Virus record (IMG/VR): IMGVR_UViG_3300044701_003953
Location: 143,521 to 207,520 of that record
Reading direction: 5' to 3' (one strand)
DNA: 64,000 nt
Under the pieces are notes generated by a model that was given only the letters and a program-made list of their open reading frames with translations, had not been told where the DNA came from and did no database searches. Shown here in pieces: positions 1-64,000 of this stretch. The translations under genes and the position numbers were made by a program. How positions within the stretch are numbered: position 1 is the stretch's first letter; each line of letters starts with the position of its first letter.

Positions 1-116
1 CAGAAACGCTTGTTATCACGTTTCATCTTGAAGCGGATAGCATCGCCTAAGTATGCTTCTTTGTAACCACTGTCGCCTGCCATCGCATCAAGTGCTGTTT
101 GTTGTTTATCTGTCAA
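1..116 (-). CDS. folE: N-terminus of a probable GTP cyclohydrolase I (runs off the window edge)
   Basis: Manual translation from TTG at 116 with a GGAG SD: MTDKQQTALDAMAGDSGYKEAYLGDAIRFKMKRDNKRF. It resembles the N-terminus of phage FolE as I recall it and sits downstream of dpdA/queD-like genes. The catalytic part is outside the window. Confidence 0.55.
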   Translation of the reverse strand, partial: MTDKQQTALDAMAGDSGYKEAYLGDAIRFKMKRDNKRF

Positions 117-149
117 TTTTATTTCTCCGAGTTATTGTCGTGGATGACG

Positions 150-728
150 TTAGATTATTCTTATTTTCCTGAGGTCAGGATACATTTTAGCACGAGGCTC
201 TTCATTATGCGAGCCCAACATTACCAAACCTTTTTCTGCTTCTTCGGGTGTGGGTCTGTAATGATATCCCACTTCGAATACTTGCTGTTCCTGCCATGGT
301 GATATATTTAGGTCGCGGCCGTCATATCGTTGGCGGATCACTTTATTATAGAACTGTTCGTCGTCTGTGAGGATAGCACCACCACGGCCGATCTCGAGTG
401 GTTTGTCGAAACCAAAGCTCAGGCATTGTAACATACCCGGACGATACATATCACGTCTGAGCAAGCGAGCCGAATCCCATACACGTGAAGAACGGAAGCG
501 ATACTCTCCTACCCATTCTTCGTCAATGAGCTGATACTCTATTCCTAATCTTTTAAAAATCATAGGGACAGACAGATAAGTGAATGCTGTGAACTCTACT
601 TTGCTGGGCTGGTCGTAGCGGAAACAAAGTTCGAGAGCGTGTGTACAACAGTCAGTCATGATAACATAAGGCGCCCCGGTGTAGTGCGCCAATGCTTGTT
701 CGAAATCTGCTATGCTCTTAAACGACAT
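150..728 (-). CDS. Short DegT/DnrJ/EryC1/StrS-like PLP-dependent aminotransferase
   Basis: Motifs FEQALAHYTG..CTHALEL, DSA and CLSFGFDKPLEIGRGGAILTDD (SF-x3-K PLP lysine). Only 192 aa, so the C-terminal domain is missing. Confidence 0.75.
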   Translation of the reverse strand: MSFKSIADFEQALAHYTGAPYVIMTDCCTHALELCFRYDQPSKVEFTAFTYLSVPMIFKRLGIEYQLIDEEWVGEYRFRSSRVWDSARLLRRDMYRPGMLQCLSFGFDKPLEIGRGGAILTDDEQFYNKVIRQRYDGRDLNISPWQEQQVFEVGYHYRPTPEEAEKGLVMLGSHNEEPRAKMYPDLRKIRII

Positions 729-1689
729 CTCGGCGATACCATTCCCATGCGTGTTCGATCATTTCATATAGATCGTATTTAGGCCGCCAACTGCTGGCAC
801 TCATCAACTTGTCAGCACTGGCCGTCAGCAAAGCAGGATCGCCGGCACGCCGATCTCCATACTTTTCAGGCCAGCGTGTGCCAGTGACTTGTTCAGCAGT
901 CCTGACCACTTCTAAGTTGCTGGCACCACGATTGGTGCCGATGTTGTAGACACCATCGAGATCTTCTTCGATAGCCACACGGATGGCCGACGCGATATCT
1001 GCTACATGGATGTAGTCACGGACGCAAGTGCCGTCGGGCGTGTCAAAGTCAGTGCCATTGATCACGAATTCTTTTTCGTGTAGCACGGCTTCTAGGTATC
1101 TCGCGATGATGTGCGTGGCTTCTTTTTCTTGACCATGCCTGCTTCCAGGATCGGCACCACATACATTGAAGAAACGGAATGCGGTATACTTGAGCCCATA
1201 CGCCATCTTGTAGTCGGCGAGTATCTGTTCAAACATTAGCTTGCTCCAACCATAGGGAGAGATGGGCACAGTGGGTCCATCTTCCTTTAGCGGGACGATG
1301 CTGGGGTCGGGATTACCATATGTGGCCGCTGAACTAGCGAAAACGATCCTGGTCTCTGGACTGTGTTTACGGACCATATCCAAGAAACGGATGGAACGTG
1401 CCACGTTGTTTTCGTAATATTCGCCGGGGTCGGTCATGGAAGGACCTACTAGGCTAGTTCCAGCACAATGCACGATAGCACGTGGTCTATGTTCTTTAAT
1501 AGCATGTTCAACAGCCGCACTATCAAACCCATCCACGATGGTCTGGTGCCAGTTATTGGACACCGGGCGGCTGCGTCGATCTACACCGATGACCCAGTAT
1601 TTTTTCTGGTCCGCTAGTTCCAACCCAACCTGGCCACCGATGTATCCACCGGCGCCAGTGACTAGGATAGTATCAATACTTTGATTCAC
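718..1689 (-). CDS. galE: UDP-glucose 4-epimerase
   Basis: TGAGGYIG, SSAATYG, YGWSK (YxxxK), RFFNVCGA, DTPDGTCVRDYIHV, RRAGDP. Confidence 0.9.
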   Translation of the reverse strand: MNQSIDTILVTGAGGYIGGQVGLELADQKKYWVIGVDRRSRPVSNNWHQTIVDGFDSAAVEHAIKEHRPRAIVHCAGTSLVGPSMTDPGEYYENNVARSIRFLDMVRKHSPETRIVFASSAATYGNPDPSIVPLKEDGPTVPISPYGWSKLMFEQILADYKMAYGLKYTAFRFFNVCGADPGSRHGQEKEATHIIARYLEAVLHEKEFVINGTDFDTPDGTCVRDYIHVADIASAIRVAIEEDLDGVYNIGTNRGASNLEVVRTAEQVTGTRWPEKYGDRRAGDPALLTASADKLMSASSWRPKYDLYEMIEHAWEWYRRDVV

Positions 1690-2872
1690 TAGTATGCTTT
1701 CTGTAGTCTACGGTGTTGCGTAACCACTGCTCGCCTTGTCCTTCCAAGATGTCACAGATGCGATCGATGGTGCCATCGTTATAGTCTGAAATCTTGCCCA
1801 TGTCTGGATGGGGTGCTTCTAACAATGGCTTCAGTTTGTTGATAGCATCATCTAGGCTCCATGGAACGTAAAGTCGGCTAGCATCATTTGAAAAAGTTTC
1901 AGGAAAGCTACGATATGCAGGGTAAAGAACATTACACCCCAGAGTGTCGGCTTCGGATACAGTGTTAGATACCCAGTCTTGAAGAGCACAATTAAAGAGA
2001 ACACGACTATCATTAAGAAGGGCATAGTAATCATTTTTTTCCAAGTCCTCGTGTAATGACAGCAATCCGCGGGCCTGTAGGTCTCGTGTCCGCTTCATGT
2101 ATGAATCGTTGTTGCTACGCAATTTAGCGCCCGAGAAGATGGCAAACTCCACACCCGAATCGGGATAACGGCGATGCCATTCTTCGATGAGATCCATGTA
2201 AAAGTCAGGTTGCTTTTCTTGGTCCCAGCGAGCGGCAAAGCCAACCCGTAAGGCACGGTCCTGGAAAGGTTTCAATTCACCTGGCACACGGCCACGCACT
2301 TCGTCCTTGCCAAAAGCAAGTCCGGAGATGTTGTAGATTGGGGCTTCCCAGCCAGCGATTTTCATGTGTGCCACCATCTCTTCGTTGGTAGCCAGGACCG
2401 TGTCTACGAATGAGTCCACCATCTTTTCATAAGTTGACATCCACTTCTGCATGCCCCAGACATGAACGAAATCATCGGGGTCAATAGTTTGTGCAAGACA
2501 ACGAACGGCGATACGAGGGCGAAGAGCAGGATCGATTTGATCCATAATGTAAGGCAAGCTCTCGATACCGGGCTGGAACATATCTTCAAAATAGATGACA
2601 TCTTCTCCATTGACTTCTCCTGCTTTCATCTTTTTAACGAGATTCATGAGTTGGCTCATACCAAAGTAGGTTCTGCCATGAGCATCCAGGACCTGGCCAG
2701 TGACGATGGCCTTGTCGTTACTGAGTGTTTCACCTTCGACGATTTCGTAATCGATACCTCGACGCTCAAACACCGCACGATTCCACTCTTGTAACTGTAG
2801 AGTGTAACGTGCCTTGTAGGGCTCTAGGCCCATGTACCATAACTTACGCATTGTTTTTCCTGTAATTTCCAA
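1673..2872 (-). CDS. GT-B fold glycosyltransferase (start probably at MRKLWY)
   Basis: FAARWDQEKQP and QDWVSNTVSEADTLGC (E-x7-E-like GT4 signature region); directly upstream of galE. Confidence 0.75.
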   Translation of the reverse strand: MEITGKTMRKLWYMGLEPYKARYTLQLQEWNRAVFERRGIDYEIVEGETLSNDKAIVTGQVLDAHGRTYFGMSQLMNLVKKMKAGEVNGEDVIYFEDMFQPGIESLPYIMDQIDPALRPRIAVRCLAQTIDPDDFVHVWGMQKWMSTYEKMVDSFVDTVLATNEEMVAHMKIAGWEAPIYNISGLAFGKDEVRGRVPGELKPFQDRALRVGFAARWDQEKQPDFYMDLIEEWHRRYPDSGVEFAIFSGAKLRSNNDSYMKRTRDLQARGLLSLHEDLEKNDYYALLNDSRVLFNCALQDWVSNTVSEADTLGCNVLYPAYRSFPETFSNDASRLYVPWSLDDAINKLKPLLEAPHPDMGKISDYNDGTIDRICDILEGQGEQWLRNTVDYRKHTSESKY

Positions 2873-3419
2873 TGGTTAATTGCCTTACCACAAAAGGTTG
2901 ATCCAACACCGAATGCACGATGTATTTGGCCATCTTGTCGGAGTCGATCTTTGAAAGTCTAATACGATCATCAGTTGTCCTGGGAGTATCAACCAGTCCA
3001 GGCTTCACTAAGACCACATCACATCTTGCTTCGAGATCGTTCCACGCCCATTGTGATGCCATTTCTAGAGCAGCTTTTTCGGAAGCATAATGAGCCCGCC
3101 CTAAAGGGTGTTGTGGACTGTCGGGGCCCGATCTCATGTCGTTAACTATGCTGCCAATATTAACGATCTTCTTCGGCTGGTCTCTCCAACTACGCCAGAG
3201 CCTAGTAAAAATCTCAACCTGGAAAAAACGTTCATGGGCATTGTTAACGAACATGTCAGCATCGGCTGACATTTCCACGATTCTTTTTTGGGTTTCAACA
3301 TCTGATATATTAAACCCAGCACTCCGAGAGATACCGACCACGTCGTGACCGCGCTTACAAAATTCTTCAGATAAAGATTTTCCAATCCCCGAAGTATTTC
3401 CGGTCACGATGATTTTCAT
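2844..3419 (-). CDS. Short-chain dehydrogenase/reductase
   Basis: IIVTGNTSGIG, FVNNA, YASEK (YxxxK), PGLVDT. Confidence 0.85.
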   Translation of the reverse strand: MKIIVTGNTSGIGKSLSEEFCKRGHDVVGISRSAGFNISDVETQKRIVEMSADADMFVNNAHERFFQVEIFTRLWRSWRDQPKKIVNIGSIVNDMRSGPDSPQHPLGRAHYASEKAALEMASQWAWNDLEARCDVVLVKPGLVDTPRTTDDRIRLSKIDSDKMAKYIVHSVLDQPFVVRQLTIGNYRKNNA

Positions 3420-3670
3420 CTCGGTTTCCTCTCAAAACGAGGTTTGTTAGGATCACGTGGCTTCCAGTACCACATATCGCGGGCCCAGCCTTTGCCACCA
3501 ATCTTGCGCTGGAACTCGCCCCAGGGACCAAACTCTTTGTAGAGCTTGGCTTCGTCGAACGGGTGGCCGTGCTCCACACAAAACGCACGGTATTGGTCGA
3601 GATCGTCAAAGATCTGGCTGACCTCAGGTTTCATCTTAAGGTATTTTTCCAACCACTTAGGATTAGACAT
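3416..3670 (-). CDS. Hypothetical phage protein
   Basis: ORF packed between neighbours, with an AAGGA SD. Confidence 0.65.
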   Translation of the reverse strand: MSNPKWLEKYLKMKPEVSQIFDDLDQYRAFCVEHGHPFDEAKLYKEFGPWGEFQRKIGGKGWARDMWYWKPRDPNKPRFERKPR

Positions 3671-3687
3671 GCTACTTTCCTTTATAT

Positions 3688-4182
3688 TTAGACAGAAAGG
3701 GTTTGTGGACGGTGAGTTTCATATTTGATGAGGGCGCCGTTCTCACCATCTTCGGCAACCTCAATCCAGACGCTACGGCCAGGATACTTTTGTGCGATCT
3801 GGAGATACAGATCGTCAGCGATCATTTCACAGGATTTGTAGTTAAGGCTTAGAACTCCACCCTTATTATCGGGATTGGAGGGATTTCCCTGGGTATACAG
3901 GTTCTCCAGCCATCTTTTGAACTGGATGAACTCGATGTCTCGGTCGTTGTGGAACACATCGATCCACACCCTGAAATGGAAGATATGACGATGAGGATAA
4001 CCAAGGAACGAAACATCATATTCATCTCCGGTAGCGAGTTGTGGATCTTCGAGTGCCGCTGGGTATTTATGTATGCCTTCTCGGCGGAAAGTGACCCAGA
4101 TTTTGCGATCTGCTCGATCCATGATGCGTTCTACTGTGGCTCTTTGTTCTTGATTCATTTTGTTTCCGTTGGGAACGGCCAT
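3688..4182 (-). CDS. QueD/PTPS-like T-fold protein, DpdL-like (LxxxHRHxF)
   Basis: EGIH..LGYPHRHIFHF..DRDIEFI..SCEMIA..EVAEDGEN. The QueD CxxxHGH motif is replaced by LGYPHRHIF. Confidence 0.7.
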   Translation of the reverse strand: MAVPNGNKMNQEQRATVERIMDRADRKIWVTFRREGIHKYPAALEDPQLATGDEYDVSFLGYPHRHIFHFRVWIDVFHNDRDIEFIQFKRWLENLYTQGNPSNPDNKGGVLSLNYKSCEMIADDLYLQIAQKYPGRSVWIEVAEDGENGALIKYETHRPQTLSV

Positions 4183-4664
4183 CCGTTGTTGGGTTTATGT
4201 TGATAGGGTTTGATGTTTTCTTCTATAACTGTATTGTATGAATCTGCATCTACGATGTCAATCTTTACTGGACCCAAAATGTAGACACAGTCGTCTTCGA
4301 TCTCCCAATCGTGTTCTCCATCAAACAACCAGGCTGTGCCCCAACGCCCATCTTCATCTTCTACACCATCCCAGAGGCTTTGGATCTCGGCCTTTTCTTC
4401 TTCGGTGAAATCACCAAACCAAGAAAAATATACACTACACAGATCATCTAGCTCGCAACCCCACCCTACCCCGGGATCACATCTCACACGATCCACTTCG
4501 TTCGCCCAGACTTCGTCGTCCATGTCGCGGAAGCCTTGCCCCCAACGATAGGTCTCTGTGACATCAAATCCGCGCACGGTGCCATCGGGTAGGGTTTCGT
4601 AGACATCCACGAAGAACTCTACGCTTTTCTTTTCTAAAGGAGTGATGCGATATAGTTGTGCCAT
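4155..4664 (-). CDS. Acidic hypothetical protein
   Basis: 169-aa ORF tightly packed in the operon. Confidence 0.65.
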   Translation of the reverse strand: MAQLYRITPLEKKSVEFFVDVYETLPDGTVRGFDVTETYRWGQGFRDMDDEVWANEVDRVRCDPGVGWGCELDDLCSVYFSWFGDFTEEEKAEIQSLWDGVEDEDGRWGTAWLFDGEHDWEIEDDCVYILGPVKIDIVDADSYNTVIEENIKPYQHKPNNGWPFPTETK

Positions 4665-5185
4665 TATTCTGAGACTTTGTCGTCTTGATATTTAGACCAC
4701 GGCGTGAACACCGCACGATTTTTCAAGTCATGTAGGCTGTGGCACCACACACCAGGATTGGTGGCCTGGAAATCTCGGTCATCGATCTTGATGGTGGTGT
4801 TGTAATTCCAGAGTTTGGCGTAAGGCAGTTTCACGGAGATCATGGGGATGAACAAGTCATGTTCGGTGAGTTTGCCCTCCAGCAAGCCCTCGGCACAACG
4901 AAGATCGAGATCTAATGTGCAGTAGTAACCTTCTTCCAAGAAAGGCCAGATCATGTTTTCCCAATCTTCCCAGGTCTGGAAATCGTCGAATTCGGGATTG
5001 GGGAAACTCTGATTGGCACCAAAGTAGATGTGCTTGATCTCGCGCTCAGCCATGGCCACTTGCACAGTGATCTCGCTAGTTGGCCGCAAGCCAACCACGA
5101 ATAGTGTCTCCATGCCCAAGGCAGGTGTGTGTTCTACTTCGCGACCATAAAAGTAAGTCGCTGTTTCGTGTCCTGGTCTATCCAT
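4664..5185 (-). CDS. Conserved hypothetical phage protein
   Basis: 173-aa ORF whose stop overlaps the next start. Confidence 0.65.
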   Translation of the reverse strand: MDRPGHETATYFYGREVEHTPALGMETLFVVGLRPTSEITVQVAMAEREIKHIYFGANQSFPNPEFDDFQTWEDWENMIWPFLEEGYYCTLDLDLRCAEGLLEGKLTEHDLFIPMISVKLPYAKLWNYNTTIKIDDRDFQATNPGVWCHSLHDLKNRAVFTPWSKYQDDKVSE

Positions 5186-5188
5186 TTT

Positions 5189-5395
5189 TTACTCTTCGTC
5201 GAAGTTGACTCGTTCGTGCTCTTCTTCCCATTGCTTCTTCTTCATTTTAGCGATTTCGTCTTTTAAGAGCAACTTCTTTTTCTTCAGAGTCTGGAGATGT
5301 TCGTCCGAAAAGTTTCCAGACGTCTCAAGTTTAACAATTTGTTCGTCCAAAAGGCGGTGTGCTTCTTCTAGATGGGCGATCCGATTTTCATACAT
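5189..5395 (-). CDS. YdcH/DUF465-like small coiled-coil protein
   Basis: MYENRIAHLEEAHRLLDEQI..LKKKKLLLKDEI. Start moved to ATG 5395, which has a GAGGAG SD. Confidence 0.7.
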   Translation of the reverse strand: MYENRIAHLEEAHRLLDEQIVKLETSGNFSDEHLQTLKKKKLLLKDEIAKMKKKQWEEEHERVNFDEE

Positions 5396-6944
5396 TTGGG
5401 TTCTCCTCGAGTTGATCAAGTTTCGATTCGTCAAGTTCGGGTTCTTCGGAAACCTCTTCTTCTACAGTCTCAAATAAAGCGTTAAACATGGTCATGGAGT
5501 TCTTGGCTTTCTTTCCAGAGAAGCCGCGTGTGCCTACGATCTCCATCCAATATTTGTCATACTTTTCGATTATAGCTTCGCTGGTAGCGCGATCCGGTGC
5601 AGTGAAGATCTCTTCTACGATGTCTTGGAAACGATCATGGCTGGGACCTGAGTAACGCATCATGGCAGGATATTCGCCGGCGTCAAAGCGTCTATTGGCT
5701 TCTTGGACGGCAGTGATATGCTGATAGACATTATGTCCCATGAGCAAAGCATACGAGAAACTATCCCAGGATGTCTTACCTTCTTTGCCCACTTTGTTGA
5801 GATCACCGGGCTTGTAGATACAGATGTCTTTCATGCGCAACAGGTCGCTGACTGGACTGTCTTGCCATATGGGATAGATGCCGTCAGCTATCACTCCTTG
5901 CCGCCACTGTCGGGTGTCGGTGGCGTATTTTTTGTCATCGGCTGAAGGAGCCATGCGGTACGACCATTTGGAGTCGTGTTCGAAGACGTTTTCGAAGTAG
6001 ACTTGTCCGTTCGCTGTTGCGAGGAATGGACTGGCGCAGTCAAAAGAGATGGTAAACGATGGGTTGACATATTTCCTCACGGCACGTTGTAAGATAGTGA
6101 GCAAGACTGCCCACTCCAATTTTGATGTTCCCAAGAAGTGCATCCAGTCATGTTTGCCCTCCTGTAGGAGTCCATCGTAGCGCAATGCCACCAAGCGTCG
6201 TAATACTAAGTGGACATCACACATATTCTGACCACCCATAGCCCAACCGTTGAAATGCGTGTCGGGATACTTTGCGGGATCACAATATTCTTTCATCGTT
6301 TCATACCAATCATCTGCTTCAGCGTGATTAGCACCTTGTAGCACGTTGAGGAATTTCACTCCACCGTTCTTGACACCCCGACGGTGGGTCATGAAATACT
6401 CGTTGTTGTATTTTGTAGCGTTGACTGCTTCTTCGTGTGTGGTGATACCACAGGCCCGAGATGCTTTTTCATCATGCACTACCCAGGTCGGGATATCAAG
6501 GATCATGCCGTAGTCGGCGATGCCATCCAACCATTTCAGCACCGCTTCTCGTTTCTTCTGCGCTTTGGGACAACCAGAACCGGCCTTCCAATCGCCTTCC
6601 CAGAGTCCTTTAGCGATCTGGAATCCACCCGAGTCACCTAGGATCAATGTGCCAGGATCACGGTTACGCACCATGTCCTCCGACCAGTCCTGCTTGTTGA
6701 GATCTAAGTTAGCGTGTCCACCCGAGTATAGACTCCACTTATAAGGGAAAAGTCCTTTGGCATCGTTGAGCCAGTTCAACTCTTCCATGTCCTTCATGCC
6801 CGGCGGGAAACGAGCAGGATCTACATAAGGGCCGTTTACAGGGTCGCGTTGCTTGCCTATGAACGTGGCATAGAAGCCCGAGATAGCCGGCAAAAACACA
6901 GCATAGTCATTTTGTTTGGAAGTCAGGTTATCTCGGTTTGTCAT
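5388..6944 (-). CDS. dpdA: TGT-fold transglycosylase, DpdA-like (probable DNA 7-deazaguanine insertion)
   Basis: GDSGGFQ, MILDIP, VLQG, GWAMGG, HFLG, SFDCASP. Lies in an operon with FolE- and QueD-like genes. No canonical C-terminal CxCxxC zinc site is seen. Confidence 0.75.
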   Translation of the reverse strand: MTNRDNLTSKQNDYAVFLPAISGFYATFIGKQRDPVNGPYVDPARFPPGMKDMEELNWLNDAKGLFPYKWSLYSGGHANLDLNKQDWSEDMVRNRDPGTLILGDSGGFQIAKGLWEGDWKAGSGCPKAQKKREAVLKWLDGIADYGMILDIPTWVVHDEKASRACGITTHEEAVNATKYNNEYFMTHRRGVKNGGVKFLNVLQGANHAEADDWYETMKEYCDPAKYPDTHFNGWAMGGQNMCDVHLVLRRLVALRYDGLLQEGKHDWMHFLGTSKLEWAVLLTILQRAVRKYVNPSFTISFDCASPFLATANGQVYFENVFEHDSKWSYRMAPSADDKKYATDTRQWRQGVIADGIYPIWQDSPVSDLLRMKDICIYKPGDLNKVGKEGKTSWDSFSYALLMGHNVYQHITAVQEANRRFDAGEYPAMMRYSGPSHDRFQDIVEEIFTAPDRATSEAIIEKYDKYWMEIVGTRGFSGKKAKNSMTMFNALFETVEEEVSEEPELDESKLDQLEENPNV

Positions 6945-7554
6945 AGAAATGTGTAGAATTTATTAGTTCATAATCGATCGAAAAAGCATTTACTAATTTT
7001 GCCACCAATGGCGGATTCTGTTGTAACCGCTCTTTCATGAATTTTGAAATCTGTTTCGTGTCATAGTTATTCTCCGAAACATTATCCTCGACGCTGATAT
7101 CATTGATCTCGACACCAAGAAGCCATCGTATCTGATCGAGTAAGTTATGATTATACTTGAGTAATATCGGGTCAGTCAACTGTGATATATAGATGCTTTG
7201 TGGCGCGGTATGATCATCAAAGTATACGGTGTCAAAGATGATCCTTTCAGTGAGATCCGTGTAGTCTTCAACGAAGTGGTCACTACCGAAGTTCTGGCTA
7301 CATAAGTGTAAGGTAGCATATGTGGCGAAACCACTGACCCAGCGATCTACAGGATCTCTCACGAAGGCGAACATTTTTTCAAAGTGATCGCTGTCCTTGA
7401 GTATATGTAGTTCCCACCCGTTCGCTAACAAAACATTCGTGAGATAAGTGCTGGCATTCTTAGGTATGTTAAGACAAAAGGCCTTCCCATCGGGCGATCT
7501 CATCCCTCCTCCGGGCTGATAGCCTTTAGTCTTTAACCAATCGAATGATATCAC
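6928..7554 (-). CDS. Sulfotransferase-like protein
   Basis: IPKNAST (5'-PSB loop) and VRDPVDRWVSG (3'-PB motif). Confidence 0.7.
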   Translation of the reverse strand: MISFDWLKTKGYQPGGGMRSPDGKAFCLNIPKNASTYLTNVLLANGWELHILKDSDHFEKMFAFVRDPVDRWVSGFATYATLHLCSQNFGSDHFVEDYTDLTERIIFDTVYFDDHTAPQSIYISQLTDPILLKYNHNLLDQIRWLLGVEINDISVEDNVSENNYDTKQISKFMKERLQQNPPLVAKLVNAFSIDYELINSTHFYDKPR

Positions 7555-8282
7555 TTAGTTTGGGCTGGGATGATGTAAGAGTAGTCAGCGATACCAGAAT
7601 CTACAGTGATCATGGCAGCACCTTCGTCGCTGATTTTGAAAGTCTTGTCTCCGGGCAAGCTCAGGATAGCAATCACCGCCGACACAGGCCAGCTCCATGC
7701 TTTGGTCAATGAGCCCGACACACCTTGTTCAAACACGAATTCACCAGCGTGGCTGGCAGCATCGCCAAAGTAGAACTTGAGCTTGTCACCGTCGGTCTTG
7801 GCCACGAATGTGGTCTCCTCGCTGTTGGCTTGTGCCTGGAACTTGAGACGTTGGATGGATGCGGCACTGGGAACGATGTCTACGTTCCACTTCACGCCAC
7901 GGAATTTCACTGCCTTGAGTTTTTCGTTGATGATCTCAGCAGTCATGAAACGATAGTCGTTCTTGAAGTCACCGGCTTTGTTTTCAAAGTGGATACCAAC
8001 AGGAACTTTTTCTCCGTTACGATCCTGGCGCGTCACAGAGATACTGGCGTCTTCGCGATACTCGCTGATGTTGAGAACTGTGTTGAGTTTGGCCAAGTTG
8101 GGCATGCCGAATGTGCCTACGAATTCGGCCACAGGCTGTTTGAAACTGGCTTCCAGTATTACGCTACGATCTTCTGCGATAGCGTTGATGGCAGTACCAG
8201 CAGAGTCGCCGGTGACTTTGACCAGGTCGATGTTGCCTAAGCCATGTGTGTGTTGAACGATGTCTTGTAAAAAGTCTTTCAT
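7551..8282 (-). CDS. Sliding clamp (gp45-like)
   Basis: 243 aa with a beta-rich clamp-like pattern ending YIIPAQ; close to polB, with a clamp loader elsewhere in the window. Confidence 0.65.
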   Translation of the reverse strand: MKDFLQDIVQHTHGLGNIDLVKVTGDSAGTAINAIAEDRSVILEASFKQPVAEFVGTFGMPNLAKLNTVLNISEYREDASISVTRQDRNGEKVPVGIHFENKAGDFKNDYRFMTAEIINEKLKAVKFRGVKWNVDIVPSAASIQRLKFQAQANSEETTFVAKTDGDKLKFYFGDAASHAGEFVFEQGVSGSLTKAWSWPVSAVIAILSLPGDKTFKISDEGAAMITVDSGIADYSYIIPAQTK

Positions 8283-8305
8283 ATAGAGCCTCCAGTGATA
8301 GTTAG

Positions 8306-8335
8306 ATTATAGATGATTGTATTTAGATTTGTCAA
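8306..8335 (-). promoter_or_regulatory. Sigma70-like promoter
   Basis: TTGACA-18nt-TATAAT upstream of the clamp gene. Confidence 0.7.
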
Positions 8336-8338
8336 TGA

Positions 8339-9442
8339 TTATACCAATAAAATTCTTCGTTTGGCGAAATTTTGGACTTCTTTGGGCAATAGATCAAACA
8401 TTCGATCTCCTCGTAGTTTATCCATCATCAACGTATGTGCAATGGTATGGTGGAACAGATCTTCTGTGTTGCCTATCATTGATCGAGCCTGCTGATAGAC
8501 ACGTCGATTGTGATTTTGATTTCTGTCCGGCGCAAAATCAATTTCAGGCAGGAGGTCCTTTAACTCATAGGGCAAAGTCGACAAAGAAAGGAAATCCGGT
8601 CCTTCTAATACTGATGTATTTAGAGTTATAGATTTATCTCGGCACCAATCTACCAATTCTTGTAGGAACCATATATTCAGTAGTCCCAGTGTGCAAAAAA
8701 CAAATATTTCTGTGTCGGGTCTTTGCTTCCGATATGCCAGTAGAGATTCTATATTTTTTTCTGCACGATCCCAGTCTAATCCCGATCTTACCATCTGCCC
8801 GGGCTCTCCGATAGCTTCCAGACTGGCATAGACTCTTGTCTTCTTAAAATGTTTCCAAAGTTCGGTGACTTCTTTTCCTCGGTAGTTTAAAGTAGTGAGG
8901 TTGGTATTGTATCTCAATGAAATGTTTCTGCTCCGACCATTTTCGATCAATGTATCTAACAATTTCCAATGATCGGGGTTTAGCATAGGTTCGCCGCCAG
9001 TGAAATAGATTTCTGTAAGTTCTTCGTTAGTGATTCCCTCTAACATAGGCCATACATTGAATCTTTCAAATTCGAGATCTCCGACCAAACTAGTCCAACT
9101 GCTACTGAAGTTGGGACTACAGATACGGCAAGTGAGATTGCAGGTGTTGTTGTTTCTGAGGTCGAGATATTTTATCGAATCTCTTTGCCCAACATCGTCA
9201 CCATAGTTTTTCCTGTAGGATTCTAAACCATTTTGCTCGTCTTCCCAACAACCTCGACAGCCTTGGGGACATGACCCCGATAACATCTCTTGCTGTAGAT
9301 CCTTAAAAGTATCTACCCCTTGGAAATTTTCCCCAGATCTGGCTAACTTGTAATCATAGATACAGCAAGGAGCAATCTTACCGTCGGGGTAGACAGTGAT
9401 GCTATTCCAAACGGCATTACAGATAAAAGGCTTGCCTGTCAT
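8339..9442 (-). CDS. Radical SAM protein with N-terminal SPASM/twitch domain
   Basis: CNLTCRIC (CxxxCxxC), FTGGEP; N-terminal C..PDGKIAPCC..CRGC. Confidence 0.85.
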   Translation of the reverse strand: MTGKPFICNAVWNSITVYPDGKIAPCCIYDYKLARSGENFQGVDTFKDLQQEMLSGSCPQGCRGCWEDEQNGLESYRKNYGDDVGQRDSIKYLDLRNNNTCNLTCRICSPNFSSSWTSLVGDLEFERFNVWPMLEGITNEELTEIYFTGGEPMLNPDHWKLLDTLIENGRSRNISLRYNTNLTTLNYRGKEVTELWKHFKKTRVYASLEAIGEPGQMVRSGLDWDRAEKNIESLLAYRKQRPDTEIFVFCTLGLLNIWFLQELVDWCRDKSITLNTSVLEGPDFLSLSTLPYELKDLLPEIDFAPDRNQNHNRRVYQQARSMIGNTEDLFHHTIAHTLMMDKLRGDRMFDLLPKEVQNFAKRRILLV

Positions 9443-10375
9443 TTAATTGTTAGGTTTGATTGTACCCAAGACTTGGTGTGCTTTAACAGTAGTAAGTTCG
9501 CCGGGTCGTTTAAGTTCTATCCAACTTACAGCCGGTTCGAAGTCTTGGTGATTGATGATCTCAAAACCCAACATCTCGCACATAGGTATCAGCAGACTTT
9601 TTGGCATATATGTCATGTAGTATCTTTCGGCATATTCGGCCGCGGCCGGTAAGTCTCCGTTGTTGTAACTGAACAAGACCTTACCACCCGGCTTTAGCAA
9701 GTTGTATATCTGTTGTAGATAATGCTTGATGGTGTCGAGACTAAGATAGTTAAAATGGTTCCAACTAAATACGAACCCAAACTGTTCCTGTGGTAACATA
9801 GAAAAATTTTGATCCTTAATTAGATATGGGCGTATGCGACGCTGATAATCCGTGTTAAACGCTTTGACGGTAGAGTCAAGGAATTCTTGGTGAACATCTG
9901 TGACATACAAAGGGTCTCCAGCCACCAGATGTTTAGTGAACTCTCCGTCTCTGCATCCAATCTCTAGAGTGGCATATCTCCAATCAAGGTTAGCATCGAT
10001 TCTGCTCATCAATATGGGCTCAGCATGTTGCGGTATATAAAGAATACGAGCTTGCCTTACACCTTCTGCTTCGTTGTAAACAAATTCAGTTTCGTAGTTA
10101 GCGGCAAAAAACTTTTTAGTGAGTTCTTCGATATCCTGCAAGAGATTATTTGTCAGCAGGGTTTTTCTTGATTCAATGATATCAAGTTCAGCAAGTTTGA
10201 TATCAATAAGCTGTATGGTGTTATTGACTATGCTAGAATAATTTTCAGTGAGTTCATATCGATCGATGATCAATTCTAGTTTCTTTCGCAGATCTGCCAT
10301 GGCAGCAACGACTTTGCTAACATCAAAAGCTAGATCGGCGTCGTTTTTTAGTGAGACTAGTTTATTGAGTTTCAT
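9443..10375 (-). CDS. Class I SAM-dependent methyltransferase with N-terminal coiled coil
   Basis: LEIGCRDG, LLKPGG. Confidence 0.75.
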   Translation of the reverse strand: MKLNKLVSLKNDADLAFDVSKVVAAMADLRKKLELIIDRYELTENYSSIVNNTIQLIDIKLAELDIIESRKTLLTNNLLQDIEELTKKFFAANYETEFVYNEAEGVRQARILYIPQHAEPILMSRIDANLDWRYATLEIGCRDGEFTKHLVAGDPLYVTDVHQEFLDSTVKAFNTDYQRRIRPYLIKDQNFSMLPQEQFGFVFSWNHFNYLSLDTIKHYLQQIYNLLKPGGKVLFSYNNGDLPAAAEYAERYYMTYMPKSLLIPMCEMLGFEIINHQDFEPAVSWIELKRPGELTTVKAHQVLGTIKPNN

Positions 10376-10390
10376 AATATACGCCGTTAT

Positions 10391-13051
10391 TTATTGCCAC
10401 TCAAACAAGCTGTCGAAAGTTGTTTTAATCTGTGTGTGTTCTTCTATCTTCCAATCTAGCACACCTAGCAGATTCTCTACCTTTTGATCCACGATAGTGG
10501 ACTCCATGTTATCGTCGTCGAAGGGCAATTCTTTGAACCAATTTGGGATATGTAACTCGTCGGTAGGGTAAGCTACGGAAGTATATCCGAGTGGATTATC
10601 TCGGAGTTTACAGACGATGACTTTCATGCCGTCCACGATCTGCATGGAATAATTGTCTCCGTGCATTCTCTTGAGGTTATTCCAATTCATACCGGCTCTC
10701 ACGTGTCCTGGCATGTTGGCTTTGCCCAGGCGTGCTTCTTCGGCTGTGTATTTGGTCAAGTTGTTGACACGCTTGGGTGTACCTTTTTCCCAAGCCGGCC
10801 TTTCTGTGAATAACAGTTTAAAGTCCCGGACCTTCTCAATGATCTCGTCCCTGCCGGATCCTGTTAGGACCATAGTGAGCAATTCGCTGAGGAACTCTTG
10901 TACCACCTTGGGGGTGTCTGAACGCTTGAGGTCCAAGCCCATGGCCTTGACCTTGCCGGGTTTGCCGTGCGTATCCAGTCGCACACCTTCGAGATCGTAG
11001 ATCAGAACAGCGTAGCGTTTTTTCTTGATGAACAAGCCCTTGGATGCCACTAGTTCACGACCGGCAGCGATGATGGCCCCCATGTCTCTGGGACAATGGC
11101 AGGCACGTTCCATGAACGCCGGGAACGAAGCGTTTACAGAATCGGCGATAGTGTCATACAGTTGTACGCAGATCTCGCGATTCCATTCCATGCGCCCGGC
11201 CTCGACCTCGTCCTTGATAGCGGGCCAAGCAGAGAAGTACACCGAGTCGGTGTCTCCGTAGATCACGCTCTTGCCCACGTGGTCATATTCGCCAGTGATA
11301 CATTCATTGACGAACGAGTCCATGTGCTTGGCGATGATACGGCCTGTCAGTGTCGTTGATTGTCCGATACGATGGTCGAAAAAGCGACAGCCCGGATTCA
11401 AGATAGCGCCGTATAGCGAGTTCAAGTTAATCTTCTTGACTAACTGACGCTTGTCCCAGAACGCTTTGTCTTCGGGAGTCTCGGCATCTTTTTTCTTGGC
11501 TTGTAGTTCTTTGCGTTCAGCATACCATCTTTCTAGCAAACCGGGGACGATACCTTTAGCATCGTACTTGAAAATAGTGCCGTTGGCACTGAGAGTCCAG
11601 GGCTGATTACTGTCGAATACCAAGCGCCATACATTGGCTGCCGATGTGACATCCGTGGTCCCATCCTCCCAGTCGATGGTGATCTCGGTGCCAGGCTCCA
11701 TATTCATGACTGATTGATATTCGAGACTTCCGAACATGTTTTCCCAGGCGTCTGCGAAACTGCTGCCGCCAGCCATCTTGTCCTTGATATATCGATCCGT
11801 CATGATAGGCCGCAGTTGGCCCACGATGGTCTCGGGTCCCATGTTTAAAGCACGGATGGTAGAAGGATACAGACTGTTCAAGTCGATGGCGCCGATGTAT
11901 TCGTGTATGCCACGCTTGGGGTAGGCCACATAAGCACCCGCGGCTTGTGTCTCACCTTGGTCATCACGGCTGCGACGATTGGGCACCACCATGCCGCGTT
12001 GGTGTGCTTCATTGATGATGGCTTGTTCTGTGACTGCCACTGCGCCCATGGTAGTGGGCAGTAACACGGTGTTGTCGTGTGCTAGTTCGTTGGCTAGATC
12101 CAGGAACCGGAGCTTCTTGTCGATTTTGACCAAGAGCATGACGTCTTGTCGGTTGTAGTCGATGAACTTGGGGAAGTCTTTGTTGTAGAGTTGGTCCAGA
12201 GTTCCTTCATAGGCCACCTTTGATTCACCGACTTCGTATTCTCCGATGGCATCCAGACTATAGGAGTGTCGTTCTTCATAAGTGTATTTACGATACAGTT
12301 GCATATAGTCCATATGTACTCGACCGATGATGTCAAAGGTCAAGTTCTCAGCACCAAAACGTTCGAAGGTACGTTGCTTAGGATACTGTCCCCACAAGCA
12401 GAATCGTCGCGTGTCGTCTTTGCTGAGAACACGATTCACTCGCATTACGGTATACGGGATATCAAAGCCTTCTGAGTTCCACCCTGTCAGGATATCTGCG
12501 TCTTCGATGAGATCAAGGAATGTATCTAACATATCCTCTTCTCGCTCAAACAAGAAGCAATTATCAAACCCATCACAGATCTCTTGCGCCGTCTCCCAGG
12601 AATAACTCTTAGGCGGGACCACTAGCGTGACGAGTCGGTCCAACCAGTCTAAGTAAACCGTGATGGATGTGATAGGATTGAAAGGATCTTCGGGTTTGGA
12701 ATATCCGCGTTCGGGGTCGAAGTCGACCTCGATGTCGAAGAAACAAGTCTGTAGTTTAGGAGATGTCGCTCCTAGATAGTTTTCTTCGAGGCAGCGGAAG
12801 ATGGGATTGATATCTGATTCCCAGAGACGTTTTCCGGAGTTGATCCGCATCTCTTTGTGGAACTCTTTGCTGTTGCGTGTGGAAAATCTACTGACAGGAG
12901 TGCCGTAGATAGTACGGAACTTGCCTTTGTTATCGTCGTAATAGAACACATACTTGGCCGGGAACTCGCGATATTCGCGGCTACCGTTTATACGTTCCAC
13001 GACATGGATAGTATCACGCTCTCTATCAAAGAGCGCATCAATATAACTCAT
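10391..13051 (-). CDS. Family B DNA polymerase (gp43-like)
   Basis: Exonuclease motifs DIE, NSEGFD and YNRQD; polymerase motifs DLNSLYPS, KKINLNSLYG, YGDTDS and KKRY. Confidence 0.97.
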   Translation of the reverse strand: MSYIDALFDRERDTIHVVERINGSREYREFPAKYVFYYDDNKGKFRTIYGTPVSRFSTRNSKEFHKEMRINSGKRLWESDINPIFRCLEENYLGATSPKLQTCFFDIEVDFDPERGYSKPEDPFNPITSITVYLDWLDRLVTLVVPPKSYSWETAQEICDGFDNCFLFEREEDMLDTFLDLIEDADILTGWNSEGFDIPYTVMRVNRVLSKDDTRRFCLWGQYPKQRTFERFGAENLTFDIIGRVHMDYMQLYRKYTYEERHSYSLDAIGEYEVGESKVAYEGTLDQLYNKDFPKFIDYNRQDVMLLVKIDKKLRFLDLANELAHDNTVLLPTTMGAVAVTEQAIINEAHQRGMVVPNRRSRDDQGETQAAGAYVAYPKRGIHEYIGAIDLNSLYPSTIRALNMGPETIVGQLRPIMTDRYIKDKMAGGSSFADAWENMFGSLEYQSVMNMEPGTEITIDWEDGTTDVTSAANVWRLVFDSNQPWTLSANGTIFKYDAKGIVPGLLERWYAERKELQAKKKDAETPEDKAFWDKRQLVKKINLNSLYGAILNPGCRFFDHRIGQSTTLTGRIIAKHMDSFVNECITGEYDHVGKSVIYGDTDSVYFSAWPAIKDEVEAGRMEWNREICVQLYDTIADSVNASFPAFMERACHCPRDMGAIIAAGRELVASKGLFIKKKRYAVLIYDLEGVRLDTHGKPGKVKAMGLDLKRSDTPKVVQEFLSELLTMVLTGSGRDEIIEKVRDFKLLFTERPAWEKGTPKRVNNLTKYTAEEARLGKANMPGHVRAGMNWNNLKRMHGDNYSMQIVDGMKVIVCKLRDNPLGYTSVAYPTDELHIPNWFKELPFDDDNMESTIVDQKVENLLGVLDWKIEEHTQIKTTFDSLFEWQ

Positions 13052-13127
13052 AGTCCTCCTGTGGTTTATGGCCCACTGGCCGTTCTACATGCTGGTTGAG
13101 CCAGCGACTCTATTATAACAGGATCGT

Positions 13128-13388
13128 TTACAGCGTACGACCAACAGTCTCAAGGATGGTGGTCAACTCTTCGTGTTCGTGAGTGGTTTCACCGAACTTG
13201 CTCTTTTGTGCGATCTTGATCGCTTTTTTCAAGATAGCAGGTTTGACTTCTAGTTCTTCTGCGATGGCCTTGATGGTGTCATTGAGGCCGGCGCTGAGGT
13301 CTTCGACTTCTTGTAGCACAGCGATGCCTTCATTGATGAGTTGTGTGAGCTTGGCTTTCTGTTCGCCGGAAAACATTCTTGAGGACAT
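13128..13388 (-). CDS. Small DNA-binding protein (T4 DsbA/GapR-like)
   Basis: 86-aa helical protein with IKAIAEELEVKPAILKKAIK, upstream of polB. Confidence 0.5.
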   Translation of the reverse strand: MSSRMFSGEQKAKLTQLINEGIAVLQEVEDLSAGLNDTIKAIAEELEVKPAILKKAIKIAQKSKFGETTHEHEELTTILETVGRTL

Positions 13389-13412
13389 TCAAATCTCCTT
13401 GATAAAAAACAC

Positions 13413-13441
13413 AGTATAGATACTTATTTTAAGATAGTCAA
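13413..13441 (-). promoter_or_regulatory. Sigma70-like promoter
   Basis: TTGACT-17nt-TATACT; the -35 overlaps the stop codon of the upstream gene. Confidence 0.7.
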
Positions 13442-14607
13442 CCCTGGAAACTTTCTAATAGTTCCATAGCCGCTTCAGTGACTCCGGGTTCCCAGGTATG
13501 GTATCCTACCCAATCATGATCGTAATACATCGGGGAGATCCACACTATTCTGCGCTCGAAATCGGGACTTTTAGATGCCACTTTGATTTTTTGGTCGGCA
13601 TAAGAACGATTGCCATCAAACTCGAAAATATATCGTTTAGCTTCGAGTTTCACACCGGCACGGCCCTTGTGTACATGTTCGAAATGATGCTGTAAATTAC
13701 TGTAACTCCATTGCACGAATTCGTCTGTATTAAAATAACTGTACTGTGCATAATCACTATGGTGTTTTCTGTCGATCGGCTTCTTGAAATCTTTGCGAAG
13801 GTGCATAAATGGTCTCACTATTGCGGTAGCCCATTTAAAATTTACATAATGCCACCACCACCAATCTGAGATAGTCTTGACATTTTCGGGATTGACTTCT
13901 ATGAGGTTTTCGGTGATCCTTCTTACATACCATTGACCGAATTCTGGATCGGCATTGATGCTTTGATCACGATCAAAGAAACTAGCGATGAGATGCTGAT
14001 TGTCTTTAAATGGTAGGAGATGTTGATCGTTATTGACCAGATGCTTGAACGCCGGAAGAGTTGGCCCAAACACAGCGTCGCCTGGATCGCCATGTATGAG
14101 TATGTATTTTTCTAAGGTTTCATTGCACATCTCAAAATCTAACAGTTGTATGTATCGGAATCTTCCTGATATATATTTTCTAAAAAAGTCAAAGTTTTCG
14201 ATGATCGATTCGGTGCTCATGACTATATCAATGATCCCTAAATCGGATTCGGAAAGATTCTTTAAGAATGAAACTAATACAGCAGTAGAATCAATTCCGC
14301 CGCTCCACATCAGTGCTATTCTTTTGTTTGCCTTTTTAGCGTAGTTAAAGACTTCTATAGCTCGTTGATCAAACAAGTCGTGTAACTTATAGTCGACAAA
14401 TTTAAGTTCAGGCATAGGATAATGATGATCGTATGGTGCTTGCCATGGAGTGGAAAAATTTCCAGTCCTGGCACGCAGATCTTTAGCGCCTATCACCAAG
14501 TGCGCAAACTTTGACCATAGGTGCCCGCTTCGGTGCTTGATATCAAGTTCGGCTACTAGATGATTGTCAACAGCTAGGCTGTTTTTTATACCTTCAACAT
14601 GGTTCAT
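13438..14607 (-). CDS. AsnB synthetase-domain-like PP-loop ATP pyrophosphatase (copy 2)
   Basis: WSGGIDST; IHGDPGDAVFG (equivalent to the GEGADELFG motif); SDWWWW. No glutaminase domain. Confidence 0.7.
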   Translation of the reverse strand: MNHVEGIKNSLAVDNHLVAELDIKHRSGHLWSKFAHLVIGAKDLRARTGNFSTPWQAPYDHHYPMPELKFVDYKLHDLFDQRAIEVFNYAKKANKRIALMWSGGIDSTAVLVSFLKNLSESDLGIIDIVMSTESIIENFDFFRKYISGRFRYIQLLDFEMCNETLEKYILIHGDPGDAVFGPTLPAFKHLVNNDQHLLPFKDNQHLIASFFDRDQSINADPEFGQWYVRRITENLIEVNPENVKTISDWWWWHYVNFKWATAIVRPFMHLRKDFKKPIDRKHHSDYAQYSYFNTDEFVQWSYSNLQHHFEHVHKGRAGVKLEAKRYIFEFDGNRSYADQKIKVASKSPDFERRIVWISPMYYDHDWVGYHTWEPGVTEAAMELLESFQG

Positions 14608-15277
14608 TTTTTAGAAGTTCAATTGATTTATTGATCGATTCGGTGAAATAGTATGCACTAATAGGTATCAGTCTGATCTTTTTCTCGATGTCTGCTTTAA
14701 TCTCATTGAGAGGACGACTATAATCTAGATCCGATAAAATGCGAAAAAGTATGCCTTGGAATTCTTCGAGTATTTTTTTCGGTACATCTTTGTTGATTAT
14801 TTCTCGATCGACAAACTCTTGTACAGCGACATCATTGGGCACTGTCAAGGATATAAACTTTTTAAACACTCTTAGACCTTTTTTGAGAGTCTCGACCTGT
14901 CGTAGATCCCTATCAAGTATATGATAGTTATGATCTCTAGATTTTTGTATAAAATCAAAAAGGAAATGCATTTTTTCTTTATACTCTATATCGTCCTGCG
15001 TGAACTTAGTCCTTGCTGGCACGAGCCTATATGAAGGATTTGTAAAATACATGTCGATCTCTATCCGTATTTTTTCTCCATTGGCTATAGTGACGTTCAT
15101 GCATCGATCATTGTTCAGGAGATTTGGTCGGTAGTTAACGATGCCGTTTAAATCTACTAGATACAGCAATTCATGGTTCATGGTTATCAACTGCAAATAT
15201 TTTAAACTTTCGTAATCACTGTTAACCATAATGAATCTATTACGAAACGTATTGAACAATGCATATTCATTTGACAT
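14594..15277 (-). CDS. Partner protein of the PP-loop enzyme (copy 2)
   Basis: Start moved to MSNEYALF (AAGGA SD). Paralog of 16442..17179: LTVPND..FVDREI vs LTIPND..FVDWEI. Confidence 0.65.
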   Translation of the reverse strand: MSNEYALFNTFRNRFIMVNSDYESLKYLQLITMNHELLYLVDLNGIVNYRPNLLNNDRCMNVTIANGEKIRIEIDMYFTNPSYRLVPARTKFTQDDIEYKEKMHFLFDFIQKSRDHNYHILDRDLRQVETLKKGLRVFKKFISLTVPNDVAVQEFVDREIINKDVPKKILEEFQGILFRILSDLDYSRPLNEIKADIEKKIRLIPISAYYFTESINKSIELLKNEPC

Positions 15278-15284
15278 AAAACTA

Positions 15285-16445
15285 TTATCCTTTAAAAGTT
15301 TCAAGTCGATAACAAACTTGCTCATTGAGATAGTCTTCCCAACGAAAGTAGCCTTTCCAATTTCGATCAAAGCATATCGGGTTGTCGGATGAAGTGCGAG
15401 TAATGACGTCGGGTGGGGCACCGGCTAACTTTGGTTTATTCTCAAAATAGAATTCATTTTTATCGAGCTCGAAAATATATCGTTTGGCTTCGATCTTGTG
15501 AGACTTCATGCCGTCCTTTAAAAGATTTTTGAGATTGCTATAACTCCAATGCTGGAAGTATTCGGTGTTATAGAAAGTATTTTCTGCGAACGTTTTTTGA
15601 TTTTCGATGCTGATGCCTTTTTTTACATCTTTTTGGGAAAAGATAAAAGGTCTCTGGCAGCTGAATTCCCATTTGTAATTGTAATATGTCCACCACCACC
15701 AATCACTGACGGTAGTCACGTTGTCGGGGTTCACTTCTTCGATGTTATCGGTTATTTTTTTGACTATCCAATTTCCAAAATTTGGAACAGAGTACGGCAG
15801 ATGTTTACCGGGCTGACAGAGATCAATGAGTTTTTTAAAATGTTTTTTATAACTTTCTTTATGTTCGCCACTGATTATCAACTCTCGATATGCAACAGTA
15901 GTTGGGCCGTAGAGACAATCTGCTGGGTCGCCATGCACTAAAATATTTTTATCAAGAAAATCGTCATTAAGGTCTAACAACGAGTAATGGAAACATTTTA
16001 TTTTATTAGAAATAAATTTCATATAAAATTCAAAATTTTCCACCATTGAGCCAGTGTTCATCACCACAGTCAATAATTCGAGATCTGTGCTACTTAGATT
16101 TTTAATAAAAGACGCCAAGACTGCGGTAGAGTCAATACCACCACTCCAAAGTACAAATATTTTTTTATTTGTTTTTTTGGCCACAGAAAATATTTCTAAT
16201 GCTCTTCGATCTAATAGATCTGAGAGAGAATCGTTGATGAATTTGAACTCGGGCGCAGAATAAAAACTATTGCTAGGAGCATTCCACGGAGTAGTGAAAG
16301 TACCCAATCGTGCTCTTAGGTCGTGTACTCCGATAAAACTATCTAGAGTCGATTTCCACATTTTTCCGTAGGGATTTTTTAGGTTGCCGGCAATGTTGAA
16401 GTTGCGCACGTCAACCATGATGGAATCTTCTATTTTTATAGTCAT
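15285..16445 (-). CDS. AsnB synthetase-domain-like PP-loop ATP pyrophosphatase (copy 1)
   Basis: WSGGIDST; VHGDPADCLYG; SDWWWW; clear paralog of 13438..14607. Confidence 0.7.
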   Translation of the reverse strand: MTIKIEDSIMVDVRNFNIAGNLKNPYGKMWKSTLDSFIGVHDLRARLGTFTTPWNAPSNSFYSAPEFKFINDSLSDLLDRRALEIFSVAKKTNKKIFVLWSGGIDSTAVLASFIKNLSSTDLELLTVVMNTGSMVENFEFYMKFISNKIKCFHYSLLDLNDDFLDKNILVHGDPADCLYGPTTVAYRELIISGEHKESYKKHFKKLIDLCQPGKHLPYSVPNFGNWIVKKITDNIEEVNPDNVTTVSDWWWWTYYNYKWEFSCQRPFIFSQKDVKKGISIENQKTFAENTFYNTEYFQHWSYSNLKNLLKDGMKSHKIEAKRYIFELDKNEFYFENKPKLAGAPPDVITRTSSDNPICFDRNWKGYFRWEDYLNEQVCYRLETFKG

Positions 16446-17179
16446 TGTTCTTTTAACACTGATAGTAAGGTTTTTTTAAAAACATCAGATAAGAATATTT
16501 TTTTCCAATTGGTATTGACGTAGTCCAACTTACCAAATTCCAATGAGTTTATTTTTTCTTCGATGATTTTTTTTGCATCGTCTTTTCGATAGTTTACGTT
16601 AATCAATAAATTTATTATATCTGATTTAAATGGTCTTGCTCGTCGAATAGCGTTGTTTCTAATTTCAATTTCCCAGTCAACAAAGTTATCGATGTTTTCG
16701 TCGTTTGGTATAGTGAGTTTTACAAACTCTTTTAACTCGATAAACCCGTTGATTTCATCGCGGAACCTTCTTTTTTCTTGTTCCTCAAATTCGTCGACGA
16801 TTTTTTCCAGGACGTGCAAAATTTTCTGCAATAACAATAAGTTGGATCTCAATATAGGGTCTGGAGGCGAATGCGAGTCCACGATTTTAGTTAGATGCAT
16901 ACCGGGGTCGGCGTCGAGTTTGATGTGTTTTACTGCTTTTGGTATACAGCCGAACTCATGACAGTTGTTATTGTCTATATTGGAAGTATCTTTTTCAGAT
17001 TCGAATTTTGATATGTTGATACAGAAAAAAAACTTCTGTTTCATAAGCACGAACTGTAACAGCTTCATGACTTTATGATTATCATCTATTAGATAAAAGC
17101 AATTTTCGGGCAACCCAAGAAGACCATATACGTCGGCATCGGATTCGAATCTTCTAAAAAAGGGAAAATGTGCTGTCAT
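16442..17179 (-). CDS. Partner protein of the PP-loop enzyme (copy 1)
   Basis: ATGA overlap with the downstream PP-loop gene; paralog of 14594..15277. Confidence 0.65.
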   Translation of the reverse strand: MTAHFPFFRRFESDADVYGLLGLPENCFYLIDDNHKVMKLLQFVLMKQKFFFCINISKFESEKDTSNIDNNNCHEFGCIPKAVKHIKLDADPGMHLTKIVDSHSPPDPILRSNLLLLQKILHVLEKIVDEFEEQEKRRFRDEINGFIELKEFVKLTIPNDENIDNFVDWEIEIRNNAIRRARPFKSDIINLLINVNYRKDDAKKIIEEKINSLEFGKLDYVNTNWKKIFLSDVFKKTLLSVLKEQ

Positions 17180-17207
17180 TTAATTTCTAACTCAACGGTA
17201 GTTTTCT

Positions 17208-17236
17208 ATTTTACTATCTTTTAAAAGATTAGTCAA
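17208..17236 (-). promoter_or_regulatory. Sigma70-like promoter of the PP-loop island
   Basis: TTGACT-17nt-TAAAAT. Confidence 0.7.
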
Positions 17237-17256
17237 TAGACTTATGGTAGATTGTG

Positions 17257-17274
17257 CTGGGCCCGAGGGCCCAG
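17257..17274 (-). terminator. GC-rich hairpin downstream of aceA
   Basis: CTGGGCC-CTCG-GGCCCAG; the U-tract is weak. Confidence 0.45.
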
Positions 17275-17308
17275 GTTATGCTAAAATGGTTTTTCTAATA
17301 CGACTTGT

Positions 17309-18592
17309 TCAGTGGAACTGCTCTTCCTCTGTGGAACCTTTGAGGGCTTGTGTGGATGCGTCAGCTTCGATGGTCGTAGTGACAGCGTCGAAGTAACCTG
17401 TGCCTACTTCCCTTTGATGCTTAACAGCTTCAAAACCACGGCTCGCATCCGCGAACTCACGTTCTTGTAACTCCACGAAAGCAGACATACCGTTCCTAGC
17501 ATAACCATGAGCAAGGTCAAACATGCCATGATTAAGAGCATGGAATCCAGCAAGTGTGATGAATTGAAAACGGTAGCCCATTGCTCCAAGTTCACGTTGG
17601 AAACGGCTAATTGTGTCTGCATCTAAGTTCTTCCTCCAGTTGAATGATGGCGAGCAGTTGTAGGCTAACATCTTACCTGGATGGTGCTTGTGTACTTGCT
17701 CTGCGAATTCCTTCGCGAATTGTAAGTCGGGCTTTCCTGTTTCACACCACACGAGGTCTGCGTAAGGTGCGTAGGCGACGGCTCTGCTGACTGCTTGATC
17801 GATTCCGTTACGGGTTCTGTAGAATCCTTCAACAGTTCTTTCACCAGTAAGGAAAGGCTTGTCGTTGTCATCAATATCGCTAGTGATAAGGTCACCGGCT
17901 TCGGCATCAGTTCGTGCAATAACAAGAGTAGGCACGCCCATAACATCACTAGCGAGGCGAGCGGCAACAAGTTTATTGATGGCTTCTCTGGTTGGTACAA
18001 GGACTTTTCCTCCCATGTGTCCGCATTTTTTAGCAGACGCTAATTGGTCTTCGAAGTGTACACCAGCGGCACCAGCTTCGATCATGGCCTTCATCAGTTC
18101 AAATGCGTTTAACACGCCACCAAAGCCGGCTTCGGCATCAGCTACGATGGGTGCGAAGAAGTCGTGATCATCTTTACCTTCCATCCACTGTATCTGATCG
18201 GCACGACGAAACGTGTTGTTGATCTTGCGGACCACGGCGGGCACAGAGTTCACTGGATACAAGCTCTGATCAGGATACATCTCTCCGGCCAAGTTGGCAT
18301 CACCTGCCACTTGCCAACCGCTTAGGTATATGGCTTTGAGTCCTGCTTTGACTTGCTGTAACGCCTGCATGCCTGTCAACGCACCCAAGGTGTTGACATA
18401 GTCCTCAGTGGTCAGTAGGTTCCATAATTTCTTGGCTTGGTCTATCGCGAACTGATCGGGATATACACGACTGCCTTGCAAGCGAACTACATCATCGGCG
18501 GTGTAGTCTCGTTTGATGCCCAACCACCTTGGGTTGGTACTCCAATCCTGTTGTATCTGATAGGCTTTCCAGCTACGAGTGTTTTCAGACAT
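17309..18592 (-). CDS. aceA: Isocitrate lyase
   Basis: KKCGHMGGK signature, [24 protein letters not shown]-terminal STEEEQFH. Confidence 0.97.
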
Positions 18593-18618
18593 TAGTTGAT
18601 CTCCTCAGTGTTCTTAGA

Positions 18619-18626
18619 TATTTATA
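18619..18626 (-). promoter_or_regulatory. T4-like late promoter upstream of aceA
   Basis: Exact TATAAATA followed by a GAGGAG SD. Confidence 0.6.
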
Positions 18627-18710
18627 TTGCTCTGCAATAGCAAATTTCAATGTTGGCCGTACGGGTTTTTTCCGAACCCAGGAGCAGGCCATACCAAATA
18701 TAGATCAGGG

Positions 18711-18863
18711 TTACTGTTCTGCTGATTCTCGGCAGCTAGGACACCCGCATTCTGTACAGGAGTCGCAGTCGAGGCAACTGTGTCCGCAGTGTTTTGTGCA
18801 TCCACAGGGGCATTTTGGCAAGAGTCGTTGGTAGGCTTCGATATCATCGATGTAATTCTCCAT
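18711..18863 (-). CDS. Cys-rich metallothionein-like peptide (50 aa, not in the ORF track)
   Basis: MENYIDDIEAYQRLLPKCPCGCTKHCGHSCLDCDSCTECGCPSCRESAEQ; AAAAAGGAG SD and a TAAATA element upstream. Confidence 0.7.
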   Translation of the reverse strand: MENYIDDIEAYQRLLPKCPCGCTKHCGHSCLDCDSCTECGCPSCRESAEQ

Positions 18864-18903
18864 GTCCGGCTCCTTTTTGTTTATTTACCGGGACACTGGA
18901 CTA

Positions 18904-19443
18904 TTACTCGACTTTACCCCAACCCGTTTTGGCACGGATGGCAAAGGCCAACTCTCGCATACGACCATATTCGGGACTGCCCTTGGGATGTGGCCCTGAC
19001 TTTTTAAGTGCGTTGTAGGCTTTGACAAGTTCCGATTTGGTCTTGCCAGCATACTTGCCACGCTCTTCGGGGCCGACTTGTGTGTCTGTGCCCCATTTTT
19101 CTGCTAATGCCTTAGGGTTCTTGGCTAGAGCGATGCGATCGGCGAAAGTGACACGATCCTTGGGCGGGGCCAGTTTCGCGAGTTGTTCGCGGTCTAAGGC
19201 TTCTTGGGGTTTCTTTTCAGGGAGACCTTTATGTGGTGTCTTGGCGAAATCCTTGACATCACTTTTCTTCATGGTGCGAGCAGTTTGTTTGAGTTCCTTG
19301 CTGGCGCCTGGAATACGCTCGCCTTTTTGCATGGCATGCACCATGCCCATGTAACGCTGTTGGGCTTTGCTGACAGCACGCTCGGCCAGAGCGATTGCAG
19401 CACGCAGTTCGCGTGCCTCGTTGATGAATTCTTGGCTTTTCAT
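18904..19443 (-). CDS. Basic modular protein, probable internal head protein
   Basis: N-terminus MKSQEFINE resembles the T4 capsid-targeting sequence; contains a DUF3008-like AVSKAQQRYMGMV module; GGAGG SD. Confidence 0.6.
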   Translation of the reverse strand: MKSQEFINEARELRAAIALAERAVSKAQQRYMGMVHAMQKGERIPGASKELKQTARTMKKSDVKDFAKTPHKGLPEKKPQEALDREQLAKLAPPKDRVTFADRIALAKNPKALAEKWGTDTQVGPEERGKYAGKTKSELVKAYNALKKSGPHPKGSPEYGRMRELAFAIRAKTGWGKVE

Positions 19444-19461
19444 TACGCCCTCCTTGGCGTG

Positions 19462-19896
19462 TTATTTGAGACTTGCTCTCAACATCCAGGAGTGTTTGCG
19501 GTGTGCGTCCATGCGCTCGGCCAGGAAGTTGGCAAGACCGTCTTCCCCAGCTTCAGTGGCCATGTCAAATACACGCTTAAGGATCTTGACCATCTTGTCA
19601 GAATCTTCTAGCAGTTCTTGGCACATGTCTTCAGCGGCTAGGATAGCAGTCTCGTCATCGACCATGCTGAGCATGGAGAAGCGGGTGAACGAGCCCGGGG
19701 TATAAGAATCTAGCTTGCGTATGTTTTCCGCGAACAGATCGATGCTACCGTATACTTCTTCGTAGATACCTCCAAACAGTTCGTGGAACTGTGCGAAGTG
19801 TATGCCTTCCACGTTCCAGTGGAAGTTGTGTGCTTTTAGATAAAACGCGAACTCGGATGAGAACGCGATCTTCATGGCTTTTTTAAGCTCGTCCAT
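19462..19896 (-). CDS. dps: Dps / ferritin-like DNA protection protein
   Basis: KAHNFHWNVEG..FHELF..YEE..D..AE, HRKHSWML. Confidence 0.92.
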   Translation of the reverse strand: MDELKKAMKIAFSSEFAFYLKAHNFHWNVEGIHFAQFHELFGGIYEEVYGSIDLFAENIRKLDSYTPGSFTRFSMLSMVDDETAILAAEDMCQELLEDSDKMVKILKRVFDMATEAGEDGLANFLAERMDAHRKHSWMLRASLK

Positions 19897-19908
19897 AGTA
19901 ATCAGTCC

Positions 19909-20697
19909 TTAGATGTCGTAGCCGGATTCTTTCATCTCGGCCAAGTATTTACTGACCTCTTCAGCTGTGACACTACGGCTTTCGTTGGATCGTACTGACC
20001 AGTCTACTTTGATGTCTTTGACAGTCTTGCCTTGTTTGGCGAAATGCTGTTTGATCATGTCTGTGTAGCCTTCGTCACTGCGAAGTCTCACTGTGACTTT
20101 GCTACCATCGTCGAAAGTGACTTCGGCTTCATGATGTTCACCGGGGCGCAGGCTTTCGTTGGTTTCGATGTCACCCTCGCTATATTCGTCTACGATTTTA
20201 TCCCAAAGTATCTCGATCATCTTGTCGTGGTCGTTGATGACATCCGTCATGCCTTTTGCGGCCAACTCGTCTTTGAGTTCTTCCATCATGTTTTGTAGGA
20301 CATCTGCTGTACCTGGTCCTAAGTCACCTTCGAGAGCAGCGATCAGATCTTCTTCATCACCGCGTGTAGCCAAGGCATGTAGATCGATATCGATTTCGCT
20401 CATAAAGCCTTCCGCTACACCTTGCTCTGCGCTTTCCCTTGGGCCCATGCTCTGTAGTGTGCGTTCCACTTGTTTGACCCATCCGCTGACGTCGGAGGTG
20501 CCGATCTCTTCAGTGTCACCCACGAAGTCTGCTACGTCGTCGATGGCAGCGATCACTTTGTCGACGCCATAGGTCTTGATGAGGTCAAGGTGTTGACCCA
20601 TGATGCGACGTGCTACAGCACCGGCTACAGCATCACGGTCTTCCTTGACCACTACTCGAGTCTTGAGTCTGAATGGTCCAAATTCATCTAAAAGCAT
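19909..20697 (-). CDS. Acidic modular protein, probable internal head protein
   Basis: MLLDEF start; repeated hydrophobic-x-E|S/G sites (GVAE|G, TNE|S, SNE|S). Confidence 0.55.
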   Translation of the reverse strand: MLLDEFGPFRLKTRVVVKEDRDAVAGAVARRIMGQHLDLIKTYGVDKVIAAIDDVADFVGDTEEIGTSDVSGWVKQVERTLQSMGPRESAEQGVAEGFMSEIDIDLHALATRGDEEDLIAALEGDLGPGTADVLQNMMEELKDELAAKGMTDVINDHDKMIEILWDKIVDEYSEGDIETNESLRPGEHHEAEVTFDDGSKVTVRLRSDEGYTDMIKQHFAKQGKTVKDIKVDWSVRSNESRSVTAEEVSKYLAEMKESGYDI

Positions 20698-20699
20698 TT

Positions 20700-21044
20700 T
20701 TATTGTCCTGTCTTCTGTTGTGCTTTTTGTAGTGTATTCTTGATCTGTGGAGCAAGGGTAGGATCGGCTAATGCTTTTTCTACCGCCCCAGCGATACCTG
20801 CGGCATTGGCGGGATCTTCAGCATCTTTGTTGGGATCGATTTCGACACCAGCTCCTTTGAGTTGGTTGAGATTTTGTTTGAGTTTCTGTGCTTGCTGTGC
20901 AGCCTGCGCGGGATCAGAAGTCGTAGTTTGAGCATTGTCTGCTCCAAACTCACGCACACGCTTGATGGGTTTCTTGAATAAAGGTGTGGCTACTGTAGCG
21001 ATAGCGCCGGAAGTTGTTTCTTTGATGATGTCGGTGATTTTCAT
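20700..21044 (-). CDS. Hypothetical late protein (start moved to MKITDIIKE)
   Basis: ATG at 21044 lies 5 nt downstream of TATAAATA; N-terminus resembles a capsid-targeting sequence. Confidence 0.6.
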   Translation of the reverse strand: MKITDIIKETTSGAIATVATPLFKKPIKRVREFGADNAQTTTSDPAQAAQQAQKLKQNLNQLKGAGVEIDPNKDAEDPANAAGIAGAVEKALADPTLAPQIKNTLQKAQQKTGQ

Positions 21045-21049
21045 AACAA

Positions 21050-21057
21050 TATTTATA
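21050..21057 (-). promoter_or_regulatory. T4-like late promoter
   Basis: Exact TATAAATA. Confidence 0.65.
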
Positions 21058-21066
21058 ATCCCAGAA

Positions 21067-21372
21067 TTAAATAGAAAACTCGAAATTTGCTGGTTGATCA
21101 TTGATACGCACATTACTGATTCTCAGCATATCTCGTGGATCATTAAGTTTTTCTACCTTTAAGCGATGCGCCCCTGGCCCCAGCTTTACTGTGATCAGTT
21201 CTTCAACATAAGTGTCTTCGTGTTGCCAGACATAGGTACGTTCAGTCAAAAGATCCGAGTCCACATATATGCGATAGGCAGGTCGATACACATAAGCACC
21301 AGTTAACCCATGGGGTATATCTTCGCCGGACCAGCGTACATCAATACGTATCTCTATCTGCCGGTCATTCAT
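21067..21372 (-). CDS. Hypothetical protein
   Basis: 101-aa ORF overlapping the upstream stop. Confidence 0.6.
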   Translation of the reverse strand: MNDRQIEIRIDVRWSGEDIPHGLTGAYVYRPAYRIYVDSDLLTERTYVWQHEDTYVEELITVKLGPGAHRLKVEKLNDPRDMLRISNVRINDQPANFEFSI

Positions 21373-22702
21373 CGCTGAAAATCCCTGGTGGGATTCCTCG
21401 TGCTCCTACTCCGCCTTTTTTCCTAAGAGCGGATAGGTCTCTGTAAGCCTTTAGCAAAGCATCGAGCATGACGGGCATCGGAGATTTCTGTAACAGATAT
21501 TGTGCCTGACGAACTTGGTCGGCATCCATGCTAGACATCCTGTCTGACAGATCTTTAAAGTTATTTGCCAGTTTTTTATGTAATGTCGCGATAGTCAGGC
21601 GTCCGTACCCGGGTATCAATACTTCACTGTCGGACATTGGATTTGTGGGATCCTTAGCGTATAAACTTTCGATAAGGTTGAACGCTTTCATCATCTTTTT
21701 CAATGTATTTGTTTTTACATCAACAGTCATCGAAGTGCTGTATCTTGGATCGCGGGCCATCTTTTTATTTGATGCTACGACACCGACTCCGGCCGCATCT
21801 TCATTAGAATGACGTCGATTTAGCCAATCTTTTTCTTGGTGGGCATCTCGACCGTTTCTTCCTAATATCCTGCTGGCATTCCGGTCCCCGCGAGCTATGG
21901 CCCGGATTTCTTGATCTATCTCGCCCTTTACTGAGTCTTTGCTGATATTTTGAATATTTTTCGCTGTGCGTAACGCGATTAATGCATCACGTGCTGTACC
22001 GGCATCAGTGGTGGCACAGCCCGGAGTTCCTGCGACGCATGCGGCCACTGCCGCGGCACCGAGAGCTTGCTTCCATCCTTCGGTAACGACCAGTTTCTGG
22101 TCCATGATGTGCTTTGCTTCTTCACTATAGCGTCCAAACAAGTCGGCGATTATCTGCTTACGAGTCGCAGGGTCGGCATCTTTGTACTGCTGTCGCACTT
22201 CTGTTGCTGACCGCATAGGCGCCCCAAGAACGGTGAAGTCCACCGTAGGTACCGTTAGGATATAGCCCGTCTTGTCGAATGTATCGGCATCTTTTAGATC
22301 TGCGGGCAGAGGCTGGAAATATGTTGGGCTACCGTCTTTTTTAGTTCCCATACGGAAACGAGGATCTTCGGCCATGTCTTTTTCGCTGACCGCGAAGATC
22401 AATATAGTCGATTCTGCTGGATAATTTGCTGTTAGCTCAGGGACCTTGTAGGGTTCACGGCTTTCGATCACACGATCCATTGGCACCCCTGTGAGCGCCA
22501 TGAACACGGATTTGTCTGAAAAGTTGAAAGGACTCTTGGGGGGATCTACTTTGTTGCTGGTAGCGATGTAGACGCGATCTCGGCCAAATTTCTTGACGAG
22601 ATAGTCATACACCGCTTTATGCCCTTTGTGGAAGGGTTGGAAGCGTCCGGGGTAGACTACGACAAGATTTTGCGTGTCTTCAAATAAATCAGCAACAAAC
22701 AT
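21365..22702 (-). CDS. HxGH nucleotidyltransferase (NMNAT/PPAT-like) fused to further modules
   Basis: YPGRFQPFHKGH, SPF and RSATEVR in the first ~205 aa; unrelated modules follow LVVTE|G. Confidence 0.75.
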   Translation of the reverse strand: MFVADLFEDTQNLVVVYPGRFQPFHKGHKAVYDYLVKKFGRDRVYIATSNKVDPPKSPFNFSDKSVFMALTGVPMDRVIESREPYKVPELTANYPAESTILIFAVSEKDMAEDPRFRMGTKKDGSPTYFQPLPADLKDADTFDKTGYILTVPTVDFTVLGAPMRSATEVRQQYKDADPATRKQIIADLFGRYSEEAKHIMDQKLVVTEGWKQALGAAAVAACVAGTPGCATTDAGTARDALIALRTAKNIQNISKDSVKGEIDQEIRAIARGDRNASRILGRNGRDAHQEKDWLNRRHSNEDAAGVGVVASNKKMARDPRYSTSMTVDVKTNTLKKMMKAFNLIESLYAKDPTNPMSDSEVLIPGYGRLTIATLHKKLANNFKDLSDRMSSMDADQVRQAQYLLQKSPMPVMLDALLKAYRDLSALRKKGGVGARGIPPGIFSDE

Positions 22703-22723
22703 GTGGATTCCATTTCGTTGCTG

Positions 22724-22731
22724 TATTTATG
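22724..22731 (-). promoter_or_regulatory. Late promoter (CATAAATA)
   Basis: TAAATA core in the intergenic gap upstream of 22702. Confidence 0.55.
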
Positions 22732-22732
22732 G

Positions 22733-23245
22733 TTAGAGATTCTCTAGCAACCAGATATAAAAAGGGCTACCGAACTTGATATCGTACGATCCGTTCCATC
22801 CCATATGCCGTATACCGGGTATTTCTGTGACTCCGGATTCACCTTTGTAAGTGACTGGCTGATCGAGTTTGTAGATGCCATATCTTGCTTCGTCACCGTA
22901 ATCTGCACCAATTGGAATATCAACGGTATCTATTTCAAGATTTTCAACGACTAATAACATGTCTTTGGCTATAGACATATTTTCTTCGGTGTAGTCATCG
23001 GCTTTAACTGTTTGATCGGGAGTTTTATTTAAAAAACGTATCGATAAAATATGATCAGTTGATTCCCGGAATTCTTTTGCAAATTCGTGATATTCAACTT
23101 CCCCACTGGGCGCAGTTATTTCTGATTCCTTGATAACTTCACCGTTAACGAGTATCTGGAAGAGTGGCTTTTTATCCCAGTATATACCCGATAAACCTAT
23201 TTTTATTAAAAGTTTTTCTGAAAATTCTTTTGACATTTTTCTCAA
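22733..23245 (-). CDS. Hypothetical protein
   Basis: 170-aa ORF packed between neighbours. Confidence 0.6.
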   Translation of the reverse strand: MRKMSKEFSEKLLIKIGLSGIYWDKKPLFQILVNGEVIKESEITAPSGEVEYHEFAKEFRESTDHILSIRFLNKTPDQTVKADDYTEENMSIAKDMLLVVENLEIDTVDIPIGADYGDEARYGIYKLDQPVTYKGESGVTEIPGIRHMGWNGSYDIKFGSPFYIWLLENL

Positions 23246-24063
23246 TCCTTGGTATTTTGCTGCGACATAGTCATGGCTAGTGCTGCCGGTAAAGATACGT
23301 TATCGGGGTTCTGAGACGCATCAATTTTTTGGAATTTAGGCATCTGGTCGAGATTTCCGGCGAATTCGTGATGCCCGATATGATTCAACAACACTTTTCC
23401 GTGTGCCCATATTTCTCCACCTAGGGCTTGCCAACGACGACAAAAAGTCCAATCCTCACTGAGATAGTGTCCTTTTTCGTCGATGATAGTATCGAAGATA
23501 GAATACATGTAAGGCTCGTACTGTTTGCCCAGATTCACATCGTCAACGTATTTACATTCGGGGTGTGCGGAGCAAAGTTTTTCATAAACATGACGTTTGA
23601 ATAGCAAGAACCCGGTGCCGGCGGTATCTACAGTAAACATATCTCCGGATACTTTAGTGGTCTCGGCAAGATTGATCACATAGTTGGACGGAAGACTTTT
23701 CTTGGGATATAATCCTGCGACGACGTCGCGATCCTGTATTATCATCTGGAATATCGACTCGGGCTGGAATCTGATATCGGCGTCAATGAACATGAAATGG
23801 GTCGCTTCTGTGTTGGACATCATTTTCGCCATGAGATTGTTCCGGGCTCTCGTGACCAGACTCTCATTAACCATAGTATCAAGACTCCATCGCATGCCGA
23901 TGTTCTGGGCGAACAACACAAATTTCAAAAAACTTGTGAATGTGGGTTCGCTAATTTGCCCACCATAGCACGGTATTCCAACATGGAGATTTATTTTTGA
24001 AAAATCAAAGTTGGGGGTATTGGGCACAGCCGCAGGTTTGCTAGATTTACTCTTTTTAGACAT
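23242..24063 (-). CDS. GT-A fold glycosyltransferase-like protein
   Basis: IPCYGG, ESLVTRARN, FIDAD (DxD), GTGFLL, LSEDWTFC. Confidence 0.8.
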   Translation of the reverse strand: MSKKSKSSKPAAVPNTPNFDFSKINLHVGIPCYGGQISEPTFTSFLKFVLFAQNIGMRWSLDTMVNESLVTRARNNLMAKMMSNTEATHFMFIDADIRFQPESIFQMIIQDRDVVAGLYPKKSLPSNYVINLAETTKVSGDMFTVDTAGTGFLLFKRHVYEKLCSAHPECKYVDDVNLGKQYEPYMYSIFDTIIDEKGHYLSEDWTFCRRWQALGGEIWAHGKVLLNHIGHHEFAGNLDQMPKFQKIDASQNPDNVSLPAALAMTMSQQNTKD

Positions 24064-24080
24064 TCGGTGACTTTGGGGTA

Positions 24081-24245
24081 TTAAGCGATTTGTAGTTCGA
24101 CCAATGATCTTTCACCGGCGAGCTCTTGGACCACTTGTTCCAAGCTCCTTAGATCTGGGTTGCCCAATAAAGGATGCTCTTCTTCGGTGTCTTTGAGTAG
24201 TCGGCTGATTTTAATCACCAACACTTGTTCTTGGAGTTTTGCCAT
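24081..24245 (-). CDS. Small hypothetical protein (54 aa, not in the ORF track)
   Basis: MAKLQEQVLVIKISRLLKD...; AAGGA SD and AATAAATA upstream. Confidence 0.6.
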   Translation of the reverse strand: MAKLQEQVLVIKISRLLKDTEEEHPLLGNPDLRSLEQVVQELAGERSLVELQIA

Positions 24246-24272
24246 TTTGCGTTCCTTGAATAATAGTAGTAT

Positions 24273-25019
24273 TTATTCTACCGTCACGATCTCGTGGACA
24301 TTTGTGATTATGCCCGGGCTGATCAACTCAACGAATGTGTTTATCGAAATATCGTTGGTGTAATAATATACTCCCCAAAATGAAGAGTAAGACGAAGACA
24401 GCATTTTCCTTGGTGCCGCGGGCAGGCTGACAAGGTCCTCCATCGAAAGCAGGTAATTCAATAAGCTAGATTTCGATGCGGTATCTAATCTACCATCTCG
24501 TAACAATACTTTATAACGGTATTGGTTCCTTCGTGATTTCCTGAGTATCTTGTTTTCTTGTAACATCGGGATATGTTCAGGGCGTGGCACGCTGATAGAA
24601 AACACTCGCGACTGATCGACAGCAGTAAAATGCTCGATCACTTTTTTCAATGAGGTTTCATCCTCTGCGTAGACTTGTATGTACGGTTCTTCGACCCTTA
24701 ACTTGATAGTGTCATCTTTGAGCAGATCCTTGAACACTTCAAGCTGTGCGAGACTAGATTGGTCGAGCGATTTATTGTTACGATATATCCAGCTACCGCC
24801 ATGGTTCCTATGTACCACTCGTGTGTTTATAGATGATGATATATCCTCGTCGTGGATGGCCCTGCCGCCGGGGCAAAACACCCTCATGCGGCACAGATAT
24901 TTTTTAAAAAATATTTTCCGTGTCTCTTCGAAGACGACGACGGAGTTAAGATTGATCCAGTACAATATATCCATTGTTGTCCACGGCTGGTTGTAGTTTA
25001 TAGTCGCCTTTAACATCAA
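24273..25019 (-). CDS. Hypothetical protein (start uncertain)
   Basis: Long ORF filling the gap downstream of clpA. Confidence 0.55.
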   Translation of the reverse strand: MMLKATINYNQPWTTMDILYWINLNSVVVFEETRKIFFKKYLCRMRVFCPGGRAIHDEDISSSINTRVVHRNHGGSWIYRNNKSLDQSSLAQLEVFKDLLKDDTIKLRVEEPYIQVYAEDETSLKKVIEHFTAVDQSRVFSISVPRPEHIPMLQENKILRKSRRNQYRYKVLLRDGRLDTASKSSLLNYLLSMEDLVSLPAAPRKMLSSSYSSFWGVYYYTNDISINTFVELISPGIITNVHEIVTVE

Positions 25020-27231
25020 AGACTACTTCATGATCGACGACACTAACTACTACTGTTGATCCCGGCGATAGCTTTTCAAACAAGATCTTCTTGCTAAGTG
25101 GGACCTTCACCATTTCGTTGATTTTGCGAGCTAACGGACGAGCACCCAACTTGGGATCATACCCAACCTCTGCGAAATAATTAACCGCGGTCTCTGTGAA
25201 ATGCACACGCAGATTCTTATCACTGAGCAGTTCATTCATTTCCGACATGAGCTTGATCACGATCTTCTTCATGCTGAGATGATCCAATTTGCCGAATTTA
25301 CAGATGCCGTCGAGTCGATTGCGGAACTCTGGCTTGAAAAAGTCTTTGACTGCTTTATCATCTTCGCCGACTTTCTGGAAATTCCTACCTATACCGATGG
25401 CATTCTTTTCTGAGTCTGCGGCACCCAGGTTGGAAGTCAATATCACGATAGTGTTGCGGCAATCGGCTTTCTTACCATTGCTGGAAGTGATCATACCCTC
25501 ATCCATGAGGTTCAGTAAGACATTAGTGACATCGGGGTGTGCTTTTTCGATCTCATCAAACAGGATAACAGAGTTAGGATTCTTCTCTACATCGCTGATC
25601 AAGAGTCCGCCACCGAGATTACTATCGTCGTAGCCTACATAGCCCGGGGGAGCACCAATCAGCTTAGATGCCGAATGCTTCTCTTGATATTCGCTCATGT
25701 CATAGCGTAATAATTTCATGCCCAAGTTATCAGCCAGGGCTTTCGCTAGTTCTGTCTTACCTGTGCCAGTGGGGCCGATAAACAGGAAATTGCCAATTGG
25801 TTTGTTGATAGCCTTGAGTCCGGCTTTGCTGACATAGATCTTTTCCAATACTTGGTCAACCACCGAATCTTGTCCAAATACACGATCTTTAATACGATTT
25901 TCAAAATCATCGACGTCCTTGATCTCGTCGCTATCTCCGATCTGATCTGCAGGAATCTTGGTAAACTTGCTGATGGCTTCTACGATCTGGCTCTTGCCCA
26001 CGATCCAATCATTGAGATGTATCTTGGATTTGGCGCAGGCTGTGTCAATAAGATCGATAGCCTTGTCTGGTAGTTTCTTGTCAGTCTGGTATCTCACGCT
26101 GAGATCTACAGCGGCATCGATAGCTTCGTCGGTAATCTTACCTCCGTGAAATTCTTCAAAGTAATTACGCAATCCTCGTAATATGTCTTTGGCCACAACC
26201 GGACTTGGCTCCTCGATCGCCAACCTATGGAATCTGCGCATAAGAGCTCGATCTTTCTCGAAACTCTGTGTGAATTCTTCCCAGGTAGTAGATGCGATTA
26301 CTTTGATGTGACCTTTGCTTAGGGCCGGCTTAATCATGTTAGCAAAGTCTACGCTGGAGTTAGATCCCGAACCGGCACCTCTCATCTGATGCGCTTCGTC
26401 AATGAATAGTATGCACTTACCGATAGCATGTAAAGCCGCGATTACTTCTTTGAGTTTTTCTTCGAATTCGCCACGATATTTGCTGCCGGCTAGTAGTCCG
26501 CCGATGTCGAGATTGTAAACAGTGAAGTCTTTGAGATAATCAGGCACTTCACCGTTGATGATGTTTAATGCTAACCCTTCGGCTATCGCGGTTTTGCCTA
26601 CACCAGGATCGCCCACCATCAAGACATTGCTCTTGTTGCGCTTGGCTAGGATTTGTGTAATTTCGGCTATCTCGACTTCGCGACCAATCACGGGATCGAT
26701 CTTGCCTTTTTCTGCCATCTCATTGAGATTGTCACAGAACTCCTTTAGTATTTCTGCTGCCTTGGCCTTGTTTGATGCCCCGGCTTCTTTTCGTTTGTCT
26801 TGCCAATTTTCGTTGTAATAGTCGACTAATCCGCTGCGGTCGATGCCGTACTTCATCAGAAAATAAGTAGCATGGCTGTTGCCTTCTTGCCATATGCTCA
26901 ACACCAAATCGATGACTTGTATATGAGTGCGTCCCGAGAATAACACCTGAGTGAATGCTCGATTAAACACACGCTCGAGCGCATGTGTTTTTTTAGGAAC
27001 ATCGTCTTTGTCTGCCGAAGCTAGATGCTCTTGTGTTGTCAAGTACATCAACAACTCGTTGGACATGCCCTCGACGTTTACACCATAATTGTTTAGAAAT
27101 TCATTAAAAGGTTTATAGGTCAAAAGACCCTGTAATAGATGCTCTACAGTCACGTATTTGTGTCGTAGTTGGCGTGCTGCTGTAGTGGCATATTCTACGA
27201 TCATTTCTATTTCAGGATTGGGTTGTATCAT
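24946..27231 (-). CDS. clpA: ClpA-type AAA+ chaperone/unfoldase
   Basis: ClpN domain (HKYVTVEHLL), GDPGVGKT, FIDEAH, GPTGTGKT, DMSEYQEKHS, FDEIEKAHP, IGI loop (ClpP-docking type), GARPL. Confidence 0.92.
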   Translation of the reverse strand: MIQPNPEIEMIVEYATTAARQLRHKYVTVEHLLQGLLTYKPFNEFLNNYGVNVEGMSNELLMYLTTQEHLASADKDDVPKKTHALERVFNRAFTQVLFSGRTHIQVIDLVLSIWQEGNSHATYFLMKYGIDRSGLVDYYNENWQDKRKEAGASNKAKAAEILKEFCDNLNEMAEKGKIDPVIGREVEIAEITQILAKRNKSNVLMVGDPGVGKTAIAEGLALNIINGEVPDYLKDFTVYNLDIGGLLAGSKYRGEFEEKLKEVIAALHAIGKCILFIDEAHQMRGAGSGSNSSVDFANMIKPALSKGHIKVIASTTWEEFTQSFEKDRALMRRFHRLAIEEPSPVVAKDILRGLRNYFEEFHGGKITDEAIDAAVDLSVRYQTDKKLPDKAIDLIDTACAKSKIHLNDWIVGKSQIVEAISKFTKIPADQIGDSDEIKDVDDFENRIKDRVFGQDSVVDQVLEKIYVSKAGLKAINKPIGNFLFIGPTGTGKTELAKALADNLGMKLLRYDMSEYQEKHSASKLIGAPPGYVGYDDSNLGGGLLISDVEKNPNSVILFDEIEKAHPDVTNVLLNLMDEGMITSSNGKKADCRNTIVILTSNLGAADSEKNAIGIGRNFQKVGEDDKAVKDFFKPEFRNRLDGICKFGKLDHLSMKKIVIKLMSEMNELLSDKNLRVHFTETAVNYFAEVGYDPKLGARPLARKINEMVKVPLSKKILFEKLSPGSTVVVSVVDHEVVFDVKGDYKLQPAVDNNGYIVLDQS

Positions 27232-27313
27232 TGGGTTCCTATTCCGTTGAAAATTTAAGATAGCGTTGATTGATTTTACGACAAATCAAAAAAATACACA
27301 ACCTTTGTGATAT

Positions 27314-28162
27314 TTATTGACCTTTTTTGAGTTCTTCTAACAATTCTTTCCGGTGGTGATCGGTCTCTTTGGGAATATAGACTTCGACTTCAACTAAGAG
27401 ATTCCCCCGCGCCCCATTAGTTGAGTATAGTCCTTGATCTTTGATCCTTAATTTAGTTCCGTATTGTGTGCCCGGTGGCACTGTTAATAAAAAAGTCTTG
27501 TTTTCGAGATTGGTTATTTCTCTCTGTGTGCCCAGGATCGCATCGTAGGCTGATATTTTAAGCGAGCAAACGATGTCTGAGTGATGTACTCGGAACCTTG
27601 GGTGCGGAATTAGGCGCACCAATACATAGAGATCTCCGCGCGGCAAGGTACTAAAAAAGTTGTCGCCTAACCCGGGATATTTGATCATTGATCCGTCTTC
27701 GACACCGCGGGGGATATTGATGTTGATTGTTTCTCGGTAACCATTGGTAGTTTGTATCTGTATGGTTTTTCCGACGGGATTTAAAGTTTCCTCAAGACCC
27801 AATCCCATTTCTATCCTGATGTCTTTGTTGCGCCGCGGCTGACGCATGCGTTCAAAGGGATCTTCAGAACGATTCCGGAACCCGAAGTTAAATTGAGTGA
27901 ATATGTCGTCGAGATCGGGCATACCGTCGGTGTCTTGATTCCAACGAAATTGCGGACCGCCGCCAAAACCTTTTCTTTCGAGATCGTATCGTTGTCGAGA
28001 TTCGGGATTACTAAGCACACGATATGCTTCTTCGATACGCTGGAACTCATCCGTATTACCACCTTTATCGGGGTGATGTTTGGACGCTAGGCGGCGATAG
28101 GCTTTTTTAATCTCTTCGGGCGTAGCCGTTTCGGTTACTTTAAGGGTGTCGTAGTGAGACAT
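27314..28162 (-). CDS. DnaJ/CbpA-type co-chaperone without zinc finger
   Basis: J-domain HHPDK; C-terminal RGDLYV..PHPRF. Confidence 0.9.
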
Positions 28163-28168
28163 CCATGT

Positions 28169-28198
28169 ATTTTATGACAAAAGATGTGCGGAAGTCAA
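28169..28198 (-). promoter_or_regulatory. Sigma70-like promoter of dnaJ, overlapping a terminator
   Basis: TTGACT-18nt-TAAAAT ending 6 nt before the ATG. Confidence 0.55.
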
Positions 28199-28211
28199 CA
28201 AACTTCCGCAC
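28186..28211 (-). terminator. Rho-independent terminator after the holin gene
   Basis: GTGCGGAAGT-6nt-ACTTCCGCAC followed by ATCTTTT. Confidence 0.65.
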
Positions 28212-28220
28212 GATCTTGAT

Positions 28221-28688
28221 TTACTTGATACCAAAATCCATTGGCGCTGGCTTAGCGACTGGTGGAATCGTTGGTGCTGGGTCTGCCGCTGGCATTGGTG
28301 CTGGCGCTGGTGCTGTGCTCGCCGTGTTGCCACCTAGCGGTGCGCTACCACTACCAAAGCTGGGTTTAGGCATAGCTGGTGCGTCTGTGGCTGATGAACC
28401 ACCGGTGACTCCGGCCATCTTCTCTTGACCGCGGCTCCAAGCAGTGATACCAAGTACGGCACCCATAGCCATATGGAATAGACCTGCGCCTTGTAGCGTC
28501 AGTGGCTGCCATTGGCGGAATGCGTCGTTGGCCGCTTGTGTCTCCCAGAATTGGACGATGGTGAACATAACTGGAAATACTATGAAGTCGAAAGCGCAGA
28601 CTGTCATGTACATCATGGCCATCATTGGACGCCATTTTTTCTGCATCCAGTCTTCGGTTTTCTTGTCGGGTTTTGCTTGATCGCTCAT
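28221..28688 (-). CDS. Holin (GTA 3TM-holin-like)
   Basis: KWRPMMAMMY..FDFIVFP.., LGITAWSRGQEK; hydrophobic segments; in the lysis region. Confidence 0.7.
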   Translation of the reverse strand: MSDQAKPDKKTEDWMQKKWRPMMAMMYMTVCAFDFIVFPVMFTIVQFWETQAANDAFRQWQPLTLQGAGLFHMAMGAVLGITAWSRGQEKMAGVTGGSSATDAPAMPKPSFGSGSAPLGGNTASTAPAPAPMPAADPAPTIPPVAKPAPMDFGIK

Positions 28689-28725
28689 TGAATAGCTCCT
28701 TTTTTTAGTATTTACTAAAAATGGG

Positions 28726-28968
28726 CTATTTGTCGCTCGTGAGGGTGTAAGTTATGGGGCGATCGCTTTTGATGATAGTGGCTTTTTTAGTGCCATAATC
28801 TTGGTATATTATACAGTTATCGGCCTTTTCTTTGAACGCCGACACCCATACTGTGTAGAGCTCTCCGTTGAGCCAATACTGTAGCAAGAAGCGACTGCGG
28901 AACAGTTTCGCTAACCATCCCAACTCGGGGATCTCTGGGATGCTGATCGCTTCTTGATTGTCGCTCAT
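28726..28968 (-). CDS. Hypothetical protein
   Basis: 80-aa ORF with ATGA coupling. Confidence 0.55.
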   Translation of the reverse strand: MSDNQEAISIPEIPELGWLAKLFRSRFLLQYWLNGELYTVWVSAFKEKADNCIIYQDYGTKKATIIKSDRPITYTLTSDK

Positions 28969-29213
28969 AGTAGTGCTGGTAAATTAGTGACCAATTGGAA
29001 TATCTTGGCTACTTGATACTCTTCGTCGGCGGTACGGCACATGCCTTTGAGAGTCTCGATGTCTGCCATCAAGTCGTTGTATTCGTTTTGCGAGATTTCG
29101 CGATTAGCCAATGCTTGACCATAGATTATAGCCTTCCCGGCGAATTCAGCGATAGCTGAATTTTCATGTGCGCAGAATATGTTGAGTTCTGCGATAGTCT
29201 GTTCAAAGCTCAT
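28965..29213 (-). CDS. Hypothetical protein
   Basis: 82-aa ORF with ATGA coupling. Confidence 0.55.
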   Translation of the reverse strand: MSFEQTIAELNIFCAHENSAIAEFAGKAIIYGQALANREISQNEYNDLMADIETLKGMCRTADEEYQVAKIFQLVTNLPALL

Positions 29214-29611
29214 TCTCTTTTCTCCCCACTAGATGATCGCAGTATCTCTGCGGCCTTGACTATGTTCTTGCTACGCTCTTTACAAAAGAATGCTGACATG
29301 GTTTCTCGCTTGGCTGTGTCCTCGACCATGCTCAATAACTTGCCATTGAGTTCTAAGGTGCGTTTGTTATAAGGACGACCTTCTAAGTATGCTTGGTGAT
29401 ACTTTAACTGGGAAGCCATGTGTGTGATAGTGGCTTTATAATCACCGGGCGTCGAGCATTTGGCTTCTAGTCCACGGGCTGTGACTAACTGTGCTACCGC
29501 ACGATCATACTCGATGGGATCATAGTTGTGATAGTTGCCCATGATACCATCGATCAATGTTGAGCAACCTGTCAGTACTACGAATATTGGGACGATCAAC
29601 AGCTTTTTCAT
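29210..29611 (-). CDS. Lipoprotein
   Basis: MKKLLIVPIFVVLTGC lipobox. Confidence 0.7.
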   Translation of the reverse strand: MKKLLIVPIFVVLTGCSTLIDGIMGNYHNYDPIEYDRAVAQLVTARGLEAKCSTPGDYKATITHMASQLKYHQAYLEGRPYNKRTLELNGKLLSMVEDTAKRETMSAFFCKERSKNIVKAAEILRSSSGEKRE

Positions 29612-29621
29612 TTTTCTCTCC

Positions 29622-29780
29622 CTACCAATGTCTTATAACACCAGCGATAATAAAAATATTAGTAACAATATAGAATAGAACGATAACAGTTCGTACCAGC
29701 GCCACCCTGTCTGCTTCTTGTTCGTCCTTGCCACTCTTTTCTCCTAGAGCCTTGGCCCACACACGCCAGAGAGATTTCAT
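29622..29780 (-). CDS. Small membrane protein (52 aa, not in the ORF track)
   Basis: MKSLWRVWAKALGEKSG..RTVIVLFYIVTNIFIIAGVIRHW. Confidence 0.6.
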   Translation of the reverse strand: MKSLWRVWAKALGEKSGKDEQEADRVALVRTVIVLFYIVTNIFIIAGVIRHW

Positions 29781-30199
29781 TTCTTGGAGTCGTCTTTTTT
29801 AGGCTCGTAATATTCTTTGTATTTGATGATGATAGCTCTTTGTGTGTTAATCAGATTCCTGAGGTCACCGATCGTCATCGCTAATTGCTGATAACCATCA
29901 CTGGTTATAGCGAATAACACTACATCTTGGCCTTTTTCTTCGAGTTTCTTGAAAACGGCATCTGCGTTCTCCGGTGTGACTACCATCCATTCGATCGGCT
30001 TGGTCTTGATCGGATCAGGAAGAGGAATATCTAGGTTGGTTCTTTCGACCGGCTTGGTCGTTATCTCAATAGGCTTTTCTCTCTTACCGAAGAGATCAAA
30101 ACTGGCGCATCCGCTGAGACTACTGACCAGAAACAGGCTGGTAGTTAGGATTAGCCAACGAGGGACATTCTTTGTTGATTTCACTTGGTTTAGTTGCAT
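29777..30199 (-). CDS. o-spanin (Rz1-like lipoprotein)
   Basis: LSGC lipobox, Pro-rich segment, overlaps the 3' end of the i-spanin gene. Confidence 0.7.
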   Translation of the reverse strand: MQLNQVKSTKNVPRWLILTTSLFLVSSLSGCASFDLFGKREKPIEITTKPVERTNLDIPLPDPIKTKPIEWMVVTPENADAVFKKLEEKGQDVVLFAITSDGYQQLAMTIGDLRNLINTQRAIIIKYKEYYEPKKDDSKK

Positions 30200-30620
30200 T
30201 TTTCTCTGTGTCCGTTAAAGGTGCGCCGCTGGCTATTTCTAGACAACGGAGTGCGTTTACGGTACCTCGGTTGATAGCACGTTCTAGACTAGACGGCTTG
30301 GCCGCGGCTGTCTTTCCGAAGTCTCGTTTTTGACCATTGGCACTAGTATTGAATCTGTCAGAGAGATTCTGTAGATCCTTGTTCTGTAACTTTATGGTCG
30401 TGTTGAGTTCGGAGTTGATATCTTTTATTTTTTGTGCGTCTGCCTGGACTTGTTTGATCGCTTCTTGCTGTTGCTGTACAGCCTCGGTGAGTTTTTTAGT
30501 GTTCTCTTGGCTGATGGCCAGATCCGCACGAAGTCCAGTGACGTACCACAAACCACCGGCGCATACTAGCACGATGACTAGTGCGACGATGGCTTTGACG
30601 ACGGCACTTATCCCGAACAT
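30120..30620 (-). CDS. i-spanin (Rz-like)
   Basis: N-terminal TM helix, coiled coil and C-terminal Cys; directly after the endolysin. Confidence 0.7.
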   Translation of the reverse strand: MFGISAVVKAIVALVIVLVCAGGLWYVTGLRADLAISQENTKKLTEAVQQQQEAIKQVQADAQKIKDINSELNTTIKLQNKDLQNLSDRFNTSANGQKRDFGKTAAAKPSSLERAINRGTVNALRCLEIASGAPLTDTEKNATKPSEINKECPSLANPNYQPVSGQ

Positions 30621-30622
30621 GA

Positions 30623-31252
30623 TCAGACGTTATCGTAAAGTATGTTCAAGCAATGGATCAGATGCTGTTTGCGATCTTCCAAGCCAATGGTGCCACCGTT
30701 GATTCGTTTGGTCATCTTGGTGTTGTCACGCTCGTCGGCCATAGCATTGAGACCGTTCTTGTACCAGAACCAGCAAGCAGATTCTACGGCACCACGTAAT
30801 GTCTCTAGATACTCGACTACGCTGTCGATGTCTGCTCCGATGTCGGCAGCAAATCTTGCGTAATTGTCATGACCAGTCAATTGGATAGCACCACGTCCGC
30901 GATACTTCCAACCATCACCGGACGCTTCGTCGCCGTTGCCCATGCGGTTAGCATAAGCGCGGTTAGCGATAGCTTCTGGATTGCGATTATATTGATCCTT
31001 GTTGGATTCATTGAAGTAACGTGGCCATACGCGGCAAAGCGAATCACCAGAGTAGTTCAAGTTTTCTTTAAGGATAGTGAAGTCGGCACTCTCGTGCCCG
31101 CATTGTGCCAAGAAGGCGGCTACGCGGTCGCGTGTGACGATTTCGTATTTAGGGAGCAGTTCGCACATGACGGCATAGAGTTCTGTGACGTCGGGGTTAC
31201 GATGTAAGCATTCTGTTAGTTTTTCTTGGGTAAAGTCAAAATCGAAGCTCAT
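30623..31252 (-). CDS. GH19 chitinase-like endolysin
   Basis: AAFLAQCGHES, ENLNYS, YRGRGAIQLTG, TKRINGG. Confidence 0.9.
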   Translation of the reverse strand: MSFDFDFTQEKLTECLHRNPDVTELYAVMCELLPKYEIVTRDRVAAFLAQCGHESADFTILKENLNYSGDSLCRVWPRYFNESNKDQYNRNPEAIANRAYANRMGNGDEASGDGWKYRGRGAIQLTGHDNYARFAADIGADIDSVVEYLETLRGAVESACWFWYKNGLNAMADERDNTKMTKRINGGTIGLEDRKQHLIHCLNILYDNV

Positions 31253-31280
31253 GTTTGTATACCTCAGGTTAAAATTTTGA

Positions 31281-32093
31281 TTAAGTATTTAGCCCTTTTG
31301 TTGCGAGCCAATGTTTCCAACGATCGAATTGGTCAGCCGTGATGAGTTTGCGGGCTTCTCGGTGTATGCTGACAGTCAGCGTATCTTCGCGTTTCATTTC
31401 CTCAAATAATCTTTCAAAATCGTGTTCTTCGCCATGTGTGATATTGACCGGGCGGAATCGCTGTGTCTGGCTATAAGGGCTGTAATCTTTGTGTATCATC
31501 AATACCATGGCAGAATAGAGATTAAACTCAGTTATGAAGTTTGGCTCCATGACGTTTTCGCAGAAAAATTCTACCAAGTTGGGTTTGGCGTAATGTCCGA
31601 TGGTGTTCACGACCCGCCGATCCATGAGATACGGGACACCGCCCGGGCCGACTATCTGATCGATATAAGGTAACCCAAAGTGCTCGAGCAAAAACCTCCA
31701 ACCATGCTCAAACACTGGCTGTATTTTTTGTGTCCTTATGTCGATCTTGCCATCGGGCCCGATGAAGGTATCTAAAGAAAATTCTCGCACGAACCAAGTC
31801 TTGGTGTCTAATACCAACGCCCACTCAGTCGATTCTTTAGCGGCCATGATCTTAGAGATCTGTTGTTGATCCCAGCCAGATGACATTTTAGGTATGCCGT
31901 AATATGTGTAATGCTTTATGTCTACGCGGTCTTGATATCTACCCCACCATGCGGGGTCTATCACGTAATCGTCGTCGTCATTGATGACCACACGTATGCG
32001 ATTTATATCACGTGCGTATAAGTGTATGCTTTGTGCTTGTGTTTTTAATAGATCTAGTTCGTCACGGAATACTACCGTGACTAGGTCCATCAT
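31281..32093 (-). CDS. Glycosyltransferase-like (DUF6492-like) protein
   Basis: GWDQQQISK, LVLDTK, TEFNLY. Confidence 0.5.
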   Translation of the reverse strand: MMDLVTVVFRDELDLLKTQAQSIHLYARDINRIRVVINDDDDYVIDPAWWGRYQDRVDIKHYTYYGIPKMSSGWDQQQISKIMAAKESTEWALVLDTKTWFVREFSLDTFIGPDGKIDIRTQKIQPVFEHGWRFLLEHFGLPYIDQIVGPGGVPYLMDRRVVNTIGHYAKPNLVEFFCENVMEPNFITEFNLYSAMVLMIHKDYSPYSQTQRFRPVNITHGEEHDFERLFEEMKREDTLTVSIHREARKLITADQFDRWKHWLATKGLNT

Positions 32094-32764
32094 CGGATAC
32101 CGGCGGCGATCCTTAGACTCTCGGTATATTCGTTTTTAGGAGCTTGAGATTCTACAGGTAGGCCGGCCGCCAGCTTGATGTCATTGATTTCTTTTTCTCC
32201 AACGCGACTAGCGTATTCGTCAGCGGTAGTTGGCACCACTTTAGAGATTTCTTCGCTAGTGACAGCGAATTCGCCGGGAACTCGATGATAATGGAAATGC
32301 CATTCGCTGATGTCTTGGGATGTGAGATTAACGAGATCATTGAGCAGGCTCACGATGTTGTCGGGCAAGTCTGCGTCTCGCTCGATCTCAACGAATACCA
32401 AGTAGTCACCGTCGTCCATCTCACCAGAGCTGACATCGGCGTCGATGACCCAGCTGTAGCCTTTTTCCACGAATGATGCCAGATCCTGTGCGGGGTCTTT
32501 GCCTGAGACTTTGAAACTGAGCACACAGACATCTTCGTCGCGGCCCATCTTGCTGCGGAACTCGTCGATGTGCAGTTCGGGATGGACTAGTCGAGCTAGG
32601 TCGCCTTGCTCGTTGCCTTCGGTGATGATGTTAGGCTGCTGGTTGTTGCTCGGCATTTTCCTGACCTTCTTCACTTTGATAGACATCCTCGTCGGCACCA
32701 GTTTCGTAGGCCTGCTCGATGTCCTCGGCGTCGATGCTTTCGCCTTCGAGCTCGAGGCTACCAC
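32090..32764 (-). CDS. Conserved hypothetical phage protein (start probably MPSNNQ)
   Basis: Long ORF with HIDEFRSKMG and DADVSSGE. Confidence 0.55.
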   Translation of the reverse strand: MVASSSKAKASTPRTSSRPTKLVPTRMSIKVKKVRKMPSNNQQPNIITEGNEQGDLARLVHPELHIDEFRSKMGRDEDVCVLSFKVSGKDPAQDLASFVEKGYSWVIDADVSSGEMDDGDYLVFVEIERDADLPDNIVSLLNDLVNLTSQDISEWHFHYHRVPGEFAVTSEEISKVVPTTADEYASRVGEKEINDIKLAAGLPVESQAPKNEYTESLRIAAGIR

Positions 32765-33170
32765 GGTGTATCTCTTGCATGAGACGCTTGGGCATGACTA
32801 TCTCGACCAGCCACACAGGAACGTGCTTCATCTTGGGCATCTTGGTGCCGGCTTCGAAATCGTCGAGGGATTCTATTTTTTGTGGCACTTCCAGCTGATC
32901 TTTTTTGTAAAACACTTCGCAGCCGTACTCTAAGAGACGCTCGCCGCCCCTGGGGTCGGGCATCATCTTGTAGGGCCACATGAACACACAAGTCACGAAA
33001 TACTTTTCGTAGTGTGGTCCCTGTACCAGCTCACCTTTTTTCCAGTTGTCAAAAACATAGATGTCGAGCTCGTCGATCACACGCTCAAAATCTAGGAGCG
33101 TGTTGAGACTGCTGTCGGTGAGATAGATCTCTCGGGTGTTTTCAATGATGTCTGCGATACTTTGTGCCAT
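32631..33170 (-). CDS. Conserved hypothetical late protein
   Basis: 179-aa ORF; CATAAATA at 33178-33185 ends 7 nt before the ATG. Confidence 0.65.
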   Translation of the reverse strand: MAQSIADIIENTREIYLTDSSLNTLLDFERVIDELDIYVFDNWKKGELVQGPHYEKYFVTCVFMWPYKMMPDPRGGERLLEYGCEVFYKKDQLEVPQKIESLDDFEAGTKMPKMKHVPVWLVEIVMPKRLMQEIHRGSLELEGESIDAEDIEQAYETGADEDVYQSEEGQENAEQQPAA

Positions 33171-33208
33171 AGTACTGTATTTATGCTGATCTAGTTTTTG
33201 TCAAGCAT

Positions 33209-33236
33209 AAAAAAATGCCCCTTGCGGGGCATTTTT
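33209..33236. terminator. Rho-independent terminator at the end of the TTT island
   Basis: AAAATGCCCC-GCAA-GGGGCATTTTTTT on the minus strand. Confidence 0.85.
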
Positions 33237-34071
33237 ATTTGGCGACATAACTCTTGATATATCGATCAATCCACACTTCGACACGATCTAGCAGTGCTTT
33301 ATCGCTGGTGGTGGTTCTTGCTACATAATTTCCTTGGTCTAGTAGACCCACAAATCCCTTGGACTCTAGTGCCGACTTGACTCGAGCACGTTGATCTGCG
33401 CTGTCAACGCCATTGACTAATACCGTGACAGGGATACGCAAATCGGGAATTTTCATCTTAAGCTGTTTTCCGATGTAGTTTTGATCCACAGGATTGGTAC
33501 TGGCCACACATTCAATGGCACCCGAGGACTCTTGTTTCTGCGCAGCAGAAGCACCCAATAGGCCTAGGTCAAGGTCGCCGCTCATGATCTGCAGCAAGAC
33601 ATCCTTGCTGCCTGAAAATGGTAGAGCTTTGATGCTGGTGCCATTTTGTGCATTGATGTCAGCCACGATGGGTCCGGGTTGCATCACTGATGGAATACCA
33701 AAAGTGGCATTGGCAGAACGGAAATTCTTGCCGGATCCTTTTTTGGTGCAGATCTTGAAAAATTGTTCGCCGTAAAACACGATGTTCTTTTCTGTGATCT
33801 GTGGTTTGCAAATCTGCCCTTTGGCAACAGATGCAAAAGCCAGGCTGGTGCCATACACCAGAACACTGTCCTTGGTATCCTGGAACTTCTTGACGCCGTC
33901 GAGACAACTATCAGCTTGGTAAAACTTCGAGCCCGCAAGATTTTCTTGAAGAGTCATAGCAACAGTAGTGGTTGGACTGTTCCTTGATGAAGTAGAAATC
34001 ACTGTGATGTCGGAGGCTTGAGCCATCAAGGGCATAAAGGCAGCAATTACAGCCAATTTGATTTTTTTCAT
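33235..34071 (-). CDS. TctC/Bug-like periplasmic solute-binding protein (copy 2)
   Basis: Signal peptide (AQA|S); PFSGSKDVLLQIMSGDLDLG matches the Bug PYxG...GxxD motif. Confidence 0.65.
   Translation of the reverse strand: MKKIKLAVIAAFMPLMAQASDITVISTSSRNSPTTTVAMTLQENLAGSKFYQADSCLDGVKKFQDTKDSVLVYGTSLAFASVAKGQICKPQITEKNIVFYGEQFFKICTKKGSGKNFRSANATFGIPSVMQPGPIVADINAQNGTSIKALPFSGSKDVLLQIMSGDLDLGLLGASAAQKQESSGAIECVASTNPVDQNYIGKQLKMKIPDLRIPVTVLVNGVDSADQRARVKSALESKGFVGLLDQGNYVARTTTSDKALLDRVEVWIDRYIKSYVAK
33698..33755. repeat. 58-bp exact repeat shared by the two SBP genes (other copy 34532..34589)
   Basis: Direct comparison. A second 41-bp exact block lies at 33569..33609 and 34403..34443. Confidence 0.9.
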
Positions 34072-34074
34072 TTA

Positions 34075-34902
34075 TTATTTCCCGTAGTTTGAATGAGATC
34101 GTTGGATATATGCATTTACATTCTTTACCAGTTCCTCGGAACCTTGGTAAGTCACATTTGCATACTCACCTTTATTTAATAGAGTTTTTACGTCGTTGGA
34201 AATAATTCCTTGTTGTACCAGAGACAGAGCCTTGCTATCTTTGATGTTGTGAAGTATCAAAGTTTGTATGCGGATATCGGGCTGTTTCATTTTCAAAGCA
34301 CTACCTAAAAACTTCGAGCTTTTGGGATCTGTGGATGCGATACACTCGATGGTGCCTAGTTTTTCCTGGGAGGCTGCGGTGCTGGTTCCGATCAGACCGA
34401 GATCAAGGTCGCCGCTCATGATCTGCAGCAAGACATCCTTGCTCCCGGCAAAAGGCACAGGGCGTAGCGTAGTGGCGTTTTGTGCATTGATGTCGGCCAC
34501 GATGGCGTCTACAGGTTGCACAGAGGCCATCCCAAAAGTGGCATTGGCAGAACGGAAATTCTTGCCGGATCCTTTTTTGGTGCAGATCTGATAGTACTGC
34601 TCGCCATAGAACAAGATATTATTGGCTCGGATACTGGTGTCACAGGGTTTGTTTTTTCTCAAACCCGTGATGGCCAAATTGGTTCCATAGACTAGTAGAC
34701 TGTTGTTGGTGCTTTCATATTTGGCCACAGCAGCCTGGCAGCTTTCGCCCTGATGGTACGCACTACCAGGGATATTTTTTTGCACAGTCATGGCCAAAGT
34801 GGCCACCGGCGATGTTTTTGCTTGTGGATTGATTACAAGGGTTTCAGCAGCTACCGAGACCAGCGGCAGGCATGCTAGAGCGGATAAGATGATTTTTTTC
34901 AT
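34075..34902 (-). CDS. TctC/Bug-like periplasmic solute-binding protein (copy 1)
   Basis: Signal peptide; PVPFAGSKDVLLQIMSGDLDLG; paralog of 33235..34071. Confidence 0.65.
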   Translation of the reverse strand: MKKIILSALACLPLVSVAAETLVINPQAKTSPVATLAMTVQKNIPGSAYHQGESCQAAVAKYESTNNSLLVYGTNLAITGLRKNKPCDTSIRANNILFYGEQYYQICTKKGSGKNFRSANATFGMASVQPVDAIVADINAQNATTLRPVPFAGSKDVLLQIMSGDLDLGLIGTSTAASQEKLGTIECIASTDPKSSKFLGSALKMKQPDIRIQTLILHNIKDSKALSLVQQGIISNDVKTLLNKGEYANVTYQGSEELVKNVNAYIQRSHSNYGK

Positions 34903-34920
34903 GGTATTTTTCCTTTTGAA

Positions 34921-36207
34921 TCAGATAGTGGAGATGACCTGTAGAGCAGTCCATATGACTTTGTCCCCCAGGATAAACGCGAATAGCATGGGAATAGGAT
35001 CGATGTTCTTTTTATCTAGTGCATAACCGATCGCGCTAAAAAACAAGAACAAGCAAACATATTTCAATGCTCCCAACTCTGAATAGTAGAAATCTATCAA
35101 CCCCAGGCCTGCTATCAACAACAACAGTATGAATCTAAATCTCGACTGTAGAAACAACAGGGCACGAGCATAGACGTCCAACAAACTGGTACTCAGGAAG
35201 TAGTAGATCACAGCCAGCAACACACAGGCCAGTTGTATGGTCAACAACATACGACCCACTTCTTCGAGATTGGCCAGGTCCGGCCAGTCAATGAGTTTGG
35301 TCTGCAGGATCTGTAACACTATGACTTCACCCACAGTGATGGGTATGCCCACGATCAACAACGGTAACATGCTAGTGATCATGGCCGAGTTGTTGGCCGA
35401 TTCTGCCGAAGTGACTTTTTTACTCAAATCTTTTTCGGTGTGGAACGCCAAGTTGCTGCTCAAAGTCGCCGACGGTCCTGGTATGAGCCCGATCATGCTG
35501 CCAATGACGCCGCCTTTGACAGCACTGGTCCATGGCATATCACCAATCACAGATTCAGCATTACGAGATTGCCATATTTCACTGTCATATTTTTTAAACA
35601 GCTCGGGCACGATCAACAAGCCCAAGGCCATGGAAAAAAACGTGGTGTTCTGGAAAGTCTCTTGTAAGTGATACCAGGCTTCTGGCAAAGCATAATTGTT
35701 TTTTGGGCCCAGTAGAATACCAAACATCACTAACACCAATGCCACCGGTCTGTTTTTACTGAGTAATACAAAAAACAACAATGCGAATCCGAAGATCACG
35801 GCCTTGACCCAGATTTTGTTGAACCAAAACATGAAATCGTACGACCCCAGCACAAACACAGCCACACATGCCACTGATGCAGCCACAGATGCTACCACTG
35901 ATCCACGTGCGGTGTATTTGATCAGTTTGATACGATCTTTGATGCCCAAGGGTTTGATCGAATTCAAGTAGATCAAACTCGACGTTTCGCCAGGTACACC
36001 AGTGGTTATGGCAGCCACGCTGCCAAAATACTGCGACCCAATGATCACGGCTGCCCAGTATAGGAATATGTCAAACACCGACATGAATTCCACAAACGGG
36101 AACATCAACATCATGCCCAAAGCAATAGGCATGGCCGGGAAAAGTCCTACCAACATCCCGGCCATGATTCCTGAAACAAAAGTTATGATTGTTGAAAGTT
36201 CGATCAA
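34921..36207 (-). CDS. TctA-family tripartite tricarboxylate transporter membrane subunit
   Basis: GMLVGLFP, YFGSVAAITTGVPGETSS, IGLIPG, SAESANNSA, PLLIVGIP; many TM segments. Confidence 0.85.
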   Translation of the reverse strand: MIELSTIITFVSGIMAGMLVGLFPAMPIALGMMLMFPFVEFMSVFDIFLYWAAVIIGSQYFGSVAAITTGVPGETSSLIYLNSIKPLGIKDRIKLIKYTARGSVVASVAASVACVAVFVLGSYDFMFWFNKIWVKAVIFGFALLFFVLLSKNRPVALVLVMFGILLGPKNNYALPEAWYHLQETFQNTTFFSMALGLLIVPELFKKYDSEIWQSRNAESVIGDMPWTSAVKGGVIGSMIGLIPGPSATLSSNLAFHTEKDLSKKVTSAESANNSAMITSMLPLLIVGIPITVGEVIVLQILQTKLIDWPDLANLEEVGRMLLTIQLACVLLAVIYYFLSTSLLDVYARALLFLQSRFRFILLLLIAGLGLIDFYYSELGALKYVCLFLFFSAIGYALDKKNIDPIPMLFAFILGDKVIWTALQVISTI

Positions 36208-36265
36208 TTGATTTCTCTATTCGATGTAAAAATTTATCAATGGAAAATCACTGGTGCGCCCCACT

Positions 36266-36955
36266 TCAGTGGGTGGGTTTGAGAGCGCCGGTCTTGCTGG
36301 CCAAGATGAGTTGTGTGCGGTTCTGCACACCGTATCGTCGAATGATGGCCGATACATGACCTTTGACGGTGTCTTCGCTGACCTGTAAGATCTCAGCTAT
36401 CTTGCGATTGGGCAGGCCGCGTTGTGTGATCAACTTGAACACTTCGGCCTGGCGATCCGTGAGACCGATCTCTCGCTTGCGCACCACTGCTCGCTGGAGT
36501 TCGGGTTTGACCACGATGCTGGGCCAGTGGCTTTCACCGCGGGCCAGAGTCTGATATGCTGTCACTGAATGTTCAGCATCAAAGAATCGCATGCCCGGAA
36601 TCACGCCTAGAACATCGTTGCGTTTGAGTTTGGCCAAGAGATCGGCGTCCAGGAGTTCGGGTACTACCACAGCGATGTCCACCCGCTGGCGCTCGGCCAC
36701 GAAGCGCGACAACGATGACAGCATGCTCAACACTTCGTCGATCATCATGTCATTGCGTTCCAGACAGTCCAAGCGGAACACCACCAAGGCGTCCTCGGGC
36801 TCTTCGAGCTGGCGCATGAGATTGGGCCAGCCGGCTGTGATGGTTATGGCGATGCCTACCGCGGCATGATGGTCGACCACACGCTGGATAGACTCCAACT
36901 CGACCTCAGAATCGGTGCTGGGCGAGAAGTAAATGATTTTTCGGGATTTGGCCAT
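36266..36955 (-). CDS. LuxR/NarL-type HTH regulator with divergent N-terminal domain
   Basis: LTDRQAEV..GLPNRKIAEILQVSEDTVKGHVSAI..VQNRTQL. Confidence 0.85.
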   Translation of the reverse strand: MAKSRKIIYFSPSTDSEVELESIQRVVDHHAAVGIAITITAGWPNLMRQLEEPEDALVVFRLDCLERNDMMIDEVLSMLSSLSRFVAERQRVDIAVVVPELLDADLLAKLKRNDVLGVIPGMRFFDAEHSVTAYQTLARGESHWPSIVVKPELQRAVVRKREIGLTDRQAEVFKLITQRGLPNRKIAEILQVSEDTVKGHVSAIIRRYGVQNRTQLILASKTGALKPTH

Positions 36956-37126
36956 TTTGTTGATTTTACTATGACCTGGTGTTGCCTGTCAAGGCCGTAA
37001 ATGCGGGTATGGAGGAATTTGGTTAGCCAAATATTTAGTAGTCAGTGACAAAAAAGAACTCTTCTGTTTTTATACGAGCATATGGGTACCTAAATATCTG
37101 TGTCACTTCCGCCAAAGGAGGCACAC

Positions 37127-37870
37127 TTGACCAAAAGAAAACATCGCGACTCATATTCGCATCATCCGCAAGCCCTTCAACAACAGCACATAGACTACGA
37201 ACATTATCGATCAAATCGACAAAATATACAGCTCATCCCTAAGAGTCTTGGGCAAGAGAGGTATATAGAGTTGCTGACCGACCCAGCACGAACGATCATA
37301 TTCGCCACAGGCCCAGCCGGTACTGGCAAGACCATGTTGGCGGTGTTGGCAGCACTGCGAGCACTCAAGAATGGCGAGTGCAAGAAGATAGTGATCACTA
37401 GACCGGCAGTGGGTGTAGATGACGAGAAGCACGGTTTCCTACCCGGAGACTTGAACCAAAAGATGGAACCCTGGACCCGTCCCATATTCGACTACATGGG
37501 CGAATATATGAGACCCCAGGAAATCGCAAGGATGCTAGACGAACAGATCGTGGAAATTTCCCCACTGGCATTCATGAGAGGACGCACATTTAAAAATGCG
37601 TGGATCATCGCAGACGAAATGCAGAATGCCACGCCCTCGCAGATGAAGATGCTGCTTACGCGACTCGGCGAAGGTTCCCGTATGGTAGTAACTGGTGACA
37701 CGAAACAAGCAGATCGCCAGGACCCTGACAACGGACTACTTGATTTCAAGAAAATAGTAGCAGATTATGATGGAAAATTACTACATATTTCCGGTGTAGA
37801 GTTTGATTATCGTGATATAAAGCGCCACCCAGCGGTGTCAGAAGTACTAAAACTTTACGGTGAAATCTAA
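37127..37870 (+). CDS. phoH: PhoH-family ATPase
   Basis: GPAGTGKT, RPAV, GFLPG, FMRGRT, DEMQN, TGD..Q.D, RH. Start set at TTG 37127 after AGGAGG. Confidence 0.93.
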   Translation: MTKRKHRDSYSHHPQALQQQHIDYEHYRSNRQNIQLIPKSLGQERYIELLTDPARTIIFATGPAGTGKTMLAVLAALRALKNGECKKIVITRPAVGVDDEKHGFLPGDLNQKMEPWTRPIFDYMGEYMRPQEIARMLDEQIVEISPLAFMRGRTFKNAWIIADEMQNATPSQMKMLLTRLGEGSRMVVTGDTKQADRQDPDNGLLDFKKIVADYDGKLLHISGVEFDYRDIKRHPAVSEVLKLYGEI

Positions 37871-37912
37871 AGGTTTTTGCCATAATCATAAATAAAGTTA
37901 TCATATCACTCA

Positions 37913-39016
37913 ATGGAGACTTCCCCAATGACACAATTAACTGGAAAAAATGGACGTAGAAAAGTCCGTTGGATCATAGCTCACTTCCCACTAGAACTGT
38001 TTGTTCGTGCGGCCAAGGCATTTCAGCTCGAAATTGAAAAACTTTGCCCCGGGCAGTTCGACATCGAGATCCATACTATCGGTTCTTATCTAAGAGCTTA
38101 CGGTAACGAACTCACTGAAGAACAGAAAAAGAATCTTGGATTCGTGGCCCCACGTATTCCTGGACTCGAAGATCCCAAGAACACAGTTGCAACTAAAAAC
38201 CCAGACAGCCTAGTTTTTGCTAAAGACTTCAACCAACTCAAAGTTTGGTGGAAGACATTGTTTGAGGTGATGAAAGAGCAGAAGTTTGAGATGAGCCAGA
38301 CACAGGTCAACATCGTTGGTAGCCATCTGCACACCAACTTCCATGCCATCGATCTTCCTTACCTTTTCAAAGATCACGATCACGTAGCTAAAGTACTCGA
38401 CGGCGAAGTCGGACAAAAGATCAGCGACCAAGTAGCAAAAGACACTGGTGTAAAAGCACTGGGTTACACATACTCGGGCGGATATCGAATCATCGGTAGT
38501 ACCGAGGGTATTACAAAACTTGATGATCTTAAAGAAAAGAAATTCATCAGCTTTACTGCACCTAGCAATATGTTGTTCAGACTCGCAGACGTACCACGTC
38601 TTCCACGTTACCTCACAACAGCAGAAGACCTCGGTGATATCGCTGAGCAAGGTGGTGCCATTGAGACCACATATCTGCGCTTTGCTGGTAAGAATGTTCT
38701 TAAAACAAACCACAGCATGTTCATGACATCGATCCTGACCAGCGAAAACTTCATAAATTCGTTAACAGAAGACCAGCGTGCCGCTTTTACAGAAGCTGCA
38801 CATCGTGTTGCCAAAATCGAAAGACTTTGGTCTGTTGAAGATGCCGCCAAGTATGAGCAGGATGCTGAAAGCCGTGGCGTTACTATCGTTCCAGTTAACG
38901 AAGAAGACGACACAAGACTCAGAACAGCAGCCAAGGAAATTTACAAGAAAGAAAATCTTGAGAAGATTGGTATCGACTACACATTAGTAGAAGAAATCAT
39001 CAAACTCGGTAAGTAA
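37913..39016 (+). CDS. TRAP transporter DctP-like solute-binding protein without signal peptide (start probably ATG 37928)
   Basis: DLPYLFKDHDHV..VLDGEVG, GYTYSGGYRII, TNHS; CATAAATA at 37887-37894. Confidence 0.75.
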   Translation: METSPMTQLTGKNGRRKVRWIIAHFPLELFVRAAKAFQLEIEKLCPGQFDIEIHTIGSYLRAYGNELTEEQKKNLGFVAPRIPGLEDPKNTVATKNPDSLVFAKDFNQLKVWWKTLFEVMKEQKFEMSQTQVNIVGSHLHTNFHAIDLPYLFKDHDHVAKVLDGEVGQKISDQVAKDTGVKALGYTYSGGYRIIGSTEGITKLDDLKEKKFISFTAPSNMLFRLADVPRLPRYLTTAEDLGDIAEQGGAIETTYLRFAGKNVLKTNHSMFMTSILTSENFINSLTEDQRAAFTEAAHRVAKIERLWSVEDAAKYEQDAESRGVTIVPVNEEDDTRLRTAAKEIYKKENLEKIGIDYTLVEEIIKLGK

Positions 39017-39028
39017 TATTCTTGCACT

Positions 39029-39060
39029 AATAAAAAACCGCCTCCGGGCGGTTTTTTATT
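39029..39060. terminator. Bidirectional terminator between convergent genes
   Basis: AATAAAAAACCGCC-TCCG-GGCGGTTTTTTATT. Confidence 0.9.
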
Positions 39061-39643
39061 GGCCGACTACTAGCTCGTATATCTCTCGCCAGTCCTTGAC
39101 TTTAGGAATGTCTTCGTGATAGTAGTGCATATTATGACCGTGCTCGACTAGTATCGGTTTAAGTCCTAACATCCAGCCCAATTCGGCATTTGTGACTTTG
39201 TCCTCGATCCACCACAGCCCGGTCTTGCGATAAGGTGCCAGTGCTTCGTCTTTGTCAGCACCAGTATCCAAGCACACTATCTTTTCGAAAACAGTCTCCC
39301 CAAACAGTTTGGCGAGATTCATCTCGCGGAGTCTCTGTGCGTTCCTGTCTAAGCTCAATGACGTGATACAGTGGAATACGAATCCGTGTTCTTCGTGTAG
39401 CCTCTTCACGTAATACATAGCATCACGGAGTGGTGGGAGGAACCCAATAGCGGCACTTTCGTTGAACATCTTGATCAGCTTCTTGCCTTGTGTTTTCGTG
39501 ATGCCGTAACGTTCGCCGATGTCATAGTTGAGTTCTCCACCGGGCACCATCTCGAAGCCATGGTCCTCCATCCAAACAGAAAAGGCATACTCCCAGTTAA
39601 GGAGCACGCCGTCGCAGTCAGTTAAAATAATCCTATTCGTCAT
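39056..39643 (-). CDS. HAD-family phosphatase / 5'-nucleotidase-like
   Basis: DCDGVL, ITSL, K, IEDK. Confidence 0.8.
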   Translation of the reverse strand: MTNRIILTDCDGVLLNWEYAFSVWMEDHGFEMVPGGELNYDIGERYGITKTQGKKLIKMFNESAAIGFLPPLRDAMYYVKRLHEEHGFVFHCITSLSLDRNAQRLREMNLAKLFGETVFEKIVCLDTGADKDEALAPYRKTGLWWIEDKVTNAELGWMLGLKPILVEHGHNMHYYHEDIPKVKDWREIYELVVGQ

Positions 39644-40395
39644 AACACCTTTACACGATTGAGTTGGGTTGAGTCGTCACGATGTGCTTTCACCGTGCCT
39701 TGTATTTTAAGTTTCGCTCCAGCGGCCAGTTGCTCGCGGTAGCTGAAGAAAATCATTTTGCCATCGCCGGTGATAGCATTGTTGAACCATACGTTCCACT
39801 TCTGGCTGTAATTGCTACGAATCACTTCCACATCCAGCGACACCTTGTCACCTTCGGCACCGATGTGCCCACCGGTGCTACGCTCACGGGCATCTTCTTC
39901 CCGGCGTCCGTGCGTATACGAACGGATCTGGCTGGGCACCAGGCTCAGGGCATAGCGATCAGCACGGGTGTCAAAGTTGTCAAGATTGATCATATCCATC
40001 ATGGAGCGATCAAAGTCTGACAGATTGCCTTTGAGGCTCTTGAGCGTGAGATTCTTCTGGTGCCACTCGCGCACGGCACGACCTTCGGCCTGGTCTGCTT
40101 CTGACACACCGGTGTTCAGGGCATCTAGCATGAGATCTCGGTTGGTACGATTTTTGGTCACATACTGATCGTTCTCGATCTGTACATTGGGCACCTTGTA
40201 ATAGTTGCCACCATTAACCCTATCAGCCACTACTGCCGCACCCCAGACTTGATCCGCGGTGTAGAGAACGCTCACGGGCTTAGCCGATGCTCGACGGCTT
40301 CTTTTTTCTGTGGGAGTATCTTCGTCGTCGTCCATCTGCCCGAGACGTTTGATCTCGAGCGAAGTCCAACCAGTCACGTCAACGAATCCAGACAT
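39640..40395 (-). CDS. Hypothetical early protein with C-terminal OB-like domain
   Basis: C-terminal KIQGTVKAH..TQLNRVK; AAGGAG SD. Confidence 0.55.
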   Translation of the reverse strand: MSGFVDVTGWTSLEIKRLGQMDDDEDTPTEKRSRRASAKPVSVLYTADQVWGAAVVADRVNGGNYYKVPNVQIENDQYVTKNRTNRDLMLDALNTGVSEADQAEGRAVREWHQKNLTLKSLKGNLSDFDRSMMDMINLDNFDTRADRYALSLVPSQIRSYTHGRREEDARERSTGGHIGAEGDKVSLDVEVIRSNYSQKWNVWFNNAITGDGKMIFFSYREQLAAGAKLKIQGTVKAHRDDSTQLNRVKVL

Positions 40396-40408
40396 AGTTG
40401 CTCCTTGA

Positions 40409-40765
40409 TTAATCTAAACGGCTACCAGCATAAGCACGGAAACCATATTTCTCGAATACCTTCTGGGCCGCGTATGCGCCAGCCTCTTTGGTATCGACAT
40501 TCTGTACTGGCATACCACTCGGGTCCCAGATCGAAAAACATTTTTTATAGTCTGAGCGGTCAACACCAGCGGCTTTCAACATCTTGCCTAATCGGGTGTT
40601 GCCTTTGATGCCATAGATATCAACCCAGGCGAAACCACAGGCATATTGATCTTGGCCGTTCAATTTCTCTTGGAAGAATCGATCAGCGGCTTTACGTGCG
40701 GCCACTTTGGCCTCGGCTACTATATCGTTGATTTGCTCTTGTGTATATTCCATAATCTGCTCCAA
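40409..40765 (-). CDS. Conserved hypothetical early protein (start probably 40753)
   Basis: CGFAWV..SRLD; immediately after an early promoter. Confidence 0.6.
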   Translation of the reverse strand: MEQIMEYTQEQINDIVAEAKVAARKAADRFFQEKLNGQDQYACGFAWVDIYGIKGNTRLGKMLKAAGVDRSDYKKCFSIWDPSGMPVQNVDTKEAGAYAAQKVFEKYGFRAYAGSRLD

Positions 40766-40784
40766 TCTTTTACTGTATGCTTAT

Positions 40785-40813
40785 ATTGTAGCAAAATGGA
40801 AATTTCTGGTCAA
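40785..40813 (-). promoter_or_regulatory. Early sigma70-like promoter
   Basis: TTGACC-17nt-TACAAT; flanks closely match the 45479..45507 promoter. Confidence 0.8.
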
Positions 40814-40818
40814 CCGGG

Positions 40819-41988
40819 CTATTTTTTGGTGAAAATATAGATTCCTTCGTGCTTGAAACCATTGGATTTTTTATTATTACCTTGCCCTGGGCGCACATTC
40901 AACATCATCTTGATTTCACGTTGATACTGAAATCCACACTTTTCGCTTAATTCACGCCAGCGATCTACTATTTCAAACTTTTCTTTACCAGTACGATAAT
41001 CTGCTATGTTTACAGCATATACACCATCATCATCAAGAGCACGATGGATCATATTAAGAGTGGGTTCTACATAGAGTTCAAACCAAGCGTCAAGATTGCT
41101 ACAACGATTCATACACTGGGTAGGTTCGTCGCTATAGGTTTCAAGATTAAAATAAGGTGGGCTACTGAAAGCGGCCTGATAAAATCCTGGTTCGGGATCA
41201 AAATCTTCGCTAGGCATGCAATTCATATCATATCCGTTGCCCTGCCCGCATTCGGTTAGAAGTTCTCCTAACGCTACCAGACCTTCATAGGTTTTGGTAT
41301 TTGGGTCGATACCTGTGTAATGGTATCTCATGCGGCTAGTCATGGCTCCCATCATACGACCGCCATATCCTGAACTGAAGTCTAATAGATTTCCAAACAA
41401 TGTAGGACAGATATATTCCCACACCGCCCGAGCATTCATAGGTTTGAAATTCTGTATACTACCGCCTGATACCAAATCAAAGGCTCGACGCAGATTTTTC
41501 GGCACTACCGCCAAATCTCCTTCATCTCTATGTTTGTAACAGAGATTGATAGCACGACGTAGTTTATTGTCATTCATGAATCTACCACGCAGACTGACCT
41601 CTGTATTGTCTCTGGTATATGCATCTTGAATGTTTTCGAACCAGAACCTGCCCAAGGTTAGTCCTTCATTGTTACCAACCTGCAGGATGCCATTGTCTAT
41701 CCTTTTTTGTTGTCGGGCTAGATCAAATATGGCCTCCTGGCAACCTTCGAGATTGAAGTAATATATGGGAAGGATGTTCTTGTTGCGATAGATATCAAAA
41801 ACTTCTTGTTCGATATCCTCCTTGCCAGCATCGTCTGCAGCCAGCCATGCTTCTTTGCTCAACTGATGCAATCTCGGCATTTCAACTTCGTAGCCGGTAC
41901 ATATCTTATCCGTGGGAGTATAACCCCATCGTTGGCACAGTTGGTTGTAATAATCTAGTATTTTTTGATTAGTTGTAATACTTGTCAT
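40819..41988 (-). CDS. Amino (N4C/N6A) DNA methyltransferase
   Basis: Motif I LDFSSGYGG precedes motif IV FSSPPYF. Start moved to MTSITT. Confidence 0.85.
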   Translation of the reverse strand: MTSITTNQKILDYYNQLCQRWGYTPTDKICTGYEVEMPRLHQLSKEAWLAADDAGKEDIEQEVFDIYRNKNILPIYYFNLEGCQEAIFDLARQQKRIDNGILQVGNNEGLTLGRFWFENIQDAYTRDNTEVSLRGRFMNDNKLRRAINLCYKHRDEGDLAVVPKNLRRAFDLVSGGSIQNFKPMNARAVWEYICPTLFGNLLDFSSGYGGRMMGAMTSRMRYHYTGIDPNTKTYEGLVALGELLTECGQGNGYDMNCMPSEDFDPEPGFYQAAFSSPPYFNLETYSDEPTQCMNRCSNLDAWFELYVEPTLNMIHRALDDDGVYAVNIADYRTGKEKFEIVDRWRELSEKCGFQYQREIKMMLNVRPGQGNNKKSNGFKHEGIYIFTKK

Positions 41989-43171
41989 ATATCTCTTTGA
42001 CTTTGGCAAGATACTTAATGTTAGGTATCTTGCTCCAAAAATCTTTGGTATGGGTTTTGACCAACACAGTTTTGAACAGTATATTGTAGCACAGTTCGTT
42101 GTTGATTGCATCCGTCAGTTTGTCGAATTCTCTTTTACTCATAGCGACCCAGGGTACTTGAGCACTACAAGCTAGTTCTCCTTTGGCATCATAATAAAAG
42201 TTTGGAATACGACCGGGATTTCCATTTTTTGGTACCATGAGTTTAGGAACACCATACCCCATCCTATCAGTGACATCACGTTTACTGATCATCATGATTT
42301 TGACTTTGTGCTGTTTGTTATAAGTAGTTTTTAGTTTTTTACCACTAATAACATCATCTAACCATTCACGAAATACTAATGGAACAGATCCCGCTGCGGG
42401 ATTGAATTTTGAGTTATCTTCAGGGCCTGATTCAGAACGATAACCTTCAAACCCTGTCTGTAAAACTTCTTGAACAAACTCGAATCCAGCAGCATCTTCA
42501 GTGGGCACTGTTTTTGGATTATCGATTACCAGAGAATTTTTTCCGCAGATGAATTTTACTTTTTTATTCTTTTTAATGGCAGGTACATGGATCAGGCACA
42601 TAGGAGTCATTTTGACTCGACGAAGAAACTGATAGGTGTTGATTTCAGTTAATTTGCTTTCGACATATCGATGCGAATTTGATTTTGTGATTACGATAAC
42701 ATGTTCACTTAAATTTTTATAGTGTTCAATAAATTCATTTGTTGTGTCAAAATCGATGGATCCAAATGTATAAGTGGTTTTCTTTTCATTTTGGAAACAA
42801 TCTTGTACCTCGATATTAGGCTCAAAAGACATATCGCCCACCGCATGCTTGATATTGGCTCGGGCGATCCTGGCCTGGATAGGTTCTTTATCGCCCAAGA
42901 AAATCTGATTCTTGAAAATATGCCATAACCTATCCTGTTCATCGGGGATGGCATCCTGGAGATCGATCATCAATTGTTCGGCTAAGATCAGGGCATCAAG
43001 ACCCGTGCCGCATTGACTGTCCTGGTATGTAGTAGCAAGATTCCGTCGATCCTTCACTGGAATCATCGCCACTAGTTTACGAGCATCACCTTCGTTGGTG
43101 ATGCTCTGTGCACCGGACCTGTTGAAGTACGGAATCTTTTCGATCTGCCGAGAAATCTTGTTAGATAGCAT
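41969..43171 (-). CDS. Eco57I-like N6-methyltransferase homolog with degenerate catalytic motif
   Basis: DSQCGTG (motif I-like) and RLWHIFKNQIF; the expected NPPY position reads FGSIDF. Confidence 0.55.
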   Translation of the reverse strand: MLSNKISRQIEKIPYFNRSGAQSITNEGDARKLVAMIPVKDRRNLATTYQDSQCGTGLDALILAEQLMIDLQDAIPDEQDRLWHIFKNQIFLGDKEPIQARIARANIKHAVGDMSFEPNIEVQDCFQNEKKTTYTFGSIDFDTTNEFIEHYKNLSEHVIVITKSNSHRYVESKLTEINTYQFLRRVKMTPMCLIHVPAIKKNKKVKFICGKNSLVIDNPKTVPTEDAAGFEFVQEVLQTGFEGYRSESGPEDNSKFNPAAGSVPLVFREWLDDVISGKKLKTTYNKQHKVKIMMISKRDVTDRMGYGVPKLMVPKNGNPGRIPNFYYDAKGELACSAQVPWVAMSKREFDKLTDAINNELCYNILFKTVLVKTHTKDFWSKIPNIKYLAKVKEIYDKYYN

Positions 43172-45449
43172 TGAATTGTCCTAACGCAAGATCCATACCG
43201 ATCACATCAATAGCAGGCAAAATCGTCTTCCATTCTCTGGGCATCAATCCTGTGATCGCTACTACCAGTCCGGGATCCTTGAAGTTCACGACATCATACA
43301 TGGATCCTATTTTTAATCCATCGCCTTGCGCTATCTGAGATAGCTCATAGACTTGTTTCAATGCGTAGCGTATCCTGAGTTCGGTGAGATCTTGTTCTTC
43401 TTGTGTTGTGGTGCCACCGGGTTTGTTCTTTTTGCCTTTCTTTTGATTGGAGCCCCGTACGAGATCATTTTCATTGAGCTGTGTGGTAGCTGACACAGAA
43501 TTTGAGTCTTTGTTCTTATCGGCCATCAATTGTTTGATCTCGTCGGTGATGCAGGCGGATTTCACGAAACTACCGATTCGTTCTATGTAATTTCCTATGT
43601 TACTGAGGAATCTCTGCTTGAGATCAACACCGTCGACAATGTTCCAACCATTGTCAGTGTAGTCATAGATGTCACTGCATTCGCCAAACTCAGCGGCCAC
43701 TTGCTCGGGATCACGACCGGTTGCGTCGGCCTTTCGTTGTATATGCTGATACATCACGCTCACGAAGCGTTCGGGGTTGTAGTCAAACACGATGACTTCT
43801 TGTTTGTCGCCGTCGGACCATGGAGTCTTGCAACGGAACGAACCTTGGAAATAGTCTTCGGCGCTCTTGGCATCATTGATCTGATGTACAGCCCACCATT
43901 GCTTAATGCTGGTGCCTTCCAGGAAACGTCCACAGGTAAGTGTGATGGTCCCGATGAAGTCGCTCTTACCTGATTCTACAGCATCGATACGGGTCTGTAC
44001 GTCACCGATATCACTTACACTTGCTATATTGTCTTTGTTGCCTTTATCTGTGGCCAGAATGATGTCATACTTCTTGAAGTAAGGGTGTTCCTGTAGCATC
44101 CGAGCCACTGCTTTGATAGCCTTTACATTTTTAGGCAGGACCCATAGCGTGTGCTTGGTGACTTTTTCCACAATGTTTTCAAACTTTGGTGGCAGATTTT
44201 TATAACCACGTAGCCGGACATGATTGATGAGTTCGTTTACCGCGTCTCGATATACCAGCTGATCGCCTTGGGTAGAAAAGATACCACGGGCGCCGAGATT
44301 GAAGTTCTCGTCATTGACCAGAGATCGGATCTTTGCAGGTACAGAGATCAAGGCCCAATTGATACGAGACTTGTAACGGAACTGTCGAGTCTGTTCGTCA
44401 TCAAGGTCATTGACAGCCAGTAACTCATCACGGATTTTCTGCTCGTCGATGTAATCAAAACTGTAGATGGATTCTTCTGGGAAACGATTGCTCAGCAGGG
44501 TTTTGTAAGGTGTGCCGCTGAGTTCGATCCAGAATTTGGATGTGAGATTGTCCCAAAACTTTTTGGTCTTTTCGGTGTTGGTGGCAAAGTGTTGCTCATC
44601 AAAGATCACTAGATCCCAGTCCGTAGACACGATCTGTTTCAGCAGATCGCTGGTGTTGGTTTCTAGATGCTTGGCGGCAAACTGCAGACTGATGGCCACA
44701 AGATCACATTCACCTGTACCAAACTCAATCTTGGATTTTTTGAGATCATCGTAGTTGTGGAAGATGTAGTCACAGTAGTCCACATGCTCTTCCTCTCCGC
44801 CGCGGGCCAGCACAGTCCAACTGGGGATAGCACCGGGTTTACCCGTGACGATCAATACCTTTTTGAACCCCAATGCCTTGACGATGGCATGGGAGATCAG
44901 GCATTTGCCTGCCCGCATGATGGCGTTGATCAGTATGGCTCGATCGCCAGCTTTGAAACGTTCGCCGGCCCAATCAATGATCTTGCGCTGATAGTCAAAT
45001 AAGAGATAATTGGTGATGGCGGATTTACCGGTGAGGATTTTGTTGATCAAACGATCCATAATTTCCATTGCTTCTTCACTGGTCTTGCAATCAGTGAAGT
45101 AAATCCACTCACGATCTTTGTCATCTCGATTTTTCGGATAACCGAGTTTTTTCAATTGAGCATGAAGGTACTTGTCGCGGTATTGCACAGGAATATGCCA
45201 TTGTTTGAGAACAACCGGAGTTTCTGCTACACCGGTGGTGTCTGTCTGCGCGATGCGAACCTCGGCACGATATTCCTTAGTTTCGCCGACCTTGGCAAGT
45301 ACTGGAAAAATCTTACCGTCTTTAGTACGACGTGTTTCGTCCTTGTACCGCTCAGTACTCCACATATAGATGGTGTGCATCTTGCCTGCGTTAGGTTGCT
45401 TAGAAAATTGACGTTTGGCAGATAGTGCCCGATCGGTGAGTTTTGCCAT
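43161..45449 (-). CDS. SF2 helicase (Res-like) with N-terminal GIY-YIG/T5orf172-like nuclease domain
   Basis: KVGET..RI..REW; Walker A-like NAIMRAGKC; DEQH; LSGTP; EGTS; Q..FR. Confidence 0.75.
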   Translation of the reverse strand: MAKLTDRALSAKRQFSKQPNAGKMHTIYMWSTERYKDETRRTKDGKIFPVLAKVGETKEYRAEVRIAQTDTTGVAETPVVLKQWHIPVQYRDKYLHAQLKKLGYPKNRDDKDREWIYFTDCKTSEEAMEIMDRLINKILTGKSAITNYLLFDYQRKIIDWAGERFKAGDRAILINAIMRAGKCLISHAIVKALGFKKVLIVTGKPGAIPSWTVLARGGEEEHVDYCDYIFHNYDDLKKSKIEFGTGECDLVAISLQFAAKHLETNTSDLLKQIVSTDWDLVIFDEQHFATNTEKTKKFWDNLTSKFWIELSGTPYKTLLSNRFPEESIYSFDYIDEQKIRDELLAVNDLDDEQTRQFRYKSRINWALISVPAKIRSLVNDENFNLGARGIFSTQGDQLVYRDAVNELINHVRLRGYKNLPPKFENIVEKVTKHTLWVLPKNVKAIKAVARMLQEHPYFKKYDIILATDKGNKDNIASVSDIGDVQTRIDAVESGKSDFIGTITLTCGRFLEGTSIKQWWAVHQINDAKSAEDYFQGSFRCKTPWSDGDKQEVIVFDYNPERFVSVMYQHIQRKADATGRDPEQVAAEFGECSDIYDYTDNGWNIVDGVDLKQRFLSNIGNYIERIGSFVKSACITDEIKQLMADKNKDSNSVSATTQLNENDLVRGSNQKKGKKNKPGGTTTQEEQDLTELRIRYALKQVYELSQIAQGDGLKIGSMYDVVNFKDPGLVVAITGLMPREWKTILPAIDVIGMDLALGQFNAI

Positions 45450-45478
45450 TGTTGTTTGTTTTGATTACTATATCTTAT

Positions 45479-45507
45479 ATTATAACCGAAATGCGATTAC
45501 TGGTCAA
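45479..45507 (-). promoter_or_regulatory. Early sigma70-like promoter
   Basis: TTGACC-17nt-TATAAT. Confidence 0.8.
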
Positions 45508-45529
45508 CTAATAGAAAAGTTAGTATACA

Positions 45530-46084
45530 CTAACCTATCACTAAGTGCCGGAAATAGTCAAAATGCTGTTCTAGGGTCCAGGCATCGGGATCAATGGCTC
45601 GTCCATCGTAGGTCTCGAACTGGGCTTCGAACACTTGTGTATACCTCCGGAATGGAAACCAAACATCCGGGGTGTGGCTGGCCCACCCCGCTTCTTTGAG
45701 TGCGTGATGTTTGGTACGGCTCAGCGTCACAGTAGGACAATTGAGTGCTTCGTCTATGGTGATTACTCCGGCGATCATCATATCTCTGATACGAGCCGCC
45801 GGGATCAAGTGCTCAAAGTCTGCGTCCTGATCCACGCCCACTTCTCGATAGTGTGCGCCGATGTTTTCCTTGATGGCGTAGCCGTGATAACGTCTCAGCA
45901 AGTTGTCCATGTCGTCGCGTACTAATCTCAGGGTTTGTTGGTCGTTGGTGGAGTTGCGATAGATCTCCAGTATCTCGGACAACCTACCCGAACAGTAGCG
46001 GTAGGTAGCACGATAACTCTCGGAGTTCCTGGGTGTGCGCCCATATACTGGCGCCACGAAGTTCTCGACTAGATTGCGATCCAT
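45530..46084 (-). CDS. Hypothetical protein, possibly HNH-like
   Basis: DFEHLIP..P..H pattern. Confidence 0.5.
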   Translation of the reverse strand: MDRNLVENFVAPVYGRTPRNSESYRATYRYCSGRLSEILEIYRNSTNDQQTLRLVRDDMDNLLRRYHGYAIKENIGAHYREVGVDQDADFEHLIPAARIRDMMIAGVITIDEALNCPTVTLSRTKHHALKEAGWASHTPDVWFPFRRYTQVFEAQFETYDGRAIDPDAWTLEQHFDYFRHLVIG

Positions 46085-46497
46085 TATTTTACTTCCTCGA
46101 AATGTTTATAAAACATGGGATTGACTATCCGATATCTTTGCGTATTGTCTTTAAAAATCTTGGTTTTTTTGTTGTGACAATTGGCACACAATACTACTAG
46201 ATTATCCTGATTGTCGTTGTGTTTATTACCATCCCAATGGTCAATAGTAAGACTGTCTGTATTTGGATCACCGCATACCCAACCAAGTCTACCATCTTGA
46301 TTTTCACAACCGCCACGACTCTTCATGAACATGTCACGACTGATTTTTTTAACCGTGCGGTGTGGATCACAAAAAGTTTTCCATTTAACGCCGATCGTGC
46401 CATCTGCTTTGATCCATTTCTTGTGATAACCAACATGATCGTTACAATCAGGCATAGCGCACTTCGGCGCCCAATTTTTTATGATATTGTGTTTCAT
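46084..46497 (-). CDS. HNH endonuclease-like protein
   Basis: LTIDHWDGNKHNDNQDNLVVLCANCH. Confidence 0.85.
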   Translation of the reverse strand: MKHNIIKNWAPKCAMPDCNDHVGYHKKWIKADGTIGVKWKTFCDPHRTVKKISRDMFMKSRGGCENQDGRLGWVCGDPNTDSLTIDHWDGNKHNDNQDNLVVLCANCHNKKTKIFKDNTQRYRIVNPMFYKHFEEVK

Positions 46498-47561
46498 CAG
46501 AACAACCCCGGGGCGATCACGCCCTCTTCGATGCCCATCTTAGAGCCATCGCCATGGAATGGTAACTTCAATGACCCACCTTTGACCATGTGTACTTCGC
46601 GCAAGAAGTTGCTCATAGCAGTAGGGGCGGTCCATGTAGAACCATCGCCTTTGTAGTAGGCCCATTGTGCTCGACCTTTGGCGTGTACGACAGAACTGTC
46701 CGACCATACACTGGAGATGCTCTTGAGCAGAGTATCCATCCAGTCATCGGGCAGTATCAAGCCAGCAGTACCAGCCAGTCGGCGCAGTTCGTAGAGTCCG
46801 ATGAACACACCTTGATCGATCTCTTCGTTGTTGGGAAAGTTGTCGCGGATGGCTTTCAGGATGCGATACAGCACCTTGCCCGACACATCAGCATCGATGG
46901 CTTTTTGGGCGTACTTGAAGTGGCTGAAGAAATACTTGTTGTCGCCACGTAGTGCTTCGCTCTTCCGGGTGTTCTTGTCTTCCAAGTCGATGCCCAGATT
47001 GTTGAACTGTTCTTGGGTGTTCCATGCTTTGACGTTCTTGATGTCGCGGCTACCGTTCTTATAACGCACCAATGCGTTACGATGTAAGTCGCCAGGACCC
47101 AGACGCTTGACGCCAGTGTCGTTGAGCATCTCGAAAGCATAGGAAGGAAAGTTGGGATCATCCGTGGGCACGATAGCGCAAGGCACTTCAGTGAAGCCCA
47201 ATATTGCCGCGGCCAGGGTACGATGTTGTCCGTCGTATGTATCCACCGTATCGCGCCCTGTGACACGACAAGCCGACACAGGCGAACAGATGCGTGGGTC
47301 CCACTTTTTCATGATCCGCATCACGTGCTTATGGATCACGTCACGCTGGACTTCGTAGTCGATCCACAATAAGTCGATGGGCGCCATCGTGGATTCGGGG
47401 AATGATTGGGGGAGGTTACGAGCTCGGTGTCGCCAGGAATCTAGTTCTCGGTCCGAGACTTCGAATTCTCGTTTGATAGTGGCTTCTACTTCTTTAGCCA
47501 CATCTGTGAGTTTACGGGTAAGACGCTTCGACATACTTTTCTCCTTTCGATGCCCGTACAA
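46497..47561 (-). CDS. ParB/Srx-like (DGQHR) domain protein (start probably MSKRLT)
   Basis: IDYEVQR, YDGQHR. Confidence 0.7.
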   Translation of the reverse strand: MYGHRKEKSMSKRLTRKLTDVAKEVEATIKREFEVSDRELDSWRHRARNLPQSFPESTMAPIDLLWIDYEVQRDVIHKHVMRIMKKWDPRICSPVSACRVTGRDTVDTYDGQHRTLAAAILGFTEVPCAIVPTDDPNFPSYAFEMLNDTGVKRLGPGDLHRNALVRYKNGSRDIKNVKAWNTQEQFNNLGIDLEDKNTRKSEALRGDNKYFFSHFKYAQKAIDADVSGKVLYRILKAIRDNFPNNEEIDQGVFIGLYELRRLAGTAGLILPDDWMDTLLKSISSVWSDSSVVHAKGRAQWAYYKGDGSTWTAPTAMSNFLREVHMVKGGSLKLPFHGDGSKMGIEEGVIAPGLF

Positions 47562-47589
47562 TACGGGATTAGTTTCAGTATGAGTATGT

Positions 47590-47618
47590 ATATTAACAGG
47601 AAATGATTTTTATGTCAA
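47590..47618 (-). promoter_or_regulatory. Sigma70-like promoter
   Basis: TTGACA-17nt-TAATAT. Confidence 0.6.
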
Positions 47619-47687
47619 CCTAATACTTTCGTATAACTTTTTCGGAACGGGACTTATTGGCATCGCCCGTTACGCACACGGCAGGGG

Positions 47688-47930
47688 TTATTTGCTGTCG
47701 CCACGCATGTGGGTCATGTAATTACGGATACCGTCCACGTAATCGCCCAGACGACGGAGACGAGATTCTTGTTCCTGTATACGTCTTTCCAGGATAGCGA
47801 TCTTTTCTTCTTGGGTCTTGATTGTGGTCTGTGTTTCTTTGATGGTCTTTTCGTGGCTAAGGAGATTGGGCCGCGGTGGTGCGTTTGGATCGACCGGTCT
47901 CTTTAGTTTACGGATATACATGCTTTTCAT
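47688..47930 (-). CDS. Small coiled-coil protein
   Basis: 80-aa ORF with heptad pattern. Confidence 0.55.
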   Translation of the reverse strand: MKSMYIRKLKRPVDPNAPPRPNLLSHEKTIKETQTTIKTQEEKIAILERRIQEQESRLRRLGDYVDGIRNYMTHMRGDSK

Positions 47931-48334
47931 GACTCGGCCTTTTCAGTCTCCGCAGGTGGCGGAGTGCCTACTTCCGACTCGGTGGCGGTTTCTTCTTCCT
48001 GCGAATACTTCTCGATGAACGCTTTGAGGAACTCGGGGTTAGCGATAGACATGGCCTTGGTCATATACTCGTTGTAGTTCTCAAGGAAGTAGCCAAACAG
48101 TTTATCGAACTCACGTTCCCCAGTCCAGCCATTCTGTTCTACTACGGCTTTCGACAAATTAAGGATCACTTTAGCCTGGCGGTCGCGATTCTTCAATCCA
48201 GCGACGACAGCGATGTTCTCATCGTACTGGATGTTGGCCGGATTAGTCATCCAACCAGCTTTAGCTGTGCGAACATGTTGTTTGGGTCGCATCACGTAAT
48301 GCGCCACTAAGTAAATATCCTTGGGTCTGCTCAT
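47927..48334 (-). CDS. Hypothetical protein
   Basis: Directly follows the clamp loader gene. Confidence 0.6.
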   Translation of the reverse strand: MSRPKDIYLVAHYVMRPKQHVRTAKAGWMTNPANIQYDENIAVVAGLKNRDRQAKVILNLSKAVVEQNGWTGEREFDKLFGYFLENYNEYMTKAMSIANPEFLKAFIEKYSQEEETATESEVGTPPPAETEKAES

Positions 48335-49258
48335 TTATTTTCCGATCTGTGTGAGTTCTACCAGCGTGGCTGATAAGTTGATTTCTGGATCTGCTACTTG
48401 GCTGTGGTTGACCATGCCTTTGCGGATGGCCAAGATGGCTTCGTCCTGCCCTTCAGGCTTGGCGCTCCATAGTTCTAGATTGTCATACATCCAACGGAAG
48501 ATCTCTTCCATGTCGTCGATCGATGCTTGGCTGCAGATCAGTTGCCGCCCTTCTCGGATCTTGCCAGTCTTGAACATGTTTACGGCGTCTAGTTTCCAGT
48601 CCCTTACAGCGACATCTCCTTCGCCGGGTGCTTTCAGCGAGCCCGACGTCGAATTCGCTTGTACGAGATTCAAGCATTTGCGTAGATCCGGATAAGTGGC
48701 CTTGACGTAGCTGTCTAAGGTATCAAGGTCAAACTCGACTCCTTCGGTGACCAGGATAGTAGCGACACGAGCAGTGAACTCAGTGAGGTCTGTGCGATCG
48801 ATATGGAAACCCTGGCAACGACTGTGTAGGGCTGGCATGATCTTGTGCGGCATGTTACAGGTCAGGATGAATCGACATTGTGCGTGATACGTCTCCATGA
48901 GTCCACGCATGATGGCCTGTGCGTTGTGTGACAAGTAATCAGCCTCGTCCATGAGCACTACTTTGAATTCGCCAAACGGTAGTGTGCTGGCGAACCCTTC
49001 TACTTTGCTTTTAAGGAAGTCCACACCGTTATCTCGGCTGGCGTTGATCTGTAAGACATCATAGTCCTGGATACCGAGCTCGTTGATCAATACCTTGGCT
49101 AGTGTGGTTTTGCCGGTCCCAGGGGAACCGCTTAACAAGATATGAGGGATTGACCCCTCACGCACCCAAGACTCAATCTGTTCGCGTTGCCGCTCATCAG
49201 TGAAGACATAGTCTCCTAGTTTCTTTGGGCGGTATTTTTCAGTCCAGAGTTCTTTCAT
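48335..49258 (-). CDS. Clamp loader AAA+ subunit (gp44/RFC-like)
   Basis: WTEKYRP, GSPGTGKT, INAS, DEAD, SRC. Confidence 0.93.
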   Translation of the reverse strand: MKELWTEKYRPKKLGDYVFTDERQREQIESWVREGSIPHILLSGSPGTGKTTLAKVLINELGIQDYDVLQINASRDNGVDFLKSKVEGFASTLPFGEFKVVLMDEADYLSHNAQAIMRGLMETYHAQCRFILTCNMPHKIMPALHSRCQGFHIDRTDLTEFTARVATILVTEGVEFDLDTLDSYVKATYPDLRKCLNLVQANSTSGSLKAPGEGDVAVRDWKLDAVNMFKTGKIREGRQLICSQASIDDMEEIFRWMYDNLELWSAKPEGQDEAILAIRKGMVNHSQVADPEINLSATLVELTQIGK

Positions 49259-49521
49259 TTAGTACCTTTGTTGGATCGTTGATTACGGATTTTTTCTAGA
49301 TGTTCTCTTAGTTCTTGGTATTCACTGTCAGTGATGTCTGTTAGCATATCGGGGCCATGGCCAGTGAATAGAGTGAAGCTATCCTTGGAAAAGATAGTAG
49401 TTGGCTTCCAGTACTTGTTGAAAAGATTATTGATGGCTAACACGCCAATCGCTAACGCCACGACCGCCAATGCGAATAAGATCGATCCCGACAAGAATGC
49501 GGATGCTTGGTCTAGATTCAT
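49255..49521 (-). CDS. Small membrane protein
   Basis: N-terminal TM helix. Confidence 0.55.
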   Translation of the reverse strand: MNLDQASAFLSGSILFALAVVALAIGVLAINNLFNKYWKPTTIFSKDSFTLFTGHGPDMLTDITDSEYQELREHLEKIRNQRSNKGTK

Positions 49522-49685
49522 ACCATCTCCTCTACGATTCCTAGTACTTCCGCGGCGACGATCAGTCCGCCGGCTAATGCGAAATGAGAAAAGCCTAGTG
49601 CTAAGCCGGCGAGCATGCGCACACCACTCTTTACGAGGCTGACATAAAAATGACCTTTGCTAGGGTCTTTTGGTTGTATTTCCAC
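49518..49685 (-). CDS. Small membrane protein (55 aa, not in the ORF track)
   Basis: GTG start; MEIQPKDPSKGHFYVSLVKSGVR..AEVLGIVEEMV; ATGA coupling. Confidence 0.55.
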   Translation of the reverse strand: MEIQPKDPSKGHFYVSLVKSGVRMLAGLALGFSHFALAGGLIVAAEVLGIVEEMV

Positions 49686-49830
49686 GATTGAACCATCCTT
49701 TGATTGTTTTCAATAGATTATAGAATCTTAGGCTGTGCGTGTCAAGCCAAGCGGGATGATTCGGGCATCTGCCTTGCCGCCAATCGCAAGTCACAGAATA
49801 CTCTTTGCCGCATGTATTACAGTTTGCCAT
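49660..49830 (-). CDS. Small Cys-containing protein
   Basis: MANCNTCG..CDWRQGRCPNH. Confidence 0.5.
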   Translation of the reverse strand: MANCNTCGKEYSVTCDWRQGRCPNHPAWLDTHSLRFYNLLKTIKGWFNRGNTTKRP

Positions 49831-50062
49831 GTGGATCTCTTTTGAGTAATTGTAAAGTCCGTTCTTTGTACCACTCATCTTCGATCTGTCCGAAATTTGG
49901 ACATTTCGCTATCTGATCTTCGATATACCATTTGAGTTTGACTAGATCTTCTTTGTAACGGCAAGAGACGAATCCGGTGTCGTAAGTGTCGTTAGCTTTG
50001 TGAGTGAGATATCGTATGTGGTCATGGACCACGTTGATATCATTGTGTACTTTTTTCAACAT
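49817..50062 (-). CDS. Hypothetical protein
   Basis: Start moved to MLKKVH, overlapping the groES stop. Confidence 0.5.
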   Translation of the reverse strand: MLKKVHNDINVVHDHIRYLTHKANDTYDTGFVSCRYKEDLVKLKWYIEDQIAKCPNFGQIEDEWYKERTLQLLKRDPHGKL

Positions 50063-50415
50063 CAGACAGCGTCGCTGATGGTCTCGTCGGCTGGTGGTGC
50101 TTCGTCGCTGGCTATCATAATATCTTTGCTGTCTACCCGACGTATAGTCATTTCTTCGCCGTCGATTTCTACCTTCGTGCCACGTGACCATCGACCGTGC
50201 GCGACCAAGATCCATTGTCCTTCTTGTATATCTTTCTGTTCGGGCCCCACAGCGAATACTTTGGCCCAGCGTGGACGGATACCGGAGCTCTTACCGTCGT
50301 CACTAGGAAGGATGAGTCCGTATTGTAGCTTACGTTCACCGAAGTTCATGTCGCGCACTAATACGTGATCACGGATAGGGCGTATTGATTTTAGTTTGAT
50401 AGGGTCGAAACTCAT
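50062..50415 (-). CDS. groES: GroES-like co-chaperonin
   Basis: IRPIRDHVLV, GLILP mobile loop, V.AVGP. Confidence 0.85.
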   Translation of the reverse strand: MSFDPIKLKSIRPIRDHVLVRDMNFGERKLQYGLILPSDDGKSSGIRPRWAKVFAVGPEQKDIQEGQWILVAHGRWSRGTKVEIDGEEMTIRRVDSKDIMIASDEAPPADETISDAV

Positions 50416-50417
50416 CT

Positions 50418-50903
50418 TTAGATTCTCGTCGGTCCTTTTGGTCTACGGGGGTCTGGCATCTTTTCTTGTACCACAGTAGTTTCTTTAGCCATAGAATCAG
50501 CTAGATTACCACGTAATTTTTTATCGGGCGGCACAAAAGTTTCCGTTTCCGCTTCGTTGGTGGTAGTCGGATCTTGATTGTTTGAAAGGGAGGGTTGATC
50601 ATTTTCTTTTTGCATAAACATATCTTCCGTCGGATTAGATTTTTTTACTGCTTTCGATCGTGAAGTTTTTGCCCCAGCGATCTGTTGTCTTTTTAACTTG
50701 TCTTCCCTTGATTCTGTGCCACCAATCTGGTAATGATCGGCGATAGCTGAATTCCGTGGGTTTTGTATGGTACCACCGGGTCCCAGTTGATCTCCACGAG
50801 CATTGACCTTCATATTGCCGACAGCGATAGTTTCCTCACCGACTGCTTTGAGTCCTTCAAAATCAATTTGTTTGCCCATGGCTGTAGTATACATTTTTTT
50901 CAT
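50418..50903 (-). CDS. Conserved hypothetical protein
   Basis: AVGNMKVNARGDQLGPGG. Confidence 0.6.
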   Translation of the reverse strand: MKKMYTTAMGKQIDFEGLKAVGEETIAVGNMKVNARGDQLGPGGTIQNPRNSAIADHYQIGGTESREDKLKRQQIAGAKTSRSKAVKKSNPTEDMFMQKENDQPSLSNNQDPTTTNEAETETFVPPDKKLRGNLADSMAKETTVVQEKMPDPRRPKGPTRI

Positions 50904-50912
50904 ATTCGTCCT

Positions 50913-51425
50913 TTACTTCAAGAATTCTTTTATATCAAGATCGTAATACATGCTATCAATGAGGTGCACCTCCATGAGATACAACACATAACTGGCTACA
51001 CTGGAGCCTCTTCCTACACCACAAACTACTCCATTTGATTTCATGGTATCTGCGAAATATTTAAGATATTTTAAAAGAGGCATGAGATTTCTTTCCTGGT
51101 ACAACAGCAGTTCTTCGCCACACCTTTGTAGTTGTTCTTGTGTGCGGCACTGGGATAGTATCCATGCCGCGATGTCCAAGTCTTGATATTCTTTGGGCAT
51201 GTACCAGTTGCTCTGACATATCTCGTCGAATTCTTCTGGGCTAACCGACAAAGGCTGATACTTTTGCAGATCTGAAAATTCTCTCCAGTATTTTTCATTG
51301 CTGGAATTAAACTTCTCCGGATCGTCAATCAGCAAGTTAGACATGTCTATGTCGGGGATCTGATATATCAGATCAACGACGTCTTTTTCGTCGAATACCT
51401 TGCGTCCGTATTGATCTTTGATCAT
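50913..51425 (-). CDS. Stand-alone fragment of DNA polymerase III alpha (DnaE)
   Basis: R..EEL, GVGRGSSVASYVLYL.EVH.ID; stops just before the catalytic PDID region. Confidence 0.75.
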   Translation of the reverse strand: MIKDQYGRKVFDEKDVVDLIYQIPDIDMSNLLIDDPEKFNSSNEKYWREFSDLQKYQPLSVSPEEFDEICQSNWYMPKEYQDLDIAAWILSQCRTQEQLQRCGEELLLYQERNLMPLLKYLKYFADTMKSNGVVCGVGRGSSVASYVLYLMEVHLIDSMYYDLDIKEFLK

Positions 51426-51670
51426 TGTATGTCAATTATGCCCTTGAATCCCCGTCCCGATTGCTCGGCACGCTTTTCCATCTCTTCCATTTTGCGTCGA
51501 TTGCGCTCATTGATTTCCCACTGGTAATCCTCGATTATCATCTGTATCTGCGGCACGATTTCAAAAGGCCCAAATCGAGAAGCCTGCAGGAGTTTTCGTT
51601 GCAGTTCTCCCAATTTCTTCTGCAATTCGTCGTCTCCGATGCCGGTAAGGTCTTGTCCCAATGGATGCAT
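51422..51670 (-). CDS. Hypothetical coiled-coil protein (start MHPLGQD)
   Basis: ORF packed between neighbours. Confidence 0.55.
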   Translation of the reverse strand: MHPLGQDLTGIGDDELQKKLGELQRKLLQASRFGPFEIVPQIQMIIEDYQWEINERNRRKMEEMEKRAEQSGRGFKGIIDIQ

Positions 51671-51741
51671 ATATTTGTTAGTATAGACGAAAACGCCAGT
51701 GGGTGTCAATGCCACTGGCGATATTTTGGTTGAAATAACTG

Positions 51742-52659
51742 TTAAGCGAAAGTGGCGCCGTTATTACCGATGCAATACCATTTTCCGGTCACAAACTGTA
51801 GTTGACAGGCTTGTCCTACTTCAGTGAATGTTATCGTACCTAATTGCGGCACGGCAGGAGTTCCTTGGCTTTCTTTCCAACCTGCGCTGTCTACAGCAAT
51901 AGACATGGTGCCGGATTCGCTGGTCATGATGAAAGTTTTAGTTTGCCCTTCGTTGCCGTCGGCCAATGATGAATTTTCTGTGGGCAATGAAGTAGCAAAT
52001 GTAGTCACGGAAGTCGTGCCACTGGCAGATTCGCCATCGTCGATGTCATCGCGCGAAAATTCGTTGGAGTTACGAGACAAGTCAGCGATGTAAAAAACGC
52101 TACCGTTATAAGAGCTCACTTCTAGTAGATAATCGCCTATTTGATCGAATATCACAGTATCAATACCGTCGTAGCCTTTGATCTTAGTGATTCCACGCAC
52201 GATATCTCGTGGAAATTTAACGGCATGTCCCGGTGAAGTGACTTCAACTAGCAGACAGATAGTGGCCCAACCTGCGTTCGTTCCGATTGGGAAACCAGAA
52301 AAAGTCAAACTCACTAATTCTTCGCTGGTTTTAATGTGATGGAAATTTCCCGCGGTAAAATCAGCATTAACGCTGTCGCCGGCTGGGATATGTGGAACTA
52401 TACGCTGATACCAAGCCTTGAGTTGTGGGTTAGAAAGTATAGTTCCCGCGAGATCGTTGTAAGTGGGATCGTTGACAGATCCGCCACTGAGTGGGCGTTT
52501 CAGCAAAACTTTGTTTTGCAGGTCTTCGATTTCACTCTTCGTGAACACCAGATTATTACGAGTGTTGGTAAAGTTATCTCGAAACCCTTGGCTGTCATTG
52601 TCTTGTCCGGCAATGGGGTAATTACCGTTGATATTGTATGGGTTAATGGAACTTGGCAT
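51742..52659 (-). CDS. Virion structural protein
   Basis: YPIAGQDNDSQGFRDNF N-terminus; GATAAATA late element at 52694-52701. Confidence 0.6.
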   Translation of the reverse strand: MPSSINPYNINGNYPIAGQDNDSQGFRDNFTNTRNNLVFTKSEIEDLQNKVLLKRPLSGGSVNDPTYNDLAGTILSNPQLKAWYQRIVPHIPAGDSVNADFTAGNFHHIKTSEELVSLTFSGFPIGTNAGWATICLLVEVTSPGHAVKFPRDIVRGITKIKGYDGIDTVIFDQIGDYLLEVSSYNGSVFYIADLSRNSNEFSRDDIDDGESASGTTSVTTFATSLPTENSSLADGNEGQTKTFIMTSESGTMSIAVDSAGWKESQGTPAVPQLGTITFTEVGQACQLQFVTGKWYCIGNNGATFA

Positions 52660-55600
52660 TTATTCAAATACTCCAATTTGTGGGAATTTCAAGTATTTAT
52701 CATCTGTTTCGGGCCCTTGATAGTTATCCCGATTATCAAAGAATCGTGTACCATTTCTGTCAAATACGGTGTATCCGCCACTGGTCTCCACGTCTGTTTT
52801 CCAGCGTCGGTAAGTGGGTACAGTCTGGCTTCCGCTGATATTGGTGTCGTAGACCATGAATGTAAAACCATTGGTGACTCCGTTTAATACCTTGATTTTT
52901 TCACCGAACACTACTTCGCGAACAAATTCCAGCGTGACTAAATCTTCGTCGCTGATGTTTATCCTCCAGATTCCCCCTCGCTGGTTATCTATCTCGTAAC
53001 TGATTACTGTGCCCGGGGACACCGCTGATAAGTCATTGTTAGTGATTAATATGTTGTCCCTGACATCAACTACATAGGTATTTGCAGGAATCTTTGGCCC
53101 AAATAATCTCATACCATTAGAAATTCCCAATGGTATCCGGTCAACGGCTACGCCATATGTTATTGTTTCGGCATCGAGGTCATAATTTTCATCAAAAGAT
53201 ACCGATGTCACCGTAGATCTTAGTAAAATCGTTATGCCCGGGCTGACGCTTTTTACAAGTGGTTTGTTCAGAGTCACTGAGACTTCGTTGTTTTCATAGT
53301 TTATCGACTGTGCGATTATTTGTGTCCCGTCGGCGATTCCTAGCGCCGATACAGACTTACCGAGATAAGATACTCCTAATAACCAAGGTAGCACGAGTTC
53401 TGTGTCGCCAGCATTGGCACCGGCTCTTAGCATTTGACTTTCGACCGTCAGAGCTTTATTTTTTATTCCGGGTATCACACTATAAGCATCAAATCCAAAT
53501 TTAGTATCGGTCCCTTCAGAGTCTTGCCCAACGGCTTCGATGTCGCTGCCGTCATTGGGTATATCTCCAATATAAAAGTTTTGATAATCAACCCAGCCAT
53601 CAAAAGGTCCAGTGGGGTTATCATATTCTTCTTGCCTCGCGAATACCAAAAGTTCTCCATGCTCGAAACTCTTGATGCCATCGATTCCGCCGTTATCTTT
53701 TATATATTGCACGGTTCGTTTGTTGATAGAATCGAATGATTGCTCGACAGCATACTCAACGATTCCTCCGCCATGTACTCCCGGGCCCAGTGTAAGTCTG
53801 TCAAACGTGGTCTCTTTGCTGTTCTTGAATTCTCCGATGCTAGGCACAAAATACTTACTAAGAGCACTATCGAGTTGATATCTATCAATGGTGAATTCGA
53901 CTTCGTCAAACCTAATGCCTTTGTTCTTGAGTCGATAAGCGATGAGTTTAGCCGCACCGGGTACAGTATAGGCCAATACCACTGCACGACGGAATCCTAA
54001 CACAGTTCTATCGGGTTGCACCGACGTCATCCAGTCTGGGAATACGCCACGAGCTTGATAACCGAGAGCGTTGATCAGATTATTGTTCATGTTAGCGAAA
54101 GTACTGGGGTAAATCGTCTGATTTTCGAATTGATAAGTTAAATTGGTTTTAGATGTAAAGGTTGGCACAGGACGGCTCACTGTTACCAAACTTTCAGAGA
54201 CTGATAATATTTTAGTCCCTGGCAATATGCCCGGTCCTGTTAAAGTTGCACCAACGATGTCTTCGGAGGGGGATCTATAAAGATTGATCTGTGACCCCGA
54301 CGACGACTGGGCCACGAGTATACCGTTATGTCCGATGTAAGGTTTCCCTCTCAACTCAACTTGTTCGCTAACGGGGGCTTCGGATAGATTGTTGGGGTCA
54401 ATGATTTCTATGTATACTACTTCATATTTGGTATTATAGAATTCATCGACAGCCACAGCAGTTTTGATCTCGCCGAAGTTAATTTGTTTCCAGTAATGAT
54501 TTTTCTCGATAGCAGCGATATAATCGTTTAGATCGCTGGCATTGATTCCGGCCGCCGACAAGAATTTAATAGTAGTCGCCTTGCCAAACCATGGATCCGA
54601 TCTTCTATAGATCAATTCGTCGGGGAATATATCTTGATCATTGATAATCTCAAAAAACTTTTGTCTTTGTTCCAGCGTCGGAAATGCTTTGAAGTAGAGA
54701 TTTTCAAAAGGTTTCTTGTGTACTGGGTCGAGTCGAAGCTTAAATCTCTTGACCGACGAAACCACACCGTCAAGTATATAAACCAAATCTCCTTCCCTGA
54801 TTTCGCCTAACAACAATTGATTTAAAATTAGTTCAGTATAAACTGCTCCGTTGTCGTCGATTTTCTTAAACTGACCTACAATAATAGTGTTTGGAGAAAT
54901 GTTTTTTCCACTAATTTCTTTCAGTCGGAAATCGCTAGATCCCGAATAGGCCAAAAAGATTTTATTAGGATAGGATACTTCTGTCCAGCTAACTGTAGAC
55001 GTGTAGCCATCGAGGCTGATTGTTTCGGATACTTTCTTGGGCGACACGTTCAGGCCCGAAGATTTATAGATTTTCTTAATATTAGCTGTTTCGGCTTTGA
55101 CATCAAATTGATAAAGATTATCAAATCTAGTGCGATTTTTGTCAAAGGTGGTGTTATCTTTATCTAATTGGAAATATCGGAAAGTAGCCCGGCCCGATAT
55201 GATACCATCGTTGATGAGTTGCAAACTCAATGCCTGTGGTAGACGACTCTCGGGGCCCGAAACAAGGCTGTATTTTACTGTCTGCCCTAGTTCACTGACA
55301 GCTTCGATCTTGAGTTCGCTGATTGATCCATTGACGACCGAACCGAGATTTTCGGGAGTTTTCCATATTATACGATCAGTGAGACTTCCTAACACAGTCA
55401 GGCTATACTGTATAGGTTCACTACGATATAAACCTTCGGCAGTGGAAGATCTCAAGATAACGATATCGCCAACTCCGATATCAGAAATCAGTGCTTGGTC
55501 AAGGACGACCCGGGTGATCATTGCTGGATCATCGATCGTGCCGGTATTGACGATCTCTTCTCTGAGGATCTTAGTGCCTTCTGGTATACCGCCTACAATG

Positions 55601-57432
55601 ATAGATCGTCCAACCGTTGATGTACCCGGTACATAAGAAAGATCGAGTATAAAACTCTCTGCTTGAGCAGGAGATAACACTTTTCTCTGCGAAATTAATT
55701 TCTTTTCCGCTGTAATGATAAATTCATATGTTTTGATTTCTTCTTGCTGTGGTTCAAGGTACCCGTGCAACCAACCGTTTTCATCTAACGACAACGCCGG
55801 AGGCAATTTACTTTCTCCTTCGTCGAATACGGTACCGTCACGATCAAAACCTATTCCTGTTTCGTTTGCTGGATCTATCTCGGGGTAGGTCAAAGTCAAC
55901 CCAACAAAATATTTCCCTTGGGGCAACGGATCTGTAAATTTGAGTTGCTGTCCGCGATCCAGCACAACATAGTCAACATCGACGTCGAGCTCAACGATAT
56001 CGGGATCTTGGTCATCGTCCTCTTCGCTGTCGGGTTTAAATAATCCAAAAATATTAAATTCTGCGACTTCGGGAAAATTAGAATAAATGTTAACCGATGT
56101 GTTTCCGAGGTTCTTTAATGTGTAATTGGAACTGACATCAGGAGGATAATTTAGCAAGGAAACGTGATCTTGATTGACTTGATAAATTATTTCTCGATGG
56201 CTGATTATTTCACCTTCCTTGTAGTTCTTTGCTGGAGTCCATTCGGGTATACCAGCCAACAAAAGATTGTCGGTGCTACCATCAGAATAAAATTCTACGT
56301 ATGTGTCTTGGGAAAACCCAATTGATCTTACTGCGTTTTTATCGAAACCGGATCCGCCACTAGTAGAGATCGACCAAGTCAAATCGTCTCCATTGAAATC
56401 AATGGCATCAAATTTAAAAGCAAAATTGTTTTCTTGCCGAAGAGTTGGTAAATTTCCGGCTGGCGTAATGATCACTGGTAAGTAACGATTATCGTGGTCG
56501 ACAGTGAGAGAATTGTTATCGGCGGTGATAGCGATTTTTTGTATCTGATACAAACGATAGATCGACGATGTATCGGGCGTGATATCTTCACGCGATAGCA
56601 CATCTTCGTTAGCGACATAAAGCAGATCTTGATATCTTAATATCGTACCACGTGTGTATGGCGTGTTAGGTCTCCACTTGTAGATCACTCCGTTAATAAA
56701 GTGATCTTGGTCGGCTGTAAATAGACCTTTTGATGCTACGCTGATGACGTAATTCAAGGAGTCGACGTTAGCACCGTCTGAAACTTCGACAGTAAAAGTA
56801 TAGGCTCGGTTTCTAGATTTCCCCAATGAATCGTATGGTACATCATCGAAGAAAGTCCTCACCGACGCATTGTTAGGATTATAGGTATCGTAGCCCGGTG
56901 TTATCGAGGCATATTCGTCGGTTTCTCTTAGTATGTAACCTGAGATGAGCCCCGAGCTCGACATGATTACTCCGGGTGGCAACTGTCCTTTTGTGATTTT
57001 CCATTTTAAGTCGGCATTAGGATTCTCTTCTACCGCACGTAATTGCTTTTGGAAATAAGTCCCGTCGAATACATTGCCAAGGTTGTTTATCCTGGGAGTA
57101 ATCACCGGAGGAAAAACATTATTGACTGAAAGGAAAAATGTTCGATCGACTACGGTGCCTTGTTGTGTGGTTGCACGGATAGTGAAACGATATTCTCTTG
57201 TTTCGTCGACTTCGATGGGATCAAGTACTACTGGTACACCCTGTAGCATTCCGGAGCGCACTATTTGTATACCGGGAGGTAGTTCTCCAGATTGGAATGT
57301 AAATCTCACAGATTCATCGGCTGTTGACGATCCGTCGGTACTTACTTCTAATCGTTTTTCATAGAAAAACAACTCGGGTATTGATCCCAAGTTTCCCGCG
57401 GCGGTGATCCAACGGGGTCTAGACATTACCAA
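52660..57432 (-). CDS. Large baseplate wedge-like protein with Ig-like repeats
   Basis: Repeated GxLPPG..SG.ISG Ig/cadherin-like modules; 1590 aa; structural gene context. Confidence 0.65.
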   Translation of the reverse strand: MVMSRPRWITAAGNLGSIPELFFYEKRLEVSTDGSSTADESVRFTFQSGELPPGIQIVRSGMLQGVPVVLDPIEVDETREYRFTIRATTQQGTVVDRTFFLSVNNVFPPVITPRINNLGNVFDGTYFQKQLRAVEENPNADLKWKITKGQLPPGVIMSSSGLISGYILRETDEYASITPGYDTYNPNNASVRTFFDDVPYDSLGKSRNRAYTFTVEVSDGANVDSLNYVISVASKGLFTADQDHFINGVIYKWRPNTPYTRGTILRYQDLLYVANEDVLSREDITPDTSSIYRLYQIQKIAITADNNSLTVDHDNRYLPVIITPAGNLPTLRQENNFAFKFDAIDFNGDDLTWSISTSGGSGFDKNAVRSIGFSQDTYVEFYSDGSTDNLLLAGIPEWTPAKNYKEGEIISHREIIYQVNQDHVSLLNYPPDVSSNYTLKNLGNTSVNIYSNFPEVAEFNIFGLFKPDSEEDDDQDPDIVELDVDVDYVVLDRGQQLKFTDPLPQGKYFVGLTLTYPEIDPANETGIGFDRDGTVFDEGESKLPPALSLDENGWLHGYLEPQQEEIKTYEFIITAEKKLISQRKVLSPAQAESFILDLSYVPGTSTVGRSIIVGGIPEGTKILREEIVNTGTIDDPAMITRVVLDQALISDIGVGDIVILRSSTAEGLYRSEPIQYSLTVLGSLTDRIIWKTPENLGSVVNGSISELKIEAVSELGQTVKYSLVSGPESRLPQALSLQLINDGIISGRATFRYFQLDKDNTTFDKNRTRFDNLYQFDVKAETANIKKIYKSSGLNVSPKKVSETISLDGYTSTVSWTEVSYPNKIFLAYSGSSDFRLKEISGKNISPNTIIVGQFKKIDDNGAVYTELILNQLLLGEIREGDLVYILDGVVSSVKRFKLRLDPVHKKPFENLYFKAFPTLEQRQKFFEIINDQDIFPDELIYRRSDPWFGKATTIKFLSAAGINASDLNDYIAAIEKNHYWKQINFGEIKTAVAVDEFYNTKYEVVYIEIIDPNNLSEAPVSEQVELRGKPYIGHNGILVAQSSSGSQINLYRSPSEDIVGATLTGPGILPGTKILSVSESLVTVSRPVPTFTSKTNLTYQFENQTIYPSTFANMNNNLINALGYQARGVFPDWMTSVQPDRTVLGFRRAVVLAYTVPGAAKLIAYRLKNKGIRFDEVEFTIDRYQLDSALSKYFVPSIGEFKNSKETTFDRLTLGPGVHGGGIVEYAVEQSFDSINKRTVQYIKDNGGIDGIKSFEHGELLVFARQEEYDNPTGPFDGWVDYQNFYIGDIPNDGSDIEAVGQDSEGTDTKFGFDAYSVIPGIKNKALTVESQMLRAGANAGDTELVLPWLLGVSYLGKSVSALGIADGTQIIAQSINYENNEVSVTLNKPLVKSVSPGITILLRSTVTSVSFDENYDLDAETITYGVAVDRIPLGISNGMRLFGPKIPANTYVVDVRDNILITNNDLSAVSPGTVISYEIDNQRGGIWRINISDEDLVTLEFVREVVFGEKIKVLNGVTNGFTFMVYDTNISGSQTVPTYRRWKTDVETSGGYTVFDRNGTRFFDNRDNYQGPETDDKYLKFPQIGVFE

Positions 57433-58322
57433 CTCCCAGTGTCTTTGGGAAATCTAATCCATTGAGTGTCGGCATAGATGTAAAAATAATTTTCGTCCCA
57501 AGATAATTGTCCAGGTGTGCCGCTGTCTGACGATGAGGACGGTATATAAAAATTTGCCACAGATACATTAGACAAAAACTTGGCTGTGCCGCCAATGTTT
57601 AAATTCCCAGTGATACCAGCACCGCCACGCACTTGTAAGGACCCAGAGTTAATATCAGTTGATGGACTGTTTCCTGAACCGACGATAGTACCGCCTATCA
57701 ATCGACTGGCTTGATTGATGCCATATCCTGGCTCCATCACGATATTTCCGTTAAACCATCTTGTAGTTCCGTTGATCAATCCAGTTAAATTTATATCAGT
57801 AGTATCTAATGTACCAACAAACACGCTTCCTGCAGCCGACAGATTACCCTCAAGGATTGTATCGACGTCAATAGTCAATGAAGCGTCGGATGTAATTTTT
57901 TCTATGCTTATCAATCTCGCAGAGATTTCATCTGATGTGGCCAAGGTTGATGTAATCGTTCCAGTATCAACACTGGCTGTGGTCACTTTCTGTACGGAAA
58001 CATTTCCACCAATAGTAAGGTTTCCGGAGATTGTCGCAGATCCGCCAATATTGAGGTTTCCAGCTATACCGGTTCCGCCGTTAACGATCAATGCTCCGCT
58101 ATTAACATCGGTACTGGCGCTGGGATCTAGTATTTCAACGGCACTGGTCACAGTCCCGCCGGAAAATGTTGCTTCGATATCTCTCACAGATTCGCTGATT
58201 TGCTCAATGATATAGGTATCATAGAGTTCGGTAAAATTGCTGTTGACTGCATCAAAGGCTTCCTTGATGCTCATACCAGCGCCCGAGTTAGATGGTGTGT
58301 TTCTAATTACTATTCTTGCCAT
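57426..58322 (-). CDS. Tail fibre/spike-like protein
   Basis: AF..VNSNFTELY N-terminus (gp9/gp10-like), repeated SGAL.V.GG.GI.GNLNIGG, C-terminal G..GQ..WD..Y.Y module. Confidence 0.65.
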   Translation of the reverse strand: MARIVIRNTPSNSGAGMSIKEAFDAVNSNFTELYDTYIIEQISESVRDIEATFSGGTVTSAVEILDPSASTDVNSGALIVNGGTGIAGNLNIGGSATISGNLTIGGNVSVQKVTTASVDTGTITSTLATSDEISARLISIEKITSDASLTIDVDTILEGNLSAAGSVFVGTLDTTDINLTGLINGTTRWFNGNIVMEPGYGINQASRLIGGTIVGSGNSPSTDINSGSLQVRGGAGITGNLNIGGTAKFLSNVSVANFYIPSSSSDSGTPGQLSWDENYFYIYADTQWIRFPKDTGSW

Positions 58323-58352
58323 GTTTATGTCATCCGTTTTTGATATTTATGG

Positions 58353-61352
58353 TTACCAAGTATCGCTTCCCCATGCCACACGCCGCCAGATATCGGTGAC
58401 ACCATCGTAGTCAGAGGTACAGTAGTAGTGATAGTTGGCGTCATTTGCGATCATACCTGTGACATCACCTGCTTGTCCTAGGCTGGTCACGGGAACAGTT
58501 GTTACTTTAGAAACTTGATCGATTAGTGCTACAGCAGTACCAGATACCAAGAGTTCTCCAGTGGATGTGACTGCTAATGCGTTGGCAGGGGCGTCTTGGT
58601 CAAACGTCAACCATGCATGACCGAGAGCGTCGTTCTTGAAGATACCAAATCGTGCATGTTCGGTGGTGTCGCTGGTATTGCTGCCAGCACCAATGCCGTC
58701 GTTCCAATCCCATTGCAGAGAAGCAGTTCCAGAAATATTGTCGTTGCCATACGTGATAGCGACACCAACAGTGGGTTCGCTGTCATTGACTGATCCGATA
58801 TGTAGAGTCAAACCTGGGTTGCTTTGTTTGATACCGACTCGATCGTTCATGACGATTTCGCCTGCACCATTGGCATCAATGGTGATGCTACTATCCGTAG
58901 TGGATACACCAATGGTGTTGTTGGCGAAGGTAAAATTGCTGGTAGGCTTGTTGACGAGATCGTTGTAGTCACCGCTGGTGGCTACGGTTGCTAAGACTGG
59001 AGCACCAGCGAGACTGGAATACTGACCATCAAAGGCATCGGTGATTCCATAGCCATCAAGAGTGGATGGCAAACCAGTGAGTTTTGCGAAGGCCAATTCT
59101 GAATCTGCGGTGAGATATGATCCCAGATCTGAGATCTGGCTTTCTGTGATAGAGATGTTGGCCTGATGTTGCGTGACGCTAGAAGAACTGACGTAAGAGT
59201 CAGGTACGGTAGCCCAAGTCACTGCGGCTGTGAGATCATTGGTTTCTGTATAGGATGTGAGATAGTTAGCGTCGTTGACAAAAGAACTTACATTAGTCGG
59301 CAGATCTTCGAGATCGAGGTAACTGCCCGAAGTGGCGACTGGCGCTAAAGATACAGCATCGACCTTGCCAGCGACGTCGCTGGCTACTAGATAACCTGCA
59401 TCGTTGCTGAACACACTGACTACCGAAGGGATAGTCGGTATCGTGGGAAGATTATTTAGATCATTATAGTTATTAGTTGTAGCAACAAGAGATAAATCGG
59501 CTATGTTGGCTTTGAGTGCTAATCCACTGGTCGCGGATGCAGAAAGATTAGTGATGGCATTGTTGAGGTTGCTGTCGGCTCCCTGGAATGCAGCTACTAT
59601 TTCTGCTAGTGAATCGAGTGCGGCCGGATCGACATTGTTGGTAATATTATCAATCTGATCTTGTAGCTCTTGGTCAGCCGAGGATCTCTGTGACGCTTCG
59701 TCATCTAACGACGATTGTGTCACCAAATCCTGTGGAATTTCTTTGAGTTGGTTATAATATCCTGAAAATGCCTGTCCATCACCAAAAATGATGCTTTGCC
59801 CGACGATCAATGAGTTGTTAGTCGTTATGTCACCGGCATTGTAAAGAATAGCAGTAGGATCTTCAGAGAGTATGCTGTAACGATTTTCGATCACAGAAGT
59901 ACCCAATGATCTCGCCCACGAATTTGAACTATTGCTACGATAAGGCAGATAAAGTCCTGCGGCATTTTTTACCGTAGCTGCACCGGTGGAGTTGTCAGTC
60001 AATATAGATGGTACAAATCCAGCAGCAACATCCACTATGGAATCCTCGTCGCTGGTTGACATCAACTGGGCTCCAGCGATAAATCCCACTAGCATTCCTT
60101 TGTCGGTGTCGGTGTCTCCGGTGGTCGTGGTGTCGATTACATCTAGCGCACCAGTGGTAGGTTTAGCGAATGCGAAAGATGAACCTCCCGATAGTTGGCT
60201 GATCGTACCTTTTCCGATGGCACTAGCTGAAAATGCTGTTCCTGATATCGTAGCAAACTTAGTCCATGCGTCCCAAGTTTGGCCATCTAGTATAATGTCA
60301 ACTGTTGAGTTGAAACCTCTTAGTCTGTCATACTTAGTAAGATCTTCAGTGACACGCACTTGCGTGACGAAACTATGACCAATTTCGGTATAGTTTTGTG
60401 TATTTGTAGAACCGTTGCTGACTAAATCTTTAGCTGTTACAAATAATGCACCAACAGGATCGTAGGTCTTGAAAAAAGTATCGCTGTAAGATGTTCCTTC
60501 GCTAGAGACATCAAGAGAGGCTCCGTTGGTTATCACCAACCGACCTTGCTGATCGATCGTGACGAAATTTCCCTGTTGGGCGATTATATCTTCGACTTCA
60601 GTTCGATCAACTTTGTCTGCGAGCGCCTGATCAATGGCCTCTACTGTTGATATGCTGGCCTTGGTCGCAAGTTCGTCGATTATGTCATTGACTGTTGATG
60701 TGTTGGCCTTGGTCGCAAGTTCGTCGATTATGTCATTGACTGTTGACACATCGGCCTTGTTGTTTTCTAATAGAGTGTCATTAGCCTGCAAAGATGCAAC
60801 ATTGGCAGATATAGCAGTTATTTGTATTTGTAAATCAGTGTCGCTAGAAATCCTAGCGGAAATTTCTTCATCAAGGCCAGAACTGGTTCCGATACTCAAG
60901 GACTCGATGCTGCTTTCAACGGCATAAATTCGGCTGGAAATATTGGCTGCGAATCCAGCATCGTCATTTAATGCCTCTGCTAGTTCTCTGAGGCTGTTTA
61001 GGTTGCTGGGTGCTGAGTCGATCAGATTGCTGATCGATGTTCCGATCTTGTCATCGATCACAGACGATAGCAGAGATACTTTATTATCGGTGTAGTTCCT
61101 TGATGCAGCGATAGCGTACTCGGCTTTGGTGTCTGCGTATCCTTGAGATGCCGCCCCAGTGATATCCGATACTGTGAGTAAAACATCGCCAACTTGGTCG
61201 TTTACGCTCATCACCGCAGAATTAACAGTGATTTCAAATCTGCTTTCTGCTATGTTAGCGAAATTCTGGTTGATCTTTTCAAAGGCCCTACGCAGAGAAT
61301 CGCCGTCCCCGGTACTGTTACCTGAACCGATGTTTACGTTCGAAAATGACAT
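58353..61352 (-). CDS. Long tail fibre-like protein
   Basis: GDGDSLRRAFEKINQNF, SVN..VGDV.L, AP..LD.L.E.A, repeated VATSG.Y.DL and S.F.NDAGYL. Confidence 0.75.
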   Translation of the reverse strand: MSFSNVNIGSGNSTGDGDSLRRAFEKINQNFANIAESRFEITVNSAVMSVNDQVGDVLLTVSDITGAASQGYADTKAEYAIAASRNYTDNKVSLLSSVIDDKIGTSISNLIDSAPSNLNSLRELAEALNDDAGFAANISSRIYAVESSIESLSIGTSSGLDEEISARISSDTDLQIQITAISANVASLQANDTLLENNKADVSTVNDIIDELATKANTSTVNDIIDELATKASISTVEAIDQALADKVDRTEVEDIIAQQGNFVTIDQQGRLVITNGASLDVSSEGTSYSDTFFKTYDPVGALFVTAKDLVSNGSTNTQNYTEIGHSFVTQVRVTEDLTKYDRLRGFNSTVDIILDGQTWDAWTKFATISGTAFSASAIGKGTISQLSGGSSFAFAKPTTGALDVIDTTTTGDTDTDKGMLVGFIAGAQLMSTSDEDSIVDVAAGFVPSILTDNSTGAATVKNAAGLYLPYRSNSSNSWARSLGTSVIENRYSILSEDPTAILYNAGDITTNNSLIVGQSIIFGDGQAFSGYYNQLKEIPQDLVTQSSLDDEASQRSSADQELQDQIDNITNNVDPAALDSLAEIVAAFQGADSNLNNAITNLSASATSGLALKANIADLSLVATTNNYNDLNNLPTIPTIPSVVSVFSNDAGYLVASDVAGKVDAVSLAPVATSGSYLDLEDLPTNVSSFVNDANYLTSYTETNDLTAAVTWATVPDSYVSSSSVTQHQANISITESQISDLGSYLTADSELAFAKLTGLPSTLDGYGITDAFDGQYSSLAGAPVLATVATSGDYNDLVNKPTSNFTFANNTIGVSTTDSSITIDANGAGEIVMNDRVGIKQSNPGLTLHIGSVNDSEPTVGVAITYGNDNISGTASLQWDWNDGIGAGSNTSDTTEHARFGIFKNDALGHAWLTFDQDAPANALAVTSTGELLVSGTAVALIDQVSKVTTVPVTSLGQAGDVTGMIANDANYHYYCTSDYDGVTDIWRRVAWGSDTW
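60656..60746. repeat. In-frame tandem duplication, 48-bp period (43 bp identical)
   Basis: STVNDIIDELATKA is encoded twice. Confidence 0.9.
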
Positions 61353-61355
61353 ATT

Positions 61356-61391
61356 ACCATCCTTTTATATACTATTTATCGAAAGGATGGT
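61356..61391 (-). promoter_or_regulatory. Hairpin covering the SD, with a late promoter in its loop
   Basis: ACCATCCTTT-cGATAAATAgtatata-AAAGGATGGT-aat-ATG. Confidence 0.7.
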
Positions 61392-61436
61392 GGTTCGTGG
61401 AATTGGTGGGATTTAAACTGGGTGTTTAATGAGCTA

Positions 61437-61988
61437 TCAAGTACGTTGATTGATCACGGACCAATCCATGATCTTCCAGAGTGAATCGATATATTTTTTC
61501 TTGTCGCTGTGATAATCCATCTGGAAAGCGTGTTCCCACATGTCGATGATGATGACTATGCCGTCGCTGGGAATACGATGATTCTTGATTTGTTTGAGCT
61601 TGCCTTGACGATTCACATACACCCAGCCCGACCCTTGTACTTTCATGCACTCTTCAGTGATGGCTTTTTTGAAAGTGACAAAATCACCATACTCCCTGTT
61701 GATCATGTCTAGGATTCGCCCAGTGGGGCGATTACTGGCTGAACGTGTTTTGAACTGGCTAAAATAAAGATCGTGTAAGCGGGCCCCGGCTTCGTTGAAA
61801 GTGCAATCACCTTCCTTGGCATTGTAGCGGGTGACATAGCCCTTGTAGAGTTTTCCATAATGCAGTTGCATCAAGGCCGAACTCAATACAGGAGTGAAAC
61901 TGTTCATGCCCCCAGGCAGTTTGACCATTTCCAGGGTTTGGGAGTTCTTTGATTCTAGTAGATCAATGATTTCACGTATTTCATTCAT
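61437..61988 (-). CDS. Fe/Mn superoxide dismutase
   Basis: HYGK..Y, FNEAG..LH, GSGW, DMWEHAF; all four metal ligands appear present. Confidence 0.85.
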   Translation of the reverse strand: MNEIREIIDLLESKNSQTLEMVKLPGGMNSFTPVLSSALMQLHYGKLYKGYVTRYNAKEGDCTFNEAGARLHDLYFSQFKTRSASNRPTGRILDMINREYGDFVTFKKAITEECMKVQGSGWVYVNRQGKLKQIKNHRIPSDGIVIIIDMWEHAFQMDYHSDKKKYIDSLWKIMDWSVINQRT

Positions 61989-61994
61989 GATCTA

Positions 61995-62213
61995 TTATTT
62001 ATTGCGATATGTTATACGTCCTCGATTGAGATCGTAAGTACTCATCTCAACGTCAACTGTATCGCCCATGAGTATCTTGATGTTATGCTGTCTTAGTTTG
62101 CCGCCCAAATATGCGACTATGACGTGTTTGTTTTCTAATTCCACCTTGAACGTAGCATTAGGTAGTAGTTCAAGAACAGTACCAGTTACTGTGAGAGTGT
62201 CATCTCTTGCCAT
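61995..62213 (-). CDS. infA: Translation initiation factor IF-1
   Basis: [21 protein letters not shown]...I.I..GD.V.VEMS.YDL.RGRI.YR. Confidence 0.95.
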
Positions 62214-62246
62214 GTGTTAGTTTTAATCTCCTGATAAAGTATGTAT

Positions 62247-63065
62247 TTAATCTAACTCTATTAATTTGGGCTGGAAAGTCTGGGCTTGTGACTCATATCC
62301 CATATAACCGCGCGGATTACACACGATACGGGTATCTCCGATCATGTAATCGAAATCAAAATGGGTATGACCGTGTGTCCACAGCGCGATGTCGGGTCGG
62401 TCTAGGATGAACTCGTCCATGTCGCTGTGGAACGCACCGTTCATGACTTTGTCATGGCGATACAGATCGTGGATGCTCTGTAGGCTAGGGCTATGGTGTG
62501 TGACTACCACTACACGACGGTCGATGATGCCCCAGCCATGTCGCTCTTCGATCACATGCTTGATGTAGGCTCGCATCTGGCGATGGTCTTCTGCGGTATG
62601 TCGTGGCAGTAGTTTCCACACGTTCGTGTCGTTGGTATTCTTACACGCACGATAGTCGTTCATCAATGCTTCTACGGAATGTACGGTGATGGGGTCGCCG
62701 CGGTTCAGGTCAGTCCAGAGAGTGCCACCGATGAAGGTATAGCCCCCGATGTCCACGGAGCTTTTTTCTAGCAAATGGATGTTCCGCAATTCTAGCTGAT
62801 CGAATATATCTTGTAGTTGGCTCTGGCTTTTAGCGAAGTCACCGGAGTAATGTTCATGGTTGCCCATGACATAGATCACGTGGGGGAAGTCCCGGGAGAC
62901 ACGCTGGAAGAAATTCCTGTAGCGTTCGCCACGCTCGGAATCTTTGTTGATGTGATGTGCCGTACAGATATCGCCGCCAAGGATGAGCACATCCACTCCA
63001 TCGCGGTTTTCAATGTTTAAGTCTGCGAACTCAAGGTGTAGGTCGCTGGTTTGATACAGTTTCAT
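62247..63065 (-). CDS. Calcineurin-like metallophosphoesterase
   Basis: SDLH, GD, GNHE, THH, HGHTH, NPRGY. Confidence 0.9.
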   Translation of the reverse strand: MKLYQTSDLHLEFADLNIENRDGVDVLILGGDICTAHHINKDSERGERYRNFFQRVSRDFPHVIYVMGNHEHYSGDFAKSQSQLQDIFDQLELRNIHLLEKSSVDIGGYTFIGGTLWTDLNRGDPITVHSVEALMNDYRACKNTNDTNVWKLLPRHTAEDHRQMRAYIKHVIEERHGWGIIDRRVVVVTHHSPSLQSIHDLYRHDKVMNGAFHSDMDEFILDRPDIALWTHGHTHFDFDYMIGDTRIVCNPRGYMGYESQAQTFQPKLIELD

Positions 63066-63306
63066 TTTTTTCCATCTCTTGTTTCATCTTGTTCATCATC
63101 GAAGCCATCTTGGATATCGCTTGGTCGATGTCTACTTCGGCCCGGACGTTCTCGGGCATACACACCGCACGTCCCAGTGACGAATTTGAGCTATTAAACG
63201 TCTTCGCGAAAGATTCGCATTGTGTCTGTGTTTTGAACTGTGCGAAGTGCTGGATCTTGCCATCGTTGGTAAACAACACCAACACGAAAATGAGTTTAGT
63301 CATCAT
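63031..63306 (-). CDS. Hypothetical protein
   Basis: AAGGAG SD; hydrophobic N-terminus and two Cys. Confidence 0.55.
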   Translation of the reverse strand: MMTKLIFVLVLFTNDGKIQHFAQFKTQTQCESFAKTFNSSNSSLGRAVCMPENVRAEVDIDQAISKMASMMNKMKQEMEKNETVSNQRPTP

Positions 63307-63316
63307 GTCAGTCTCC

Positions 63317-63448
63317 TTAACCGAACCATTTGCGACAACCCGGGAAACGATCTTTCACTGGTTCCCAGATATGCCTTTCTACTCGGCCGAACACAGCGGG
63401 CCTGGGGATCAACCAACCTACAGCGATACCTACGATCAATGTAAACAT
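63317..63448 (-). CDS. Small membrane protein (43 aa, not in the ORF track)
   Basis: MFTLIVGIAVGWLIPRP..; GAGGAG SD. Confidence 0.5.
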   Translation of the reverse strand: MFTLIVGIAVGWLIPRPAVFGRVERHIWEPVKDRFPGCRKWFG

Positions 63449-63450
63449 CG

Positions 63451-63861
63451 TTATCTCCTCATGTGTGCGATGGCTACCGCTTCTTCGTCAGAAAAGATAG
63501 GTACCGCGTTGGATTTATGTAGAGTGCCGATACCTTTGATCTTGTCGCCGGTATAGACTTTCTGTGGGGGTAATGCCGCTACACCACCACCCGAATCACG
63601 ACTAGGTATGACTTGTGGCTCACGTCCAGGCGGATACTTAGGCCCGGACTGTAATGGGCGGAACGCACCGCGTGGCATCTGTTGTGCTGGCGACTTGTTC
63701 GAAAAGCGTGGAGCGAGTTTATCCCACGACTTCTGTAGTTCTTCCCACTCACGAGCTTCGCGCTCGGCCTTTTGCTTGGATTCCGAAGATGCCCACTTCT
63801 TGTGTGCCTTCTTAGAATACTTGGTGGTGGTCATCCAAGGGCCTTCAAGATGCATCGTCAT
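63451..63861 (-). CDS. Conserved T4-like hypothetical protein
   Basis: YTG..I.GIGTLHKSNAVPIFS..A. Confidence 0.7.
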   Translation of the reverse strand: MTMHLEGPWMTTTKYSKKAHKKWASSESKQKAEREAREWEELQKSWDKLAPRFSNKSPAQQMPRGAFRPLQSGPKYPPGREPQVIPSRDSGGGVAALPPQKVYTGDKIKGIGTLHKSNAVPIFSDEEAVAIAHMRR

Positions 63862-64000
63862 GCTTCTTCTCCTCTTCGTACTGTCGGATCATACGGTAAA
63901 CAGGTTCCATGCGTTCGGCGAACACTTCGGGAACCGCGTCTGACGCTCTTTGCATATCCCACTCTGTTGGGTAGTGTCGCAACAGTCGTCGGGCTTCGCC
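63845..64000 (-). CDS. C-terminal part of a hypothetical protein (BPSL0761-like)
   Basis: ..EARRLLRHYPTEWDM..; starts outside the window. Confidence 0.45.
   Translation of the reverse strand, partial: GEARRLLRHYPTEWDMQRASDAVPEVFAERMEPVYRMIRQYEEEKKHDDAS

What the first reader, a model, noticed from the sequence alone, without database searches (positions are those of the whole stretch)
40819..45507. RM-like operon: helicase-nuclease + pseudo-methyltransferase + unrelated intact methyltransferase
Three overlapping genes follow an early promoter. The first is a Res-like SF2 helicase with a GIY-YIG/T5orf172-like N-terminus and atypical motifs (GKC, DEQH). The second is an Eco57I-like methyltransferase that keeps a motif I remnant but has SIDF in place of NPPY. 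The third is a separate SPPY methyltransferase. Inference: the dead methyltransferase serves as a recognition subunit, with self-protection supplied by the third gene or by the deazaguanine mark. This would be a phage weapon against host or competitor DNA, or an RM decoy.
Basis: partly seen in the sequence, partly recalled or inferred. Interest (0 to 1): 0.7.

Follow-up and report, generated by a model that had tools for sequence, protein, structure and literature searches.

The report
Phage restriction-like module with dead methyltransferase
A freshwater jumbo phage carries a conserved three-gene operon (nuclease-helicase, a methyltransferase-shaped protein without its catalytic motif, and a separate intact methyltransferase) that most likely lets the phage cut DNA lacking its own methyl mark.

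Summary
Three overlapping minus-strand genes follow a near-consensus sigma-70 promoter. g1 (43161-45449) is a T5orf172/GIY-YIG domain fused to an SF2 helicase. g2 (41969-43171) folds as a gamma-class N6-adenine methyltransferase plus target-recognition domain. It keeps SAM motifs I-III but has SIDF where relatives have NPPY. g3 (40819-41988, not 42111) is an SPPY amino-methyltransferase.

The module is not decaying: dN/dS is 0.05-0.26 for all three genes. The trio recurs with the same order and overlaps in all 23 relatives' loci examined.

Relatives in other jumbo phages fuse g1 and g2 into one chain with NPPY intact. That gives the domain order of Type ISP enzymes and the domain set of the YeeA/YeeB/YeeC cluster. 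No relative that keeps N..P[FY] has g3 beside it. Every relative that lost the motif does. Synteny shows g3 is a backbone gene, with g1-g2 sitting beside it as an accessory cassette.

Best reading: a split restriction-like weapon in which the dead methyltransferase reads DNA and g3 supplies the self mark. Cleavage, specificity and target are inferred, not shown.

The deazaguanine idea finds no support in the held record. Verdict: a new variant of a known kind.

The parts
45479..45507 (-). Sigma-70-type promoter TTGACC-17-TATAAT in front of g1
   Evidence: 11 of 12 matches. Sequence read. The pattern is enriched, 6 found against 0.74 expected.
43161..45449 (-). g1, 762 aa: T5orf172/GIY-YIG domain, SF2 helicase-like ATPase and a C-terminal region
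45090..45380 (-). g1 residues ~24-120: T5orf172 (GIY-YIG superfamily) domain. Y28, K53, R65 and E114 are invariant across the family.
   Evidence: Invariant columns. PF10544 on homologues. Atlas features.
43770..45011 (-). g1 residues ~147-560: SF2 motor with AGKC (Walker A), DEQH, SGTP, GTITLTCGRFLEGT and DYFQGSFR motifs
   Evidence: Pfam ResIII. PADLOC Type IIG model positions 155-302. Invariant motifs.
41969..43171 (-). g2, 400 aa: gamma-class N6-adenine methyltransferase fold plus target-recognition domain, with the catalytic tetrad lost
43001..43021 (-). g2 motif I (D51-S-Q-C-G-T-G57), the retained SAM-binding loop
   Evidence: D51 in 39 of 40 members, C54 and G55 in 40 of 40, G57 in 39 of 40.
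42749..42760 (-). g2 S138-I-D-F141, in the place of NPPY
   Evidence: Aligned against NPPY/NPPF relatives. The tetrad never holds N or P in 40 family members.
40819..41988 (-). g3, 389 aa: helical N-terminal region plus a class I amino-methyltransferase core with motif I and SPPY
41152..41163 (-). g3 SPPY catalytic motif (residues 276-279 of the 389-aa protein)
   Evidence: Invariant in 32 aligned homologues.
40785..40813 (-). Next promoter, TTGACC-17-TACAAT with an upstream TG. It marks the downstream end of the operon.

Best explanation
The three genes form one operon that encodes a phage-borne, split, restriction-like module.

g1 is the effector: a T5orf172 (GIY-YIG superfamily) nuclease domain fused to an SF2 DNA translocase.

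g2 is a former gamma-class adenine methyltransferase with its target-recognition domain. It still binds SAM (motifs I-III are kept) but can no longer transfer a methyl group to an exocyclic amine, because NPPY has become SIDF. It acts as the DNA-reading subunit that loads or licenses g1.

g3 is an intact SPPY amino-methyltransferase and a backbone gene of this phage group. It puts the self mark on phage DNA.

Unmarked DNA, from the host chromosome or a co-infecting phage, would be recognised by g2. g1 would then translocate along it and cut it, as Type ISP and Type I enzymes do.

Shown here: gene structure, domain identities, motif loss with retention of the SAM motifs, purifying selection, g1+g2 fusions in relatives, strict g2-dead/g3 linkage, and the accessory status of g1-g2.

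Inferred: g1-g2 binding, nuclease activity, SAM binding, DNA as the g3 substrate, protection by the g3 mark, and the identity of the target.
For: Anatomy:
- The genes overlap by 11 and 20 nt and sit behind an 11-of-12 sigma-70 promoter.

g1:
- ResIII. The helicase part matches the PADLOC Type IIG restriction-methyltransferase model, E 3.8e-11.
- T5orf172 evidence. GIY-YIG-type residues and the helicase motifs are invariant.

g2:
- The confident model matches CamA, MmeI, M.BseCI, BrxX/PglX and M.TaqI over both domains.
- SIDF aligns with NPPY. Motifs I, II and III are conserved in 34-40 of 40 members, and the tetrad never has N or P.

Rosetta stone:
- P0171 (1133 aa, on jumbo-phage contigs) matches the g1 profile at E 1e-101 and the g2 profile at 7e-22 in one chain, with NPPY intact. 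Five more fusions behave likewise.

Linkage:
- The trio occurs in 22 of 22 IMG/VR loci plus L004.
- No g3 lies near relatives whose methyltransferase part keeps NPPY, NAPF or NVPF.

Selection:
- dN/dS is 0.05-0.26. The least saturated pair gives 0.065, 0.074 and 0.056 for g1, g2 and g3.

Synteny:
- L009 has the 354-aa and 184-aa neighbours and g3, but no g1-g2.

Literature:
- MmeI-like methyltransferases flanked by a helicase and a GIY-YIG protein were proposed to be restriction systems (PMC2731913).
- Vibrio homologues affect phage sensitivity (as reported in PMC9973331).
- Type ISP enzymes have the order nuclease, SF2 motor, methyltransferase, recognition domain (PMC4666363).
Against: - No biochemical or genetic data exist for any member of this phage family.
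- The B. subtilis DnmA-YeeB-YeeC cluster showed no restriction or antiphage activity under the conditions tested (PMC9973331).
- T5orf172 has also been proposed to act in recombination (PMC7824862), and its nuclease activity is not established here.
- The cassette sits among replication genes: clamp loader, DNA polymerase B and a ParB-like protein.
- The closest structural neighbours of g3 are RNA m2G methyltransferases such as Trm11 and TrmN, so a DNA substrate is not proven.
- g3 is far more conserved than the g2 recognition domain. This is awkward if both must share one specific site.
- The single-origin test for the g3-linked clade is unresolved (support 47/66), so the perfect co-occurrence may reflect only one or two evolutionary events.
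Confidence: 0.5

Rival explanations
1. Motor-coupled DNA modification for anti-restriction, like the DarB methylase-helicase dyad. g1 translocates along phage DNA and carries g2 (DNA clamp or reader) and g3 (catalyst), so the genome is marked quickly and completely. On this view the T5orf172 domain binds DNA rather than cutting it.
For: Methyltransferase plus SF2 helicase dyads are widespread in phages. In P1 DarB they protect DNA in cis against Type I restriction (PMC5512222). g3 is the only recognisable DNA amino-methyltransferase in the held record. The three genes are translationally coupled. Loss of g2 catalysis together with gain of g3 fits a simple swap of the catalyst.
Against: The domain order is nuclease, motor, methyltransferase, as in Type ISP enzymes, not methyltransferase then motor as in DarB (PMC4666363, PMC5512222). 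GIY-YIG-type residues Y28, K53, R65 and E114 are invariant. g3 works alone in many phages, including Bacteroides phage DAC16, so it needs no motor. Bacterial relatives sit next to integrases and defence-like genes.
Confidence: 0.2
2. A replication or recombination helper. g1 is a fork- or junction-processing helicase-nuclease and g2 is a structure- or sequence-specific DNA-binding adaptor. g3 is an independent orphan methyltransferase that merely lies next door.
For: T5orf172 proteins of jumbo phages were proposed to act as Holliday-junction-resolvase-like enzymes (PMC7824862). The neighbours include a clamp loader, an HNH endonuclease, a ParB-like protein and DNA polymerase. The fused relative P0171 lies beside DNA polymerase III alpha, ThyX and an endonuclease I-like gene.
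Against: It does not explain why g3 overlaps g2 in all 24 loci that lost motif IV yet is absent beside every relative that kept it. It does not explain why the SAM motifs are retained. The closest characterised architectures are restriction enzymes.
Confidence: 0.12
3. g2 is still an enzyme. Its conserved [SA]-[IV]-[DQE]-F tetrad and following TTN motif would support a different SAM-dependent reaction, for example on another atom or on a modified base. The operon would then be a two-step DNA modification pathway.
For: Motifs I-III are conserved as strongly as in active enzymes. The replacement tetrad is itself conserved: I139 in 37 of 40, F141 in 39 of 40, and T143-T144-N145 in 38-39 of 40. 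dN/dS is low.
Against: To my knowledge, no characterised amino-methyltransferase works without the N/D/S-x-P-aromatic loop. A catalytically dead but SAM-binding reader would show the same conservation. No other base-modification genes lie in the operon.
Confidence: 0.1
4. A decaying relic of a restriction-modification system, with g1 and g2 on the way to becoming pseudogenes.
For: The catalytic motif of g2 is lost. The B. subtilis analogue was interpreted as a relic (PMC9973331).
Against: Reading frames are intact in 24 loci down to 37% g1 identity. dN/dS is 0.05-0.26. Helicase, nuclease-domain and SAM motifs are invariant.
Confidence: 0.02

Closest known systems
[quoted passage not shown]
   Same: The order of functions is the same: nuclease, SF2 helicase-like motor, gamma-class adenine methyltransferase, then target-recognition domain (PMC4666363). 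The g1 motor matches the PADLOC Type IIG restriction-methyltransferase model. Fused phage relatives such as P0171 put everything in one chain with NPPY intact.
   Different: The nuclease here is T5orf172/GIY-YIG, not the Mrr PD-(D/E)xK type. The protein is split into two genes. The methyltransferase part has lost its catalytic tetrad. Modification is handed to a non-homologous third gene. The element is phage-borne rather than a plasmid or chromosomal defence system.
YeeA(DnmA)-YeeB-YeeC cluster: an MmeI-like methyltransferase without a nuclease domain, an SF2 helicase and a T5orf172/GIY-YIG protein
   Same: The same three domain types occur in a conserved cluster. Morgan et al. proposed that the methyltransferase subunit gives specificity while the helicase and GIY-YIG proteins cut (PMC2731913, PMC9973331). 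MmeI is among the fold matches of g2.
   Different: There the methyltransferase is active (m6A at GACGAG) and about twice as large. The T5orf172 protein and the helicase are separate proteins in a different gene order. No second methyltransferase is present. The cluster is cellular.
Type I restriction-modification (HsdR/HsdM/HsdS)
   Same: A nuclease-motor subunit, a separate DNA-reading subunit and a methyltransferase subunit are encoded in one operon. Type I M subunits appear among the fold matches of g2 and g3.
   Different: The reading subunit here has a methyltransferase-plus-recognition-domain fold, not an HsdS fold. There is no evidence that g3 binds g2. The nuclease family differs.
Phage P1 DarB-type methylase-helicase dyad
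   Same: It is phage-encoded and combines an adenine-methyltransferase fold with an SF2 motor (PMC5512222).
   Different: DarB has the methyltransferase N-terminal to the helicase, has no nuclease domain, is active and is packaged in the virion. No homology was detected here.
Pseudo-methyltransferase partners such as METTL14 in the METTL3-METTL14 complex (from my own knowledge)
   Same: A methyltransferase fold with a degenerate catalytic loop is kept under selection as a nucleic-acid-binding partner, while another protein does the chemistry.
   Different: That system is eukaryotic, acts on RNA and pairs two homologous subunits. Here the active enzyme g3 is not homologous to g2, and their interaction is unproven.

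Membership tests
Type ISP restriction-modification enzyme | Single polypeptide carrying all four functions | tested here: not met
   g1 and g2 are separate genes overlapping by 11 nt. Fused relatives do exist.
Type ISP restriction-modification enzyme | N-terminal Mrr-family PD-(D/E)xK nuclease | tested here: not met
   The N-terminus is T5orf172/GIY-YIG. No Mrr hit was found.
Type ISP restriction-modification enzyme | SF2 helicase-like ATPase with intact motifs | tested here: met
   ResIII E 1.7e-8. PADLOC Type IIG model E 3.8e-11. Invariant K182, DEQH and SGTP.
Type ISP restriction-modification enzyme | Active gamma-class N6-adenine methyltransferase (NPPY/F) | tested here: not met
   SIDF stands in place of NPPY.
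Type ISP restriction-modification enzyme | C-terminal target-recognition domain | tested here: met
   The model matches CamA, M.BseCI and M.TaqI across both domains.
Type ISP restriction-modification enzyme | ATP-driven translocation and cleavage on collision | not testable with these tools
   This needs biochemistry.
YeeA/YeeB/YeeC-type cluster | Methyltransferase-plus-recognition-domain protein without its own nuclease, next to an SF2 helicase and a T5orf172/GIY-YIG protein | tested here: met
   All three domain types are in the operon, with T5orf172 fused to the helicase. The cluster is described in PMC2731913 and PMC9973331.
YeeA/YeeB/YeeC-type cluster | The methyltransferase subunit is catalytically active and provides the protective methylation | tested here: not met
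   Motif IV is lost in all 40 family members.
YeeA/YeeB/YeeC-type cluster | Sequence homology to YeeA, YeeB and YeeC themselves | not tested
NCBIfam gave no hit for g1 or g2.
T5orf172 (PF10544, GIY-YIG clan) | Match to the family model | tested here: inconclusive
   P0001 itself gave no Pfam hit. Two of 14 aligned homologues match at E <= 4.2e-4. Many homologues carry a precomputed PF10544 hit. Atlas features score 0.94 with 171 shared features.
T5orf172 (PF10544, GIY-YIG clan) | Conserved Tyr, Arg and Glu of the GIY-YIG core | tested here: met
   Y28, K53, R65 and E114 are invariant; G55, R113 and W115 are nearly invariant. Assigning them to catalytic roles is by inspection.
Eco57I / N6_Mtase gamma-class DNA adenine methyltransferases (g2) | Fold and motif I-III SAM site | tested here: met
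   Foldseek E 3.6e-15 to CamA. Motifs conserved. Profile search reaches NPPY-bearing relatives.
Eco57I / N6_Mtase gamma-class DNA adenine methyltransferases (g2) | Catalytic (N/D)PP(Y/F/W) motif IV | tested here: not met
N6_N4_Mtase (PF01555) DNA amino-methyltransferases (g3) | Score above Pfam's gathering threshold | tested here: not met
   19.9 bits against a cut-off of 26.7. Atlas features nevertheless point to viral PF01555 clusters at 0.98-0.99.
N6_N4_Mtase (PF01555) DNA amino-methyltransferases (g3) | (S/D/N)PP(Y/F) motif and a glycine-rich SAM loop | tested here: met
   S276-P-P-Y279 and D203-F-S-S-G-Y-G-G210 are invariant in 32 homologues.
N6_N4_Mtase (PF01555) DNA amino-methyltransferases (g3) | Methylates DNA (m4C or m6A) | not testable with these tools
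   The structural neighbours are mostly RNA m2G/m6A enzymes and Type I M subunits.

The most novel reading that the evidence does not exclude
The dead methyltransferase g2 is a SAM-loaded reader. It flips the target base into a pocket that can no longer methylate it, and so senses whether the g3 mark is present. It then licenses the g1 nuclease-motor only on unmarked DNA. In the stronger version, g2 is the shared specificity subunit for both g1 and the non-homologous methyltransferase g3. That would be a Type I-like R-S-M system whose S subunit is a fossil methyltransferase. It would have been assembled by docking an accessory nuclease-reader pair onto a core phage methyltransferase, and the phage would use it offensively against host or rival DNA.
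Probability: 0.18. Interest if true: 0.75.

Novelty: new variant of a known kind. Interest (0 to 1): 0.55.

Why it matters
Restriction-like enzymes built from a motor, a nuclease and a methyltransferase are known as bacterial defences. Here the same parts form a conserved family in aquatic jumbo phages.

The family shows a readable evolutionary series:
- one fused chain with an active methyltransferase;
- a split pair with the motif kept;
- a split pair whose methyltransferase is catalytically dead but selected, always coupled to a non-homologous methyltransferase that is a backbone gene of the phage.

If the reading is right, it is a natural example of a methyltransferase turned into a pure DNA reader. 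It would also show a phage using its genome-wide methyl mark as a self label to attack unmarked DNA.

It also gives a tractable handle on the poorly understood YeeA/B/C-type and T5orf172 systems. Finally, it provides a three-gene cassette that can be tested directly in laboratory strains.

Tried and rejected
- Complex prediction on g1 residues 580-762 + g2 + g3, with g3 as the partner, gave no verdict (score 0.00). It is not evidence for or against binding.
- Megablast of the region against 50,697 phage records found nothing.
- phmmer of all three proteins against PDB sequences gave nothing significant.
- NCBIfam gave no hit for g1, g2 or g3.
- PADLOC gave nothing for g2.
- Deazaguanine route: no TGT (PF01702) or QueC (PF06508) in the 207.5-kb record. 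The record is only about 59% complete, so absence from the whole genome is not shown.
- No other DNA methyltransferase family (PF01555, PF07669, PF00145, PF02086) was found in six-frame searches of the record. The first-look filter also missed g3 itself, so this search has limited sensitivity.
- An NPPF string at residues ~219-249 of some g2 homologues was considered as a relocated catalytic motif. I rejected it: it lies in the recognition domain (the NPxxxP stretch), is absent from most members, and is not at the motif IV column.
- A 386-aa ORF downstream in L040 was checked as a possible displaced g3 and is unrelated.
- The single-origin test of the g3-linked clade on the g1 tree was unresolved.
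- No RNA run holding the region was listed, so expression was not examined.
Full report
**Setting.** The window is bases 143521-207520 of a 207.5-kb IMG/VR virus record judged about 59% complete. The same proteins also occur on a 339.8-kb contig. The runs that hold the region are freshwater metagenomes. The window encodes DNA polymerase B, a clamp loader, PhoH, a ClpB-like ATPase and several auxiliary metabolic genes. This is a jumbo phage. Megablast found no near relative among 50,697 deposited phage records.

**Observation.** Nearly all genes of the window, including the three in question, lie on the minus strand.
- g1 is 43161-45449 (762 aa).
- g2 is 41969-43171 (400 aa). Its ATG overlaps the end of g1 by 11 nt.
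- The third frame is open from 42111. However, more than a thousand homologue clusters are 380-391 aa long and begin at the equivalent of residue 42, and the Atlas record does too. g3 is therefore 40819-41988 (389 aa) and overlaps g2 by 20 nt.
- A TTGACC-17-TATAAT promoter (11 of 12 matches) lies at 45507-45479, about 30 nt before the g1 start.
- A sister promoter with the same extended sequence lies at 40813-40785, directly after the g3 stop. The three genes therefore form one transcription unit. The pattern is enriched in the window: 6 found against 0.74 expected.
- That the promoter is 'early' is an inference from its host-type consensus.

**g1.**
- Pfam finds ResIII at residues 150-315.
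- PADLOC's Type IIG restriction-methyltransferase model matches the same stretch at E 3.8e-11.
- Across 14 homologues down to 38% identity, the following motifs are invariant or nearly so: Walker A (MRAGKC), DEQH, SGTPYKT, GTITLTCGRFLEGT and DYFQGSFR. The unusual GKC and DEQH are family traits of an intact motor, not signs of decay.
- The N-terminal ~120 residues give no Pfam hit in P0001 itself. T5orf172 (PF10544) is recorded on many homologues, is found in 2 of 14 aligned members and on the fused relative P0171. The language-model features of residues 1-150 point to T5orf172/MUG113/GIY-YIG clusters at 0.94.
- Y28, K53, R65 and E114 are invariant. By inspection they correspond to the GIY, YIG-equivalent, Arg and Glu positions of the GIY-YIG core.

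**g2.**
- No family library recognises it.
- Its features resemble Eco57I/N6_Mtase clusters at 0.95-0.97.
- An AlphaFold2 model built on 41 sequences is confident (pLDDT 90.4, pTM 0.83).
- Foldseek places it with two-domain gamma-class DNA adenine methyltransferases: CamA (E 3.6e-15), MmeI, M.BseCI, BrxX/PglX and M.TaqI.
- A profile search of 1.84 billion representatives found 257 relatives. Among the relatives whose N-terminal methyltransferase part matches the profile, most of those checked, both ~400-aa phage proteins and 1130-1360-aa fusion proteins, carry NPPY or NPPF.
- In the alignment, S138-I-D-F141 of g2 falls exactly under that tetrad.
- In 40 family members the tetrad is SIDF (25), SIQF, SIEF, TIDF and similar. 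It never contains N or P.
- Motif I is kept: D51 in 39 of 40, C54 and G55 in 40 of 40, G57 in 39 of 40. So are the motif II acid D94 (40 of 40) and motif III D124/F126 (34 and 37 of 40). The aromatic F141 (39 of 40) and a following TTN are also conserved.
- The protein has therefore lost the amine-activating loop but kept what looks like a complete SAM site and the base-stacking aromatic. The most variable stretch (residues 226-300) lies in the recognition domain.

**g3.**
- It has an invariant glycine-rich loop (DFSSGYGG), followed about 70 residues later by an invariant SSPPY.
- The model (pLDDT 86.4) has a helical N-terminal region and a class I methyltransferase core.
- The nearest solved neighbours of that core are the exocyclic-amine enzymes Trm11, TrmN and Trm14 (Z 15.5-17.9). 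PrmC, METTL5, TrmN6 and Type I M subunits also appear.
- Pfam N6_N4_Mtase scores below threshold: 19.9 against 26.7 bits. Atlas features point to viral PF01555 clusters automatically named N4-cytosine DNA methyltransferases, at 0.98-0.99.
- It is therefore an intact amino-methyltransferase. DNA is the likely substrate but this is unproven.

**Is the module alive?**
- The trio is present in the same order and with the same overlaps in all 22 IMG/VR loci recovered with a g1 profile, and in L004. g1 identities go down to 37%.
- Pairwise dN/dS is 0.06-0.13 for g1, 0.07-0.26 for g2 and 0.05-0.16 for g3.
- In the least saturated pair (dS 0.55-0.67) the values are 0.065, 0.074 and 0.056.
Both were tested and neither is met.

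**Relatives tell how the parts belong together.**
- P0171 (1133 aa) matches the g1 profile over residues 24-717 (E 1e-101) and the g2 profile over 748-898 (E 7e-22), and it has NPPY. P0165, P0187, P0194, P0197 and P0209 behave likewise.
- P0171 and P0209 lie on phage contigs. For P0171 these are 204-241 kb and carry ThyX, DNA polymerase III alpha and an endonuclease I-like gene.
- More distant 1330-aa ResIII+Eco57I proteins lie in bacterial contigs next to an integrase and an AAA-protease pair.
- The fusions are classic Rosetta-stone evidence that g1 and g2 work as one machine. Their domain order of nuclease, motor, methyltransferase and recognition domain is that of Type ISP enzymes (PMC4666363, PMC3553950).
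- P0232 fuses a helicase to the recognition-domain part of g2 alone.
- The domain set also equals that of the YeeA(DnmA)/YeeB/YeeC clusters. Morgan et al. proposed that there the MmeI-like methyltransferase gives specificity and the helicase and GIY-YIG proteins cut (PMC2731913).
- The B. subtilis copy showed no restriction activity. Vibrio crassostreae homologues were reported to affect phage sensitivity (PMC9973331).

**The link between motif loss and g3.**
- Split relatives whose partner keeps the loop have no g3 homologue within the fetched flanks of 5-6 kb or less (shorter where the contig ends). These are L012 (NPPY), L040 (NAPF) and L042 (NVPF).
- The same is true of the fused phage forms, the gut-phage pair L008 and the bacterial loci.
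- Every locus whose g2 lost both N and P has g3 overlapping it.
- On a g1 tree the split forms are a clade apart from the fusions (100/100). The g3-linked rows can be explained by a single change, but support is weak (47/66; 50% of bootstrap trees). The association may therefore rest on only one or two events.
- Conversely, g3 is much more widespread than g1-g2. There are 1174 clusters at E <= 0.001, mostly 65-90% identical. g3 occurs alone in many large phages and in cultured Bacteroides phages of the DAC16 group.
- Synteny settles the direction. L009 has homologues of the window's 354-aa ParB-like gene (62.5% identity) and 184-aa gene (55%), followed by an unrelated 194-aa ORF and then g3 (68%), with no g1-g2.
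- g3 is thus a backbone gene, and g1-g2 is an accessory pair sitting directly in front of it. The HNH gene at 46084-46497 is a further insertion.

**Mechanism proposed.**
- The phage marks its DNA with g3.
- g2 is loaded with SAM, which Type I, III and IIG enzymes also use as a cofactor or effector (my own knowledge). It recognises its site and probably probes the target base in a pocket that can no longer methylate it.
- On unmarked DNA it licenses g1, which translocates with ATP and cuts with its GIY-YIG-type domain.
- The likely victims are the host chromosome, for nucleotide supply and host shut-off, or co-infecting unmarked phages.
- Steps shown here: architecture, homology, motif states, selection, fusions, linkage and synteny.
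- Steps inferred: g1-g2 binding, SAM binding, cleavage, DNA methylation by g3, protection by that mark, and the target.
- I put this at about 0.5.

**Rival readings.**
- A DarB-like motor-coupled modification device for anti-restriction (0.2; PMC5512222).
- A replication or recombination helper, with g3 only a neighbour (0.12; PMC7824862).
- A g2 with new chemistry (0.1).
- A decaying relic (0.02, contradicted).

**One difficulty for the favoured model.** g3 is far more conserved than the g2 recognition domain. Either g3 makes a frequent, generic mark that covers any g2 site, or g2 steers g3. The second option is the more novel reading (probability about 0.18).

**What found no support.**
- The deazaguanine mark: no TGT and no QueC in the held record.
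- The decoy idea.
- The complex prediction gave no verdict.

**Verdict.** This is a real, conserved, selected three-gene module. It is a new variant of the Type ISP / YeeABC kind of restriction-like machinery. It is phage-borne, with a fossil methyltransferase as reader and a non-homologous backbone methyltransferase as modifier. Interest 0.55.

Noticed in passing
L012:9410-9844, L036:9402-9800, L038:9606-10112, L042:3574-4026; also L011:3649-4092: In relatives without g3, the helicase-methyltransferase gene or pair is followed by a conserved small ORF (132-168 aa). It resembles only the N-terminal, motif I part of the methyltransferase (DNSCGDG, EPACGHG, EPACGDG). The ORFs are 28-58% identical to each other. 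This could be a half-methyltransferase partner occupying the slot that g3 holds in the window.
   Followed up: partly
Proteins P0144, P0145, P0149, P0154, P0156, P0161, P0177: A sister group of ~350-415-aa phage proteins shares the g2 recognition domain. It shows the opposite degeneration: there is no recognisable motif I, but NPAF, NVPF, NAPF, NPDF or NSDF stand at motif IV. P0162 and P0167 keep NPPF. Degenerate methyltransferase-like readers seem to be a recurrent theme.
   Followed up: partly
window 46084-46497 (-): An HNH endonuclease gene (137 aa) lies between the 354-aa ParB-like gene and the 184-aa gene. It is absent from the syntenic locus L009, so it is probably a mobile homing-type insertion. 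L012 also has an HNH gene just upstream of its helicase.
   Followed up: partly
window 45479-45507 and 40785-40813 (-): The two promoters share an extended sequence, TTGACCAG(T/A)AAT...TA(T/C)AATATAAG, beyond the hexamers. This suggests a phage-specific promoter class.
   Followed up: partly
window 8339-10375 (-), next to DNA polymerase B at 10391-13051: A radical SAM protein (367 aa) and a class I methyltransferase (310 aa) lie directly downstream of the family B DNA polymerase gene. There is no TGT or QueC in the record.
   Followed up: no
window 17309-18592, 34921-36207, 37913-39016 (+), 61437-61988: Auxiliary metabolic genes are present: isocitrate lyase, a TctA-family transporter subunit, a DctP-type solute-binding protein (on the plus strand beside PhoH) and an Fe/Mn superoxide dismutase.
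   Followed up: no
window 50913-51425 (-): A 170-aa ORF matches only positions 20-94 of the DNA polymerase III alpha NTPase domain. It may be a fragment, or a gene split or interrupted by an intron or intein.
   Followed up: no
window 52660-57432 (-): A 1590-aa protein carries a He_PIG Ig-like domain and a CBM_5_12 carbohydrate-binding module. It is probably a fibre or adhesin.
   Followed up: no
L031:3-833, L032, L035: Some trio-bearing phages carry a second, shorter SPPY methyltransferase (276 aa, 27-28% identical to g3) about 5 kb upstream of the helicase.
   Followed up: no
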